Part shown: positions 1 to 64,000 of the stretch, piece after piece
Layout of the letters: each line of letters begins with the position of its first letter
How positions within the stretch are numbered: position 1 is the first letter of the stretch
DNA from: Piedraia hortae CBS 480.64
Taxonomy: Eukaryota
Length of the DNA stretch: 64,000 bases
NCBI GenBank assembly: GCA_010093745.1
Contig: MU005974.1
Coordinates: forward strand, 186,001 to 250,000
Reading direction: 5' to 3'
Made by a program: the position numbers and the translations under genes
The notes under the pieces: model-generated
What the model was told of the DNA's origin: nothing
Databases searched by the model: none
What the model saw: the letters and a program-made list of their open reading frames with translations, nothing else

Positions 1-2
1 CT

Positions 3-251
3 CTTCCCAAGGTTATTGAGGGTGGACAGGCGGCTGAGCCGCTTTATAATACGTCTAAGATGAGGAGGTTACAGGATGAGGCGGAAAAGCTGCAAAAGGA
101 GATTGGGGAGAAGGAGGGGAGGAAGAGGAAGGGGTTACTTGAATGGGAGAAGTTGGCTCGTGATGTGGATGTTGCGGCGTTGAAAAGTCAGCTGGCGGAG
201 AAGATGTGTAGGGAGTTTAGTGGGGAGTCTGAGGCGGCGAGGGCGTTTTGA
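3..251 (+). CDS. 3' end of a conserved fungal hypothetical protein (C-terminal coiled coil); partial at window edge
   Basis: The frame is open from position 3 (LPKVIEGGQAAEPLYNTSKMRRLQDEAEKLQKEI...AALKSQLAE...RAF*), is coiled-coil-like, and stops at 249-251. Confidence 0.6.
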   Translation, partial: LPKVIEGGQAAEPLYNTSKMRRLQDEAEKLQKEIGEKEGRKRKGLLEWEKLARDVDVAALKSQLAEKMCREFSGESEAARAF

Positions 252-269
252 TTGTATGATATGGATGTG

Positions 270-2457
270 CTAATAGCCGAGGGTTATGGTGTTCTTCCAG
301 TTCGGGGAGAGGGTTTGTTCTAGTGCCAGAACCTGGTGGGGGAAGGGGATGTTAGACTGGAGGGATGAGGGGTGGGGGGAGGCTTACCAACGCCGTCCGC
401 GAGGGGATGTATACATGCATGCAACACCTCCTCCCATTCCAAGGGAGATCTTGAGTAAAGAATCGTTGACCTTTCTGCACCCTCCCGAACCCACCGAAGG
501 CATCTTTATCGTCCGTGTCGAGGATGATTTGATACGTCCCCGGCACATCGACACCCACGCGGTAGTCTGTATACGACTTCTCGGGATGGAAATTAAAAAC
601 CCACACCAACCCAGCGCGTTCGAAAACCAGCATCTTATCCCCATCATGTTTCAGCGAGATATACGCCTGTGGCGAGTGCAGCCATCCATACTTCTCCTCC
701 GTATGCTGCATCGCACTGTCAAAATTATTCAGAAACTTGTACCTTAACAACTCGTCATCAACGAGGTTATACTGCCTCCTTGCATAATGGAACGAGTTCT
801 TGTTCCCCTCGCGCGGAAAATCAAGCCACTCGGGGTGTCCGAATTCGTTGCCCGAGAAGTTAAGATAGCCTTCCCCTCCCAACGAATGGGTTACGAGACG
901 GATGAGTTTATGCAGAGCAATCCCCCTCGCGATGACGGGGGTTAGTTCGGATAAGGTAGACATGTTGGTGTACATTTGCGCGTCGCAGAGCCAGAACAAC
1001 AGGGTTTTGTCCCCCACGAGGGCCTGGTCGTGGGACTCGGCGTACGCGATGGTTTTTTCGGCGTGGCGGCGGTTGGTGAGTGTGAACGCTAACGCGCCCA
1101 TGTCCCAGTCGATGTCATTTTTCTCTTTGAGCCATTTGATATACAGGTCCGGTACTGCCATGGCGAGACGGTAGTCGAATCCGATTCCGCCCAAGGAGAG
1201 TTTGATGCAGAGGGCGGGCATGCCGCTTACGTCCTCTGCTATTGTGATGCAGTCTGGATAGAGGTCGTGGAGGAGTTCGTTGGCGAGCATTAAATAGACG
1301 ACTCCGTCTTCGTCGACGGAGGGGCCGAAGTATTCGTGATACCCACCGCTAAAGCCCGTGCCGATCCCGTGGTGGAGGTATAACATGCTTGTTACCCCGT
1401 CGAAACGGAAGCCGTCGAACTGGTACTCTTCCATCCAGAACCGGAGATTTGAGAGTAAAAAGCGAAGCACTTCGTGGTTGCCGTAATTGAAGAGCCGGGA
1501 GTCCCAAAGTTCGTGACGACCGCGGGCGCCTTCGTGGAAGTAGAGGTGGTCGCTGTTGTCGAACATGTTCAACCCGTCGAGGACGTTCTTGCTCGCGTGG
1601 CTGTGGACTACGTCGAGTAGGACGGTTATGCCTAAGCCGTGAGCGGTGTCGACGAGTTCTTTGAGATCGTCGGGTTCGCCGTACCGCGACGAGGCGGCGA
1701 AGAAGCTGTTGATTTGGTACCCGAATGAGGCGTAGTAGGCGTGCTCCATGATGGCCATCAGCTGGATCACGTTGTAGCCAAGTTTGTGGATACGAGGCAA
1801 AGTGTTCTGCGTAAACTCTTTGTACGAAGCTACCTTGGCCTCGGGGCTGCTGATGCCTACGTGGGCTTCGTAGATGCGAGCGCTCAAAGGTTTTGGAGGG
1901 CGTTTGTTCTTGAACTGATACTTTTCCGGTGGGTTCCAGAAGCGCGCATCGTACACTGGAGACACGGACAGGTCTTGAGTCACCCGTTTGATCCACGCTG
2001 GGATCCTCTCCTGTCGTGCATGGTCGTTTGGAACCACCATGCTGATCTTGACCTTGCTGTCATGGCCTATGGCGGGTTTCCCATTGACAGGCTGCAGGGT
2101 AATCTCAAACACACCGTAAGGGTTCTTCTTCATTTCATGACTGTCCCTATTCCAGTTGTTAAAGTCACCTATAAGATAGGCCCGCATGGCATTGGGAGCC
2201 CATTCGCGGTACGTAATGGAGTTATCTTTGGCTACCTGAAACCCGAATTTCTCATATCCGCGGGAGAACTTGTCCAGTCCACCCTCCGTCTCCTTGATGG
2301 TCTTGATCCATTGCTGGGCCTTGCTGAATCGACGTCTAAGAGCGTCCTTGTAGGGCTCCAACCAGGGATCTAGCTGTACGATGCCTGTTCCATCGTTGGC
2401 CCCCTTGGGAGGAGCCTCCTGAATGCTGTCAGCTGCCGCCTCGTTCAACGCGTCCAT
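270..2457 (-). CDS. GLC3: 1,4-alpha-glucan (glycogen) branching enzyme, GH13
   Basis: Motifs [28 protein letters not shown] and [14 protein letters not shown]. Exons 2457-388 and 332-270. Intron 387-333 (GTAAG..CTAAC..CAG) gives C-terminus [20 protein letters not shown]. Confidence 0.96.
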
Positions 2458-2468
2458 TGTGTTGGATG

Positions 2469-2636
2469 AGGGGAATCGGATTCATCATCTCGCATGAGAC
2501 CCGCTGTGGGGTGACGTTGGTTTTCATGTGATTTGGCCGTAAAGCTCCATGCGGTAAGTGAACGAGGGGTTTGCTGGATGGAGGACGGCAAGTTCCGATC
2601 ATGGCAACTGGCCTCGTTGGGAACAATGTGAAGGGG
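2469..2636 (-). promoter_or_regulatory. Three STRE-like CCCCT/AGGGG motifs upstream of the branching enzyme gene
   Basis: AGGGG at 2469, 2565 and 2632. STREs are known upstream of fungal glycogen genes, but a 5-mer has low specificity. Confidence 0.25.
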
Positions 2637-2790
2637 TATATCATCTACTTTTGTGTGTTGCTTCCTCAGGCATGCTGCTCTACTTTTGCTCGTTGATGAT
2701 GGACAGTACCTCAGACTGGCCACACGCAGAACGCTACAAGACAGAGGCGGTACATGGGGAGACCCAGACACACCGTGGGACCGTCATTTC

Positions 2791-3258
2791 TCAAACTTTG
2801 TCTGACCCATGGACGCTCATCGCGAGTTCGAGTTCTAGGGAATTCAAATCTATGCGGTCATAGGCCAATACTCTCACCGTGTGATGTGGACATAAGTCGG
2901 TTTTTCCGGTCGCAGCGCGGTATCTGTGTTCAAGCAGTACGCGTCAACGCTCGCCTCTGGCATCCCTATGCCCGTGTGGCTGCGTTATGACCGTGGCGCA
3001 GAGACCCTCATGGCTGCGGACTTTCACTACGACCTCACAATGAAAGTCCGCAACAATACACAGGAAGAGCTTGCCTTCAAAGATTGTTTCCAAAATGGGA
3101 CAAGCAAGGCCAACCAGAGGATCGAGGCCTTGTGGGGCCAGATGAGCAAATCCAAATTTTCGGGGTGGAAGCTCCATTTAGAGGAGCTCTCTAATACCAA
3201 CCAATACAGTCGTCACTCCTCTGCCGATCGCATCGCTTTCCTCACGATCTATGTCCCC
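2791..3258 (+). pseudogene. Decayed integrase-core (DDE, IS3EU-like) transposase fragment
   Basis: Reads SNFV*PMDAHREFEF*GIQIYAVIGQYSHRVMWT*VGFSGRSAVSVFKQY...LRYDRGAET...GTSKANQRIEALW...DRIAFLTIYVP. This matches the integrase-core pattern NFxWSxDGH..GIxIYAxID / RSDRGxET / GxSxxNQRIExxW, with three in-frame stops. Confidence 0.7.
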
Positions 3259-5254
3259 AGAGCAGGATGTGGTCACGAGCACGCCTTGCGTTGCTATATG
3301 ACTATCCTGAAACACAGAAGGCACCGTGGACTTACTGGGATTCTGAATGTTAGACTCAAGAATCCTCCGATATACTTGCAACAAAAGCGCAAGAGAACTA
3401 TTCGACTCACTGAAATGCAAAAACCTGCCCGTTCTAGCTATCCAAGAACCGATAATCACGGAACAACATCGACATATTTACCCAAAAACTAGGAATTGGA
3501 AACGGTGCTCCATATGTCATATGATTCGCAACATGCAAATTTTCCGAGGACAGAGTTTGAAGCATCGTCGTTCCGTGGTGCTTGCTATGGGATCTGCACC
3601 ATGTGTTTTCCCAATGCAGCGCTGCGTTACCCGGTGCGGCTAAACGGGGGTGTGGTGCCTTCTATGCCGCTATGGATACTACGCATAGGGGTCTTAGAGG
3701 GCTGGGTTGTGTGGATTAGGTTTGGGTCATGAATGTATGTACAGGAGACAAACCTCATACATATAGCTGGGCAGTCCATCTTGCTCGGTTCCCTAGCATC
3801 ATCACCGCACCAGCGTCAGCTTCGTCAGCGCACTTGAGTAGTGTAAGTTCGGCTCCGCCAGGGGGCTCTGTGTGGCATTATTCGTGTGAAAAGAGCCTTC
3901 TTGAATCCATCCTGTCAGATGCAATGGACAACTAAATACCAGAGGTTACGATGGAATCTTAGATCCACAGTAAGATACGTTTGACAAAGCCTCCGCGTCA
4001 CTCTAAACCAGAACCATGTCCCACGAAAGAACCAAGTACGTAAAAGAGCCTTAGGTAGCGGGCTTGAATTTAACGACGTCGAAGCTATGGACATTCGGCA
4101 GAGTTTCAGGGGTATGTAGCCGGTGGTAAGATTCCCATGAGGAAACTCTTCGAGGCATACCGCACGACCTCCAGAAGCCGTCTATGACTAATAAGGAAGT
4201 CATGAGACACGATACCATACTGCTCTGCATCAATTCCAGCTAGTAAGAGGCTGTGGCTTCGATGTAGCAAACTTGCGAAACTTAGGGACCCCTGTTTCTC
4301 CATCATGAACAAGTAACGGTGCAAACGAATAATTTCATAGAACTGCTCGACTCACCGACGATCACTTTTTGCTAACTTTTCGCTGTCCGACGTAACAGGT
4401 TCCAACTCGAAGTCATGCAGCTTGGAAGATAGAAAAGGGAAGGAGATCCGAAATGGTTGTATATTGTCTTCTCATTCGCAGCGTTGCTGATAATGACCGA
4501 CTGTCAGAAGAATATGGTGCCCACCATGACCAGAACCTTGGATTGAAGTCGAAACTTCCCAGGGTTTTTACCTCTATAGAAAGAGTTTTCCCCGAGACGG
4601 GTCATTGTCCCGTTCATGCTTAAGGGCATGGATCACTGACGTTGTCCTGGCGAATGCGGTTAGATTGAAGTAGTGTGGAGAAGGTTTCGAACCTCACCTC
4701 ACGTAGAGATAGACATCTACATTCACCTTTTGGTCAGAGTTGAGTGCACACATTTGTCGTTGATATACGTTCCGCTTTAGTCCTCGGAGATTTATCCCTC
4801 CGACACCGACTTATGAGGACTGGATAAAGTTTCGCATTTCCATTTTGCGCTGCCAGACATTTAATATCAAAGTGTCACATTTTATGCGACACACTCTAAA
4901 GTCAAAATATCTCAGAGTAAGGACATATAGGTACGAAATGCTCATTGAAAGGTACAGCCCTTGCTTGGGCAAGTAAACGTCGCGGAGAGGGAGTATGCAT
5001 ACTCTGTTGATGTAACTTTTGGGTTGTTTTTGTGAGAGTGAATGGAGTGCGAAAGGGTGGATGTAGATACAATCAGCTGATGATGGAGGATAATATAGTC
5101 AAGGTGAATGAATGAATATCTATCGACATGCGTTAGAAATCAACCCCCAATATAGAAATTCGAAAGGTGATACCGCTTTTTCAGGCTGACCAAGTCAGGT
5201 GGTGGAACGTATAGGTCTTGTGGGAAGAGTGTGGGACTGGTATGGAAGGTGGTT

Positions 5255-5582
5255 GGCTGTGTAATGACAGGACGTGACAGGAAGTAACGAACACTTTACG
5301 TTTCACCGGCTGCCACTGACACAGGCTGATGACGAGAAGTGACAGGGAGTGACGCACACTCTGTTTTGCACTCGCTGCCAATGACACTCACCAGTGACAG
5401 AAGGTGACGATCACTCTGTTTCACTTCCTGTCAATGACACAGATTAGTGACATAAAGTGACAGGGACTGTATTTTCCACGGCCTGTAAATGACACAGACC
5501 AGTGACCGAAAATGACCGTCACACCATGTTTCACCGCCTTTCAATGATACAGAATAGTAACAGAAAGTGACCGTCACTATCT
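5255..5582. repeat. Degenerate ~54-bp minisatellite (5-6 units) rich in TGACA
   Basis: Units resemble GTTTCACnnnCTGTCAATGACACAGAnnAGTGACAGAAAGTGACnGTCACT and start near 5300, 5363, 5418, 5472 and 5528. Confidence 0.8.
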
Positions 5583-6340
5583 GAAATGCAACATCGCCAC
5601 AATAATATCCAAGCAGAACAGTAGCCAAATACCCTTCTCAGCCACCTACTGCTGCCTTTTGTGTTCAATCAACTTTACCCGTTCCAGAGAGCCCGATCCT
5701 CCCAATCCATCAATTTTCAAGCAACACCCAATATCGCAACCTTCAATTTGGGTATTCCAGTGAAAATGACCCGATCCTTAATCTATCCAGGGACGTCCCA
5801 AGCGACAGCATGATGTCGTCGATGCTGATTGGGGCGTCCGTGAATGGACTGGGGACACCTGGAACTCCGACTCACTCATCGAGATGTCTTCCACGCTATT
5901 GTTTTCGGGCTCCGAGTCACACATGGAAGCATCTTCCACTGTTGGTTGCTTAAGGTCCGCCCTCAAACAATATGTTCTTGTATGCGCTCGACCAGATTTT
6001 GCATGAATTTAGCTTCCAGGCAGAGGTTCTTCGAGCATGGCCATCTGCTGTTCGAACAATCTGTGGTTTTAATCTTAGATCTTGATACACCCGCGTTTAA
6101 TCGAAAGGTAAAGGTAAGGGCGTACGGCGACCACCCTTATTTTCTGGTCTCGCAGAAAAGACATCACTTGACGTTAGATGAGGATCCTTTTGAAAGGTCA
6201 GGGCAGTGTCCTATTTTGTGAGTGCTGAGCTCCTGGGCTCTACGCTTCTCAGACCACCAGAAGTATGCCGCCGCGCTCGCCAACAACTGCCTTTAACACT
6301 ACTTCTTTCGTTGGCTGGTGCTGCGCAAGTTATTAATCAG

Positions 6341-6620
6341 CATCCCCCAGAACGCAAACTTGCAGTGTGTATCCATTGGCCAAACAAAGTCGAATGACGG
6401 TTCCACGGCGGGTCTGCATTTTCTTCGCACGTAGATGGACTGCCAAGAGCGGACAGGCTATGTTGTACGTGTAGCGATAGTTCGATGAGAATAATCTAAC
6501 GACTTACCGTCCTATGATCCTGTACTGCGGATACGTCCGTCGGATGTAGTTTCGGCCATAATCGTTTACTGTTCCCTTGTCAAGCTCGATGATGAGGATC
6601 TCATGAATCCTTTCTTTCAG
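6341..6620 (-). pseudogene. Second fragment (more N-terminal part) of the same integrase-core transposase family
   Basis: Minus strand reads ELDKGTVNDYGRNYIRR...IIGR, then LAVHLRAKKMQTRRGTVI and DFVWPMDTHCKFAFWGM. The DNA is homologous to 2765-2842 (ccgtgg.accgtcatt..actttgt.tg.cc.atgga). Confidence 0.6.
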
Positions 6621-7002
6621 TGCGGTCACTTCAGAAGTCCTTGACACCAGAACACTGAATCCCCGACACAGCGTAGACGCAAATCCAGCGGACTTTGTGG
6701 GCACGGGAAGAAACTGAAAGTTTATTCTCACTTGAAATGAGAAGAACCTTCGATTTTCACAACTTCTTATCAGATCAACCCGCAGCCCAAGCCTCTAATC
6801 CATTTAGCCAGTTCCAAACCCTCTACCATCCACAAGACCCACAAACAGACCCGTCTCCAAACAATCTTACACCATCCTCCTGCCCTTCACCAACATCCCT
6901 CGACGTCATATCACATGACTCCCTCCCCTCATCCACCCACCAGCCCATCGAAACCTCCATGCGACCCAATAACCCCTCCCACAGGGGACGCTGAATGGAA
7001 AA

Positions 7003-8625
7003 ATGCCCCGCTTCCCCCGCCCCAAATCCAAGCTGCGCTACTCCACCTTCACGGGCGGCTACACGGGGGAGTACACGGCCTACAGTGCGCCCCAAGGGCC
7101 TCTATACAATGCATCCAAACCCCTCCCTACCCCGCGCCAGCTCAAAGAGCATCTAGACCGGTATGTAGTTGGTCAGGAACGAGCAAAAAAAGTTCTCTGC
7201 ACGGCGGTATATCAGCATCAGAGGAGGATACAGGAACTGCAGAGGAGGGAGGACGAGGCTGTTGAGAGGTTGGAGAGGGAGAGGAGAGGTGGGATATATA
7301 GGCGGAGGGTTGCGGTGCCGGTGGGGAGGGAGGACCCTATGGAGGAGGGGTTGGAGGGATACCCACACTCACACCCACGAGTTGGGGAGGATGAATATTC
7401 ACGAATCGGAGAATGGGACCCCAGGCAGACCTCTCCCTCACATCCACAGAGGAGCGGGGAAGAACACTCCCAAAGTAGCAGGGAGTGGGCCTTACATTCA
7501 TATCTTCACTCCTCCTTGGGTAATACCTCCCCAGAGCCCACCCTCCAAAAGAGTAACATCCTCCTCCTCGGGCCCTCCGGCACAGGCAAAACCCTTTTAG
7601 CCTCAACCCTCTCCACCCTCCTCTCCATCCCCCTCTCAATCTCAGACTGCAATACATTTACCCAAGCAGGCTACGTAGGCGACGACGTCGAAGTGTGCGT
7701 TTCCCGCCTCCTATCCTCGGCAAACTACAACACCGCCCTCGCGGAGCGGGGAATCATTTGTCTCGACGAGATCGATAAATTAGCCAGACGAGGCGGTAGC
7801 TCCGGAGGGCCCCCCGGAGGTTCTCCCGGGCGGGATGTATCAGGGGAAGGCGTACAGCAGGCTCTGCTAAAGCTGATCGAGGGGACGGATGTGGAAGTTA
7901 CTGTACGTTCCCGACCGGGGGGTACGGGGGGTGCGGGTGCTGCGCACTCGGCATTCAACCAGGGAAGGGGCGAAACCTACAAACTCAACACGGAAAACAT
8001 CCTGTTTATCTGCGCGGGGGCGTTCACCGGGCTTGAGAGGATTATTTCTTCCCGGACGGGGAAGCAGAAGATTGGCTTTTCCAACCCAACTGAATCCAAT
8101 GACTCCCCGAAGGACCACCCCAAGGATCCCCCAAAAAACTCACAAAGGAATGACTCCTCAAAGTCCCCCACCCCATTCCCCAGCAAAGCATCCTCACTTC
8201 CCACCCCCCAGGACCTGATCGAATACGGCCTCATCCCCGAACTCATCAGCCGCCTTCCCCTCCTCACCCCCCTGGAGAAACTAGGCGTCTCTGACCTCAT
8301 CCGGATACTTACAGAACCGCATAATTCTCTGATAGGGCAGTATATTCATCTCTTCGCGCTTGATGGGGTAGAACTGCGAATCACGCGCGAGGCAATGTAT
8401 AACATCGCCGTGCAAGCGGAGAAGCTAGGGACCGGGGCGAGGGGTTTGAGGGGAATTTTGGAGGGTTTGCTCTCTGATGCGATGTTTAGTGTTCCTGGGA
8501 GTGGAATCGGGTATGTTCTTGTCAGAGAGGGGGGGAGGGTTGAGGTTTTCCCCCATGGGGACGGAGGGAGGTTTAGAGCACTATACGCTGTAGAAGAGGA
8601 GCGGTGGGCAGGGAGAGGTGGATGA
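7003..8625 (+). CDS. clpX: Mitochondrial ATP-dependent Clp protease ATPase subunit ClpX
   Basis: LDRYVVGQERAKKVL, Walker A GPSGTGKT, Walker B ICLDEIDK, RDVSGEGVQQALLK, IGF loop (KIGF) and GTGARGLR. Basic N-terminus; single exon. Confidence 0.93.
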   Translation: MPRFPRPKSKLRYSTFTGGYTGEYTAYSAPQGPLYNASKPLPTPRQLKEHLDRYVVGQERAKKVLCTAVYQHQRRIQELQRREDEAVERLERERRGGIYRRRVAVPVGREDPMEEGLEGYPHSHPRVGEDEYSRIGEWDPRQTSPSHPQRSGEEHSQSSREWALHSYLHSSLGNTSPEPTLQKSNILLLGPSGTGKTLLASTLSTLLSIPLSISDCNTFTQAGYVGDDVEVCVSRLLSSANYNTALAERGIICLDEIDKLARRGGSSGGPPGGSPGRDVSGEGVQQALLKLIEGTDVEVTVRSRPGGTGGAGAAHSAFNQGRGETYKLNTENILFICAGAFTGLERIISSRTGKQKIGFSNPTESNDSPKDHPKDPPKNSQRNDSSKSPTPFPSKASSLPTPQDLIEYGLIPELISRLPLLTPLEKLGVSDLIRILTEPHNSLIGQYIHLFALDGVELRITREAMYNIAVQAEKLGTGARGLRGILEGLLSDAMFSVPGSGIGYVLVREGGRVEVFPHGDGGRFRALYAVEEERWAGRGG

Positions 8626-8935
8626 AAAAGGTCGCGAGAGGGGATTGATTTGATGGGAGGAGTTTTCCACAAGCCTGATATATCCCCGGATCCTCATCAA
8701 GTTGGGGGAACACATGCACGTGTTCGCGCTTGACCACGTCGAGTTGAGGAGAGTGGACTGTTGTATTACATGGAAGAGACTCGACGCAGACGCGAGGAGA
8801 CTACGGGTTCTTAAGCCCAGACTTGGGATTTGCTGGAAATGCCCTCCCCCGTCAAACTCATCAACAGATCTCACTGGTTATTCAGCAGAATTTCAGAAGC
8901 CACTTAAAATTTACAAACCCTCGTACAGTGTCTAT

Positions 8936-9771
<836 letters not shown>

Positions 9772-9860
9772 GTTGGATGGGAAGGGACTTGAGCCGCGGA
9801 GGTTCGCATAATGTCACATGATTACGATATTATTACACGTCATTTCATACGTGGACTAGT

Positions 9861-12793
9861 CTATGATGTCATTACCATCTGCAACGCCGCCCGTTCCTGA
9901 TTGCTGAGCTTTTCCTGGACGAAGCGACTGATTCGGCCTCCGTGGCGGGAGTCGGCGTCCTTTAGCGTTCTGCCAACCCAAGATTTGACGTCCATGACGT
10001 CAGGCCAGAGATCTTTTTGTCGGGACTTGCAGGTGTTTAGTTGTGTGTATGCTGCGCCGAAGCCGAGGTCCTCGTCCCGGTCTTCGATGACGTCGTCTTT
10101 GGATTGTGGAGGCACTGGGGGGTTGATGAGGAGTTGGAGTAAAGCCTGACAGGTAATTGTCCAGCCACGTTTGTAATATCTGTCCACAAAGGCCTGTGAA
10201 TCGGCCAGTGTGCGGGTTAGAGAGATGACTGCCGTCTTTCGGTCGAGAGGCCGGACAAGCTTCTGCGTGCCAGGGAGAATGGTCTGGATGTAGATAGGAG
10301 TAAAGACGTCTTTTTGCACTTGATCAGAAACGGCAATGAAAAAGTCTGCTCCGTGACTAGGAAGGGCGGATATGAGGTGATAAAAACGGATAAAGCGGAG
10401 GGTGAATGTCTCCGTTTTGCTGTCTTTGAGCCGGGTAAACAGCAGCTGCAGTATAGTCTTCCAGTAATTTTCCAGCGCTGTGATATTGAAGCTAGTGACG
10501 ATAGCCTCCAGTAAGTCCATGGCATACACCTCGTAAGCTTTGGAAAACAACAGCTTTTGAAAAATGGACAACACTGCCTCCGTCTGATTAGCCGCTGCAA
10601 TTTGCTCGGCACACTTTGGCAGCACGTTGCAGAGAAATCGATTCAGAGCAGGCACGTTGCCTTTGCTGTCCCAGTTCGTGATTGTCAATGTGGGCTGGAC
10701 AAGGGCCTGCATATTAGTTGTGACGCCGTCTGACGGGTTGGATTCCACCATGGCCGCCAGCAGCTGGAAGATGTACGGCTTGAACTCATCCACATCCAGT
10801 CCCAGAGTCTCTGTCAGGGGTGTAAATAGGTATCCCTCGACCTTGACAGGGTCACTGGGTCCCGCAAAGCGGATCACAGCGCCAAGAGACTCGAATAGAA
10901 AGTAGCAAAAGCCTGGGTTCGACGGATTGTGTCGAACGACCTTGAGAATGTTCACCAGATTGGTCAGCACCATGTCAAGAACAGAAGAGACCTTCTCCCG
11001 CAGGACGATTACCACCCGCATCACGCACTTCATCAAAAATTCATTCTCCTGCACCTTTTCCGGCTTGGAATCTTTGCTGATCAGTTTGAACAGGTGTTGC
11101 AGCAGGTCCTTAGACAGCGACACCACGCTGTCCCTCGAAATCACCGGCTGTCCGTCGGCATCAGTCATGTACAGTGCCCTATCGACGGCAACAGCCGCAT
11201 AAGTGTAGACGACATAGTTTGGCGAGTTTAGATGTTGCACCAGCAAGGGAAAAGCTCCAACCCACTGCTCGGCATTTAGGATGCTTCGGAAGATGTGAAG
11301 GTATTTGATGGCATCGACCTTGAGAATTGGCTGGGCATCGGAATTGGTCAAATCGACAACGATATTTTTCTGGAAAAACTCCAACACGTTGACATGTGGA
11401 TTAACACTGAGAACGCCTTTGGCTGCAGTGGCAACGCCTTTAGCTCCAATAGACGAGAACAACTGAACAGCCGTGTCTTTGGCCTTCCAGTTGGACTTCT
11501 GGTCCTTTGCGTACTCTGCCAGGAAGTGGTTGACATATCTCATCACCACCGTCGTCACCATGTCCTCAAACTGCTCCATTAGCTTTCTCAGGAAGCCAAT
11601 AGCCGCCCGTCGCCGCGTTCCCTCGTCTGACCCTTCTAAATCTTTGCGGATAAACTCAATGGGTTCATCCTCGAACGTCTCAATGTCACTCTCCCGCAGA
11701 GACACATTAGGCACAACGACCTTTTCTGTAATCTGTCCGAGGACGTCTGCACTGTTAAACTGCTGTGCGTACTGGTTGAGACCGACTACAATGGTCAAGA
11801 ACTCGAGGGCTCGGCCAACAACCGCATCGTATTTGGACTGCGGGCCGAGCCCGGTCAGCAGATTCCACGATGTCTCTATAAACGGCGTCATGTACGGCCT
11901 AAAGTCTTCGTCGTACATTTTGGAATACAGCACCAGAACACGGAAAACGCCAACACGGACATGTTCCAGCGGCCCGGCCTCGTCGTCGTCGTCTGTGTGC
12001 AATGCCTTATTGTCGTAGGTCAAATACTTGTGCAGCTGCTCTGCTATCGCGCCGAGATTCTCCTCAAATTGCGGCGGAAGATCATGAGTGGACAGGTCGT
12101 AGATGAGCTTGATGATGAGGTCGAGGGTGGTAAAGTTGGCCCGGAGGACGTCCGGTTTGTCTGCGCTTTCAGCAATCGTCTGGTCGATCCGCTGCCAAAA
12201 CTGCAGAAACGGCGAGGCAAAACGGGAGAGAACGTGGTTAATCTCCGTGTACAGCTCGTCAGACCGGTACAGCGGCTCCCAGCGGCAGAAGATGGAATGA
12301 GCCACCTGAAGCACGCCGTTGTTGACCGTCGGATCATCGGGCGTCAGTCTCGACACCAAATCGTCCACCAACGTGTCCCAGCGCTGGTAAAAGTCGCTGT
12401 CGGCAATGACGCCGGTAGCATCGCCCAGCTGCGACTGGATGTTCGGCGGCACGCGCACCATGAGCCCGACCAGCTCGGCCTTGATGGTGTTGACCTCGTT
12501 CTGCGGCAGCTGATGGTTGCCATTCTCGTCGGTCCAGTGCCGCTTAACGAAGTTTTTGAAGAACAGAGCGCTGGCCAATCGCGTGTCCTGCGGGAAGCTC
12601 GCCGTGGCCACAATCTGCAGCAGCGCCAGTGAAAAACCCGGACGGGCTTCTTCGTTCTTGAGCGCCCGCTCCGCTAAATCGGTCAGTTATCAATCTCATC
12701 CTCGGCGCTCTCGGAAAACCCACCTTGGCGGTTCTGCGACGGGTCAAGAGACGCCCGCAGCAGGTTGGCAATCGCCTGGATGTCTACCGACAT
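9861..12793 (-). CDS. CSE1: Importin-alpha re-exporter Cse1 (exportin-2)
   Basis: IBN_N motif RLASALFFKNFVKRHW, FEDEPIEFIRKDLEGSDEGTRRRAA and ENEFLMKCVMR. Exon 1 12793-12724 (MSVDIQAIANLLRASLDPSQNRQ), intron 12723-12674, exon 2 12673-9861. Confidence 0.95.
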
Positions 12794-12864
12794 ATTGCTG
12801 TCGCTGTCAGAAATGACACAGTGTTTGCGGTTCCTGGAGGGCACGTGAGCGGGAGCAGCCGCCT

Positions 12865-12920
12865 ACATGTACCACACACACAGTCTAGACCTCAAAACAT
12901 GTACACAGTCTAGACCTAAA
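12865..12920. repeat. Short tandem duplication in the CSE1 / GHKL-gene divergent promoter
   Basis: ACATGTAC(cacacac)ACAGTCTAGACCT(c)AAA occurs twice. Confidence 0.7.
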
Positions 12921-13090
12921 GACTTCTACCTACGTAGCCTAGGCCCACTTGGGACAAGCTGTCAAACTATCAATATCGTAACGCTGCCAAGTGAATCCCC
13001 CAGTAACGCTCCCGGTGAAACAGTCGCCACACGAACGTGGCAACAACACCATGATAGCCTGATATATCCTACATAACAATTCCACCCAAC

Positions 13091-16000
13091 ATGGCTGCCA
13101 ATTATGCTCGTCTGCGCGACCAGACGATGAACTCGTGGGCCGACGACGAGGCTGTGACTGTAAACACCCGCGCCCTGATTGACAAAGTTCTCGCTCGCTA
13201 CTCTGGCGAATGGACGACGTTGCGTGAACTGATCCAGAACGCCGCCGATGCGCAGGCCAAGACGGTTACCATTCGCTTCGAAACAAGGCCTTCAACTACT
13301 GTTCCGCAGCCGCTAAACGGATCTCCCTCTGACCTGTTGCGTCACGTCTTGACCCATCATACGCTCAAGACGCTACTCGTAAGCAACGATGGCCAACACT
13401 TTGGCGAAAACGACTGGCAGCGGCTCAAGAGAATTGCGGAAGGGAACCCTGACGAGACCAAAATTGGCGCTTTCGGTGTGGGTTTCTACAGCGTCTTTGC
13501 CGACTGTGAGACGCCTTTTGTCAGCTCTGGGCGCCAGACTATGGCCTTTTACTGGAAAAAAGACAGTCTCTTCACGCGGAGGGGCAAGATTTCTCCCGAT
13601 CAACAGCCAGAAGGAACCACCTTTTTACTAGACTACAGAAGTCCGACCACGCCAGTTCCGGGGCTGCTAAGCCTGTGTCAATTTCTAGCAACCAGTCTCA
13701 CTTTTGTCGGCCTAGAACGCATCGATTTGCATCTAGACGATTGGAAAATCCTCCATTTGACCAAGAAAATGTCTCCTGGAGTGCAGGCCACCATGCCACC
13801 TAACCTCATCACGCAGACCCAAAACGGTCTCATGAAAATCGTCAATGTAGAGTACCAACAAGCGCAAATCGATGCTACATGGATCAACGCCGTTGGCTGG
13901 GACAAGACAACCACAGCCCAAGTAGCAGACGAAAGCCCCAAACAATCCGACCACCATTCCGGCTTCAAAAGCTGGTTCAGCCGCATCGCCCACAGCACCC
14001 AAAAAAGCTTCGCAAACACCACTGCCCGCAAAGCCCGACGTGAAGAAGAAATCCTACAACAATCAATCATCAAAGACCTAACCGGCTTGAGCCAATCCAC
14101 CGTCTTTCTCAAACTCAGCACCGTGCACGTCATAACCAACATCAACAAGCAACTCTCCCACGAACTCGAACGAGCCACCAAAAAACCCCCCCCAAAAACC
14201 ACAAAAATCGCCATCCTCACAACCTCGCACGACGAATCCCTCGCCTCCATCTCCACCGGCACAGCGGCAGCCCAATCCTCCGAAATCTTCGCCTGGGTCT
14301 TACCAACCAAAACCGGCAAAATCTTTATCGGTTTCCCCACGGGCCAGACGACGGGTCTACACGCGCACATCAGCGCCCCTTCCGTGATCCCCACCGTGGA
14401 GCGGGAATCCATCGACCTCAACGCACGCTATGTCCGGGACTGGAACATTGAAATGCTCCGCGTAGCAGGCATAGCCTGTCGAATGGCCTATTCAGGGGAA
14501 ATGGCCGACCTAAACCAGAAAATCGTCCACTCCATGGCGTCAACCGGGCGGAAAAAAGTCACAGACGAGGATGTACAGCGTGTAATGCCTAGTGCGATCC
14601 ACACGTATAAGCAATACACCATCGAAGAGACGACGCCGTCTGAGCAAGTGGGGAATTATATCGAGGAGGCGTTCTGGTCTTGTAACCGCTCCGCGAGTAT
14701 TGAAGTTTTGAGCGCCCGTGGCATCCTGCCTAGTGAGCTTGTGCGGGTTGCTACGGAGGATCTGAGTTTTGTGAGTGGCATTCCGACTGTGCCGGGGCAG
14801 GTGATGGATCAGGCGGGGGGTTTCATTACCCGACTGAGGACGTATGAGCTGCTAGTGGATATCACGATTTCGGATATTAAAAGGGAGTTGGAGGCGCAGG
14901 CTCTTACGGAAACCCAGGTGAAGGAGTTGTTGAGGTGGTGTTGTAAGAAGGTCTCGGCTGGGGAGCTCGACGCGGGGAGTGTGAAGATGTTGTTTGATGG
15001 GACGCTGGGGAGTCTTGATGAGGAGTTTGCGAAGACGGCTGCGAGTCCGGTTATACAGCTGGGGAAGGTGCAGACGTTTGTTAATGCGTCGAAGATTCCA
15101 CCAGATATGCCTACGCCGGGGCATACGGTTCCGTTTCGGATGACGAAGGAGTTGAGTCCCGCTGCGTTGCAGTCGCTGGGGTGGCATGAGCTAATGGTTG
15201 AGGAGTGGTTGAAGTTTATTGTTGAGACGGATGGGAGGGCATTTGGGGAGGGACAGAGATTAACAGCTACGCCCGCTGTCGCGGCGAAGGTCCTGCCGGT
15301 TGTGTCGAGGGCGTGGGATTCGTTCTCGACGCCGGCTAAGGAGACGGTTATTTTGTTGCTTGCGCAACGTACTGTCATCCCGACTAGACTGGGTATGAGA
15401 ACTCCGCCGCAGGCGTATTTTGCTAGTGTGCGGTTGTTTGACGATCTGCCGACCATTACGGGGTTGCAAGGGGTAAAGGAGAAGTTCCTAGGTGCGCTCG
15501 GCGTGCGCAAGACGATTGAAATCGGTGCTGTTTTGAACCGTTTGATGAAGTCTCCAACGTCAGAGACGAAATGGAGCCATGTTGAGCTCATCAGATATCT
15601 CGTCTCCGTGGCGAGTGACATCCCACCAGCGGATATCACCATGTTGCAGAACACTCCACTCTGTACGGCTGAAGATGAGCAGAACGGAAAACTCTTCCGA
15701 CTGTGTGAATTGTACGAGCCGAGTGAGAGGCTTCGCAAGATCAAACTGCCTCTTCTCTACTGGCCAGGTACGTATAATCCTCATAGTGCAGAAGGGCAGA
15801 TGCTCTGCAAACTGGGACTAAGAAAGTATCCCTCCATGCCAGAGATTGTCGGCATGCTGCATAGCACGCCCCTGCACAGCATCCTTCACGGCAACATTGT
15901 CGAATATCTTGTGACGAACTACTACCTCAATGGATACAACAAGTATCCCATGTCAGAGGTTCAGACGGCTTTTGTGCCGGTCGTTCCACTCCCTGGTGAG

Positions 16001-18031
16001 GCGGGAAATATGATCTCCATCCCGAGCCAGTGCTATGCGAACCCGAAAGCTGCGATTCTTGATTTTCGCATCATGTCAGAGGCGCTTCGGCCTCATCATT
16101 CCATGTTTGGCGTGGCCATGGATCCACCCATTGAGTTAGCTGCCCGCCGACTGATTCAGAACCCACCGGGAGACAGGAAAAGCGCAATTGCCTTGTTCAG
16201 CTATTTTGTTGACAGGCTCTCTGAGATTCCGGTCAGAGGAAAGCTTGCACAGGAGCTTGGAAACGCGCCCATAGTGCCCGTGTCGGGTAGATTCGATCTT
16301 GCGGCTCCGACAGCTGTGTATCTCGGTGATGGGAAGACGTTGGGGGAGGTCTTTGATTTTGTTGACTTTGGCAATGGGGTAAATCCCTTTTTGCTGCGTG
16401 TCGGTTCCAAACATGAGCCTAGTGCGGTGGAAATTGCGGAGATGCTGGCCAAGCAGCCGACGAGGTTGTTGCAGACGCTGGGACAGGAAAGATATCTCAC
16501 CCTGCTGCGGCGTGTGGCTGAGAATATGGCTCTTCTGCAAGCGAATAAGACGCTGTGGAGGGATATGAAGAGGGCAGAGTGTCTGCTTGCTGTACAGGAG
16601 GTTGCTGTCACCAACGCAGATGATGAGAAGTATGTTAAGGAGTATTCCTTGGCGAATGCGTCGTCCATGGTTATCGTTGATGACTTTCTGGCCTACAGAC
16701 GGTTTCAGTCGAGTCTGAAGACTGCACCACAGGAGGAGGATCTGGAGAATCTCTACTCCGCGCTGGACACGCCTAGATTGAGTTCTCTTGTTGAGGATGA
16801 TCTCAAGAATGGATCGCCGTTGCGGGACCAGACTGCAGCCGAGGAACTGCGGAAACGCATCATAGAACGGTGTCGTCTGTTCCTTCATGACCATTCCTCT
16901 AACGTTATTCGCCATGATGGACGGTGGTTGGAGAGGAACCTCACCGTCAAAGCGGTTGAATCTTTACGAATTACTCACAGACTGAAGGGATACCGGCTAT
17001 ATTTCAACGAGGAACGGACAGCAACACTCAGCCGTCCAACCAAGACCAACGCCATTCTCTTCATCACCCGCAAATTCAACATGTACGAAGTCAGCCGTGC
17101 TATTGTCAGTCTCATCCTCCACAAACCAAGTCAACACCACTACCTCGCGCTGGAAATCATCCTCGAAAGCAACCTCAAACAGCTCAAGGTAAAAGGCTTC
17201 AACGTCGATCGAATCCTCGAACAAAAAGCCGCCGAATCGCGACTGGCTGAAAGTGAGCGTCGTAAGAATGCAGAACAATCCATTGAACCTGCAACCCCAG
17301 CCCCCAAACCGCCCAAAGTCCCCGGCGCGTTTGAGGCATCGTCACCCGAAACCAGTCCCCAGAACTGGCTCGCCAATGCTCTCGGCATGAGCAACGACGC
17401 ACCGCCCCCTTACCCAGGGGGTGACTCCAACCTAAGCCCCGAATCGCGCCCAACAACCCCAACTGAAATCGACACAACTCTCCTCTCAGCCATCCAAGCC
17501 TCCCGCTCATTCACCTCCTCCAAACTCACCACCTGTCCCCAAACAACCCACATCAAAGAGGTCTCATCCTACTGCGATACCTCCCCTGCGCAGAACCTAC
17601 TCCTAATCTCCAACACCCCCCTGAAAATCTTCGTCTCCCGAAACACAACAGCAGCAGGCCATCCCTCTAAATTTCTGCACGCAAACCACACCTCCCTCCA
17701 ACTTTTCACACAAATCCTCACCCAAGCGGCTGGCGTACTGACAATACCCCCCGAAGCAGTTAATATCTTCCACGATGAGAGTGGCGGTACAATTGCATTT
17801 AATTCCTCCGGGAGTTTATTCTGTAACCTCAGGGTTTTTAGGACGCTGCATGAAGAGGGGATGCGGACCCAAGAGGGAAGGAGAAATGCACTGGTGTACT
17901 GGTGGGTTACGCTGTGTCATGAGCTTGCGCATAATTTGGTCAGGGAGCATAGTACCCAGCATGGGTTCTGGACGGAGAGTTTTGTTATTAGGTTTTTTGG
18001 GGGTTTGGCTGGTGTACTGGGAGGAATGTAA
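13091..18031 (+). CDS. Large sacsin/Nov-like GHKL (HATPase_c) protein (DUF3684-type) with a C-terminal HExxH zincin motif
   Basis: 1646-aa single-exon ORF. GHKL motifs TLRELIQNAADA, SNDG and IGAFGVGFYSVF; internal repeats ending in L.G[VL]R/K..P; C-terminal TLCHELAHNLVREH. Confidence 0.85.
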   Translation: MAANYARLRDQTMNSWADDEAVTVNTRALIDKVLARYSGEWTTLRELIQNAADAQAKTVTIRFETRPSTTVPQPLNGSPSDLLRHVLTHHTLKTLLVSNDGQHFGENDWQRLKRIAEGNPDETKIGAFGVGFYSVFADCETPFVSSGRQTMAFYWKKDSLFTRRGKISPDQQPEGTTFLLDYRSPTTPVPGLLSLCQFLATSLTFVGLERIDLHLDDWKILHLTKKMSPGVQATMPPNLITQTQNGLMKIVNVEYQQAQIDATWINAVGWDKTTTAQVADESPKQSDHHSGFKSWFSRIAHSTQKSFANTTARKARREEEILQQSIIKDLTGLSQSTVFLKLSTVHVITNINKQLSHELERATKKPPPKTTKIAILTTSHDESLASISTGTAAAQSSEIFAWVLPTKTGKIFIGFPTGQTTGLHAHISAPSVIPTVERESIDLNARYVRDWNIEMLRVAGIACRMAYSGEMADLNQKIVHSMASTGRKKVTDEDVQRVMPSAIHTYKQYTIEETTPSEQVGNYIEEAFWSCNRSASIEVLSARGILPSELVRVATEDLSFVSGIPTVPGQVMDQAGGFITRLRTYELLVDITISDIKRELEAQALTETQVKELLRWCCKKVSAGELDAGSVKMLFDGTLGSLDEEFAKTAASPVIQLGKVQTFVNASKIPPDMPTPGHTVPFRMTKELSPAALQSLGWHELMVEEWLKFIVETDGRAFGEGQRLTATPAVAAKVLPVVSRAWDSFSTPAKETVILLLAQRTVIPTRLGMRTPPQAYFASVRLFDDLPTITGLQGVKEKFLGALGVRKTIEIGAVLNRLMKSPTSETKWSHVELIRYLVSVASDIPPADITMLQNTPLCTAEDEQNGKLFRLCELYEPSERLRKIKLPLLYWPGTYNPHSAEGQMLCKLGLRKYPSMPEIVGMLHSTPLHSILHGNIVEYLVTNYYLNGYNKYPMSEVQTAFVPVVPLPGEAGNMISIPSQCYANPKAAILDFRIMSEALRPHHSMFGVAMDPPIELAARRLIQNPPGDRKSAIALFSYFVDRLSEIPVRGKLAQELGNAPIVPVSGRFDLAAPTAVYLGDGKTLGEVFDFVDFGNGVNPFLLRVGSKHEPSAVEIAEMLAKQPTRLLQTLGQERYLTLLRRVAENMALLQANKTLWRDMKRAECLLAVQEVAVTNADDEKYVKEYSLANASSMVIVDDFLAYRRFQSSLKTAPQEEDLENLYSALDTPRLSSLVEDDLKNGSPLRDQTAAEELRKRIIERCRLFLHDHSSNVIRHDGRWLERNLTVKAVESLRITHRLKGYRLYFNEERTATLSRPTKTNAILFITRKFNMYEVSRAIVSLILHKPSQHHYLALEIILESNLKQLKVKGFNVDRILEQKAAESRLAESERRKNAEQSIEPATPAPKPPKVPGAFEASSPETSPQNWLANALGMSNDAPPPYPGGDSNLSPESRPTTPTEIDTTLLSAIQASRSFTSSKLTTCPQTTHIKEVSSYCDTSPAQNLLLISNTPLKIFVSRNTTAAGHPSKFLHANHTSLQLFTQILTQAAGVLTIPPEAVNIFHDESGGTIAFNSSGSLFCNLRVFRTLHEEGMRTQEGRRNALVYWWVTLCHELAHNLVREHSTQHGFWTESFVIRFFGGLAGVLGGM

Positions 18032-18480
18032 GGATGAGAGATGTTTGTAGCAGATAGGGTAGGCACCAAAGAGATGGTGAGGAAGGTGGGCGTACGGATA
18101 GTGAAGACTAGAAGAGATATCGTTTGTAGGTTAGAACATTGAAGAGATAAAGACTTAGTGCGACATAGCAAGGCCTCAACCTCCTCTCCATTCGATGCAG
18201 GATCAAGATTCTCACCCGTGCCTAAGTGGCAGGGTTCCTGAAGCGGTAATGGGCTTCTTGAAGTAGCATTGTTCCCCCGAGCGGCACCAATCCACCCACC
18301 CTTCTTCCTCCTCAAACCACCCCTCCACTCATTCACCCAAATTCTCGTCCCGTAGGTTGGGTGCAGTGTGGGGAGTTTTGATACAAGATTTTCCTTAGTG
18401 GAAGGGATAGAGATTCAACACACCACCGCGAGATGGAAAAATGAAAATTAAGAGTAAACCTGTTCTCTGGACCATAATCC

Positions 18481-18601
18481 GTAATTAAGTTCGAAAGAGA
18501 TATATCGGTGTGAAGGTTTGGGGTTCTTAATAGTGTACTCACCCACCGCAATGTGTAATTAAGCTCGGGATAAGTGTGTCTGTGTGAAAGTTTGGGTGTT
18601 C
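18481..18601. repeat. Degenerate ~45-bp direct repeat
   Basis: GTAATTAAGttcgaaagagatatatcgGTGTGAAgGTTTGGG at 18481 versus GTAATTAAGctcgggataagtgtgtctGTGTGAAaGTTTGGG at 18555. Confidence 0.55.
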
Positions 18602-18679
18602 AAATGACGTATGTTTCCGCCAAGTATACGGCACAATCCAGGTTCTAATCAGACATATGTTCCAGGCAGTCGACCAGAT

Positions 18680-18901
18680 ACCAAGATGGCCCAGGTGGCC
18701 GAGGAATTGATGAGGAAGAGGTGCGGTCGGAGGGGACGGAAGGAGAGGACGGGGAGTGAAGGTGTTGGCCCTGCCTGGGGGTTATCGGTTTGCACGCGGT
18801 GCATCCCCTCGCCGTCTAGCGCCCATTAGGGTCCGGGCATCAGCTCATTGGGAGCTATGACCCATCCATAGACGTAAAATGAAAAAAAAAAAAAAAAAAA
18901 A
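18680..18901 (+). mobile_element. Possible 3' end of a poly(A) retroposon (truncated LINE or SINE)
   Basis: GC-rich non-coding stretch ending GACGTAAAATG followed by A20 (18882-18901). The 5' boundary is uncertain and no TSD was identified. Confidence 0.3.
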
Positions 18902-19665
18902 CAAGCCGTATACCTCGCTCAATCAGAATTCTGGCATCTTGCCTTTTCTGGTAACTCTGTTACTCCTTTCGTCTTTCTTAAGTTCTGGTGCTCCAACCAC
19001 CAGAATCGCCAGAATCTTACGTAATCAGCAGGGCAGCGGAATCTGTTCCACCAAGTTAAGCTCTCTCATTATTCCCAATTGGGGCTCTAAGAGAGGGCCG
19101 TGTGCCTTTCCTCTCTGGAATTCTGGCTCAGATTGGCGGCGAGGTTAGACAATGGACCCTAGTATATATTCTCCCTAAGAACAGGCCTGCCTGATCAGGC
19201 TGCCTTGATTTGATCCATAATTTTTGCCCCTCATTTCCCCCATTGAACTGCATATTGGCAAACCTTTTAAAGTAGCACACCAATTACGGTCGAGAAAGCT
19301 TTAGATTGACTATTTACTCATCCAGAGGTGGATTACCACTGTTGTTTCCGTCCGACCTGCCGGCTTCATCACCATAAGCCTCATTCACAATTATGGCAGC
19401 TTCGAACAACCCCAGCAAAGGCCCTTGGATTTGTCAGGGATCAGTTTATCGCGGCCGGTGTCTTTCATGACCAGCTTGCGTTCACTTTGTTCCTCATCGA
19501 TATCCAAAACATCGTCATCGTTGCTTTCTTCGCCGTCGTCGACCATGACGATCTCCTTGTAATTGGCAGGATTATTGAGGCGCTCGGGGGGTACCATACC
19601 AAGCGGGTCACAATTCCGCCGTCATAATTGGGCGGAAAAACGCCGGCCTAAGTATCAATAGTTAG

Positions 19666-19808
19666 TGTTGTGCAGGTCGCCACGGAGCGATCCGCAGGTG
19701 ATGAACCACATCCCTGACCAGGGTTCGAGTACTCAGAAATATTCTTGTGGATCTCTAGATACGCGTGTATACTGACACACCTGTGAGGTGCCGCTGCTTA
19801 TTAGAACA
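19666..19808 (-). mobile_element. Solo LTR (family A), 143 bp, with perfect 5-bp TSD GTTAG
   Basis: TGTT...AACA ends; GTTAG at 19661-19665 and 19809-19813; reverse complement of 24956-25100 and 54830-54970. Strand is given relative to those copies. Confidence 0.9.
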
Positions 19809-20139
19809 GTTAGCTTCAATATATTATGACAACAGTCCACGTACCGAAGCAGCGCCAGGAGCCTGGTGCGCTGGGTAGGCGACATACATGACAACGGAGT
19901 CATCAGAATCGACTGACGATTCGAGCGTCACGTCTCCCGGCTGGACGACGGTTAGTAATACTATTAGATGAAGAAGAAAACAAGACCCACCAACTGGCGA
20001 GTTGCCATTCCAAGGCTATCGCCTTCACGGCCCTCGCATTATTATTAGCTTGCATCTTCTTTTGCAAAGGTGAACGCTGACACTTACCTCCATCATGGGC
20101 AAGGCGGCCGCACGGAACCCCTGTCCAAGAACCGCAGAA

Positions 20140-20882
20140 TCATCGGCGAAAGGACCTGAACAACAGGCTTCGAACGGACGAGTCTGCATTGATCTCCGCT
20201 CCCCAGTATTCGGCATCGAGTAAGTTTTCGGGCCCCTCCCCCTCGTTCCTCAGCTGCTTGAGTGTCGTCAGGCAGACCAAAACACTGACTACCGCCGTGC
20301 CGATGATGTCACGCATATTCATGCACTCAAACATGAATATGAGGTCGCCCGAAGATTTGACCATGTTCTTTTCCAACGCCAAGGAGCCTTTGAAAGTTGC
20401 TGCAAATATCTTTCTCCAAAAGTTGCCTTATGCCTTGAGAGCATTCGGAGGAATCATTTTCATCTCCGTACCAATGGGATGTTCAACACACCACATCTTG
20501 GTATGCTTTAGTAGCTTGTTAATATCATCGCACGTCATAGTATCGGGATTTTTGGAGAGGGGCCTAAAAAGCTTATAAACCTTTTCGTTGGTTTTTAGGT
20601 CGGGGAACCGATGCAGAAAGACGTTCATCTTTGCGGCAGACGAAGAGAATGGTGGTACCAGAGGAAACTATCTGAGTGGATGTCTAGAATTAGCAATGGT
20701 ATGTCGGTGTTTGATAGAAAGTTAAGGTCAACAGGAGTGGGAGTGGGAGACCAGGGTGAGGTAGACACATTTCCATTAAGAAAGCCGCCGACAACGCGAC
20801 GCGCATGGGAGTCATATTCATTACGCACTAAGAAGTGAACCCGGTTGATGCCGGTCCGTGTATAAACAGCGAAGTGCGTCAC
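20140..20882 (-). pseudogene. Disrupted coding relic of unknown family
   Basis: Three consecutive protein-like minus-strand ORFs (20882-20625, 20628-20428, 20382-20140) are joined by one frameshift and one in-frame stop. Confidence 0.35.
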
Positions 20883-21365
20883 CTTATCTTAAATTTCCCT
20901 GTACTCGAAGGTTCTCGACAAAGAGAGAAACGAATTAGTGGTAAAAGGGGAAAGACGAAAACCCCCAACCAAGGCTATCCATCTCGCCACCACTTCGACC
21001 ACTCTACCGTGCCAGGTGGTGGGAGCCACACCACATTCGGAAGATATCCCATTCTGGACTTGTGCGGTTTGCCTCTTATCAGGGCCGATCGAGAGCACTG
21101 GTGATCCGGAGCGTCAAACTCGCTGGTGCGTTCTGTAGCGATAATGCTCTCGTGGATGGAAGTGCGCAGCGGCCCGAACCATGAGGACGTAGCGATAGAC
21201 TAAGATCAACGACAAGGACAGGAAAGACGCAGGTGGGTAGGGGTCAATACTAGTGTCGATATGACAGTGTGAATGACTATATGTATCTGTTAAGGGACGT
21301 CAGAATCAAAATTCTGTTCCGGTGGGCCGGTGACGTCACGTACACTAGCAGGGCGCATTCGCCCC

Positions 21366-21521
21366 TGTCACATATGACATGACCCTGAGGGAAAACCTCT
21401 GTGAAGGGATAAAAACCTAGGTTGCAGCTGGTAGTGTAGGAGGTAAGTTAAAGGAAACGAGCTAATAGTATATTATATGTGCTGCATACATAAGGACGTC
21501 GTACATGGTCATCACGTGACA
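21366..21521. mobile_element. Putative solo LTR (family B)
   Basis: Ends TGTCACATATGACATGAC and GTACATGGTCATCACGTGACA form an imperfect ~20-bp terminal inverted repeat with TG..CA. Internal TATA-like TATATTATA. No TSD. An internal 15-mer recurs at 54815. Confidence 0.5.
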
Positions 21522-22739
21522 CATCCTTCAACTAGGTATCGCTGACTTGCTATGCAAGTGCCCCGCATACGCGCTAGCGGCGATGCTTAAATCCAACATG
21601 TTCGAACATCTTGTGTGCTTGGATGCCTTGTCCAGGGCATTGCTTCGGATTTGTGAAATTATCTTTGTCCGATGATGAGGCCTTAGACAAAGACCTGCTT
21701 GTAAGTAGACGGAGTTCCCTCATCACGTTAGGAATTCTGTTGAGATCAGCTCATATCATCATCTTCCGATTCATCTCATCCATTCATTGTCTAAAGTCAT
21801 CAATGGAGCCTCCGATAGGGCTTCATAGCATTGCTTTTGCCGGGTGTTGTGGAGCCAGATAAAATTTATGCATCCGAACAAAGAACAAAAAAGAAAAAAC
21901 AGATTGTTAGTCTCCCAAGCATTTCAACCAGTCCTTCCCGTTAATATTTCACACAGCGGTGGCCATCCATCTGTGTGAGCCCAGTGTGAACGTATTCACC
22001 CCCAGCCCACTTGGGCGGGCGGATCGGAAGCAGAGGCTTGGGCGTCGGTAACCTGAGTTAGTTGCGGTAGATTCGAGTCCGGGTTCGAAATTTTGTTGCA
22101 ATTAACCCCATTGCCCCACCCCATTACTAACCCAATTTAAAGTCGAGGAGATAAGGGGTATTGATATCAACAACGTATGCGTAACCGAAGATTAGCCGAC
22201 CAGGCCGCCTACCAGATTGGGGAGTTCAGATGGGATGGTACTGGATGAGTTTTCCACTGACTGACGACGCGATATCGTACAGTGCTTTATTGGCGGCTAG
22301 TCATATTGTGTTAAATAATAAACTTATGTACCAGAATATTCCTCCTGATGCGTAAACCTGTTCATCACTCATGAGACAATTTTTTCACCTGAACACGCAC
22401 AATTAGAGTAGTAGTTGACCGTTGACCTAGAGCCCTTGCAGATTTTAAGATGCTGTTGATTCTTGCTGCCTTCTCCTAGTTTGCTAAATTGCACAACAAT
22501 GCGTAATTCAATCCGGATCAGACCTTGCAAAGAAACGTCAATAAAAGACAATGAAAAAGATTAGCCTCGCTGTCTAGCTCGCTCATTCTGGAGAGGGACC
22601 CCTCCAGTCGTTACTGGTGCTGGACGCACCGAGAGGGAACTTGCCCATAAAGTGCTTTCCTAGCTTTGGCACTATAGTACATATCTCCTGTCAAAACGAT
22701 TGGCGATGAGTTTCCCAGGTGAGAGTAAGTCATCTGCTG

Positions 22740-24880
22740 ACCTCATCTCATCTGCTGTGAGATCGAATTTCGCGTAGTGGTGACAGGAGCATATTCCGTT
22801 TGTCCAGGACGATCGATAAATTCCAGCCGAGTTACATTTGGCGTCTGACGGATGTCCAACGCCACTCTCTGCTGCCGTTCCCTGTACGGAATTATTGCAA
22901 TTTGGAAGGAGATTTGAAGCTGGCGCAGTTTCTCCAGAACGCTTCCATTAACCTTGTGTAAAGTCCACCCCAAGTTTAGGGTGACCCGATTTTTGTGGTT
23001 ATATTCATCAACAATATCGACCTCCGTTGCTAGCCTGACTTCGGGTCAGGCCATTCTCATCCATTTTTTTCACTGCCTTCGAGAATGTCAGTCGGTCATC
23101 AGGGCTACCCAACTCGACGCTCGTCATCGGTTCAGGTCAGGAGTGTAGACTGACTTGCCAGACCACTTGGCGGAATGGTTTCCGTGAGGTGGTCAAATAT
23201 CTCCTTAAACGTTTGAAGCGTCAAGGCGATAGAGGGGACTGCATGAGAGCGGCTTTTGTAGATGCATTCCTGGTGTGACCTTGGGTATATACTCCCTCAT
23301 CGAGTTTCGCGATTGTAAAAGCTGATACTGCGTCGAACAAGAGGATAGTCCCATTTGCTCACTGTCTTCTTCAATTCATCGCCCACATTTCACCGTTTAT
23401 CGTTGTACATTGTGCCTTTGATAAACACGTCCAGCGCGGCGACAGTCGCTGGATCTCAGGAGACTCGAGCCCTCATACAACGACTCGCGGCCTTTGCGTA
23501 TCTCTTTGTGGCAGCCACTCATAGGATGTGGAACAAGTGAATCTGCTCATGGTGGAACCGCTGCTCGTCGCATCCAGAGCCAACTCGCAAAAGTCCGCAG
23601 GGCATCGATTGCACATTCGGCAGGCATTACTACTGTTCTCCGCCTGCTGTGGCATGTCGCCAATGCAACAATAGATCATGGCGCAAAAAATGTGTTTCTG
23701 TCCGGCGATGTTGACCTCCATGCCTGCGTCCAGCTGTTCCATCTCTGGACCGATGGCATCTATGACTTCGGAGGTGTTGATTCCATGTGGTCCCGGCGTG
23801 ATAGGAATGACATTCGACGGACGAGCGCGCTCTTTGACGGACAGGGCATGATTCGTAACATAGAATCCCACGAGCGAATGGTGCATGTTCCTGTAAAGGC
23901 CGTACGCGTCGAAGAACACGATCAGAGGCAAGGAGATGACTGGAATACCGCCATGGAAACTAGGGTAGAATCCAGTCAAATGGGGACTTCCGAAGTGCAA
24001 AATCTCAAGCTCACCTCGAATGGGATGCTGCTTCCAGAAAGGGCGGACTGTGGACGTTGTGCATACGTCGAACGAAATGCGCGCATCCTCAAACCATCTG
24101 AGGTAGGTCAGTACGATTAACGGCACTGTGGAACCCATAATGCATCATAACGGGCGCGCTGGATAGCCTTCAGGCGTCCGGCTGCGTGTACGTGATGTCG
24201 CCTTCGATGAGAAATAATTCCAACGGGCGTGCTGGTGGTTCTTCCGCAATCTTCGAGGAGGTGCATGAGTTGAACCCGCACAAGGCAAAAAAGTCATGCT
24301 GATCTTCTTCCAGCGTGGTGGTATCAAGTGCTTCAAGAAGGGCGACACGGTTGGCTGTGCCCAGCTCTTTCAAGAGAAATCTGAACCGGTAAATAGTCTG
24401 AAAACCACATTTCACGACCCAACACTGCATTTGACAGGCGCATGCAAGCGGGCAAACGCCTTGTACGATTTTTGGGACCAGTCCAAGCCAAACTGCGTAC
24501 AAAGCCTATAATGAGTTGGCAAGTCTTCACGTGGCCATGGCATGCTCATCGTATAAGGCAGTGCGGTCGGTTCAATAGGAAGGCCCATCCCAGGTCGCCG
24601 AACAGTCCTTGTCAAGACTTCGGTGGTTTGAAGAGGGCCATGCGTAATGTGCGTACTCCCCTACATGCCCGAACCCAACACCCGTCTTGTGACGACAAAG
24701 TTGGCCGACACGTATGTGATTAATCGCTATGCGAGAGCCAACTTTATCGTCACTCGTCGCATCTTCACCTGGAAGGAAGAGGAGGCGAAGGTTAAGATCA
24801 TGCCGTTGTTGGATGGGTATTAGCGATTCCAATTCGATTTTATCAAGCGGAGCTCGGCTCTCGACTTGACACGTCAACTA
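22740..24880 (-). pseudogene. Degenerate fungal DDE transposase (Plavaka/CACTA-like)
   Basis: Core 24138-23473 reads HPIRGELE...SLPLIVFFDAYGLYRNMHHSLVGFY...NVIPITPGPHG...LDAGMEVNIAG...GDMPQQAENS. Flanking frames are broken and boundaries are approximate. Confidence 0.55.
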
Positions 24881-24955
24881 GTTTTCCGTAGAGACTTGAA
24901 TGCATACTGGTACACATCTACTCACAATTATAACAAATGGCCCTTTGGGACTTTG

Positions 24956-25100
24956 TGTTCTAATAAGCAGCGGCACCTCACAGGTGTGTCAGTATACACG
25001 CGTACCTAGAGCTACACGAGACAAAATTTCTGAGTACTCGAACCCTGGTCAGGGATGTGGGTCATCACCTGCGGATCGCTCCGTGGCGACCTGCACAACA
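24956..25100 (+). mobile_element. Solo LTR (family A), 145 bp
   Basis: TGTTCTAATAAGCAGCGG...CTGCACAACA; flanks CTTTG and CTTTT (5-bp TSD with one mismatch). Confidence 0.9.
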
Positions 25101-25484
25101 CTTTTTATCATTAACCTTACCGTCCCAGTGTTTCCCTTCAAAATTTCAGCGAAAACACATCACCATAAATCCCTCCAAGTTCTTGCACAGATGCCAATCA
25201 TGGGAAATGCACATGGAATCTCGGCGCATCCAACAGCTCAGAGCGTGGAGACATCCCCAGCGCGACACGGCTAAGGAACGGTAACTTCTTCTAGCTGGAA
25301 AGAAATCCAACAAGGCCTTTCCTCATATGGTCTGGCGGTGATGACCATATCGTGAATTGCATTGGCTCTCCCTATGGAAACATTCACGGCAGGTTCAAGA
25401 AAAAGCTACAAATGTAGCGGCACGGACCGACGATATCTCTCAGTAAAGGAATCGGGACCGTTGGAAATTTGAACCATTTCAGTT

Positions 25485-28400
25485 TCAGAAGGTAACTTCG
25501 CCTGTAAAATATAGAACAGTAAAACCAGTCTCATCGTTGGAAAAAATCATTGTTCGCCCGCACGAGAACCAATTCCATGAACTCAGCAGATCAGGGCGTC
25601 TGAACATCTTCCGGCCGTCGACAATGATCCACTTTTCTGTACGGTCCAAGGCCCAGATTTGTCGGCAGTGGAACATCGAAGTTGAGCTTGTCGAGGCGGA
25701 AGAGTCCGCCTGCGTTTGGGGCTGGGCAGCTTCGTTGGCTACTAAAGGCAGGAGCCTTGACGGCACAAAGCGACCATCGATGAATATCGAACCAGACCTA
25801 TGGCGCAAAGCGAGGAAGCGCGCAATGCCCGCATCTTCAATGTCCCTTTCACATATCATGTCGTTGATATTGTACGTGTACAGTATCCGACCGTCTGCTG
25901 AGAAACATGCCTCCCACACTGGGTCTTCAGAGCTCTGTACCAGCGGGGTTTGTGACTTCAGTCCCCAGACAACTGTATTATGGTACGATAACGATGCAAA
26001 TTTCTGCCCATCTGGAGAAATCGCTATACTGCGGATTTTTTTCGTATGACCCGTGAATTTTTCTTGCAGAACTCCATGTTCCAGATCAATAGCCCATATC
26101 TCACCTTCGCCCAAACCGCAAAGGAGTGTTTTGTTGTCTGGGAATAACGCAAGAGCAGTAACATAGTTCGGTATGTCTTTTAGCTCTCTCAAAGCATTTG
26201 CTTCCAGATCCCAAATCAAAACCGTGTTTTCTGGGGGCTCGCATAAGGAGGCAACAACCACAAAACGACTGTCTGATGAGATCAGGATCCGGTGGTAAGG
26301 CTGTTCCAAAAGCCTGTCATCTGTTAACCGCCGTACGCATGTTCGCATTTCGATGTTCCAAACGCTGAGCTGGTTTTCCTGAGTCAATGAGGCGAGTGAT
26401 CGTCCATCCGTCGACAATGCAATGTAATCGTCGCCAGTCCGATGCTGTGGGCTCTTGAAGACTAGATCCGCGTCCAGCTGTGTTATCAATCCATTAGGAT
26501 GCCCCGCCCAGATTGTCTTCCCGTCGGGCGATGATGTCATGGCTGAGACCATGGTTCCCAATCGCAGTTTCATCGCCTCTTGTTGCGTTTGAAAGTCGTA
26601 GAGATAAAGACTATCCTCGTGATAAATCCAAACTTTCTGGCTGTCTGGCGTAACCATGAAAGAGCTGAACAGGAATATGTCTTTTTGCATGATTTGCTCA
26701 ACTTCGTTGGTGGTGCAGTGATACACCGATATCGTGTCAGACCAAAAGACAACGAACTTGCCGTTTGGTGAGATGACGATGCGCATGATATCAGAACCAA
26801 CTTGGCATAATTTTTCTGGCCCAGCTTGTGGGCTCCATTTCCAGATGTCTGTGGATCCCGACACCAGCGTCTTACTATCTGACGAGAACGCCATGCACCG
26901 CACTGATGAGCTGTGACCCTCAACCACCTGTCCGGCGTTGTTGTCGGCGTCCCAGATGTAGATCTTGCCAGTGACCAAGCCCCAAGCGGCAAATCGGCCG
27001 TTAGGAGAGACGGAAACGCTTTTTGCATTGCTTGGGAGTTCGAGATCAATTCGTCTGGCGTCGTCTTCCAAATCCCACCTCCAATGACTTCCCCACGACG
27101 CGGCAATGACCACAATGTTTTCTTCAGGGAACGCCGAAGCGACCTCGTGAACATTGTGATATGGCATTCCAATTTCCGCACGTTTTTCTTCGGTGCCGCT
27201 TTCAACATCCCATAGTTGCACTGTGTTGTCATCGCCAACGGTCACAAGCCGTCTCCCGTCGATTGAAGGCGTTATCGACAGTAATTGATCAGTATGCCCC
27301 CTCAGTGTTTGCAACTCAGAACCCCAATAAGTCGTGAGTGGCCAAACTTGCAAGAATTTTTCCATCTCACTCCTGAAGCTGTTCCGTACGACACTGTTAC
27401 TCGGCGCAAAAGCCAGTGCTGAAAGATATGTCTGAAGCGGTGCATCGCTGATTATATCTCGACTTGCTGGTACCCATCTCACAGCATCGGTGACAAAGGC
27501 GTGTAGCTTGGGTGAAGATTTCGACTGCGCAGGGTTAGGCATACTTTTGGCAGACTGAAACGGAAGCGATACATACGTCGATGACCTTTTGCAGCTTCTT
27601 GAGGTATACTACCATTTCCCCAAGCTTTTTCATCCAGGCCATTGCCTCAGTCCAATGAAGGAAACTTGCGCGCAAGAAAGAGTCGACTTGCCCGCCATCT
27701 TCAAGTGTCTTATTGCTTTTGACTGCATGGCTGATCCAGTAGCGGCAGGCATACTGTACGGACTCTGGGATGTGCTTTTCGACATCCTCGGCGGACACAC
27801 CTTCGCGTTCCGTTGCTGGATCTTTCTGCCTGCAGACACCGCGGACCAACTTTTTCTCGAGCAAGTTTAGACATTTGCTCATAAGGACGCCATGTACTTC
27901 TTTTTGGTCAATCCAGAATTTAGGATGGTCCTTGAGACTAGAATCCATGAGAAAGCCTCGAAAGGATTCATGATAAATCCGTACCGTGGCCCGAGAACCT
28001 GTTCTCACCTCCTCTCCAGTCGGGAAGTCGATTACCGAACTCAACGGTTTGAGCGCATTCGGAACAACGGTGTTACCTCCTTCTCCTAGCAAATCCGTCA
28101 GCGCCGGAATGGTGAGTTGGGAATGCAGAAGGGCGATTGGTTTGATAACTTGACTGAACCATTGAAGCCACTCTTTGTCGAAATCAGCGGCTTGTTTCAG
28201 AATACCAGAGTAAATCACGGTCAGTGTATCCGTTTCAGTGAATTTGAGCCGGTTGACCCACTCTTGAAGCCGCTCTCGTGGATTGTTGCTCACTTCCCTA
28301 AATATCGTAGATGCCGCGATGAACAGTGGCTTTGATATTTCCACAAGTTTGTTGACAACGCTTTCCCCTGGCCAGTCATCCTCGAGCTCATCATAATCGT

Positions 28401-30507
28401 TTCTGCTCTGCTCGCGGAGCTTCCTCAGCTCATCGTGACAGAACAACCTCAGGTCATGCTCGATAGTGCTCGATTGCCATTCTTCAAGCCTCTTGTGCTG
28501 GAGATCCTTGCTCTCCATCTTGGAGAGCACATTGCCGATCTTGTTGTCGGACCGACTGGTCACAAAAACCCTTAGATTCATGGAGCTTTGTGCACGAAGT
28601 CGCGGCCAAAGAGTCATCGCATGGCCTATTGCTCCCCAGTCCTCGCACTCGTCGAGAGCATCGATGACAATGGCCCTGATATCTGTCGCGGAACCCATGC
28701 TGTACCCTGACAGCGGTCCTTGGATAAGCGTGTCGAACTGACTTGTTGGCGCCCTTTCATTCACCGGGGGGGAACCTTTGGAAGCGGCAGCAATCTTGTG
28801 GCTGATGCTGGGTACGAAGTCTGCCATATAACTGGCAATGGTGGGAAACAAACTGTGAGCGTGGCCCAGTTTATCATGGCCGCGCTTGAAGAAGAAGCTT
28901 CCCACCAGGTACCCTTGCCTCGCAAGTTCATCGGCAACGGTTCGCGCAATTGTCGATTTGCCTGTTCCTGCCTTTCCAGATAACCAGAAGATCCTTTGGT
29001 CATCGTCGGTGGTGGCCCAGTCCAAGATCTTCCTTATGATCTGCTCCCGGGTATCTTTTAGACATAGCTGCAACTCGCCATTTTCATCGGCATTACGATT
29101 GTCCATCGAATTGTAAGCTGCCCCAGCAGCCGCCTGCAGAGCACTAAGATCCAGCGCTTGTTGCACGCCTTGGACTCTTTGATTGATCTCCTGCTGGGCC
29201 TTCTCCAGCGTGTTCAGCTTTTGTTTGACTAATGCCCGCTGCTCCTCTGAGATCTCGCGATCGACAGCTCTTGCATGGGATTCAACCGTCCTCAGCATCA
29301 CGTCGTGATCATTCTTGAACTTTGGTATGATTTGACCAGTCAGAGAGTGTACCGTCCGCTCTAGTTTGCTCATATCGCATGTGTGCTGTGCGTGCGCCAC
29401 AAACGTCAAATTGAGGCGGTAGAGCTTGACGATGTTGTCATACAAATGGCGAATTGCGGTTGTCGCAGCAAGCTGGCTATAAATGTCAAAGTATCCATTC
29501 AGCAGGTGGCCTGTGTCCAGCACCGTTTCGATTCCTCTCAGGATCGAGTCCCTTTGTTCTTGACTTTTCTGAGCCACCTAGAGGAATAATGTTATTCAGG
29601 GTCGCGGTTGCACAACATTGCTGCTTACCATCAAGAGAAAGTGGATGCCGGCCCACGGCAGGCTAAGAACCTCCGGTTTGACATTCGTCGCAACGTTAAC
29701 TACTGGCGCAAATTGCAGGATTTGACAAGCAATCTTCCTCATGCTGTCAAGCCATTTATCGGACCTTTTAGTTTGATTTTGACCTCTTGAGGCCGCAATT
29801 CTGGCCGCATCCCTCTCACGGTAATTATCTGAACCAAGCTGCTTCTTGACAAACTCGCAATCTTTAGGGGCAAGACCGCTAAGGGCATCAAGCATTAACT
29901 GGTTTTTGTCTCGGAAGGGTTTTCTTTTTGCCAACTCAGATGAAGCCTGTACAAGCGTACTGTTTGGCTGAGATGGCTGCAAGGGCTGTGAAGCGGAAAC
30001 CGAGGTCTGGACAGGTGTATTGAGGGACTGCGGGGACTGCAAGGGCGGTAGAGCAGAGACCGGAACCTCTACTGAGGCATTTCGTGGATGCGGAGGCTGC
30101 AAGTGCCGTGGGCTAGATGCCAAAACTTCTGCAGGCATATTATCTGGCTGCGATGGCTGTGGAGCGGGAGATGACGCATCTACAGGCACATTATTCGACT
30201 TCGAAGTCTGCGGAACAGAAGCTGAAGCTTCTGCAAGTGCATTGTTTGGCTGTGAAGGCTGTGAGGTCTGTGAAGTGGAAGCTGAAGCTTCCACAGGCGC
30301 ACTTTCCGACTGCGAAGGCTGTGAGGGCTGTGGATCGGGACGCGACACCTCTACCGGCGTATTGTTTGGCCGCAAAGTTTGGAGATGCTGTGAGGCGGGA
30401 GCTGGAGCCTCTGGCGTGGCATGTTTTGATTTTTTGGACTTACGAGGTCGTAATTTCGAGACCAGTGATTCACAAATCGCTTTGAAGGACTCCCAGCATC
30501 CGGGCAT
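25485..30507 (-). CDS. Fungal NLR: NACHT_N - NACHT - WD40 (NWD/HET-E-like) protein, ~1639 aa
   Basis: Exons 30507-29629, 29577-27577 and 27524-25485 splice in frame through introns 29628-29578 (GTAAG..TAG) and 27576-27525 (GTATGT..CTAAC..CAG). Motifs: LPWAGI, CLKDTR, P-loop GKAGTGKST, Walker B IVIDALDEC, IYHESFR, QYACRYWISH, APLQTYLSALAFAP, and WD40 repeats (GHTD..QLWD, GHSS, GHTK). Confidence 0.92.
29940..30370 (-). repeat. Coding tandem repeat (~17-20 aa x ~8) in the NLR N-terminus
   Basis: PNNTPVEVSRPDPQPSQPSQ / SESAPVEASASTSQTSQPSQ / PNNALAEASASVPQTSK / SNNVPVDASSPAPQPSQ / PDNMPAEVLASSPRHLQPPH / PRNASVEVPVSALPPLQSPQ / SLNTPVQTSVSASQPLQPSQ / PNSTLVQASS. Confidence 0.8.
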
Positions 30508-32858
30508 GCTGGGCACGTTTAAATGGCAATGAGAGAGGGCAGTTTGAGAAGGTTTGGCATGAAAAAAGCTGTTGCAAGGCTTTGCCGTGTTCAAGTCTGA
30601 GCTTTGATGATGTGGGATAAGAGTGGGGTGCATGTGTGAGCCTACTGTTAGCATGTACGAGCGGATTTCACTAATGAGGCATATGCGTGTGCCGTAGGCA
30701 TGGGCAGGCAAGCAGATAAGGTGGCCCCAGCTAGATTACCTGGCAGGAAATTGGAGAGATCCTGCAGAATGACCTTTTCGTGTAACATTGGCCACAACAG
30801 ACAATCGTAACACCTTGTGTCTTCTAGGTGAGGACGAGGCTTTCACACTCCATCAATCTGATACCGTTTGAAAGTCAAAAGGGGAGCGTGATAATTGCAT
30901 TGTAGACATAGCCGGAGATAGTCCCAAAGGGTTAAGGTGACAGGCAACCTCGCCTCTCGAAAGTCTTGGCAGCAAGGTAGTGATAACAACATCGTCTTTC
31001 GCGTCACCCTCTTATTTTTATCCTCACCACTAGAATCGAATACATCACGTGTGGGGCTGGTACCCCCTGACACAGCGTCGGATGCACTTGCTGTGAGGCT
31101 GGTCCCCGCATATCGCGTTTTCATGCGTTTTTCCCTTTGCCACGAATGTTGTGCATTTCCCCCTCAGGGACTGGTCTTTAGCTGAGTACTTGGCCGAGGG
31201 ATCATCCCCCGAGGGGAGACGTATGCATCTCTCTTTTCCGTTCGCATCATCGTTCATCTTCCCTTCATTGTAGTATCAGCTAGGTCTCTGCTCAGCCTCG
31301 GCTCGCTGCCGTAGCTGTCATATCATGGCTACCACAGAACATCCATACCAAAGTGAAACGGTGCACATATGAGTATGGATCACTGGAGCGCTCGATAAAC
31401 GGTTTCAACTTTGGAACAGTGTTCAGATGATGAGTTACGATGTTGTGACAATTTAGGTGCGAGCTGAGTCTAGCGATAAACCCATTTCATGTTACTACCT
31501 TCGCAGCTTAGATGGCTAAGGTATGGCGTTGTCTCTTAGCCATTTTTTGCCCTCCATTAGTGCACCGCGAAGTCCGATTCGGCTGGGTTGTCGCGAATCG
31601 TAGCGAGAGGCGAGACATACACTACCATAACTCAGTGTTTCTGCTGATCATGGTGGTAGCGATGGTGATGGCGGAGGTGGCAATGGCAACGGTAAGATAA
31701 CGGAGAGTCATGATGATAGTGTGTATGGTAGCCCCCAGAACCTTGTCGGCGCTTCAGCTACGCGACATGGACTCAACTCAGTAAGCAGGCTACACTACCT
31801 TCCTCACCAAACGCGCCTGAAAACTGCTCACTGACACCAGACGACCCTCTGCCGAACGCGCCTCAACCCAAGAAACGGCGCGAAATTTTCCCCTCGCGTA
31901 TCGACTTGCTATCTTTGGGCTGTATAAGTCCCAAATCTCCTTTGAAGTCTGAACCGTTTCGATAGCGCAGACATATACAGTAGGTTAAAATCTTGCACCC
32001 TGTGCATCACAATCTTCCAATCATGACGCGTGCAATAGTGAAGCGATCTGAGCTCGAACAATCAATTGAATCGTTCTGACATGCCGTTTGATTCGTGTAA
32101 ATATGGTGGGGTGATGTCGGATATTAACCCCCTTTCCCCTGGTGAGGAGCCACAGCTTAGTGTTTGTAAGGAAGCATATAACGAGCTTCATCCGTAAAAT
32201 CAGCAGCCCAGGACGGCAAGATGGATTTGCCCCTGCGGCGTCAAAGGAGTTTGCCTGATAGTTTAAATGGCGAACATATCCCCGCAGATGCTGATTGAGC
32301 GACTCTGGAGTTTCTGAGGACACTTTGTGCGCGTCACGTCGGGAACATGGACGAACATCAGTAGTGCCGCTTTTTTTCCGGTGGACTTCAAGCCCCGATT
32401 CATAGTTCAAGCACACGTTCATAACGCTCAGCGACTTCGACTGCACAAGTTCTGCCGGGTCTGCCTTACCTTGGTGGGTGCCCTATGTCTACTGAGGCAA
32501 AAATTGTTAGAGAAACCCATTTTGCCTCTTCTGCACTGAGAAAATTGATAAGTTCCCGATCCGTGTGGCCGATATACCCGTTTGCTTGGCATTGCCACCC
32601 GTCCGAATCAGTCCTTGGCAATCTCACCACTTCAGCGACATCCCACCGCTGTGAAACACAAAACTATGAGAAGCAGACTCTCCCTCCCTCCCTCTCATGT
32701 TCTTTTCCTCTCAACTCCAAAGAGTGCCCTCCCCTATCCTTCGGTCCGGCCCGTCCCCCACCAACCTCAAGATGGCTGGGCCGCAGAATTCGAACCCAAT
32801 CACCTCTACAAACCAAACCACCGAGACGCCCTCTGATGCAATAACGCTGACCGAACAT

Positions 32859-32864
32859 CCCCCC

Positions 32865-32895
<31 letters not shown>

Positions 32896-32902
32896 AAAAA
32901 AA
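32859..32902. repeat. C27 followed by A17 homopolymer
   Basis: Read directly from the sequence; lies 30 bp upstream of the antiporter ATG. Confidence 0.9.
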
Positions 32903-32932
32903 CCATCCCCCACCCCACCCTCATAGACCACA

Positions 32933-34416
32933 ATGCCAACCCTCACCCTTACAAACTTCAACATCGTCTGCGCCGTCCTAGGTGGCTTCATCACCATTTT
33001 CGGTCTCATCTCCTATTTACTCAAAGAACACTTCTACCTCTCTGAGGCCCTAATCTCCACCCTCGCGGGCATAATCTTCAGCCCGCACGCCACAAACTGG
33101 ATCCGACCGTCGCAACTCGTGGGTCGTGATTCGGATCCCGAAACCCTCGAACAAGTAACCCTATACTTCAGCCGACTAGTCCTAGGCGTGCAGCTCGTCC
33201 TCGCTGGCGTCCAACTACCGAGTAAATACCTCTACAAAGAATGGCGGAGTTTGAGTTTACTGCTAGGTCCAGGCATGTGCGCGATGTGGATGATTACGAG
33301 TCTGTTGGTCTGGGGTCTGACGCCGCATTGTGGGATCTTGCAGGCGTTGGCGGTGGGAGCGTGCGTGACGCCAACAGATCCGGTGTTGTCGAATAGTATT
33401 GTTAAGGGGAAGTTTGCGGATAAGAATATCCCGGTGAGGTTGCAGAGAGTGATTATTGCTGAGTCGGGGGCGAATGATGGGTTGGGGTATCCGTTTTTGT
33501 TTCTCGCGTTGTATTTGATTAGGGGGAGGGGGATGGGGATTTGGTTTTATGAGACATGGGCGTATGTGATCCTCATGTCGGTCGCGTATGGGGCGGTGGT
33601 GGGTTGGTTGGCGAAGGAACTACTGCATTGGGCGGAGGAGAGGAAGTTTGTGGATAGAGAGAGTTTTCTTGTGTTTGCAATTACGCTTGCGGTGAGTGGT
33701 TTCCATCCTAAAAGGGGAGGGTGGGGTGTTGGGATTGCTGACGTCTTCAGTTGTTTATAACAGGGACGTGCGGTTTGCTTTCTACGGATGATGTGCTGGC
33801 ATGCTTCATCGCGGGGAATGTTTTTACCTGGGACGATTGGTTCAGGCTGGAGACGGAAGATGATAGTTTTCAGCCGACTATTGATATGCTCCTCAACGTC
33901 GCTGTGTTCATGTGGATTGGAGCGACTTGTCCGTGGCACAAATTCGCACACAACGAGGTCATTGGTATTGGCAGGTTGATTGGATTGGGGATTTGTGTCC
34001 TCTTGCTGAGACGACTACCCGTTATTCTGACGCTGAAGCGGTGGATAGATCAGATCGGGAGCTGGAAGGAGGCGTGTTATATGGGATTTTTTGGGCCGGT
34101 CGGTATTTCTGCCGTGTTCTATCTCTTCGTCGCGAGGGAGTTCTTGAGGGAGGAAAAACCTCATAAACACTCAGAGGACACATTGGCTGAAATGTTGGAA
34201 GTCGAGGTTTGGTTTCTGATCATTTGTTCCATCTTCGTACATGGACTGGCTGTGCCACTGACGAAGTTGGGCGTTGCTCTGCCGAGGACGTTGAGCCGGG
34301 CTGTCGGGGAGAATTCATCCACCTCGGTGGACGAGCGTCGGGGAGTGGAAGGCCTGAGGGGAGAGGAGTTAAGGAACGCAATTTCTGCACCTGTTCCTGC
34401 ACGGGTATCTCGCTGA
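32933..34416 (+). CDS. NHA1: Na+/H+ antiporter, CPA1 (Nha1/Cnh1/Sod2 family), 474 aa
   Basis: ACVTPTDPVLSNSIVKGKFA, AESGANDGLGYPFL, DDVLACFIAGN and GFFGPVG. Exons 32933-33691 and 33751-34416; intron 33692-33750 (GTGAGT..CTGAC..CAG). Confidence 0.92.
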
Positions 34417-34452
34417 CATGATATATACAGGATAGATATGAAGTTATGATTT

Positions 34453-35379
34453 TCACGATTTCTTCCCCATCCTCCCCTCAGCCGCCCTCGCCAACGTCTC
34501 CCTACTCAACGTCTCATTCTCCCCTCCGAGAGTACGCCCCGTCCACCCTCCCTCATCGACATGCTCGTGGCCCTCATCATTGGGATTGAAAAACTCATCC
34601 CCCCCAATAGATCTCCCTCCTCTCGTCCAATCATTCCTCTCAACCTCTTTCTCAATCAACTTACACAAATCCCAAAACTTCCTGTCATGCTCCCCGTGTA
34701 CATTATGCGCCAACTCATGACACAGCGTATTCCTAATAACTTTGTAATCCCTGTACCCATCATACCTATCCGTCCTCAGTCGCAGTTCAATCATCTCTCC
34801 CCTGTTTCTATTCAGCCCCAATGTCCTCGACTGATGGGTCGTATGCTCCACAGGGTCCATCTCAGTCAAAAGACCGACCTGAAAGCCATGTTTCCTCATC
34901 GAGGCTTTTATCCCGGGGTCATCGCGCAGACGCTCAAGGAACCTCCGACTCTTCTCCGGATGGGGGAGGTACGGGAGGGGTTTAATCGCATGAAAAGTGT
35001 ACCGTGCTTCATCTTGTGCACGTGCAGAGTCAATATGTCTGTATGCTAAGACGCGCCGGCCTTTAGCGAGAGTCTCTTCCCTACGCTGTGCCTGGGCGCG
35101 TTGTGTGGCGAGTGCGGAGTCGAGGGTTGCGACTTCAGCTTCTGTGGCGCCCAAGAGAATGATTTTCCTGTCCAACAGCGATTGAATAGGGAGACTGGGG
35201 TCTTTGAAAGGTGGTCTCAGTAATCCAATTTTGGGAGTTACGATGAATTTCTGGTTGGAAGGCGGGACATGGAGTCGCTCGGCAACGGCGGTGGAGAGAT
35301 CTTGAATGGTGGACTTTTCGGGAAGAGAAATCTCATGCGGTTCATTGTGCCAGCGCAGGGTCAACCTGACGTCGGCCAT
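34453..35379 (-). CDS. Ubiquitin-like + WLM (Wss1-like) zinc metalloprotease
   Basis: N-terminal UBL-like fold (TIQDL...LHVPPSNQKFI), VGLLTEMDP, LGLNRNRGEMIELRLR, TLCHELAHNVHGEH and ARAAEGR. Confidence 0.9.
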   Translation of the reverse strand: MADVRLTLRWHNEPHEISLPEKSTIQDLSTAVAERLHVPPSNQKFIVTPKIGLLRPPFKDPSLPIQSLLDRKIILLGATEAEVATLDSALATQRAQAQRREETLAKGRRVLAYRHIDSARAQDEARYTFHAIKPLPYLPHPEKSRRFLERLRDDPGIKASMRKHGFQVGLLTEMDPVEHTTHQSRTLGLNRNRGEMIELRLRTDRYDGYRDYKVIRNTLCHELAHNVHGEHDRKFWDLCKLIEKEVERNDWTRGGRSIGGDEFFNPNDEGHEHVDEGGWTGRTLGGENETLSRETLARAAEGRMGKKS

Positions 35380-36045
35380 GGTTGTGTGGACAGTCAGCCA
35401 TGCTGGTTGACAGCCTCGTTATGACCACGTCAGGTTCTGGAAGGTTCTGTCCGGAACGGGCCGTTCTGTCGTGCATCCGACGATCGGGGGTTCGCATTGG
35501 CCAGACTTCGGTAGTGATCTCCAAAAATAACCAGGTACCACGGGCATTATTCGGTCGCGGCCCGGCCCACACCTAGCAACTCCCGCTGGCAGCAGCAGAC
35601 GTCACTAACAACACCAATGGGATCAACAAGTTGCTTAGGATGCAAAAAGAGAAACAGTCCCCTGCAGCATCACATTATGACAGTAGTCAGGCAGTAACCC
35701 CTCCCGTGACACACCTTTATTGAGAAAAAACGTCTGAGGCAAAATGTATAATTCCCGAAAATTAATATATGAAAAGCAGGGAATGCAGGCAAGAGCGACC
35801 CTGCTGTTTTCTCTTCCCTTTCCCTCCATCCCTCTCTCTGAACCTACCCCTCTACATTCCTACTCCCTCCTTTATTGTTTGCCACGACATTCCAGCAAAC
35901 ATAACAACAACAACTTAGTCGCGTCCACCCTGCGCGTAGCGTTCCTACAACACGCGAAGCATCCCTACAGCGCGAAGCGTCCCTCCGCGTAGCCCCATCA
36001 CCTCCGCGAAGCATCTCCACCCCCGCGCATTCCCCGACAGCGACA

Positions 36046-36622
36046 ATGCCCGCCCTCGACGCGCGCATCATCGTCCTCGCGCTGCGCCTGGCCCAGGCCC
36101 TCTTAGCACTCATTACTCTCGGCCTCTCAGGCTACGTCATCCACTGGTGGACTCATTACTGGCACATAGGCTCACCCTCGAGCGCGAATTTCCTGTTATT
36201 CACCTCGCTCTGGACGTTACTCGCGATTCTGGCACTGATTCTGATTCCATGGCGGCTCAGCGCTACGAAATTGAATCACAAATTTGCGATTCTGGGGATT
36301 GAGACCGTCACGATGATTTTTTGGTTTGCGGGATTTGTGGCTCTCGCGGTTTTTCTGTCGGATAGGGTTTGTTATGGGCCTGTGTGTGGGGCGGCGAAGG
36401 CGTTGGCTGTGTTTGGGGGGTTTGAGTGGTGAGTTTTTGGACATCCTCTTTTTGGTTGGTGGGAATGCTGACTTTTATGGAAGGGTCATCTTTGCAGCTA
36501 CGACTGCGATGGCTGTTATGCATGCGTTGAGGACGAGGGAACCGAAGGGGAGTCATGGACCAGTGAACGCGAATTCGAATATGATGGGAGATGCCCCCAT
36601 GGGGAGTGGGATGGGTGTTTAA
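36046..36622 (+). CDS. MARVEL-domain membrane protein
   Basis: Four TM segments: LALRLAQALLALITLGL, NFLLFTSLW, TMIFWFAGFVALA and FGGFEW|VIF. Intron 36429-36483 (GTGAGT..CTGAC..AAG). Confidence 0.88.
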
Positions 36623-36876
36623 TGAAAAATGCGGCGTCATTAGTATGGGATGCATTACTATGAGTTTTCCTTTGGACTTCACACTTTATGCTCTTAATTC
36701 TAATGTCCAAGTCGCAGCCAACTATGGCCATCATGTGAAATGTGAGATGAGGGTATTATAGACAACAGGACCGACTCTGCGAAACCCGAATACTGTAGAA
36801 TATCATATTACGGGAGACAGTCTAAGCGGAATGTGACCTAATATCGGCACATGCTCACCTAATCCCTCAACTCATC

Positions 36877-37451
36877 TCAATACCCTTCCCTCCCCACGCA
36901 AACTCTTTTCCCCATCCTAACCTCAAACCGAAGAAATCCAATCGCGAAAAGCACTCTTCCCCGTCAGCTCCCTCTTAAATCCACCCCTCCCCACCCCCCC
37001 ACAAAAAAAAAGAGAAAAAAAAACTCACCACTCCAACCCCCACAAGCGCAACCAACCCCATCCCAACAGTACAAACCCTCCTTCCATAACCTGCCCCATG
37101 CAAATAAACCGCCAAAACGATACACCCAATCGCCCACCCCCTCAATGAGCAAAACCACCAACAAACCTCTCATTCGCCTCCGACACACGGATATACTTCC
37201 CCAATGCAAGGATCAAGAGCCCCGAAGCGAAAAACGTCCGGATCGAGAAGCTGAGGAGGTAGATGACACTTCGCAATGCTTTGCGGGGAAGTGGTTGGGT
37301 ATATGCTGTTGTTGAAGTAGACGTAGGCGGTGTTGGGAACGGACCAGCAGTTGATGATGTAGATTGAGAGGATAAGGGTTGGGAGGGAGAGGGGGACTTT
37401 AAGGGCGGTGAGTGTTAGGGTGAGTTCAGGGATTGGATTTTGAAGGGACAC
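36877..37451 (-). pseudogene. Frameshifted MARVEL paralog, tail-to-tail with the intact gene
   Basis: Segments in shifting frames align with the neighbour: LSLPTLILSIYIINCW, SPQS, VIYLLSFSIRT, LLIEGV and GCIVLAVYLHGAGYGRRVCTVG. An intron (37028-36956) sits at the identical GAG-TG|..AAG position. The spliced W codon has become TGA, followed by VLFAIG. Confidence 0.7.
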
Positions 37452-38260
37452 TGTTCATGGGAGGGGAGAGATGATGAGAGGGATGCTTCGCGGGAACGGG
37501 AAAGGTGGTTAGATGATATGGAGGGAGGGATGATTTGGGCGGGAAGGGTTGCTGGGAAGGCTGACAGCTTAGTGGAAGATTAGGGAGGAGGCTATACGAG
37601 AAATTTTGGGGTGTATTTTGCACGCTGTGCTGGAGGGGGGAGGTTTTTTACTTGTTTCCATGCTATCGAGGGGGTTGGTTTGGGATCGTGATTCGGGGTG
37701 GATGGTGTGTTCGCGAGAAGATTGGTGATTGTGGTGCGTAAGAAGATGAATTAGGGAATGAGATATTGGAGGTGAGGGAGGGGTAATTGGTAAGGCCCCA
37801 GCCGTTCAGCCTCAATGATGTGGTCGGTTTCTTAATGTCAAGCCAGGTGGTCCCTCCGAGATAGCAGTTTGGCCTCTTGTAAGAGGTATAGGGAATCCTG
37901 ATGTGTGTTCGTCATTTGAATCAATTTTCACCTAATTGCGCCCAGAATCCTACTGGTATCTGTCCACGGCTCATTGATGGGATAGGACCGAGCGTGACTT
38001 TTCTGACTCGAACCACTTTCCGCATGGGGAACAAGGTTCTCTCCATCCGTTACGCCACCTGAATTATCGTCAACCATTTCTTCGAAAAGCACCACGTGCT
38101 CTAACTATCCTCCAATCGTTTCTCCCTAAACGGGTACAAAGTCATTCTCATGACCGGCGGACGGATTGGATTCCTCCAGCGTAAATTTACCCAGAAAACA
38201 ACAAGCCCAGAAAACATGTCTTACAATTTCGATAGAAACCATCGTAACATATATAATTAC

Positions 38261-40420
38261 CTAAAGCTTCGCCTTGACCTCTCCCTCAGCCTCTCTGTAC
38301 ATCTCATCCAGCAAATCTCTATACTTCTTCACCGTCTGCGGTCTTTTCAACTTTAACCTATCCCAATAGTCAGTAATACTCCAGCCACAGGGGGGACGTC
38401 ACACTCACGTTGGCGTCAACAACTCATTCTCAATCGTAAACGGCTCCGGCAGGAGCCTCACAGCCTTGACATGCTCATAATTATTAAACTTGGCCTTCTT
38501 ACCCACCCTCATCAAATCCTTGAGCACCGCCTTTTGGACCTTCTCCTCCTTCGCCGCTGCCTCCAGCGCCTTCGCATCCCCAGGTTTAACTTTCGACCCG
38601 ATAGTCTTCTCCACAAACGCCGCAAACGACTCGGGCTCGTACCCGAAAATCGCGACGAGGTTAGGCTGTGTGCTGTCTCCATGGACGTAGCCCTGAGCGA
38701 GGTAGGACAGCTGTCCGAGGTATACGTTCTCGATGCGTTCGGGGGAGATGTACTCTCCCTGGGCGAGTTTGAGGACGTTCTTTACGCGATCGATGATGCG
38801 GAAGCGACCCATTTCGTCCACGGATGCGATGTCGCCGGTGCGGAACCAGCCGTCTTCGGTGAAGGTTTTGGCGGTTTCCTCTGGGCTGCGGAAGTATTCT
38901 TTCATGACGGTTGGACCGCGGATGAGGAGCTCGCCGCGGGGATGGGGGGTGTCGGTTACGAGGTAGTCCATGTCTTCGACAGAGCGGAGACAGAGTTCTG
39001 AGGCTAAAGAGACGGCGCCGCAGTTGCCGGTTGTCAAATCGTTGTGGATCTGAGAGAGGGCGATGGCGTAGGTTTCCGTTAGGCCGTAGCCTTGGATTAG
39101 GGAGTTGCTGAAGACCACGCGGAGGAATTGTTGGAGGTTCGGGTCGATTGGGGCCGCGCCGGAGCCCATTGTGTGCACTTGGTCGAGACCCAGAGCGGCA
39201 GAGACTTTTTTGGACCAGATGCGGTCGTAGAGCATGTGCTTGTTGGTTGGGTTGGGGCCGTTGAGGGTTGCGAGCTTGGTGTTGACGATGTAGCGGGACA
39301 TGGCACCGCGTAGTCCGGATTGCTCGACGGTTTGGGCTTTGATGGCGCCGCCGAAACGGTTGTAGAGACGAGGCACGCTGTTGAAGATGGTGGGACGTAG
39401 GAGTTTGAGGTCGTCCACCAGTTCGGCTGCGCTGCCGTGGAAATATCCAATCTCTGCTCCGCCCCAGAGCGCTCCTTGTTCGGTGAAGCGTTCGAAAATG
39501 TGTGCGAGAGGGAGGTATGACAATAGACGATCTCTGGAATTCTGTGGAGCCATTACCATCGCTGCACTGACGGCTGCCATTGCGTTCCCGTGAGTCAGAA
39601 CAACTCCCTTGGGGTTGCCCGTCGTTCCAGACGTGTAGTTGATGGTGGCAGTGTCCTCCGGTCGGGCTGGGCGGAACGGTCGAGGGGCAGCCGCTCCCAT
39701 GGCTTCAACTTCCTGTATGCTGTAGACCTGGATACCGTGCTCTGAAGCCATGTCCTGCAGGATATCCTTCTTCGTCGTTCCAGGCAACTCTCCATCTGAC
39801 AACGGATCCAGCGAGATGATGAGCTTCAGGCTTGGACATCGCGGCGCCAGCTTGATCAGGGTAGGAATATGGCCCAGGGAGGAGCAGACGCAGACGAGTT
39901 CTGCATGATTGATGATGTACTCGGTAGTATCCGGGCCAAGAGTATCATACAGCGAGACACTGTAGAGCGAATGGGACATGCAAGCCAAGTCGACAATCTG
40001 CCATTCGGGCCTGTTCTGACACCAGAGCCCAACGCCATACTGCTGGCCGGGAACACCCACAGCCTCATGCAGGGCGATCAACCCGGCACCAAAATCGGTG
40101 CGTCTCTTGGCAATTTGCTCATAACTCTCCCACACAAAGGGACCCCAGGACTTGGTCTTGGCGTCGTACGGCCTGTAACCGAGACAATTGTGACGCGGCA
40201 CCCGCTGCCACGACTGTTCAAAGGCTTCATGGAGCGTGGTCACGGTAGGGTCCAGCGTCTTAAGCATAGACTCATCTTTTATCCTCCAGTGTCTGTAGAT
40301 GGGACTACGGCCGGGCGTCTCAGTCCCAGGTAGCGACACACTATAAGGAGCTCCGGCTGGTGGTGGAACCGCCAACCTCTTGGCCTCTTCAAAAGCCAAG
40401 AACCCGCTTCCCCCAAACAT
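38261..40420 (-). CDS. Long-chain fatty acyl-CoA synthetase, peroxisomal (Faa2/FaaB-like)
   Basis: AMP-binding INYTSGTTGNPKGV, QGYGLTET, GWFRTGDI and IIDRVKNVLKLAQGEY. Intron 38408-38358. The last exon 38357-38261 ends ...VKAKL*, a PTS1 signal. Confidence 0.94.
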
Positions 40421-40517
40421 GATAACAGAGACTTGTACCAGAAGAGAAAGGAAAAAGGAGAGAGAGTGAGGGAAAAGTCGACAAGGTTCACGTGTTATCT
40501 ACTTCAATTCCCTCCAT

Positions 40518-40592
40518 CCGAGGCACGATTCCCCTGGGCCTTTGTAGATTTTAGCCTCTGGCCGGCGTTTTCCGGGCGTAGGAGAGCCTCGG
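40518..40592 (-). promoter_or_regulatory. Two CCGAGG/CCTCGG FarA/FarB-type fatty-acid response cores
   Basis: CCGAGG at 40518-40523 and CCTCGG at 40587-40592, 100-170 bp upstream of the acyl-CoA synthetase ATG. Confidence 0.6.
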
Positions 40593-41526
40593 AGGTAGGC
40601 CGTCCGAATGCGGTAATCCTTCGCTTCGGCTCTCTAACCCGGTTCGGATGGCTTCCGCATTGCCGAGCCGATGCTGGATGTCGGACTGACCGATCTCGCT
40701 AGGTGTCAAACGTTCCAAAGATCTGGTACAAATTTTCCGGCCTTGTCAGATGCAGCAGCATGCGGAACATTTGCAGCTGCCGAGATTCGATTGACCAATT
40801 ATACCGTGCAGCAGCAACGTACCTGAGTGGAACATGGTCCCTTTACGTAAGGGCAGCTACCTAAGAAGAAGCCATGCTGTCTGTTTTGTAACGGAGGCAT
40901 TCGTCTTGTCTGTTAGCTGCTTGGAAGCAGTGTTAGCGGGCCCGATGGATGGTTGGTCTGGAAAATCGTCCACTTGAATGTAAGCATTAGATAGCCAAGG
41001 ATATAGCGTGGTTGATTATCTCTACACTCCATGTCTGGCATATGGATGATGTGGTCATCTCCAGCAAGCCTCGCGGCCAGCCAGTCGCTGCTTCAATCTT
41101 GATGCATATCCTGGGGCCAATAATCCATGAACGGGCCCTGGCATTCAATAGTCGGGCAGCGATATGAATGCCTCCTGATCATCGAGGTCGATAACTACGT
41201 GTTTGATCAGCAAAGATGGTGAACTGCCTTAAGATGACAGCAATGTTGTGAAGTTAGGCAGCTGTCATCGAGGCAAGACTAACGATTGTCAAGCATGTTA
41301 TCAGGTTCTACCTACCTATACAGACATGACGCAGAGCGAGCAACGATTTCTTCTACCAGATGAATGACTATCCGCACTGGGACTGCCATCACTCGCCCGC
41401 ATCCAGATGGCGCCACCCCACAAACGTTCGGCACGGCCCGGCCCGCTGACGAACCTCAAAAAAGTCAACGAGACCAACAATTCCAGCAAGTAATCCAACC
41501 CGCTGAACCAGGACAGACTGCCCGGC

Positions 41527-42965
<1,439 letters not shown>

Positions 42966-43259
42966 TCCACTGTAATAATTCTATGTAGCAGCCGTCGGTA
43001 AGGATAATTCACTTCATCGAGATGCCCATCCCTCGGGTAATCCAGCTACGGTGCGGTTTTAGTCTACGACACATAGCAGAGTAGAAATTCCGATTGAGCC
43101 ACAGAATCCACCACAATAAACCGTGTCGAGAATGAGTTGGAGAAAGAAAGAAGAATTTCAAGGCGTGGAGGGGGAGAATAGAGCGGAAACGCGGGCCGAG
43201 GTTTACCCGCCCGACGGTACCTCATCGAAGGGCAGAGGACGGATTGGAACAGAGCAACG

Positions 43260-45585
43260 ATGCTGCGCCGCCGCCTCCTCTCCTCTGCACGCAGCAATGT
43301 GCGACCCTTCACCTCCGCCTCGCGCCGCTCCGCGCAGCAGGTGGAATTAACCGTTGATGGGAAGAAGGTTAGCGTTCCCGGTAAGCAGCAGCATCCCCCC
43401 AAAGTGTGGAGGCAGTTCGATTGATGTTATCTAGCCGGATCAGCGCTCATCCAAGCCTGCGAGAAGGCTGGCTCGACGATCCCACGGTACTGCTACCATG
43501 AGAAACTCATGATTGCGGGAAATTGTCGCATGTGTCTCGTGGAGGTTGAGAGGGCGCCAAAGCCGGTTGCGTCTTGTGCGTGGCCCGTTCAGCCGGGGAT
43601 GGTCGTCCATACGAATAGTCCACTTACGCATAAGGCTCGAGAGGGGGTTATGGAATTTCTCCTCGCGAACCATCCGCTGGATTGTCCGATCTGTGATCAG
43701 GGAGGGGAGTGTGATCTCCAGGATCAGAGTATGAGGTATGGTGCTGATAGGGGGAGGTTTCATGAGATCACTGGGAAGAGGGCGGTTGAGGATAAGGATA
43801 TTGGGCCGTTGGTCAAGGTATGTGTTGGATGGACCCCCGGGATGATGATCCCCCCTTCGGGTTCCCCCTCTTCCCTGCTAACGGCATGCATAGACGTCGA
43901 TGAACAGGTGCATTCACTGTACCCGCTGCGTGCGGTTTGCGAATGATGTTGCCGGAGCGCCGGAACTGGGGACGACGGGACGCGGGAACGATATGCAGAT
44001 TGGGACGTACCTCGAGACGGCGCTGGATACGGAGCTGTCAGGAAACGTGATTGATCTGTGTCCCGTCGGAGCGCTGACGTCGAAGCCGTATGCGTTCAAG
44101 GCGAGGCCGTGGGAATTGCAGCATTGCGAGACGGTTGACGTCATGGATGCTCTTGGGAGTAATATTCGGGTTGATACGCGTGGGATGCAGGTTCTGCGTG
44201 TGCTGCCAAGGCTCAATGATGATGTTAATGAGGAGTGGATCAACGATAAGTCGCGGTTTGCCTGTGATGGGCTCAATACGCAGAGACTTACTACTCCTCT
44301 GATTCGTCAGGGCGGTCAGTTCCACCCTGCTACGTGGGAACAGGTTCTCGTCGAGATTGGGTCTAAGTTCAAGGAGATTGCGCCTAAAGGCGATGAGGTC
44401 CAGTTCGTTGCTGGTCATTTGGTGGATACGGAGACGCTTGTTGTGGCAAAGGACTTTGCTAATAAGCTCGGCTCGGAGAATCTTGGACTCGATCAGCCGC
44501 GCGGTGCTGAGCCTGTGGCCCATGGGATTGACATCCGCAGCAACTACGCCTTCAACTCGACCATTGCCGGCGTTGAGGATGCGGATGTAATTCTCCTCGT
44601 AGGCACGAACCCGCGTTGGGAGGCTGCTCTTCTCAACGCCCGCATCAGGAAGCAATGGCTGGCATCTGACCTCGAAGTCGGTCTGATTGGAGAGGATTTT
44701 GATTCCACCTTTGATTACCAGAACCTCGGATCCAATGCCTCTGACTTGAAGAGCGCCCTCTCCGGTTCATTTGGGAAGAAGCTGGCCTCTGCTGAGCGTC
44801 CCATGATCATCGTCGGTTCATCAGCAGCAGAGCATGACGACGCAGCAGCCGTGTACGAAACGGTGGGCGATTTCGTCGCCAACAACAAGAACATGGTGAC
44901 GCCAGAGTGGAACGGATTCAACGTTCTCCAGCGCGCAGCATCACGCACAGCGGCCTACGAGATTGGTTTCTCTGTACAACGGCCTGAGACTGCCAATACC
45001 AAGCCAAAGATCGTCTGGCTTCTTGGAGCAGACGAGGTTGATGCACAAACCATCCCTGCTGATGCATTCGTAATCTACCAGGGCCACCACGGCGACAAGG
45101 GCGCTCAGCTGGCTGACGTGGTTTTGCCTGGAGCAGCCTACACCGAGAAACACGCAACATATGTAAACACCGAAGGAAGAGCACAGATGGGTCGCGCAGC
45201 AACCTCCCTCGTCGGCGCGGCGAGAGAAGACTGGAAGATCATCCGCGCCGTATCCGAAGTCGTTGGTGCACCGTTACCATATGACGATGTGGACATGGTA
45301 CGAGACCGCATGGATGAAATCTCACCTGCGTTGAGGCATTACGATGTTGTAGAACCATCATCCCTCGCCCAACTAAGCCTCGTCCAGCTAAGAGATCAGA
45401 ACCGCGGAGCGAAAGTCTCCGGTGTACCGTTGAAATCAGCGATACAAGATTTCTACTTTACAGATGCCATTTCGCGGTCGTCACCGACAATGGCAAGGTG
45501 CTCGGCTGCGAAGGCGGCCAAGGACGCACATACAAATTTCATGGCACCCGGGGAGCCGCATGCGCAGGTGCAGTATGGACCTTAG
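43260..45585 (+). CDS. NDUFS1: NADH:ubiquinone oxidoreductase 75/78 kDa Fe-S subunit
   Basis: Mitochondrial presequence, [38 protein letters not shown] and RCIHCTRC. Exons 43260-43380, 43435-43817 and 43894-45585. Confidence 0.96.
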
Positions 45586-45646
45586 GTAGCTTTTGTACAT
45601 TTTTTTTTTCTATCCTTTCAGAAGAGCCGTCTACGTACGACTGTTC

Positions 45647-47227
45647 CTACTCGAATTCTATCGTCGCCGGCGGTTTATCCGTTAGATCCACCAGGACTCT
45701 AACCACGCCCTCAACTTCGTTGCAGATTCTTCTGATGATCTTCTTTAGGAGTTTATAATCCATCTCCACGGCGGTGGCAGTCATGAAGTCATCCGTCTTG
45801 ACCGCTCTAATCGCAGCAATGTATCCATGGAATCTCTTGTCCCCCACCACACCCACCGCCTTTCCATCCATCAACGCCAGGACAGCCTGGGAGATGGAAT
45901 CATACAGTCCCGCAGCCCGCAACTCTTCAATAAAAATCGCATCCGCATCCTGCAGGGTCCTGACCTTCTCTTCCGTGACCTCGCCGATGATGCGGATACC
46001 CAACCCCGGCCCGGGAAAAGGATGTCTCCAGACCATCTCCCTCGGCAGGCCCAGTTCGGTCCCCATCTCCCTAACCTCATCCTTGAACAGCTCCCTTAGG
46101 GGCTCAATCAACTTTAGATCCATCTTCTCCGGCAGCCCTCCCACATTGTGGTGCGTCTTGATCGTCTCACTGGGTCCCTTGAACGAAATGCTCTCAATCA
46201 CATCCGGATACAACGTCCCCTGCAACAAAAACTCAATCTTCCCTTTTCCCCCTGCCCTCTCCGCAATCTCCTTCGCAGTCTCATCAAACACCTCGATAAA
46301 CAGTCCACCAATAATCTTTCTCTTCCTCTCCGGATCCGTAACCCCCTTCAACCTCCCAAGAAATCTCTCCCTCGCATCCACAACGGTCAAATCAATCCCC
46401 AGCCCCTCCCTCAACGTCCTCTTCACGCTCCGCGCCTCATCTTTCCTGAGCAACCCATTATCAACAAGCACAGCATGAAACCTCTTCCCAATCGCCTCAT
46501 GCATCAACCTCGCCGCAACCGAAGAGTCAACTCCCCCACTCACTGCCCCAATAACCTGCCCCTTCTCCCCCACCGTCTCCCTAATCCTCGCAATCTCCGT
46601 CGCAACGAACCTCTTCATCGTCCAATTCTGCTTCGCCTGGCAAATATTAACCGCGAAATTGCGAAGCAGCCCTACCCCGCACGCCGTATGCGTGACCTCG
46701 GGGTGGAATTGGATCCCCCACACCCCCTTATCCGGCCTCCCTATTGCAGCATACGGCGACGAACTCGTCGTTGCAATAACCTCAAACCCCTCCGGCAACG
46801 CCGACAATTTATCTCCATGAGACATCCAGACATCCACCTTCTCCCCCAATCCTTCAAAGAGCCCCCCGGCGGTTGTGACCTCTAGCTCCGCGTGCCCGTA
46901 CTCTTTCTTCGCCCCCGCTACGACGCCCTGGCCGTGGTGCCATGCTATTTCTTGCAGGCCATAGCAGATCCCCAGGATGGGGATTCCGAAGGTGAATGTT
47001 TTGGGGGAGATGTGCGGGGCAGAGGGCGAGTACACGCTATATGGACCGCCGGAGAGGATTATGCCTTTGGGCGTGAAGGGGAGGGTGGTGGGGTCCACCG
47101 TGCAAGGGTAGAGCTCGGAGTAGACCCCTAACTCGCGCAACCGGCGCGTGATGAGGTGCGTGTATTGAGAGCCGAAGTCGAGGACGAGGAGCGTGTCGAA
47201 GAGAGTGTGTGGTGGTGCGGCGGACAT
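45647..47227 (-). CDS. GUA1: GMP synthase (glutamine-hydrolysing)
   Basis: [49 protein letters not shown] and KPPATIEFE. Likely start is ACCATG at 47227; an in-frame upstream ATG lies at 47452. Confidence 0.96.
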
Positions 47228-47848
47228 GGTGATTTGGGGTTGGGATTTTGTTTTTTTTTTGTTATTTTTTTTGGTGGGGTGAGGTGACCCCGCCGGAGGG
47301 GTTCCGTGGTTTTGTGTGGGATTTGGCTCAGAATGGGAGGGTTGATGGAATCGTTTTGTGGGATATTCTGCTGAGAGTAATCTACGAACAGTAGGTGCTG
47401 CAGATCTCTGTGCTACATACGTGGTCGGACGTACTGACAGACGTCGTTGCATTGGTATTGGGGATAAAGTAGAGTCTGCGACTGGCTACTTGCATCCTCA
47501 GAAGCAGATTTGCAATGCTCCTTTACGTCTTTGACGAAAACACAGACGTTCTACAAGGGTTAGCGCGGGATTGTTCCGCGCCGACGCGAACAATTTAATT
47601 CTTGGTATCAAACATCGACATCATCTCATCATCGGCTTGTCACCCGTCAAAGATCTCACATTTCGACGTGTAACTGTAGATGAATGGAGGTGCAGTGCGA
47701 TTCTCAAGCGATGTTCATGGCTGACGTTGAACGGCAAGGGCCGCTTCGATGAACTTTAGTGTTGACTTCATTTCATCAGGACTGACCAGAAGCAGGACAA
47801 GTGTTGCCCTGTTGAAGAGCTGCGAGGCGGGCTTCCCTTGCAATATCT

Positions 47849-48046
47849 CATCTCTGTGTGTCTTGAAAGAGGTGATGTAGAAATAAGGTTCAACTGCGGC
47901 TTCTCGCCGCTCGACCGCGGAAGATAGAGATGCCTTAGACATTGCCTCAGTTTCACACCGTACCTTCGTCGATTCCCTGTAGAACGTCAGAAGGTCGTGA
48001 TAGAGGTAATCTAACGCTGTTGTGCGCGAATTCACTTCGAAAAGCC
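47849..48046 (-). repeat. ~198-bp dispersed repeat, copy 1 (coding-like relic)
   Basis: Reverse complement aligns without gaps to 61384-61581 and encodes LFEVNSRTTALDYLYHDLLTFYRESTKVRC. Confidence 0.85.
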
Positions 48047-48949
48047 GCATCCCCGGCTGAAAAGCAAATCCCATCCGTGCAAGATCGAAGATCATGCAAG
48101 GCCATTAGCATATGGAAGAGATGCTATTAATCTAAGGCCCATGGTGGACTAGAAGAGGGCCTGACTGTCCGACAGTCTCAATGGCTAACTAAGAGACATG
48201 TATGCCACCAATATCGCTCCTCCTGACGCCAGAGATGGGGGTGCTGGATGCTGGTTTGAATATTGGAAGTACCCCGATCATTGTATAACAGCAAAATGAA
48301 TACAGTGCGATTGCATTGTTACAGTTTTGGCAGGAATGAGCATGTCAGTTGATGCGAAAATTGTTACATCAAACGAACGTCGAATGCTGAGGATGGTCCC
48401 AATCGCCCAAAATTCCAGCTGAGCCGTAGCCATCCAGCTCAAGATCAATCGCACGCCGAAGGAGTGCCTACTTGACTCAAGACCTCCACAAAGATATCTG
48501 GAATGAGTTTACAAATAGTCGATTCATCCCATGATGGACAACAACAATACAGTCCGAGTTCTGCATTTACATATCGCAGAAACACATGAACTCTCCATGA
48601 CCACACCAGCTATCGATGCACTCATCAATCTAACTGGCACACAATGTTCAACGCGGACGGAAGACTACTATGCGGCCTCTGCAACAATCCTTCAAGCCTA
48701 CCATAATATCTTCAGTGAGATAACCTTGCCCAAGGCCGTGAGCCAAACAATTCAAGCCCACATAAATCAACATTTTGCTTTTATTACATCAGAAAAACTA
48801 CATTCCCTCGCTCAAGACATTCTGAGCAATTAGGTTCCATTACTTCAACAGTTCAGAACACATGATATATAACCCCCCGAACAGCTGCAAGCACAACCCA
48901 CAACAACAGCCCGAAACAAGCCGTTCCAGACCAGGAACTCGTTTACACA

Positions 48950-49760
48950 GGCACCAGAGCGAGGAAGTACGGAGTTACACAGCAATTCGAAGACCGGTAA
49001 AAGCAAAACGTCACCAGCCGGGAGAGACGGACAAAAGAGCTCCGACCCTCAATGGGCCGGAGCAGGGGACTTGTCACGCCCGACGTTGTGTCCCTTCCCT
49101 CTAAGTTCAGTTTCTTTTGGACATGGACCTCGATCGATCACGTGTCTCGACACCGATTACAGAACGCATGAGCGATGCCTCCAGACGGTGATGTCCAGCA
49201 GGTAAATACCTCGCCATGACTATGCCTGTTACAGCACTACCATCCTTCCCGACACTGGATCAAGTTACCACTTCATCAAAGACAAAGCACTGTTCATATC
49301 ACTGACTGATCGACCAGTTTGGTTTAGTCAGGCAGTTACAGAAGCAAAATGGTATGGAAAGCAACAGCCGAGATGGGCAAATCTGGAGCAACAATCTCTT
49401 CCAATACAATACAGGGGCTTCGAAAGTTGGCAATGGCGCATCCAGACTGAACGGGGCCATCCAGAAGCCAAAGCCATCGAATTCTTCGTATGTGAGGCCT
49501 GCGACGGAGCCGAAATTGTCAAGATTTCCTTACACGATTTCTTCCGGCCAGTAGCTTATACCGGCGAATCCATCCACTATCGAACTGAATCGGTCGATGG
49601 CAACGAATAGCTAGGACCCGATTGCTACTTCATGCTTATGGAGTCCGTCTGTGATGGTCACAATGCATGTCTCCCGGTGCTGTGAAGGCAATACACGTTG
49701 ACGGAGCGAGGGAGCTGGTCAATGGTGTTTCCCTGGTCGAGTCCTTTTGCAGCGAACGAC
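48950..49760 (+). mobile_element. Possible highly decayed LINE (Tad1-like) remnant
   Basis: Weak motif echoes only: SIDH (~49130), TGS..H (~49255), LGPD (~49612) and ELVNGVS (~49712). Confidence 0.2.
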
Positions 49761-50512
49761 GATTGGGTTGAGGACTTCAGTGCCGCAACATCATCATCAG
49801 AACCTATTTCCGATGGGATAGATTAGTCTGATTCTGATTCTGTTCCGGACTGGGAGGGTGTTGGGTTTGAGGCAGTATAGGTTCTGAGTAACATGGGGCG
49901 CATTGTGACAGGGGCCGGAGAGGAGCGGAACAGGGTTTGGGAGTGTAAGGCTGGGAGAAAGAAGGACCGACCGGCCGTAAGTTCAGAGCGGTCCCACGCT
50001 TTCCCAAGTTGTGTTTTCTCGTACATAGTGCTCGATAGACACTTGTCTCGACGCGGGCACACGCATTGGAGCTTCTTTGTATTCTGCTTTGTGGGTTCCC
50101 TGGTTTAAACCGGGGAGAGCTGGGAGGGCGATCCTTTGGTGTGGATCTGAAGGAATGAATGGCTGCCTTGCTGTCGTACTGTGATATAGCGGATCCACCT
50201 GATGGATTCGAGGCCATGGCATACTCATTTAGCCTTTTATGGTGTCCAAATTAGGTCAGAATCAACGAGAGAGTATTGCCCACTAATGAATAATCAATAT
50301 ATCCGTCCCCCAGTCTCCATCTAACTTCATGTCAAGTATAATGTTGACAAATGCACTAGTGTATGTGGCTTGTGGTCAACATCAGCGCCGAGACGTATGG
50401 TGTCGCCACGCATCGTCGAGGGCAACCGTCATGCCGAGACTTATGGTGTCGTTGCTCATTGCCTGCTCCTCCTCCTGCTCTTCTTCTTTCACTTCAACAT
50501 CCCCATTTACTC

Positions 50513-50748
50513 CTCACGGGAAACTCGCATTACCAACAGATACCATCATAAAGTCTGCGTCTCCATCTATTTCGTTTTTCCATGCATGCATGGCCAAGTG
50601 CTCTCTCCTATATCATTACAGCTTCGCCCATTCTATCGTACTTTCAAAGCATCTTCCATAGCCATATTGTCTTTGAATACCGTCGAATACTCCGATAACA
50701 TACCCACAGACGGAACCTATCCCTCGAATTCTCACCAACACCACCTCT
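50513..50748 (+). repeat. 236-bp direct repeat, copy 1
   Basis: Aligns without gaps to 54579-54814 with about 11 substitutions. Confidence 0.9.
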
Positions 50749-50805
50749 TTTCTTCACGAGGATTAAGAGCTCGAGCACTAAGGAAGAAAGAGCCAAGAGG
50801 CAATC

Positions 50806-51370
50806 CTGTTGATGTTAGTCGGGAGCCAGTCCCGATAGGCCTAGGGTGACCAGCAACCTCATCTCTAGAGTCTCAGCAAAAAGGTAGCAGCAACAACATT
50901 GTCTTTCATGTCACTTCCCGTTCTTATATTCACTATATCCAAGGTGCACTGACCTGGACCCACGCTTCACAGACCTGCTACCTATCTGCGGGTATGTCCA
51001 CGAGCTACAGGGAGAACTGAAATTTCCAACACGAAACCACCAACGAGGATACGAACAATTAAATCTACGATTAGACGACACGTAAGAGAGGACTATGAAA
51101 GACATTTGGCGTCTGCGGCACGAAAGCTGGCCCTAGGAAGTGAGAGGGTGGATTCCACATTTAAATGCCGCAGCTCGATGACGTCTGCACCTGAGTCAAA
51201 CTCGTGGCGTACCGCTCCATCACCAATCTGACCACGGTGAACAGTCTTTCCTAGAAGTTCGGGTACCTAATCGCTGGGCAAACATGGCTATCACAATTTC
51301 GCAGGCACTCTCAATTCGAACCCTCGTGAAACCTTCAGCAGCCCCTCTCTACCACACATTGACCAATTAC
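50806..51370 (+). repeat. 565-bp perfect inverted repeat, left arm
   Basis: Exact reverse complement of 54980-55544 by eye. The same 64-aa ORF is called in both arms. Confidence 0.95.
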
Positions 51371-51435
51371 GATCGCCAAGCCACCCCCCTTGCCATTACA
51401 AGGTACCTAACTTAGCTGAGCAAGCCCATTATCTC

Positions 51436-51481
51436 GAAAGTTAAACTGGGGGTGCGAGACTCGCACCCCAGTTTAACTTTC
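51436..51481. repeat. 46-bp near-perfect palindrome (hairpin)
   Basis: GAAAGTTAAACTGGGGGTGCGAG-A-CTCGCACCCCAGTTTAACTTTC: 22-bp stem with one bulged G. Confidence 0.9.
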
Positions 51482-51759
51482 TCAAGCACAGATAACAGTG
51501 ACTGCCACCAGACGACACGTTCTGCACACCCCCGAGCTGCCTAATGCGATGCACAACGGCGCGGTGAGACTGGCAGAAGACTTTGGAGCACATGCTTTTA
51601 CTGACAGACTGCTTCCGAACTGCTAGCCGAGGGCATGGAGGTAATCGTCGCAGTGTCTTCATGGAAGAAGGACACGCTCTCAAATCCCAACGCGCTGTGC
51701 AGTCAACCTGGCGTTGTTGCTTCCCTACCCAATTGGGCCTAGCTTGTGACGTCACACAA

Positions 51760-51845
51760 ACTGTAACAATTGACCCGTCCACCAGCAATCCGTAACAATT
51801 AACCCATGGCAATCCGTAACATTACCCACCCAGCAATCAACAATG
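51760..51845. repeat. ~25-bp tandem repeat x3
   Basis: (GCAATCC)GTAACA(A)TT(A/G)ACCC units. Confidence 0.65.
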
Positions 51846-52750
51846 TCCCTCCCCCCAAAAAAACGTCGGCCCTCAATGCCTCCCAAAAAACGCAACCCCC
51901 CTCAAACGAAAATTCCCACCCCTTCACTCCTTCCGCCTTCCCCAGCTGGATCGAACTGGAATTCGAACCCGCCTTCTTGACCGTGATGAGTTGAAGAGGG
52001 AGGAAAGGGAAGAGATGATCAAAGTGAGGAATCGGGGACACGATTTTGAGGGGTTCGTAAGGACTTGGTTACGTGTCCTGGCGGATAATGGAACGTTGGG
52101 GGAGTTGGTTAGGTGGCGTTAGGCGGGGCAGAGTGGATGGACGCTGCGACATAGCGGGTGGTGGGGCGGAATGGAAGGGTGCTGAGAAAACAAGGCAGAG
52201 ATTCTCATGAGTGTGTTGCTCATTGCGTCTCGAAGGCCACGAATAAACGGTGTAAAATGGTACGGTGAGCAATGGGTTGGTCATTTGGAGTGTAAAAACG
52301 TTATTTCCTACACAGAACACCTCAGTACTATCACCCCAGTACTGTCAGTGTTTTGAGCAAATATCAGGCGCAGTTTAGATAATAACGTGATCAAGGTTAC
52401 GGAGCTACTTGAAAGGCAAGCCTAGACCCAAAGCCATCGGGCTGAGCTGAATGCCGCGCCGCAATTGTGCTTCCTGCCAACCCCTCCAGTTGGGAATAAC
52501 TGTAGCCGCGCCCCATTGATCCCGGTCCATAAAGGCGGGGTAGTGTGGAGCAAGTTCGGGCCGTTTGCTGTCTGAGCTGCTACGATGCATCGACTTTATT
52601 AATATCCGCCAATTGGAATGGCCGCGCACTTTACCCGCGCGCGATCGGCGCGTAGTTCAACCTCATCTGATCCAAACGTGCTGAAGTGCGGCGCCTGAGC
52701 GAAACCTCGTGACCTATCATTAAACGCCCAAATCTTAATAGGCACATCGC

Positions 52751-54271
52751 ATGGATGAATCCGACCAGACAGCTGTGATCGGCGGTACCAAACGGAAGCG
52801 CGATGGGGACGCATTATTAGAGTCGGACAGACCCCCGAAACGCTTTGCTACAAGTCTTTCGATTTGTTCTTTTGATATAAGCGGTCCGGATGACCCCGTT
52901 GCTCATTGGGTTTCAGCATCCAACTGGCCATCCAGCATGGGCGAACCTTCCAACCCCCGAAAGCGGACTGCAGAGTCTATAACCACAGTCCCGATCAACG
53001 AATACAAAAAGGTTATTGTTCAGCTTCCAACGAACGTCCAAAATTTGATGAAGCGGGAAAACTTGGAAAAGTACAGCAAGTATGGGAACGGTGTCTATCT
53101 GCCCGTTCCGGATACAGGGCTTGATTCTGCTAAAGCGTGGGACGAGAGGAAAGAAATTTGCGAAGATTCAAACGAATCCTACCTTGTCCAATATTTGACC
53201 AAACTCATCCTGCCATGCCCCGCTGACATACTGACCAATGACGACCCTGGGAGGACGGAAATTCAGAATCTTCCTGATGTCGACTGGGAATGGAAACTGT
53301 CGGATGGAAAACCACCGAGGCCGAACATCACTCTCGGTTTAATGCCGCAAGTTTTCACCACAACGCAGCTGAGAAGACTTGAAAATTACAATCAAGTAAG
53401 ACCAGCAGCGTTCGCGAGAGGGCTGTTTTTCCCATTCTTCGTGTGTGAGGTGAAGGCCCACGACGGCAAATGGGATGAAGGACTAAAACAGGAGTTTGGT
53501 GCTGCGGCTACCTATGTTGACGCAATCGTTCAGTTGTGCGAGGCTGTCAAACCTGATGAGGTTAACCAGCTGCAGGGCCAGATCCTTGGCTTTGGCATGT
53601 TGCACAACCATAAGAAAATTGAAATCTATGGACACTTCTTTCTCAAGGACGATGACGAGAAGGAGATCAACTACTATCGCCACAAGTTTTTCGACATCCA
53701 AGTCAGCGAAAACTTTGAAGTGAATCCTGACTATGGCGTCCCGGGTGGGAGACATCCAGATCGCAGGATGAGTAGTAAATCTGCTGCAATTATTCAGGAG
53801 CTGTACACCAAATTTTATGCCTTGCACAAGAAAAGAATCATGGACTATGTGAACATGCTGCCTGACGCAACAGATCTACAAGTGGGCATCACCCAGGAGC
53901 ATCTTGAGGCGACATCTAGCAAGAGACAAAGGACTACCGCCAACGCTACCTCCACCGCCCAGGCTAACAATAAAGTGATTGCGGCTAAGGATGAAGTGAT
54001 TGAAAAGTTGGAGCAGCAAATTCAGCAAGTGCGTATGGGTAAGGATGCAGAAATTGAAAGGAACGATCAGGCCAATGCCAAAGTAATTGCGGCTAAGGAT
54101 GAAGTGATTGCGGCTAAAGTCGCAGAGAACGAGAGGTTGCTGCAACGGTTGCAGCAGATGAGGGAAGACGCTCAGGGAGACAAGCGCGCTTCTTTGCAAC
54201 AAATCGAGTTCTTCCAACGTCAATGTGAGAGTCTACAAGAGGAGTTGCGCAAGAATCAAAGGCCGAACTAG
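52751..54271 (+). CDS. Uncharacterised fungal PD-(D/E)xK-fold-like protein (resembles DUF7924 family) with C-terminal coiled coil
   Basis: 506-aa intact single-exon ORF. PRPNITLGL..FT..QL..L, FPFFVCEVKA, ILGFGMLHNH..IEIYGHF, YYRH and HKKRI...V..LP; NLS-like KRKR and RKR; KVIAAKDEVI repeats. Confidence 0.75.
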   Translation: MDESDQTAVIGGTKRKRDGDALLESDRPPKRFATSLSICSFDISGPDDPVAHWVSASNWPSSMGEPSNPRKRTAESITTVPINEYKKVIVQLPTNVQNLMKRENLEKYSKYGNGVYLPVPDTGLDSAKAWDERKEICEDSNESYLVQYLTKLILPCPADILTNDDPGRTEIQNLPDVDWEWKLSDGKPPRPNITLGLMPQVFTTTQLRRLENYNQVRPAAFARGLFFPFFVCEVKAHDGKWDEGLKQEFGAAATYVDAIVQLCEAVKPDEVNQLQGQILGFGMLHNHKKIEIYGHFFLKDDDEKEINYYRHKFFDIQVSENFEVNPDYGVPGGRHPDRRMSSKSAAIIQELYTKFYALHKKRIMDYVNMLPDATDLQVGITQEHLEATSSKRQRTTANATSTAQANNKVIAAKDEVIEKLEQQIQQVRMGKDAEIERNDQANAKVIAAKDEVIAAKVAENERLLQRLQQMREDAQGDKRASLQQIEFFQRQCESLQEELRKNQRPN

Positions 54272-54578
54272 CCGCCGGATGTCAATTTAGAATGATTACA
54301 GAACGACCAGCGGGAGCACATGGGGAATTTGTATTTAGAAAGACTCAATGTGTGGTGCACACAGTTGATATTGATCACTTTAGTTGTAGTAGCTGTTGTC
54401 ATCAACCATCCCCTTCCTTTCCTCCTCGACGACTATCCTATTGACCATCAATCGCTCCCCTTGGTCGTCGTGATCTTGGACTATCATGGACCCTGTTTAC
54501 TGACACCGACTGATTTTTTCCCCATCTAAGCATCCCAGACCTTGCCATAAGTTAACAGAGGTGCAGTGAGACTTGGGT

Positions 54579-54814
54579 CTCGCGGGAAACTCGCATTACC
54601 AACAGATATCATCATAAAGTCTGCGTCTCCCTCTATTTCGTTTTTCCACGCATGCTTGGCCAAGTGCTCTCTCCTATATCATTACAGCTTCGCCCATTCT
54701 ATCGTACTTGCAAAGCCTCTTCCATAGCCATATTGTCTTTCAATACCGTCGAATACTCTGATAACATACCCACAGACGGAACCTATCCCACGAACTCTCA
54801 CCAACACCACCTCT
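54579..54814 (+). repeat. 236-bp direct repeat, copy 2
   Basis: Copy of 50513-50748. Confidence 0.9.
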
Positions 54815-54829
54815 AGTTAAAGGAAACGA

Positions 54830-54970
54830 TGTTCTAATAAGCAGCGGCACCTCACAGGTGTGTCAGTATACACGCGTATCTAGGGCTACTTGAAAATTTC
54901 TGAGTACTCGAACCCTGGTCAGGGATGTGGGTCATCACCTGCGGATCGCTCCGTGGCGAACTGCACAACA
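54830..54970 (+). mobile_element. Solo LTR (family A), 141 bp, no TSD
   Basis: TGTTCTAATAAG...CTGCACAACA; flanks AACGA and TTGGC do not match. Confidence 0.9.
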
Positions 54971-54979
54971 TTGGCTATT

Positions 54980-55544
54980 GTAATTGGTCAATGTGTGGTA
55001 GAGAGGGGCTGCTGAAGGTTTCACGAGGGTTCGAATTGAGAGTGCCTGCGAAATTGTGATAGCCATGTTTGCCCAGCGATTAGGTACCCGAACTTCTAGG
55101 AAAGACTGTTCACCGTGGTCAGATTGGTGATGGAGCGGTACGCCACGAGTTTGACTCAGGTGCAGACGTCATCGAGCTGCGGCATTTAAATGTGGAATCC
55201 ACCCTCTCACTTCCTAGGGCCAGCTTTCGTGCCGCAGACGCCAAATGTCTTTCATAGTCCTCTCTTACGTGTCGTCTAATCGTAGATTTAATTGTTCGTA
55301 TCCTCGTTGGTGGTTTCGTGTTGGAAATTTCAGTTCTCCCTGTAGCTCGTGGACATACCCGCAGATAGGTAGCAGGTCTGTGAAGCGTGGGTCCAGGTCA
55401 GTGCACCTTGGATATAGTGAATATAAGAACGGGAAGTGACATGAAAGACAATGTTGTTGCTGCTACCTTTTTGCTGAGACTCTAGAGATGAGGTTGCTGG
55501 TCACCCTAGGCCTATCGGGACTGGCTCCCGACTAACATCAACAG
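54980..55544 (-). repeat. 565-bp perfect inverted repeat, right arm
   Basis: Reverse complement of 50806-51370. It extends 9 bp further (2 mismatches) up to the solo LTR end at 54970. Confidence 0.95.
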
Positions 55545-55794
55545 CTGTCAGTGTCGGAGTGACAGGTGAGTCATATTATTGTTTTAGACTTTTCCAAAAA
55601 CACCCAAATTCAGAGGTAAAGCTTGGCGTACATTGCCACCGAAATTCTTGCTAGGAGCTGGGATGATTCCCAAATTTTCGCAAATTTTGAATTTTCGTGC
55701 GGTGAGTGATCACGGCCTGCCCCGCAAAGGGTCGCCCCACGAATCCGAACCCTAACATCACAACTGCTGCCAGCGAGCTCAGCGACAGCATCCC

Positions 55795-56739
55795 ATGTCC
55801 AAATTCACCCTCGCGCTTGTGGCGGGCGCGTCGGCAGCCATCGGGGCAGCTACAACAGCAGTAATCTACAGCTTCAGCGGCGATGAGCGGCGCTCAACGT
55901 CCATCTCCAGCGCGTCCCCGTCGCCTATCCCATCACAACGGCAACAGGCGCCAGTTGACCCTGCCGGACTCTTCCAGTATGGCTTCCCCGGTCCAGTGGC
56001 AGACCTTCACAGCACACCAGCGCTGATATCGTGCTTCGATCGCGCACGGCGCAACCCTCACTGGGTAGCAGAACACATTACTCCAGCCTCGCTGCTCAGA
56101 CGCGAAGGCGACCGCAGACTTTCCAATTTCGTTGAAGATCTTACCATTCCCGAGCACTTTCGCGCTAAGTTAAAGGACTACTTCCGCTCTGGCTACGACC
56201 GCGGCCATCAGGTGCCTGCAGCAGATGCCAAATGGAGCCAAGAGGCTATGGATAGTACCTTTGCCCTCAGCAACATGTGTCCGCAGGTGGGTGATGGCTT
56301 CAACCGCGACTACTGGGCCCATTTGGAGGATTTTTGTCGAAGGCTGACGAAGCGGTATCCGTCCGTCCGGATCGTTACGGGGCCGCTGTATCTCCCCAAA
56401 AGGGACGCTGTAGATGGCAAATGGAAGGTGACGTACGAGGTTGTTGGCCATCCACCAAATGTCGCCGTGCCTACGCATTTCTACAAGGTCATATTCGCGG
56501 AAGATGGACATATCGGTGGCAATGTAAGCCTTGCGGCTTTTGTGCTGCCAAACGCGGTCATCAAAAATGATACGCCCTTGTCTCAGTTTGAGGTTCCCGT
56601 AGAAGCAGTGGAGAGAGCGAGTGGACTCGACTTTGCGAGATTGTTGCCTGAGAACCGAAAACGGAAGCTCTGCAAAGAAATGGATTGCTCGATTCTTGTA
56701 AAAGAGTATGACGACGCGAGGAAGAAACTGACGCAGTAA
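55795..56739 (+). CDS. NUC1: Mitochondrial DNA/RNA non-specific endonuclease (endonuclease G)
   Basis: RRNPHWVAEH, GYDRGHQVPAAD, SNMCPQVGDGFNRDYW and VAVPTHFYKV. Confidence 0.96.
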   Translation: MSKFTLALVAGASAAIGAATTAVIYSFSGDERRSTSISSASPSPIPSQRQQAPVDPAGLFQYGFPGPVADLHSTPALISCFDRARRNPHWVAEHITPASLLRREGDRRLSNFVEDLTIPEHFRAKLKDYFRSGYDRGHQVPAADAKWSQEAMDSTFALSNMCPQVGDGFNRDYWAHLEDFCRRLTKRYPSVRIVTGPLYLPKRDAVDGKWKVTYEVVGHPPNVAVPTHFYKVIFAEDGHIGGNVSLAAFVLPNAVIKNDTPLSQFEVPVEAVERASGLDFARLLPENRKRKLCKEMDCSILVKEYDDARKKLTQ

Positions 56740-57049
56740 TATGTATCATAGTGAATTCGATGTGGACCGCCGGAGCTGCCCCAGTTACTTTTGTCTCCGC
56801 CCGAGTTTTGAAGTTGTATGATAAAATTACTGCACTGTGGCCGTTGCTGGTGAATGTACGTTTGGAGGCCTTCACAAGCACTGAATCTTGTATCACAAAT
56901 GTACCATGTCAATCACTCTTATCAGCTTACGCCCTTGAATCAATCACTGGTGTAACAGCAATCGAGGGTTTGTCACTGATTCAACAAGAGTGCCACTCGT
57001 CTCGGCGCGACCCTAGCCAGCTATAAAATCTCCCCATTGCCCCGTCTGC

Positions 57050-58100
57050 TTTTCCATTAATCCAGTTCAGCTCACTTCAGAATGAGCAATCCATTACAAG
57101 ATAATGGAACCTTTCACATTTCATCATTGAAAGAATAGCCAGGACTGCCGGCAGCTTCAGCTATATTCTCCAATCATAGTCGGAGAGTTACATCGTCCAG
57201 TAACATAGCCTTTTTTTCAACAAGGTATTAGGATACCTCCATGAAGGCCTACGAAAGATAAAGTGTATCGAGCCAAGATGCGCTTGAGGGATTTATGGGC
57301 CACTTCCCGACTTGGAACAAGTCACAACACCCTTTCAATTGATCAATAACATAGCAAACCTGGCAAAAAACGCTCGAGTATTGGCGTCTATCATACTCAT
57401 AACGCACCCAACATCAGCTGATTTCAGACCCGAAACATGGGGCGTCTTCACTCTAGTCGGCTTTCTCCGATATCTACCTAATGCTGTACATCGAATGTGC
57501 GAAACGCCTCCCTTTCATGCCTGAAACCAATCATGATACACTATCCTGGCAAGGGTGAGGACAAATCTTCTTCTCCAGAGAACTTCTCGGCCTTTGAACT
57601 CTTCAAACCCATGCCTGCAGACGACATACTATGCAAGATCATGCTATTTTCTTTCCAGACTAGTGGACGCGATAAGCCCGAACTCCACCCCCTCAAAAGC
57701 TTCTTCCCAGGACGATTGCAACAGAGGCACCCATATCCGACGACTGGCTTAAGCCACAGCCCTGTCGAGCTCACCCAGAAATTTTCCACAGAATTTTACA
57801 TAATCCCTCAAAGCACGAAGATGCAAAAGCCGAACATATAGCATCTGAAGATGCAATTACACTGGACCATGCACCACGTCCTCCGGCGCCTGTGCACTAA
57901 CATCGCAATCTTCCGATGTTAACCACAATACACCCCTCCCAAACGAGCGACATTTTCACGAAATGAAGAATACCAGCGGATTTTCTCCTAATGCACAGAC
58001 GAGAATTAAGCTTTAGGGCCACATGCCTACCGCCTTACATTTTTGATTCTAGCCCACCGTACAAGAGGTCAAGCGCTACGATATCATCAAGTGCGAATAT
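57050..58100 (-). pseudogene. Possible SRPK/CMGC-like protein kinase relic
   Basis: GGRHVALKL at ~58034-58008, followed by collinear weak echoes (HGP; CIMIGF..EAF; KTP) with many stops and frameshifts. Confidence 0.3.
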
Positions 58101-59779
58101 ACCATATACTTTCTGCTTGTGCCAGACGACCGTGCAGAGACAAATATTCACCCACTTCACCGGAAACCCTACTCGTGGGGTCCAGTGTGATAGGCCCGCA
58201 GGCCCAAAGAGCCGTGGGGAGAAACTGGGACTAATACCCAAGCCCCAGACAGATCTCCGCTGCGGCCGCCTCCGCGTACGTTTGGACCTCTCTGAAGAGT
58301 GAAAGCAAGATGGGCAGAAGGTTAAGGGACCTTGAATGGAATGCGGAGCCATTTCCACAACCACATTGTTTTCTGGCCACCATTGCGTCGAGTCAATGGG
58401 TATCAGAGCGAGATTAATGAAGCATTTTTTGACTTTGGTACACGCCATCATGCCAAAGACGGCTGCGTTGCGCCTCGGCCTTCTCACCTAGGACGATGAG
58501 AGGCCGGTGCCGTCTCTCCAAGTCACGGCGCGTCTTCTTTGGCTTTCTGTCTGTGGCTTCAACGGGAGGCCAAAGGGGAGACAAGAAGGAGTCATCGCCG
58601 TTCACCCTATGTGTTGTGGAGACAGCATCACGTTATAAAGAAGGGGAGGGATCAGACACTTTCACACATAAAGATGCGAATCTGTGCACATTCCCATTTT
58701 ACCTTGGTGTGCGCCAAACTGTGGTATATTTTTTATATGTGGCAAAATGTCAGCCTGCTGGTTTTTTGGATACACGTACCTGCACCTTGGACGAGAAAAG
58801 ACAGGGACAGGTGTATGGATGAAATGCGAAGGAGCTGCAACGCTGCTCATCCAGATATGTTTCGAGGGATTCACAGCTCAGGAGCGAAAGCCTCACTCTG
58901 AGATCCGCAATCTCGAACAGCCCCTAATCACCCCCCCACCCATAAAGACGGCATGTCACCATTTCCACTTTCAGAAATTGGCACAATACGACGGAAACAG
59001 CACAGTACTCGAAAGCAGCGCTACTCTTCGCTCCAACTGCCTGTCTCGTCAGTTCCCTTGACCAATTTTCAGGCGTGCCTGGTCCATCTCCATCGAGATA
59101 CTTGGGGAGTATACCTCCGTCGTTACAATGACCTAAACAAGCAGTTTATTGGCGTGTTATAGCATATTCGCTGTATGGAACGTCCCTCGACTACGGGGAA
59201 AAGTTGATGTACACCGAAGAGCTGATAGCTGCATCGACAAGCGGCACCCACCAAAGGTGACGTGTGAACCGACGATGGATGCAGTAATATCAATCCCTAT
59301 CTACATCGATCTAGAAACTGAAAACGACTTGACCAAGGACTCCGAAAAATCAGTCTTGGCAGATGTGTCTGCATTAAGGACATGATAAGGAGAATCGCCA
59401 ACACTGACTGGACCGTCGAGGTTCAGGTACATCCACCTTAGCCGTTTTCAAGATTTAGAGAGTTCTCACTAGCCCAGAAGATACATGTGGTTTACTCTAC
59501 GCCATGCCATGAGCGGATCCAGACTGTACCCAGCCCTTCCAGAGGTATACCCCACTACCTTCGGCTCTAAACCCTGGACCACGTGCGTGCCATAAGCCAA
59601 GTACGGAGCCTCCTTTCACCCACAACCAACATCACATTCGTCAGGGATTAGGGAAATATAGTGCCTGCAAGCCCATGGACACATTTTGAATCGGGGGATA
59701 CTGACTAAAAGGAAGGAGTGCAAATCACAGATCGATCCCCCCTTCCCATCTGTTGGTCTGTCTGTGCCTTGAAAGGGGA

Positions 59780-60200
59780 AGGAAATGGTTGGCTTCTTCG
59801 AGTGGGGTGAAGTACAACAAATCTACCGCATTCACGTATTTTTTAGGGCATGCACCGCATGTGGGCCAAGCATACAGCCTGAGTCATTCACGAAAAAAAA
59901 AAGCAGAATGGGTATGGCCATGCCAGCTACAAGAAAATTGGACTTGTTGCACATCCACATCTCATGTTGGAGAGTTTGCGCAATGCGACAGGTGTGGAAT
60001 AACATTACCCCGGTGTTGGAGGAACTGCCATTCCCACCCTACTTGCTGGATCGCTGTCCCTACCTGCAAAGACATAGGGGCGCTTGGTCCGATCTTTCAA
60101 GCCGATTATGAACAAATACCTGGGTGGAAGATTCTGGGCTCCCTGACATTGTGCAGGCCCTCTTCCTGTCACCTTTGACGCTGCGGCTGTGCGGGATTGG
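59780..60200 (+). pseudogene. Possible Tc1/mariner (DDE_3) transposase relic
   Basis: QLQENWTCCTS (compare FQQDNAxCHT) followed in another frame by VLEELPFPPYLLDRCP...AWSDL (compare LPWPPYSPDLNPIExxW). Confidence 0.3.
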
Positions 60201-61383
60201 GTGCAGCAGAAGCAAAAAATACTGCGACGAGCGTTTCCAGTGCGATGTGTGTCTGGGTGCATTACGCGTAAAGCAACCACCTGGGAACCCTGTCACCGTC
60301 AAAAGGGAATTAAGCTTCTTTAAGGACCTAAGGAAACAGCTGATTGGGCAATTTACAGCACATTCGCTGTAGGATTGCTCCTCGACTACGATCCACAAGC
60401 GTAAGATGTGTGAGTACACTGAAGCGCTGATGCTTGTGTCGATAAATTACTACCTCATTTAAGCTGTCGGTGAGCAAAGATGGTTGCAATAATGTTAACA
60501 TCCTTTTCACATCCATTCTGGAGGCTAACAAAGGGAGAATGACCAGAACAAAAGTCCCTGCTGTTGCGATCCACCGGAGACATGATGGAAAAGAAACCAC
60601 AAACGATGCAGCTGTGACCCTGACTGGACTGTCGAGGTTCAGGTTCCTCTGCTTTCATCTAGGCTTGTTTTATATACCCAGGAATGTCTCACTGAAACCA
60701 AAGAACATTGAGACTCCTTCATCCACCATATCATGAGCGAAGAGGATTTACCCCGGTTCATCAGAGGTATACCACTACTTTCGCTTTAACGCCTGCGGTC
60801 GGCATGGATCTCACAACTAATAAACGGAACGCCACCTTCGCATTTGAGGAAAATCAAAGATGTCCCGAGTACTCATGCTCGAAATTTCCAACCGCATTCC
60901 ACAATGTACCTATATTGTGTTGAATGCTGTTTATTTGAGTGTGCTGCCGTCCATAACTTGTGGAGAACGTCTACCACCCATCTAACTCTTCCTCCAAATG
61001 TTCAATACAACTCAAGAGGCTCGGGTATAACCTCACGACCGAACCCGCCACGGCATTCCTTTGGCAGGGAGACTTGGAAGCAATGTGCTATTACGACATA
61101 TATCGAATTATCAGCGGATCGACGTTACAGTCCGTGTTTTGGCAGAGAGACAAGGGCGGGGAGTGGAGGGGGAGAGGTATTTTATGAACCTACTTACCCG
61201 TGTACGTTCACAAGTGAGGGGGTTGTTGATCCCTAACAGATGACTCCAAGTACTATCTTCATCCATCAGAAACAGAGAGGCTTGAGGCAGGAGGAATTTG
61301 GAAGCATACTGGGATCAGAAAAAGGACTTTGCTGAGTGTCCGCATGATGGCTCAGTCCTTTGGGTTGAAGATGGCGTGTGTGG

Positions 61384-61581
61384 GGCTTTTCGAAGTGAAA
61401 TCACGCACAACAGTGTTAGACTACATCTATCACGACTTTCCGACGTTCTACAAGGAATCAAAGAAGGTACGGTGTGATACTGGGGTAATATCTAAGGTAT
61501 CTCTATCTTCTGCGGTCGAGCGACGAGGAGCCGCTCTTGAACCTTAGTTCTACATTACCTCTTCCAAGACACACAGAGATG
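61384..61581 (+). repeat. ~198-bp dispersed repeat, copy 2
   Basis: Inverted relative to 47849-48046. It carries a TAG where copy 1 has TAT. Confidence 0.85.
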
Positions 61582-63728
61582 CTGGACCCGCGTTTTGGCT
61601 TCAGGGATACCGGCGACATGCTCTGGACCGGGATCGTAGAGGTGGCCCCGAAAGGAGCATGCCGCAAGAGCTATCTCAGCAGGCATTCCGGCAGAAGAGC
61701 AATTTGATATCTATGCTGCTCAGGACGAAATGTCGGCCCTCATCTCGGGCGTGCAGTCGGAGAAAGGAAGCTCCTTCCATTACCGGCATGAGGCTTTTCC
61801 CCCGGTGCCAGAGAAACGGAAGCGTCGACGTGGTGGAAGACGGTGGGGCAACATAAATTTCCACGATGACCGCCAGCGACGTCCTCGCAGTACAATCGAT
61901 AAGCATGTCCGCGGAGAGAGTTTCTTTCGCTAGGGCAGGTATAGCTTCGCCTTTCGTCAGGCTTATTGGTAATCGCTGGAACCGAAGAGATGGGGCGTTG
62001 TATCGTTGGTGGGCATGGAGGAAAAGGGCTAGGATGTCGGCTGTGCTAGACAAGCTGGGGAGGAAAATGGTGAAAGCGAACTGTCAGAACGGCCGTAGAG
62101 CCTGAGCCCTGGTGGTCAGGAACTAAGGATTGTTGTTGAGAAGTATCAGTGCCATACCTCGGCCTGATAACAAAGACGATACAAAGAAAAACCCTGTATA
62201 GCAAGATACTCCAAGAGCATGATAAAGAGGACAGTGGCGCAATGGAGTAACATTTGAACCTGTTTGAACACAGAAGCTACTTGTATACAAGCTTGCTGTT
62301 GAACATCAGGAAAGATAATTTTGTAAAAACTCAATCTTCAGAACGATTACGCTACGCAAAAACTATCTTCCAACTAAAGCATGGGCACCGATGGAATTCA
62401 AGAGATATATCCTCCATCGAATTATGGCCCATTACGCCAACGACCCTCACCAACTTATACGCAGACTTCAATCTGGATTCAACAGAGAGATGTGCAACGA
62501 AGGACAGATGAAGACTTTGAGATGAACTATTGTCTACCGACTACCAAGTCATGTCAGGGCTCATCGACAGATTGCTCTTTCAACCAGGATTAGGAGGAGA
62601 AATTAAACAGGGAGTTGAAAGCGAAAGTTGCTGCATCTCAGCTCGGGTTGCTCCTGCAAAAATATTCTTCCAGCTTTCCATCCCTGCTGTGGAACCGAAC
62701 CAGACCTGACGTAGAACAGTCCAGCGACTTCTCATACGTCTGATCTCATCTAACGGTGCTGCAAGAGCCTCCTTACTTGGTGGGCCCCCTAATATCCTCA
62801 CTTGAAAAGGAAGAGGAAGAGAAATTGGGAAAGGAACCGCCACTCTCGCCATTGCCATGCAATAATCCGCACGATCAAGCGTCTGCAATTCGTATAACGA
62901 TAACGTGATTGGGAATCTAAACTATATCCGAAAACGTGTCGAACACAATAATCCGGTGTCACGAGAGGAGAGAACGTACCATGGTGGAGTTTTCCAATAC
63001 CATAGGCCCTTCTCCCTTATATAAAAGTGTAGAGACGCGAAAAAAGGGAGAGGGAAGTGAAATTGTGTCAGTCAATCTTCCATCTCTTGAATGGCTTCGA
63101 ATTTTGACGGTGGGGATACTGATCGGTTGATAACGGGAATCGATCCAGCTGGTTCATATGGATGCCAAAACCAACCCCGAGGGTGGATATACTGAAGCGA
63201 GATCATCAACTTACTCAGTTTAGGGTTCCGGGATTAGGGTATCATTATGGATGCGTCGAATTGTAAGAGGCTCTTGGACGGCTGGAAGGACGCCGTCACG
63301 AGGCACCACATTTCCATCCGAGGCAAATCCGAGGTAACTTCCAATCTTACAAACAGAAGGAGACCACTGTAGTAAAACATGCCCCGAGGTCGGAATGGTA
63401 GAATTTGAAGATGCGCTAGTTGCTTCCGTCTGCGCTGATATTTATAATTCCACTGTAGACGCGCTGGAAATTTCAGACTCTGAAGTGGAGAAATACTGCC
63501 TGTATGTATCGTTTCTATCCCACCGTCTAAGTGGAGAACGACTTCTATTTGATCTTGTTGGTCTCTCCATTCATAAGAGGGTGAGAGATTATCGTGTCAG
63601 ACTATGATGAAAGAAGGATGGAGAGTGTGGCTTGGACACCGGGTTAAGGCAAAGGAGGGAGTTATATTCCCCCAAAATCCATCCGTCAAAAGTTTAGACT
63701 GGCGTAGAGAAAATCTTCCCGTATCCCA

Positions 63729-64000
63729 TCACAAAACAAACCTAAACCCCGTCCCGTAATCCTCCTTTCCCCTCCCCCCCACCCCTTCATCCCTCCCCTC
63801 CAACCTCCCATTCTCCCACCTCAACAACGCCCTCAATCCCACCGCCAGCATGGCGGTCAAAAACAAAAACCCCGCGCAGATCGCATGCCCCTTCACGTAC
63901 CCCGGCCCCTCCAGGTTCGGATACAACCTCTTCCCGAGCAGCGGACCACACTGCCCAACCAAATTCAACACCACGAACCCCACCCCCCTCCTAACATCCC
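63729..64000 (-). CDS. 3' end of an MFS transporter (allantoate permease/ACS family); partial
   Basis: GFVVLNLVGQCGPLLGKRLYP..EGP.YVKGHAICAGF...LRWEN..L...FRFVL*, the typical ACS-family C-terminus. Confidence 0.88.
   Translation of the reverse strand, partial: DVRRGVGFVVLNLVGQCGPLLGKRLYPNLEGPGYVKGHAICAGFLFLTAMLAVGLRALLRWENGRLEGRDEGVGGRGKEDYGTGFRFVL

Follow-up and report, generated by a model that had tools for sequence, protein, structure and literature searches.

A perfect 565-bp inverted repeat around a lone DUF7924 gene in Piedraia hortae, apparently left behind by duplication and deletion between repeats

Long-TIR class II transposons, such as those of the MULE, Foldback and Galileo types, carry inverted termini of several hundred base pairs. 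Ectopic recombination between solo LTRs or other dispersed repeats leaves elements that lack a TSD, as in the yeast Ty/delta system and among plant LTR retrotransposons, and TSD-less repeat tips are the usual footprint of such recombination between dispersed copies, which deletes the DNA between them. In other genomes, arm-to-arm gene conversion keeps inverted repeats more than 99.9% identical (PMC3723533, PMC1803023), and DUF7924 is reported to be one of the families whose gene copy number varies most between strains of Neurospora crassa (PMC13412767). Here we set beside these systems a cassette between GUA1 and NUC1 in Piedraia hortae CBS 480.64, within a window of 64,000 nucleotides (contig MU005974.1, positions 186,001 to 250,000; coordinates below count from the first letter of the window). 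On the evidence available, the cassette appears to be no mobile unit but a local mosaic to which three repeat families contribute, and it resembles what duplication and deletion between repeats leave behind more than a new kind of transposon. The features discussed are collected in Table 1.

Table 1. Features of the cassette and its neighbours, in window coordinates
Feature	Position	Strand	Basis
GUA1-like GMP synthase ORF, left neighbour	45647-47485	-	Pfam GATase 3.1e-42, GMP_synt_C 4e-33
Direct repeat A, copy 1 (236-241 bp)	50508-50748	+	95% identical to copy 2 (50513-50748 vs 54579-54814, 236 bp)
Left arm, perfect inverted repeat	50806-51370	+	Exact reverse complement of 54980-55544
Repeat Z (putative), outer 129 bp of left arm	50807-50935	+	TSD-like flanks, contig joint, depth
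Imperfect inward extension, 9 bp, 2 mismatches	51371-51379	+	Paralogous contig has right-arm letters at 51371 and 51374
Hairpin, 46 bp	51436-51481		DNA fold -22.5 kcal/mol, z -7.3
Short tandem array, ~24-29 bp units	51757-51838	+	Repeat detection, two ranges combined
DUF7924 ORF, 506 aa	52751-54271	+	Pfam PF25545, 5.6e-32
Codon AAC, Asn192, at the family's PD aspartate position	53324-53326	+	Alignment of 61 sequences; codon checked
Possible poly(A) site, 120 nt past the stop codon	54391	+	Run X1 contig; hint only
Direct repeat A', copy 2	54579-54814	+	95% identical to copy 1
Solo-LTR-like element, 141 bp, TGTT..AACA, TSD-less	54830-54970	+	Comparison with window relatives; loose contig ends at tips
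Right arm: 9-bp imperfect extension and 565-bp perfect arm	54971-55544	-	Outer 129 bp (55415-55543) is Z reversed
NUC1-like non-specific endonuclease ORF, right neighbour	55795-56739	+	Pfam Endonuclease_NS 1.2e-69

The two 565-bp arms are 100% reverse-complementary, and their homology extends 9 bp further inward (51371-51379 against 54971-54979) with two mismatches, at 51371 (G against A) and 51374 (C against A). Total homology thus comprises 574 bases, and its only two differences both lie in the last nine; by our own calculation, such clustering at the edge would have a probability of about 2e-4 if two mismatches fell randomly. The homology ends abruptly on either side, with reverse-complement matches at 5 of 20 bases outward of the arms and at 9 of 31 beyond the 9-bp extension. 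With identities of 71-95% among all other repeats of the window, the arms are its sole perfect long repeat. No direct repeat of 2-9 bp that could represent a TSD is present in the flanks outside the arms (..GGCAATC and CTGTCAG..). An earlier note on this DNA had described the arms as exact reverse complements, every other repeat in the window as diverged, and a TSD outside the arms as absent, all of which is borne out; the hairpin, tandem array, 236-bp duplicate and TSD-less solo LTR that it placed between the arms were all found, and its statement that no DDE transposase, tyrosine recombinase or RT is present agrees with our Pfam searches. In these searches, the cassette ORF matched DUF7924 alone and no transposase, recombinase or RT, and none of 66 further stop-to-stop ORFs, drawn from 47486-52750 and 54272-55794 (at least 60 aa) and from 19000-25480 (at least 80 aa), had a Pfam match at E<=0.01. 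RIP-like composition was not found.

The structure is not uniformly young, since direct repeat A/A' is 5% diverged, with transitions and transversions mixed among its mismatches. The hairpin is not preserved intact in a paralogous contig, which differs at positions 51446, 51448, 51452 and 51459 with no partner changes listed. The tandem array was placed at 51782-51838 (period 24, 2.4 copies, 73% matches) and, in a second estimate, at 51757-51805. The 141-bp element has relatives at 19664-19808 and 24956-25100, with 5-bp TSDs CTAAC/CTAAC and CTTTG/CTTTT, respectively. Termini of the form TGTT..AACA are shared by all three window copies and a TSD is present in two of them (one perfect, one 4/5), the cassette copy having none between its flanks AACGA and TTGGC. 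No full-length parent element was seen, and both tips of the cassette copy coincide with many unlike loose contig ends in both runs.

The outer part of the arms appears to have a history of its own. The terminal 129 bp, here called Z, appear to be a separate dispersed repeat inserted in the left arm with its own 5-bp TSD. The left-arm copy is flanked by AATCC (50802-50806) and TATCC (50936-50940), a TSD-like match at four of five positions, and a contig of the DNA run joins 50801 directly to 50936, skipping 134 letters, which is exactly Z plus 5 bp. The right-arm copy has GGATA on its inner side and an unrelated flank outside. Contig depth, which was summed in the DNA run and serves only to distinguish pieces repeated to different degrees, not being copy number, is greater over the outer than over the inner part of the arm. 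The sums are 13.9 for the left flank, 65.6 and 22 for the inner arms, 121.9 and 171.1 for the bins that hold Z, 907-1471 for the LTR and 61-88 for the ORF. The case for a separate insertion thus consists of a 4/5 TSD, a single joint with a side of 39 letters, and depth sums that do not equal copy numbers. Because the outer 129 bp look like such an insertion, the family sequence would continue leftward of the arm.

Both runs contain a paralogous contig that follows the left arm and the interior colinearly over 51271-51596 and has A at both 51371 and 51374, as does the right arm. The 9-bp extension is therefore real family sequence, and the arm is no self-contained TIR but the terminal part of a longer repeated unit. 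Run contigs show the gene family to be repeated in this genome at no less than 90% identity, non-coding flanks included.

The gene of this unit belongs to DUF7924, as its match to PF25545 over residues 137-320 scores 111.6 bits against a gathering cut-off of 27. A total of 405 representative proteins match it in phmmer at E<=0.001, and it is 78% and 91% identical to two proteins of P. hortae CBS 480.64. A basic N-terminal stretch is followed by a PD-(D/E)xK-like core and C-terminal heptad-like repeats. The AF2 model of the protein (pLDDT 88.4, pTM 0.87) contains the alpha-beta-beta-beta-alpha-beta core fold of the PD-(D/E)xK superfamily, and its best VIA-align match is BpuSI (rmsd 3.7, 155 aligned), with a Z of 9.2 that is just slightly higher than the stated background of 7-8; DrdV (8.0), HsdR (7.2) and the DUF820/TT1808 family (7.5) follow. 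By their titles, 11 of the 20 best VIA-align matches are restriction enzymes, restriction-endonuclease-like proteins or putative nucleases. Foldseek gave no match to the model at E<=0.001 (best E, 5.4e-3). In an alignment of 61 family sequences, the motif D is present in 55, the E in 58 and the K in 56, so that the family fits the catalytic pattern, with an Asp that opens core strand two and (D/E)xK on strand three. The cassette ORF has N192, E233 and K235; N occurs at that position in 2 of the 61 sequences, and a DNA-run contig (53230-53457) supports the Asn192 codon with no differences. On the model, N192 precedes strand 94-98, and the E/K pair lies at the end of strand 126-135 (model positions). 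The modelled fold and the E..PD..ExK motif of DUF7924 therefore match those of restriction-endonuclease-like nucleases. As Asn replaces the first Asp of the motif, however, the cassette copy is probably catalytically weak or dead, if DUF7924 proteins are nucleases. The intact 506-aa PD-(D/E)xK-like ORF reported in the earlier note thus stands as an open reading frame and in its fold and family motif, but the Asp itself is missing.

Taken together, these features could be explained as follows, in a reading that we favour tentatively and that falls a little short of probable. The cassette would contain one complete copy of a small repeated unit with the DUF7924 gene, and the 574-bp inverted stretch downstream would be the remnant of a sister copy of its upstream region. 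The tips of this remnant coincide with two unrelated short dispersed repeats, the inner one abutting the 141-bp LTR and the outer one being the tip of the 129-bp Z. As neither the LTR nor the right-arm Z has a TSD at the remnant ends, we propose that ectopic recombination between dispersed repeat copies deleted the intervening DNA there. Arm-to-arm gene conversion may then have made the arms identical without reaching the last 9 bp of homology, where both mismatches sit. This history needs several separate events, namely an inverted duplication, two deletions and conversion, and an assembler that collapsed near-identical arms would yield the 565-bp identity equally well.

Such an assembly artefact, a possibility that the earlier note also named, in which near-identical arms were collapsed to one consensus or the right arm was misthreaded, leaving the orientation of the interior perhaps arbitrary, is in our view unlikely. 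Misthreading is conceivable because the right arm is bracketed by two dispersed repeats, more repeated than anything else in the region; these are just 129 and 141 bp, however, and should be spannable by ordinary paired reads. In favour of an artefact, the mismatches lie only a few bases from the end of the homology, where graph simplification would be unable to merge variants, as it could throughout the rest of the arm, and the two runs contained no more than 0.59-0.64 of the words sampled from the stretch. A DNA-run contig of single-copy-like depth (13.3, against 13.9 in the flank) links the LTR end at 54970 straight to 55414, and if this joint belongs here, the right arm would lack its inner 443 bp, which would also count against a homogenised remnant; the side of the joint is 29 letters, a length flagged as unreliable and often spurious. 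Against an artefact, contigs of the DNA run with the window's letters have a depth inside the arm that exceeds the 13.9 of the flank, namely 35.1 at 51023 (71.8 minus 36.7) and 22.8 at 51198 (57.2 minus 34.4), values that roughly fit two window-type arms. Rather unlikely, too, is one very recent inverted duplication, in which template switching or break-induced copying primed in Z carried Z and 435 bp rightward. It would account for the lack of any difference in 565 bp and for an outer boundary at a dispersed-repeat tip, a possible source of priming homology. A newly made copy, however, would match the left arm in the adjoining 9 bp, where two sites differ and the right arm shows the letters of the paralog, and the inner junction at the tip of a TSD-less LTR points to older recombination. 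Of the three options in the earlier note, the LTR-triggered recent inverted duplication accords best with the data, as the right arm is bounded by TSD-less tips of two short dispersed repeats, but a single very recent event is probably wrong.

The perfect 565-bp arms do provide the terminal inverted repeats of a class II element, although the arm seems to be pieced together from two repeats. It could be speculated that the DUF7924 unit (gene and about 2 kb upstream) is a selfish nuclease gene that spreads or rearranges by cutting and break-repair copying, with the inverted arm as its repair scar, or that the arms are the ends of a nuclease-driven long-TIR element; we consider this pair of possibilities improbable. 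The second taken by itself, a genuine long-TIR mobile or selfish element whose sole gene encodes a nuclease-fold protein cutting at or near the arms, is more doubtful still. The sharp and identical outer ends of both arms would suit it, as would the repetition of the gene family with its flanks, the variable copy number of DUF7924 in N. crassa, and the fold and motif of the family. It is opposed by the missing TSD and transposase, by the apparently independent insertion of the outer 129 bp, by the LTR tip that sets the inner end of the right arm, by the Asn at the catalytic position, and by an inner-arm depth (65.6 and 22 together) that is, roughly, similar to that of the ORF and not double. 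Nor did 34 metagenome loci with distant DUF7924 genes have a long inverted repeat close to the gene; the only flanking pairs were two weak ones, of 85 nt (79%) and 151 nt (76%), separated by 8.8 and 10.7 kb, respectively, and none of 73 ORFs neighbouring distant DUF7924 genes matched a transposase, RT or integrase. The undescribed long-TIR selfish element proposed in the earlier note is therefore not supported. Ordinary homologous recombination across such identical arms should be able to invert the 3.6-kb interior from time to time, as perfect inverted repeats of this length can recombine. Nothing suggests that this is a programmed switch, and a flip/flop segment that sets the expression of the DUF7924 gene or NUC1 by its orientation seems very improbable indeed. 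No recombinase gene was detected by Pfam in the cassette ORF and the 66 ORFs, and no strand-changing joint was listed, which carries little weight as the contigs are shorter than the arms. One contig from run X1 matches 54015-54391 without a difference and then runs on into 24 A that are not encoded in the window; as this possible poly(A) site would end the transcript well inside the interior, no swap of promoter or terminator is evident.

The locus is mainly a reason for caution, as a conspicuous perfect inverted repeat that encloses a single nuclease-like gene is, on the available evidence, a repeat mosaic. For DUF7924, a fungal family with no assigned function, the restriction-endonuclease-like fold and E..PD..ExK motif lead to a testable biochemical hypothesis. 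The locus is also a compact site at which arm-to-arm gene conversion and inversion could be measured in a small fungal genome.

Similarity to known systems is partial in each case. Like BpuSI, DrdV, HsdR and DUF820/TT1808, DUF7924 combines the fold with conserved E, PD and ExK residues, which fall where they are expected on a helix and on strands, but sequence identity to them is just 8-16%, and, in contrast to the restriction enzymes, this is a fungal family with a basic N terminus and a repeat-rich C terminus, of which the cassette copy has PN in place of PD. The cassette shares with MULE, Foldback and Galileo elements its inverted terminal repeats of several hundred base pairs around a single-gene interior, and differs in having no TSD, no DDE or other known transposase, and an arm composed of two repeats with one inner end set by an LTR. 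As in the Ty/delta and plant LTR cases, a TG..CA element without a TSD, whose window relatives have 5-bp TSDs, marks the breakpoint of the unit, although here each end of the remnant seems to be marked by a different repeat family, one by the 141-bp element and the other by Z. The human Y palindromes and long C. elegans inverted repeats likewise place inverted arms around a unique spacer, with identity far above that of repeats of similar origin and differences confined to the edge of homology; their arms reach kilobases to megabases, whereas those of the cassette are only 565 bp and gene-free, with one arm a truncated remnant and conversion the presumed source of identity.

The cassette at 50806-55544 lies between a GMP synthase gene (GUA1-like) and a non-specific endonuclease gene (NUC1-like), and its two 565-bp arms are exact reverse complements of each other, as the earlier note had claimed and as a repeat finder and BLAST agree. 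The match continues inward for 9 bp, of which positions 51371 and 51374 are mismatched; beyond this extension 9 of 31 bases match, and beyond the outer arm ends 5 of 20. In a self-comparison of the whole window, no second repeat besides the arms exceeds 95% identity and the remaining repeats lie at 71-95%, which bears out the view that all others have diverged. The interior features described earlier, namely a hairpin, a tandem array, a 236-bp repeat, a solo long terminal repeat (LTR) without target-site duplication (TSD), and a single ORF, were all recovered. The 141-bp TG..CA element that represents the solo LTR has two relatives in the window, each with a 5-bp TSD, which the copy beside the right arm lacks. 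That element, repeat A, and Z (the outer 129 bp of each arm) are mutually unrelated, with best local scores of 13-18. No Rfam match at E<=0.1 was found within 49500-56500 and no tRNA in the window, and the 22 ORFs of at least 80 aa in 19000-25480, including a 221-aa ATG ORF at 23473-24138, have no Pfam match.

Features of the cassette, other repeats of the window, and DUF7025 genes near metagenome DUF7924 genes; summed contig depths are not copy numbers and serve only to show differing degrees of repetition
Feature	Position	Description	Summed contig depth, DNA run
Left flank			13.9
Arms	50806-51370; 54980-55544		inner arms, 65.6 and 22; bins with outer ~130 bp of each arm, 121.9 and 171.1
9-bp extension	51371-51379; 54971-54979	inward continuation of arm match	
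Hairpin	cassette interior	46 bp	
Short tandem array	cassette interior		
DUF7924 ORF	52751-54271 (+)	506 aa	61-88
Direct repeat A	50513-50748	236 bp, 95% identical to A'	
Direct repeat A'	54579-54814	236 bp, 95% identical to A	
141-bp TG..CA element	54830-54970	without TSD	907-1471
Two further copies of 141-bp element	19664-19808 (-); 24956-25102 (+)	inverted, 5.1 kb apart, 94.6% identical	
201-bp inverted repeat pair	47849-48049; 61381-61581	88% identical, 13.3 kb apart; encloses entire GUA1-side flank, cassette and NUC1	
Small inverted repeat CTGTCA..TGACAG	55545-55575	immediately outside right arm, ~250 bp upstream of NUC1 start codon	
Tandem duplication	5274-5571	~190 bp, diverged, 72% identical	
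DUF7025 neighbor	L005 12726-14518	with AAA ATPase domain	
DUF7025 neighbor	L030 917-2593	with AAA ATPase domain	
DUF7025 neighbor	L031 8265-8999		

Additional insight is gained when the cassette is placed beside the contigs of two public runs, a DNA run and a run, X1, that is RNA by guess only; both were compared as Logan contigs rather than reads, and of the words sampled from the stretch they contain a fraction of 0.59-0.64. The left flank (49500-50546) shows zero differences in the contigs of either run. Many contigs match the cassette at 90-99% identity over arm, interior, and ORF alike, and all three are therefore parts of a repeated family. A contig from a paralogue follows the left arm and interior colinearly over 51271-51596; it crosses the inner boundary of the arm and carries A at both 51371 and 51374, the letters found in the right arm's extension. 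The extension is thus real family sequence, and the arm forms one end of a longer repeat unit instead of a terminal repeat in its own right. Neither run lists a strand-changing joint, its contigs being too short to span the arms, and neither has contig cover over 55600-56800. An X1 contig identical to 54015-54391 continues into 24 A without counterpart in the window. This is a hint of polyadenylation 120 nt past the ORF stop codon, although contigs represent RNA ends poorly and the nature of the run is guessed. To the left of the cassette, each run holds a 3.3-kb contig over ~47300-50546 that is exact over 49500-50546 and reaches left of 49500, with a depth of 322 in X1 (possibly RNA); as no ORF in 47486-50800 matches Pfam, the stretch may be transcribed but lack annotation.

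The arm, Z, the ORF, and the 141-bp element are repeated to very different degrees, and the contigs of the DNA run may also mark Z off from the rest of the arm. Two joints fall at one arm position seen from both arms, 50935/50936 and its mirror 55413/55414. The first runs from 50801 to 50936 (side 39, depth 35.8) and skips 134 bp, equivalent to the left-arm Z (129 bp, 50807-50935) plus 5 bp, while the other runs from the LTR end at 54970 to 55414 (depth 13.3) with a side of 29, sides below 30 often being spurious. Z is flanked by AATCC and TATCC in the left arm and by GGATA on the inside of the right arm; the outer flank there is unrelated, and this copy is hence without TSD. From these few joints and flanks it could tentatively be proposed that Z is an independent dispersed element of short length, that its insertion, with duplication of 5 bp, was into family sequence extending to the left of the arm, and that the joint from 50801 to 50936 may represent a Z-free paralogue.

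The right arm is bounded on its inside by the tip of the TSD-less solo LTR and on its outside by the tip of the TSD-less Z. When dispersed repeat copies in the same orientation recombine, the intervening DNA is deleted and one copy is left with mismatched flanks. It can be hypothesized, with a confidence that falls a little short of an even chance, that the right arm is the trimmed remnant of a sister DUF7924 unit in inverted orientation and that the arms were then homogenized by gene conversion. Two repeat-driven deletions would have trimmed the sister copy to a 574-bp remnant, and the copy would be later than the Z insertion, since Z sits at the same site in both arms. Arm-to-arm conversion would even out the body of the homology without reaching its very edge, and we propose that this explains why the arms differ at no position in 565 bp and at two in the adjoining 9 bp (P ~2e-4 for two random mismatches among 574 positions both falling in the last 9). 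Such conversion between inverted repeats is documented in other systems (PMC3723533, PMC1803023). The divergence of A from A' (5%) and among the LTR copies (5-8%) is in line with a history that takes time. RIP was considered as a cause of divergence and set aside, as its indices are unremarkable and no RIP-like bias is seen. A single inversion between LTRs or between Z copies was likewise rejected as the origin, because inversions would not duplicate the arm and, for the LTR, there is no partner to the right of the arm within the window.

The only family match of the 506-aa ORF is Pfam DUF7924 (5.6e-32), and 66 other ORFs, from the cassette region and the 19-25.5 kb between the other two LTR copies, have no Pfam match, consistent with the reported lack of transposase, recombinase, or reverse transcriptase. 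The nearest relatives of the 506-aa ORF in two protein searches are a pair of proteins attributed by name to Piedraia hortae CBS 480.64, one 78% identical over the full length and the other 91% identical over 75%, with a C terminus that diverges after about residue 377; no further close relatives appeared in these searches or among shorter proteins. HMMER, run in full over 1.84 billion representatives, gave 405 relatives at E<=0.001, and an alignment of 61 sequences shows near-invariant residues in the pattern E .. P-x-P-D .. F-P-F-x-x-C-E-x-K. The ESM Atlas contains the ORF letter for letter, and its single lead besides DUF7924, a PDDEXK_12 cluster (score 0.91), found no confirmation from Pfam at E<=1. 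Within the C-terminal part, 53962-54156 holds an internal duplication of a 21-66-nt unit encoding heptad-like repeats (..KVIAAKDEVI..); in both runs, summed depth here far exceeds that of any other region (12117 and 178).

AlphaFold2 models residues 100-400 with confidence (pLDDT 88.4, pTM 0.87), and in a search of 48,161 PDB representatives the model is matched best by the BpuSI nuclease domain (Z 9.2, rmsd 3.7, 155 aligned), with DrdV (Z 8.0), TT1808 (Z 7.5), and an HsdR fragment (Z 7.2) also high and numerous further restriction enzymes below them; 11 of the 20 top rows, judged by title, are restriction enzymes, restriction endonuclease-like proteins, or putative nucleases. As structural Z scores of 7-8 are common background in such a search, the assignment leans on how consistently such enzymes recur among the hits and on the motif. 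Two chains of the human mitoribosomal large subunit (3j7y_5 and 7a5f_s3) score similarly to the restriction enzymes (Z 8.9 and 8.6, ~200 residues aligned). Foldseek found nothing in the PDB at E<=0.001 (best E 5.4e-3), and PDB sequences searched with a profile yielded chance-level rows only, the best being HIV-2 reverse transcriptase (E 0.045). In the model, the PD position lies just ahead of strand 94-98 and E-x-K at the end of strand 126-135, which are the sites of the catalytic residues in the PD-(D/E)xK superfamily. The earlier description of the ORF as intact holds for its frame, but Asn192 (codon AAC, 53324-53326) replaces the motif Asp found in 55 of the 61 sequences, including both close paralogues. 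A DNA-run contig over 53230-53457, which spans this codon, has zero differences from the window. Provided that DUF7924 proteins act as nucleases, the copy in the cassette is probably impaired.

The distant DUF7924 genes of metagenomes, located with a 10-sequence alignment, are only 23-43% identical and so inform the wider family and not the P. hortae copies. Their neighbors are ordinary cellular genes, and 3 of the 14 loci scanned have a DUF7025 gene at most ~6 kb from the DUF7924 gene. Several of the distant DUF7924 genes are broken over two frames or fragmentary (L028, L029, L030, and L031), and pseudogenes thus seem common in the family.

The arm pattern could also have been produced by assembly, through collapse or mis-threading, a clearly less likely explanation than the remnant history. 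Collapse would merge variants inside a repeat as closed bubbles and retain those beside a branch point, and the right arm is flanked by the two most repeated pieces, where mis-threading could occur; a complete mis-join is argued against by the depth of contigs with the window's own letters in the arm, which at 35.1 and 22.8 exceeds the flank's 13.9. The LTR-associated inverted duplication suggested in the earlier note is partly supported, in that the right arm is bounded by TSD-less LTR and Z tips, but its form as one fresh, very recent event is rather unlikely, as it leaves the two paralogue-type letters of the 9-bp extension unexplained.

A true long terminal inverted repeat element, proposed earlier as an undescribed selfish element, appears improbable, and a transposon reading is not supported. 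The cassette has no TSD and no known transposase, the tip of Z forms what would be its terminus, and inner-arm depth is about that of the ORF and not double. Among 34 metagenome loci with distant DUF7924 genes, none has a nearby flanking inverted repeat, the only two pairs being weak and 8.8 and 10.7 kb apart. A programmed flip/flop switch of the interior is very improbable, as neither a recombinase nor any visible regulatory logic is present, although occasional inversion by general recombination is likely and is predicted here.

In conclusion, the cassette is of modest interest overall. The restriction endonuclease-like fold and motif may provide a useful annotation for DUF7924, for which our literature search returned a single mention, in a paper that counts it among the families whose copy number varies most between strains of Neurospora crassa (PMC13412767); nothing relevant was found on PDDEXK in fungi and transposable elements. 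The structural phenomena at the cassette are all of known kinds, namely the homogenization of inverted repeats by conversion and the occurrence of solo elements without TSD at breakpoints.
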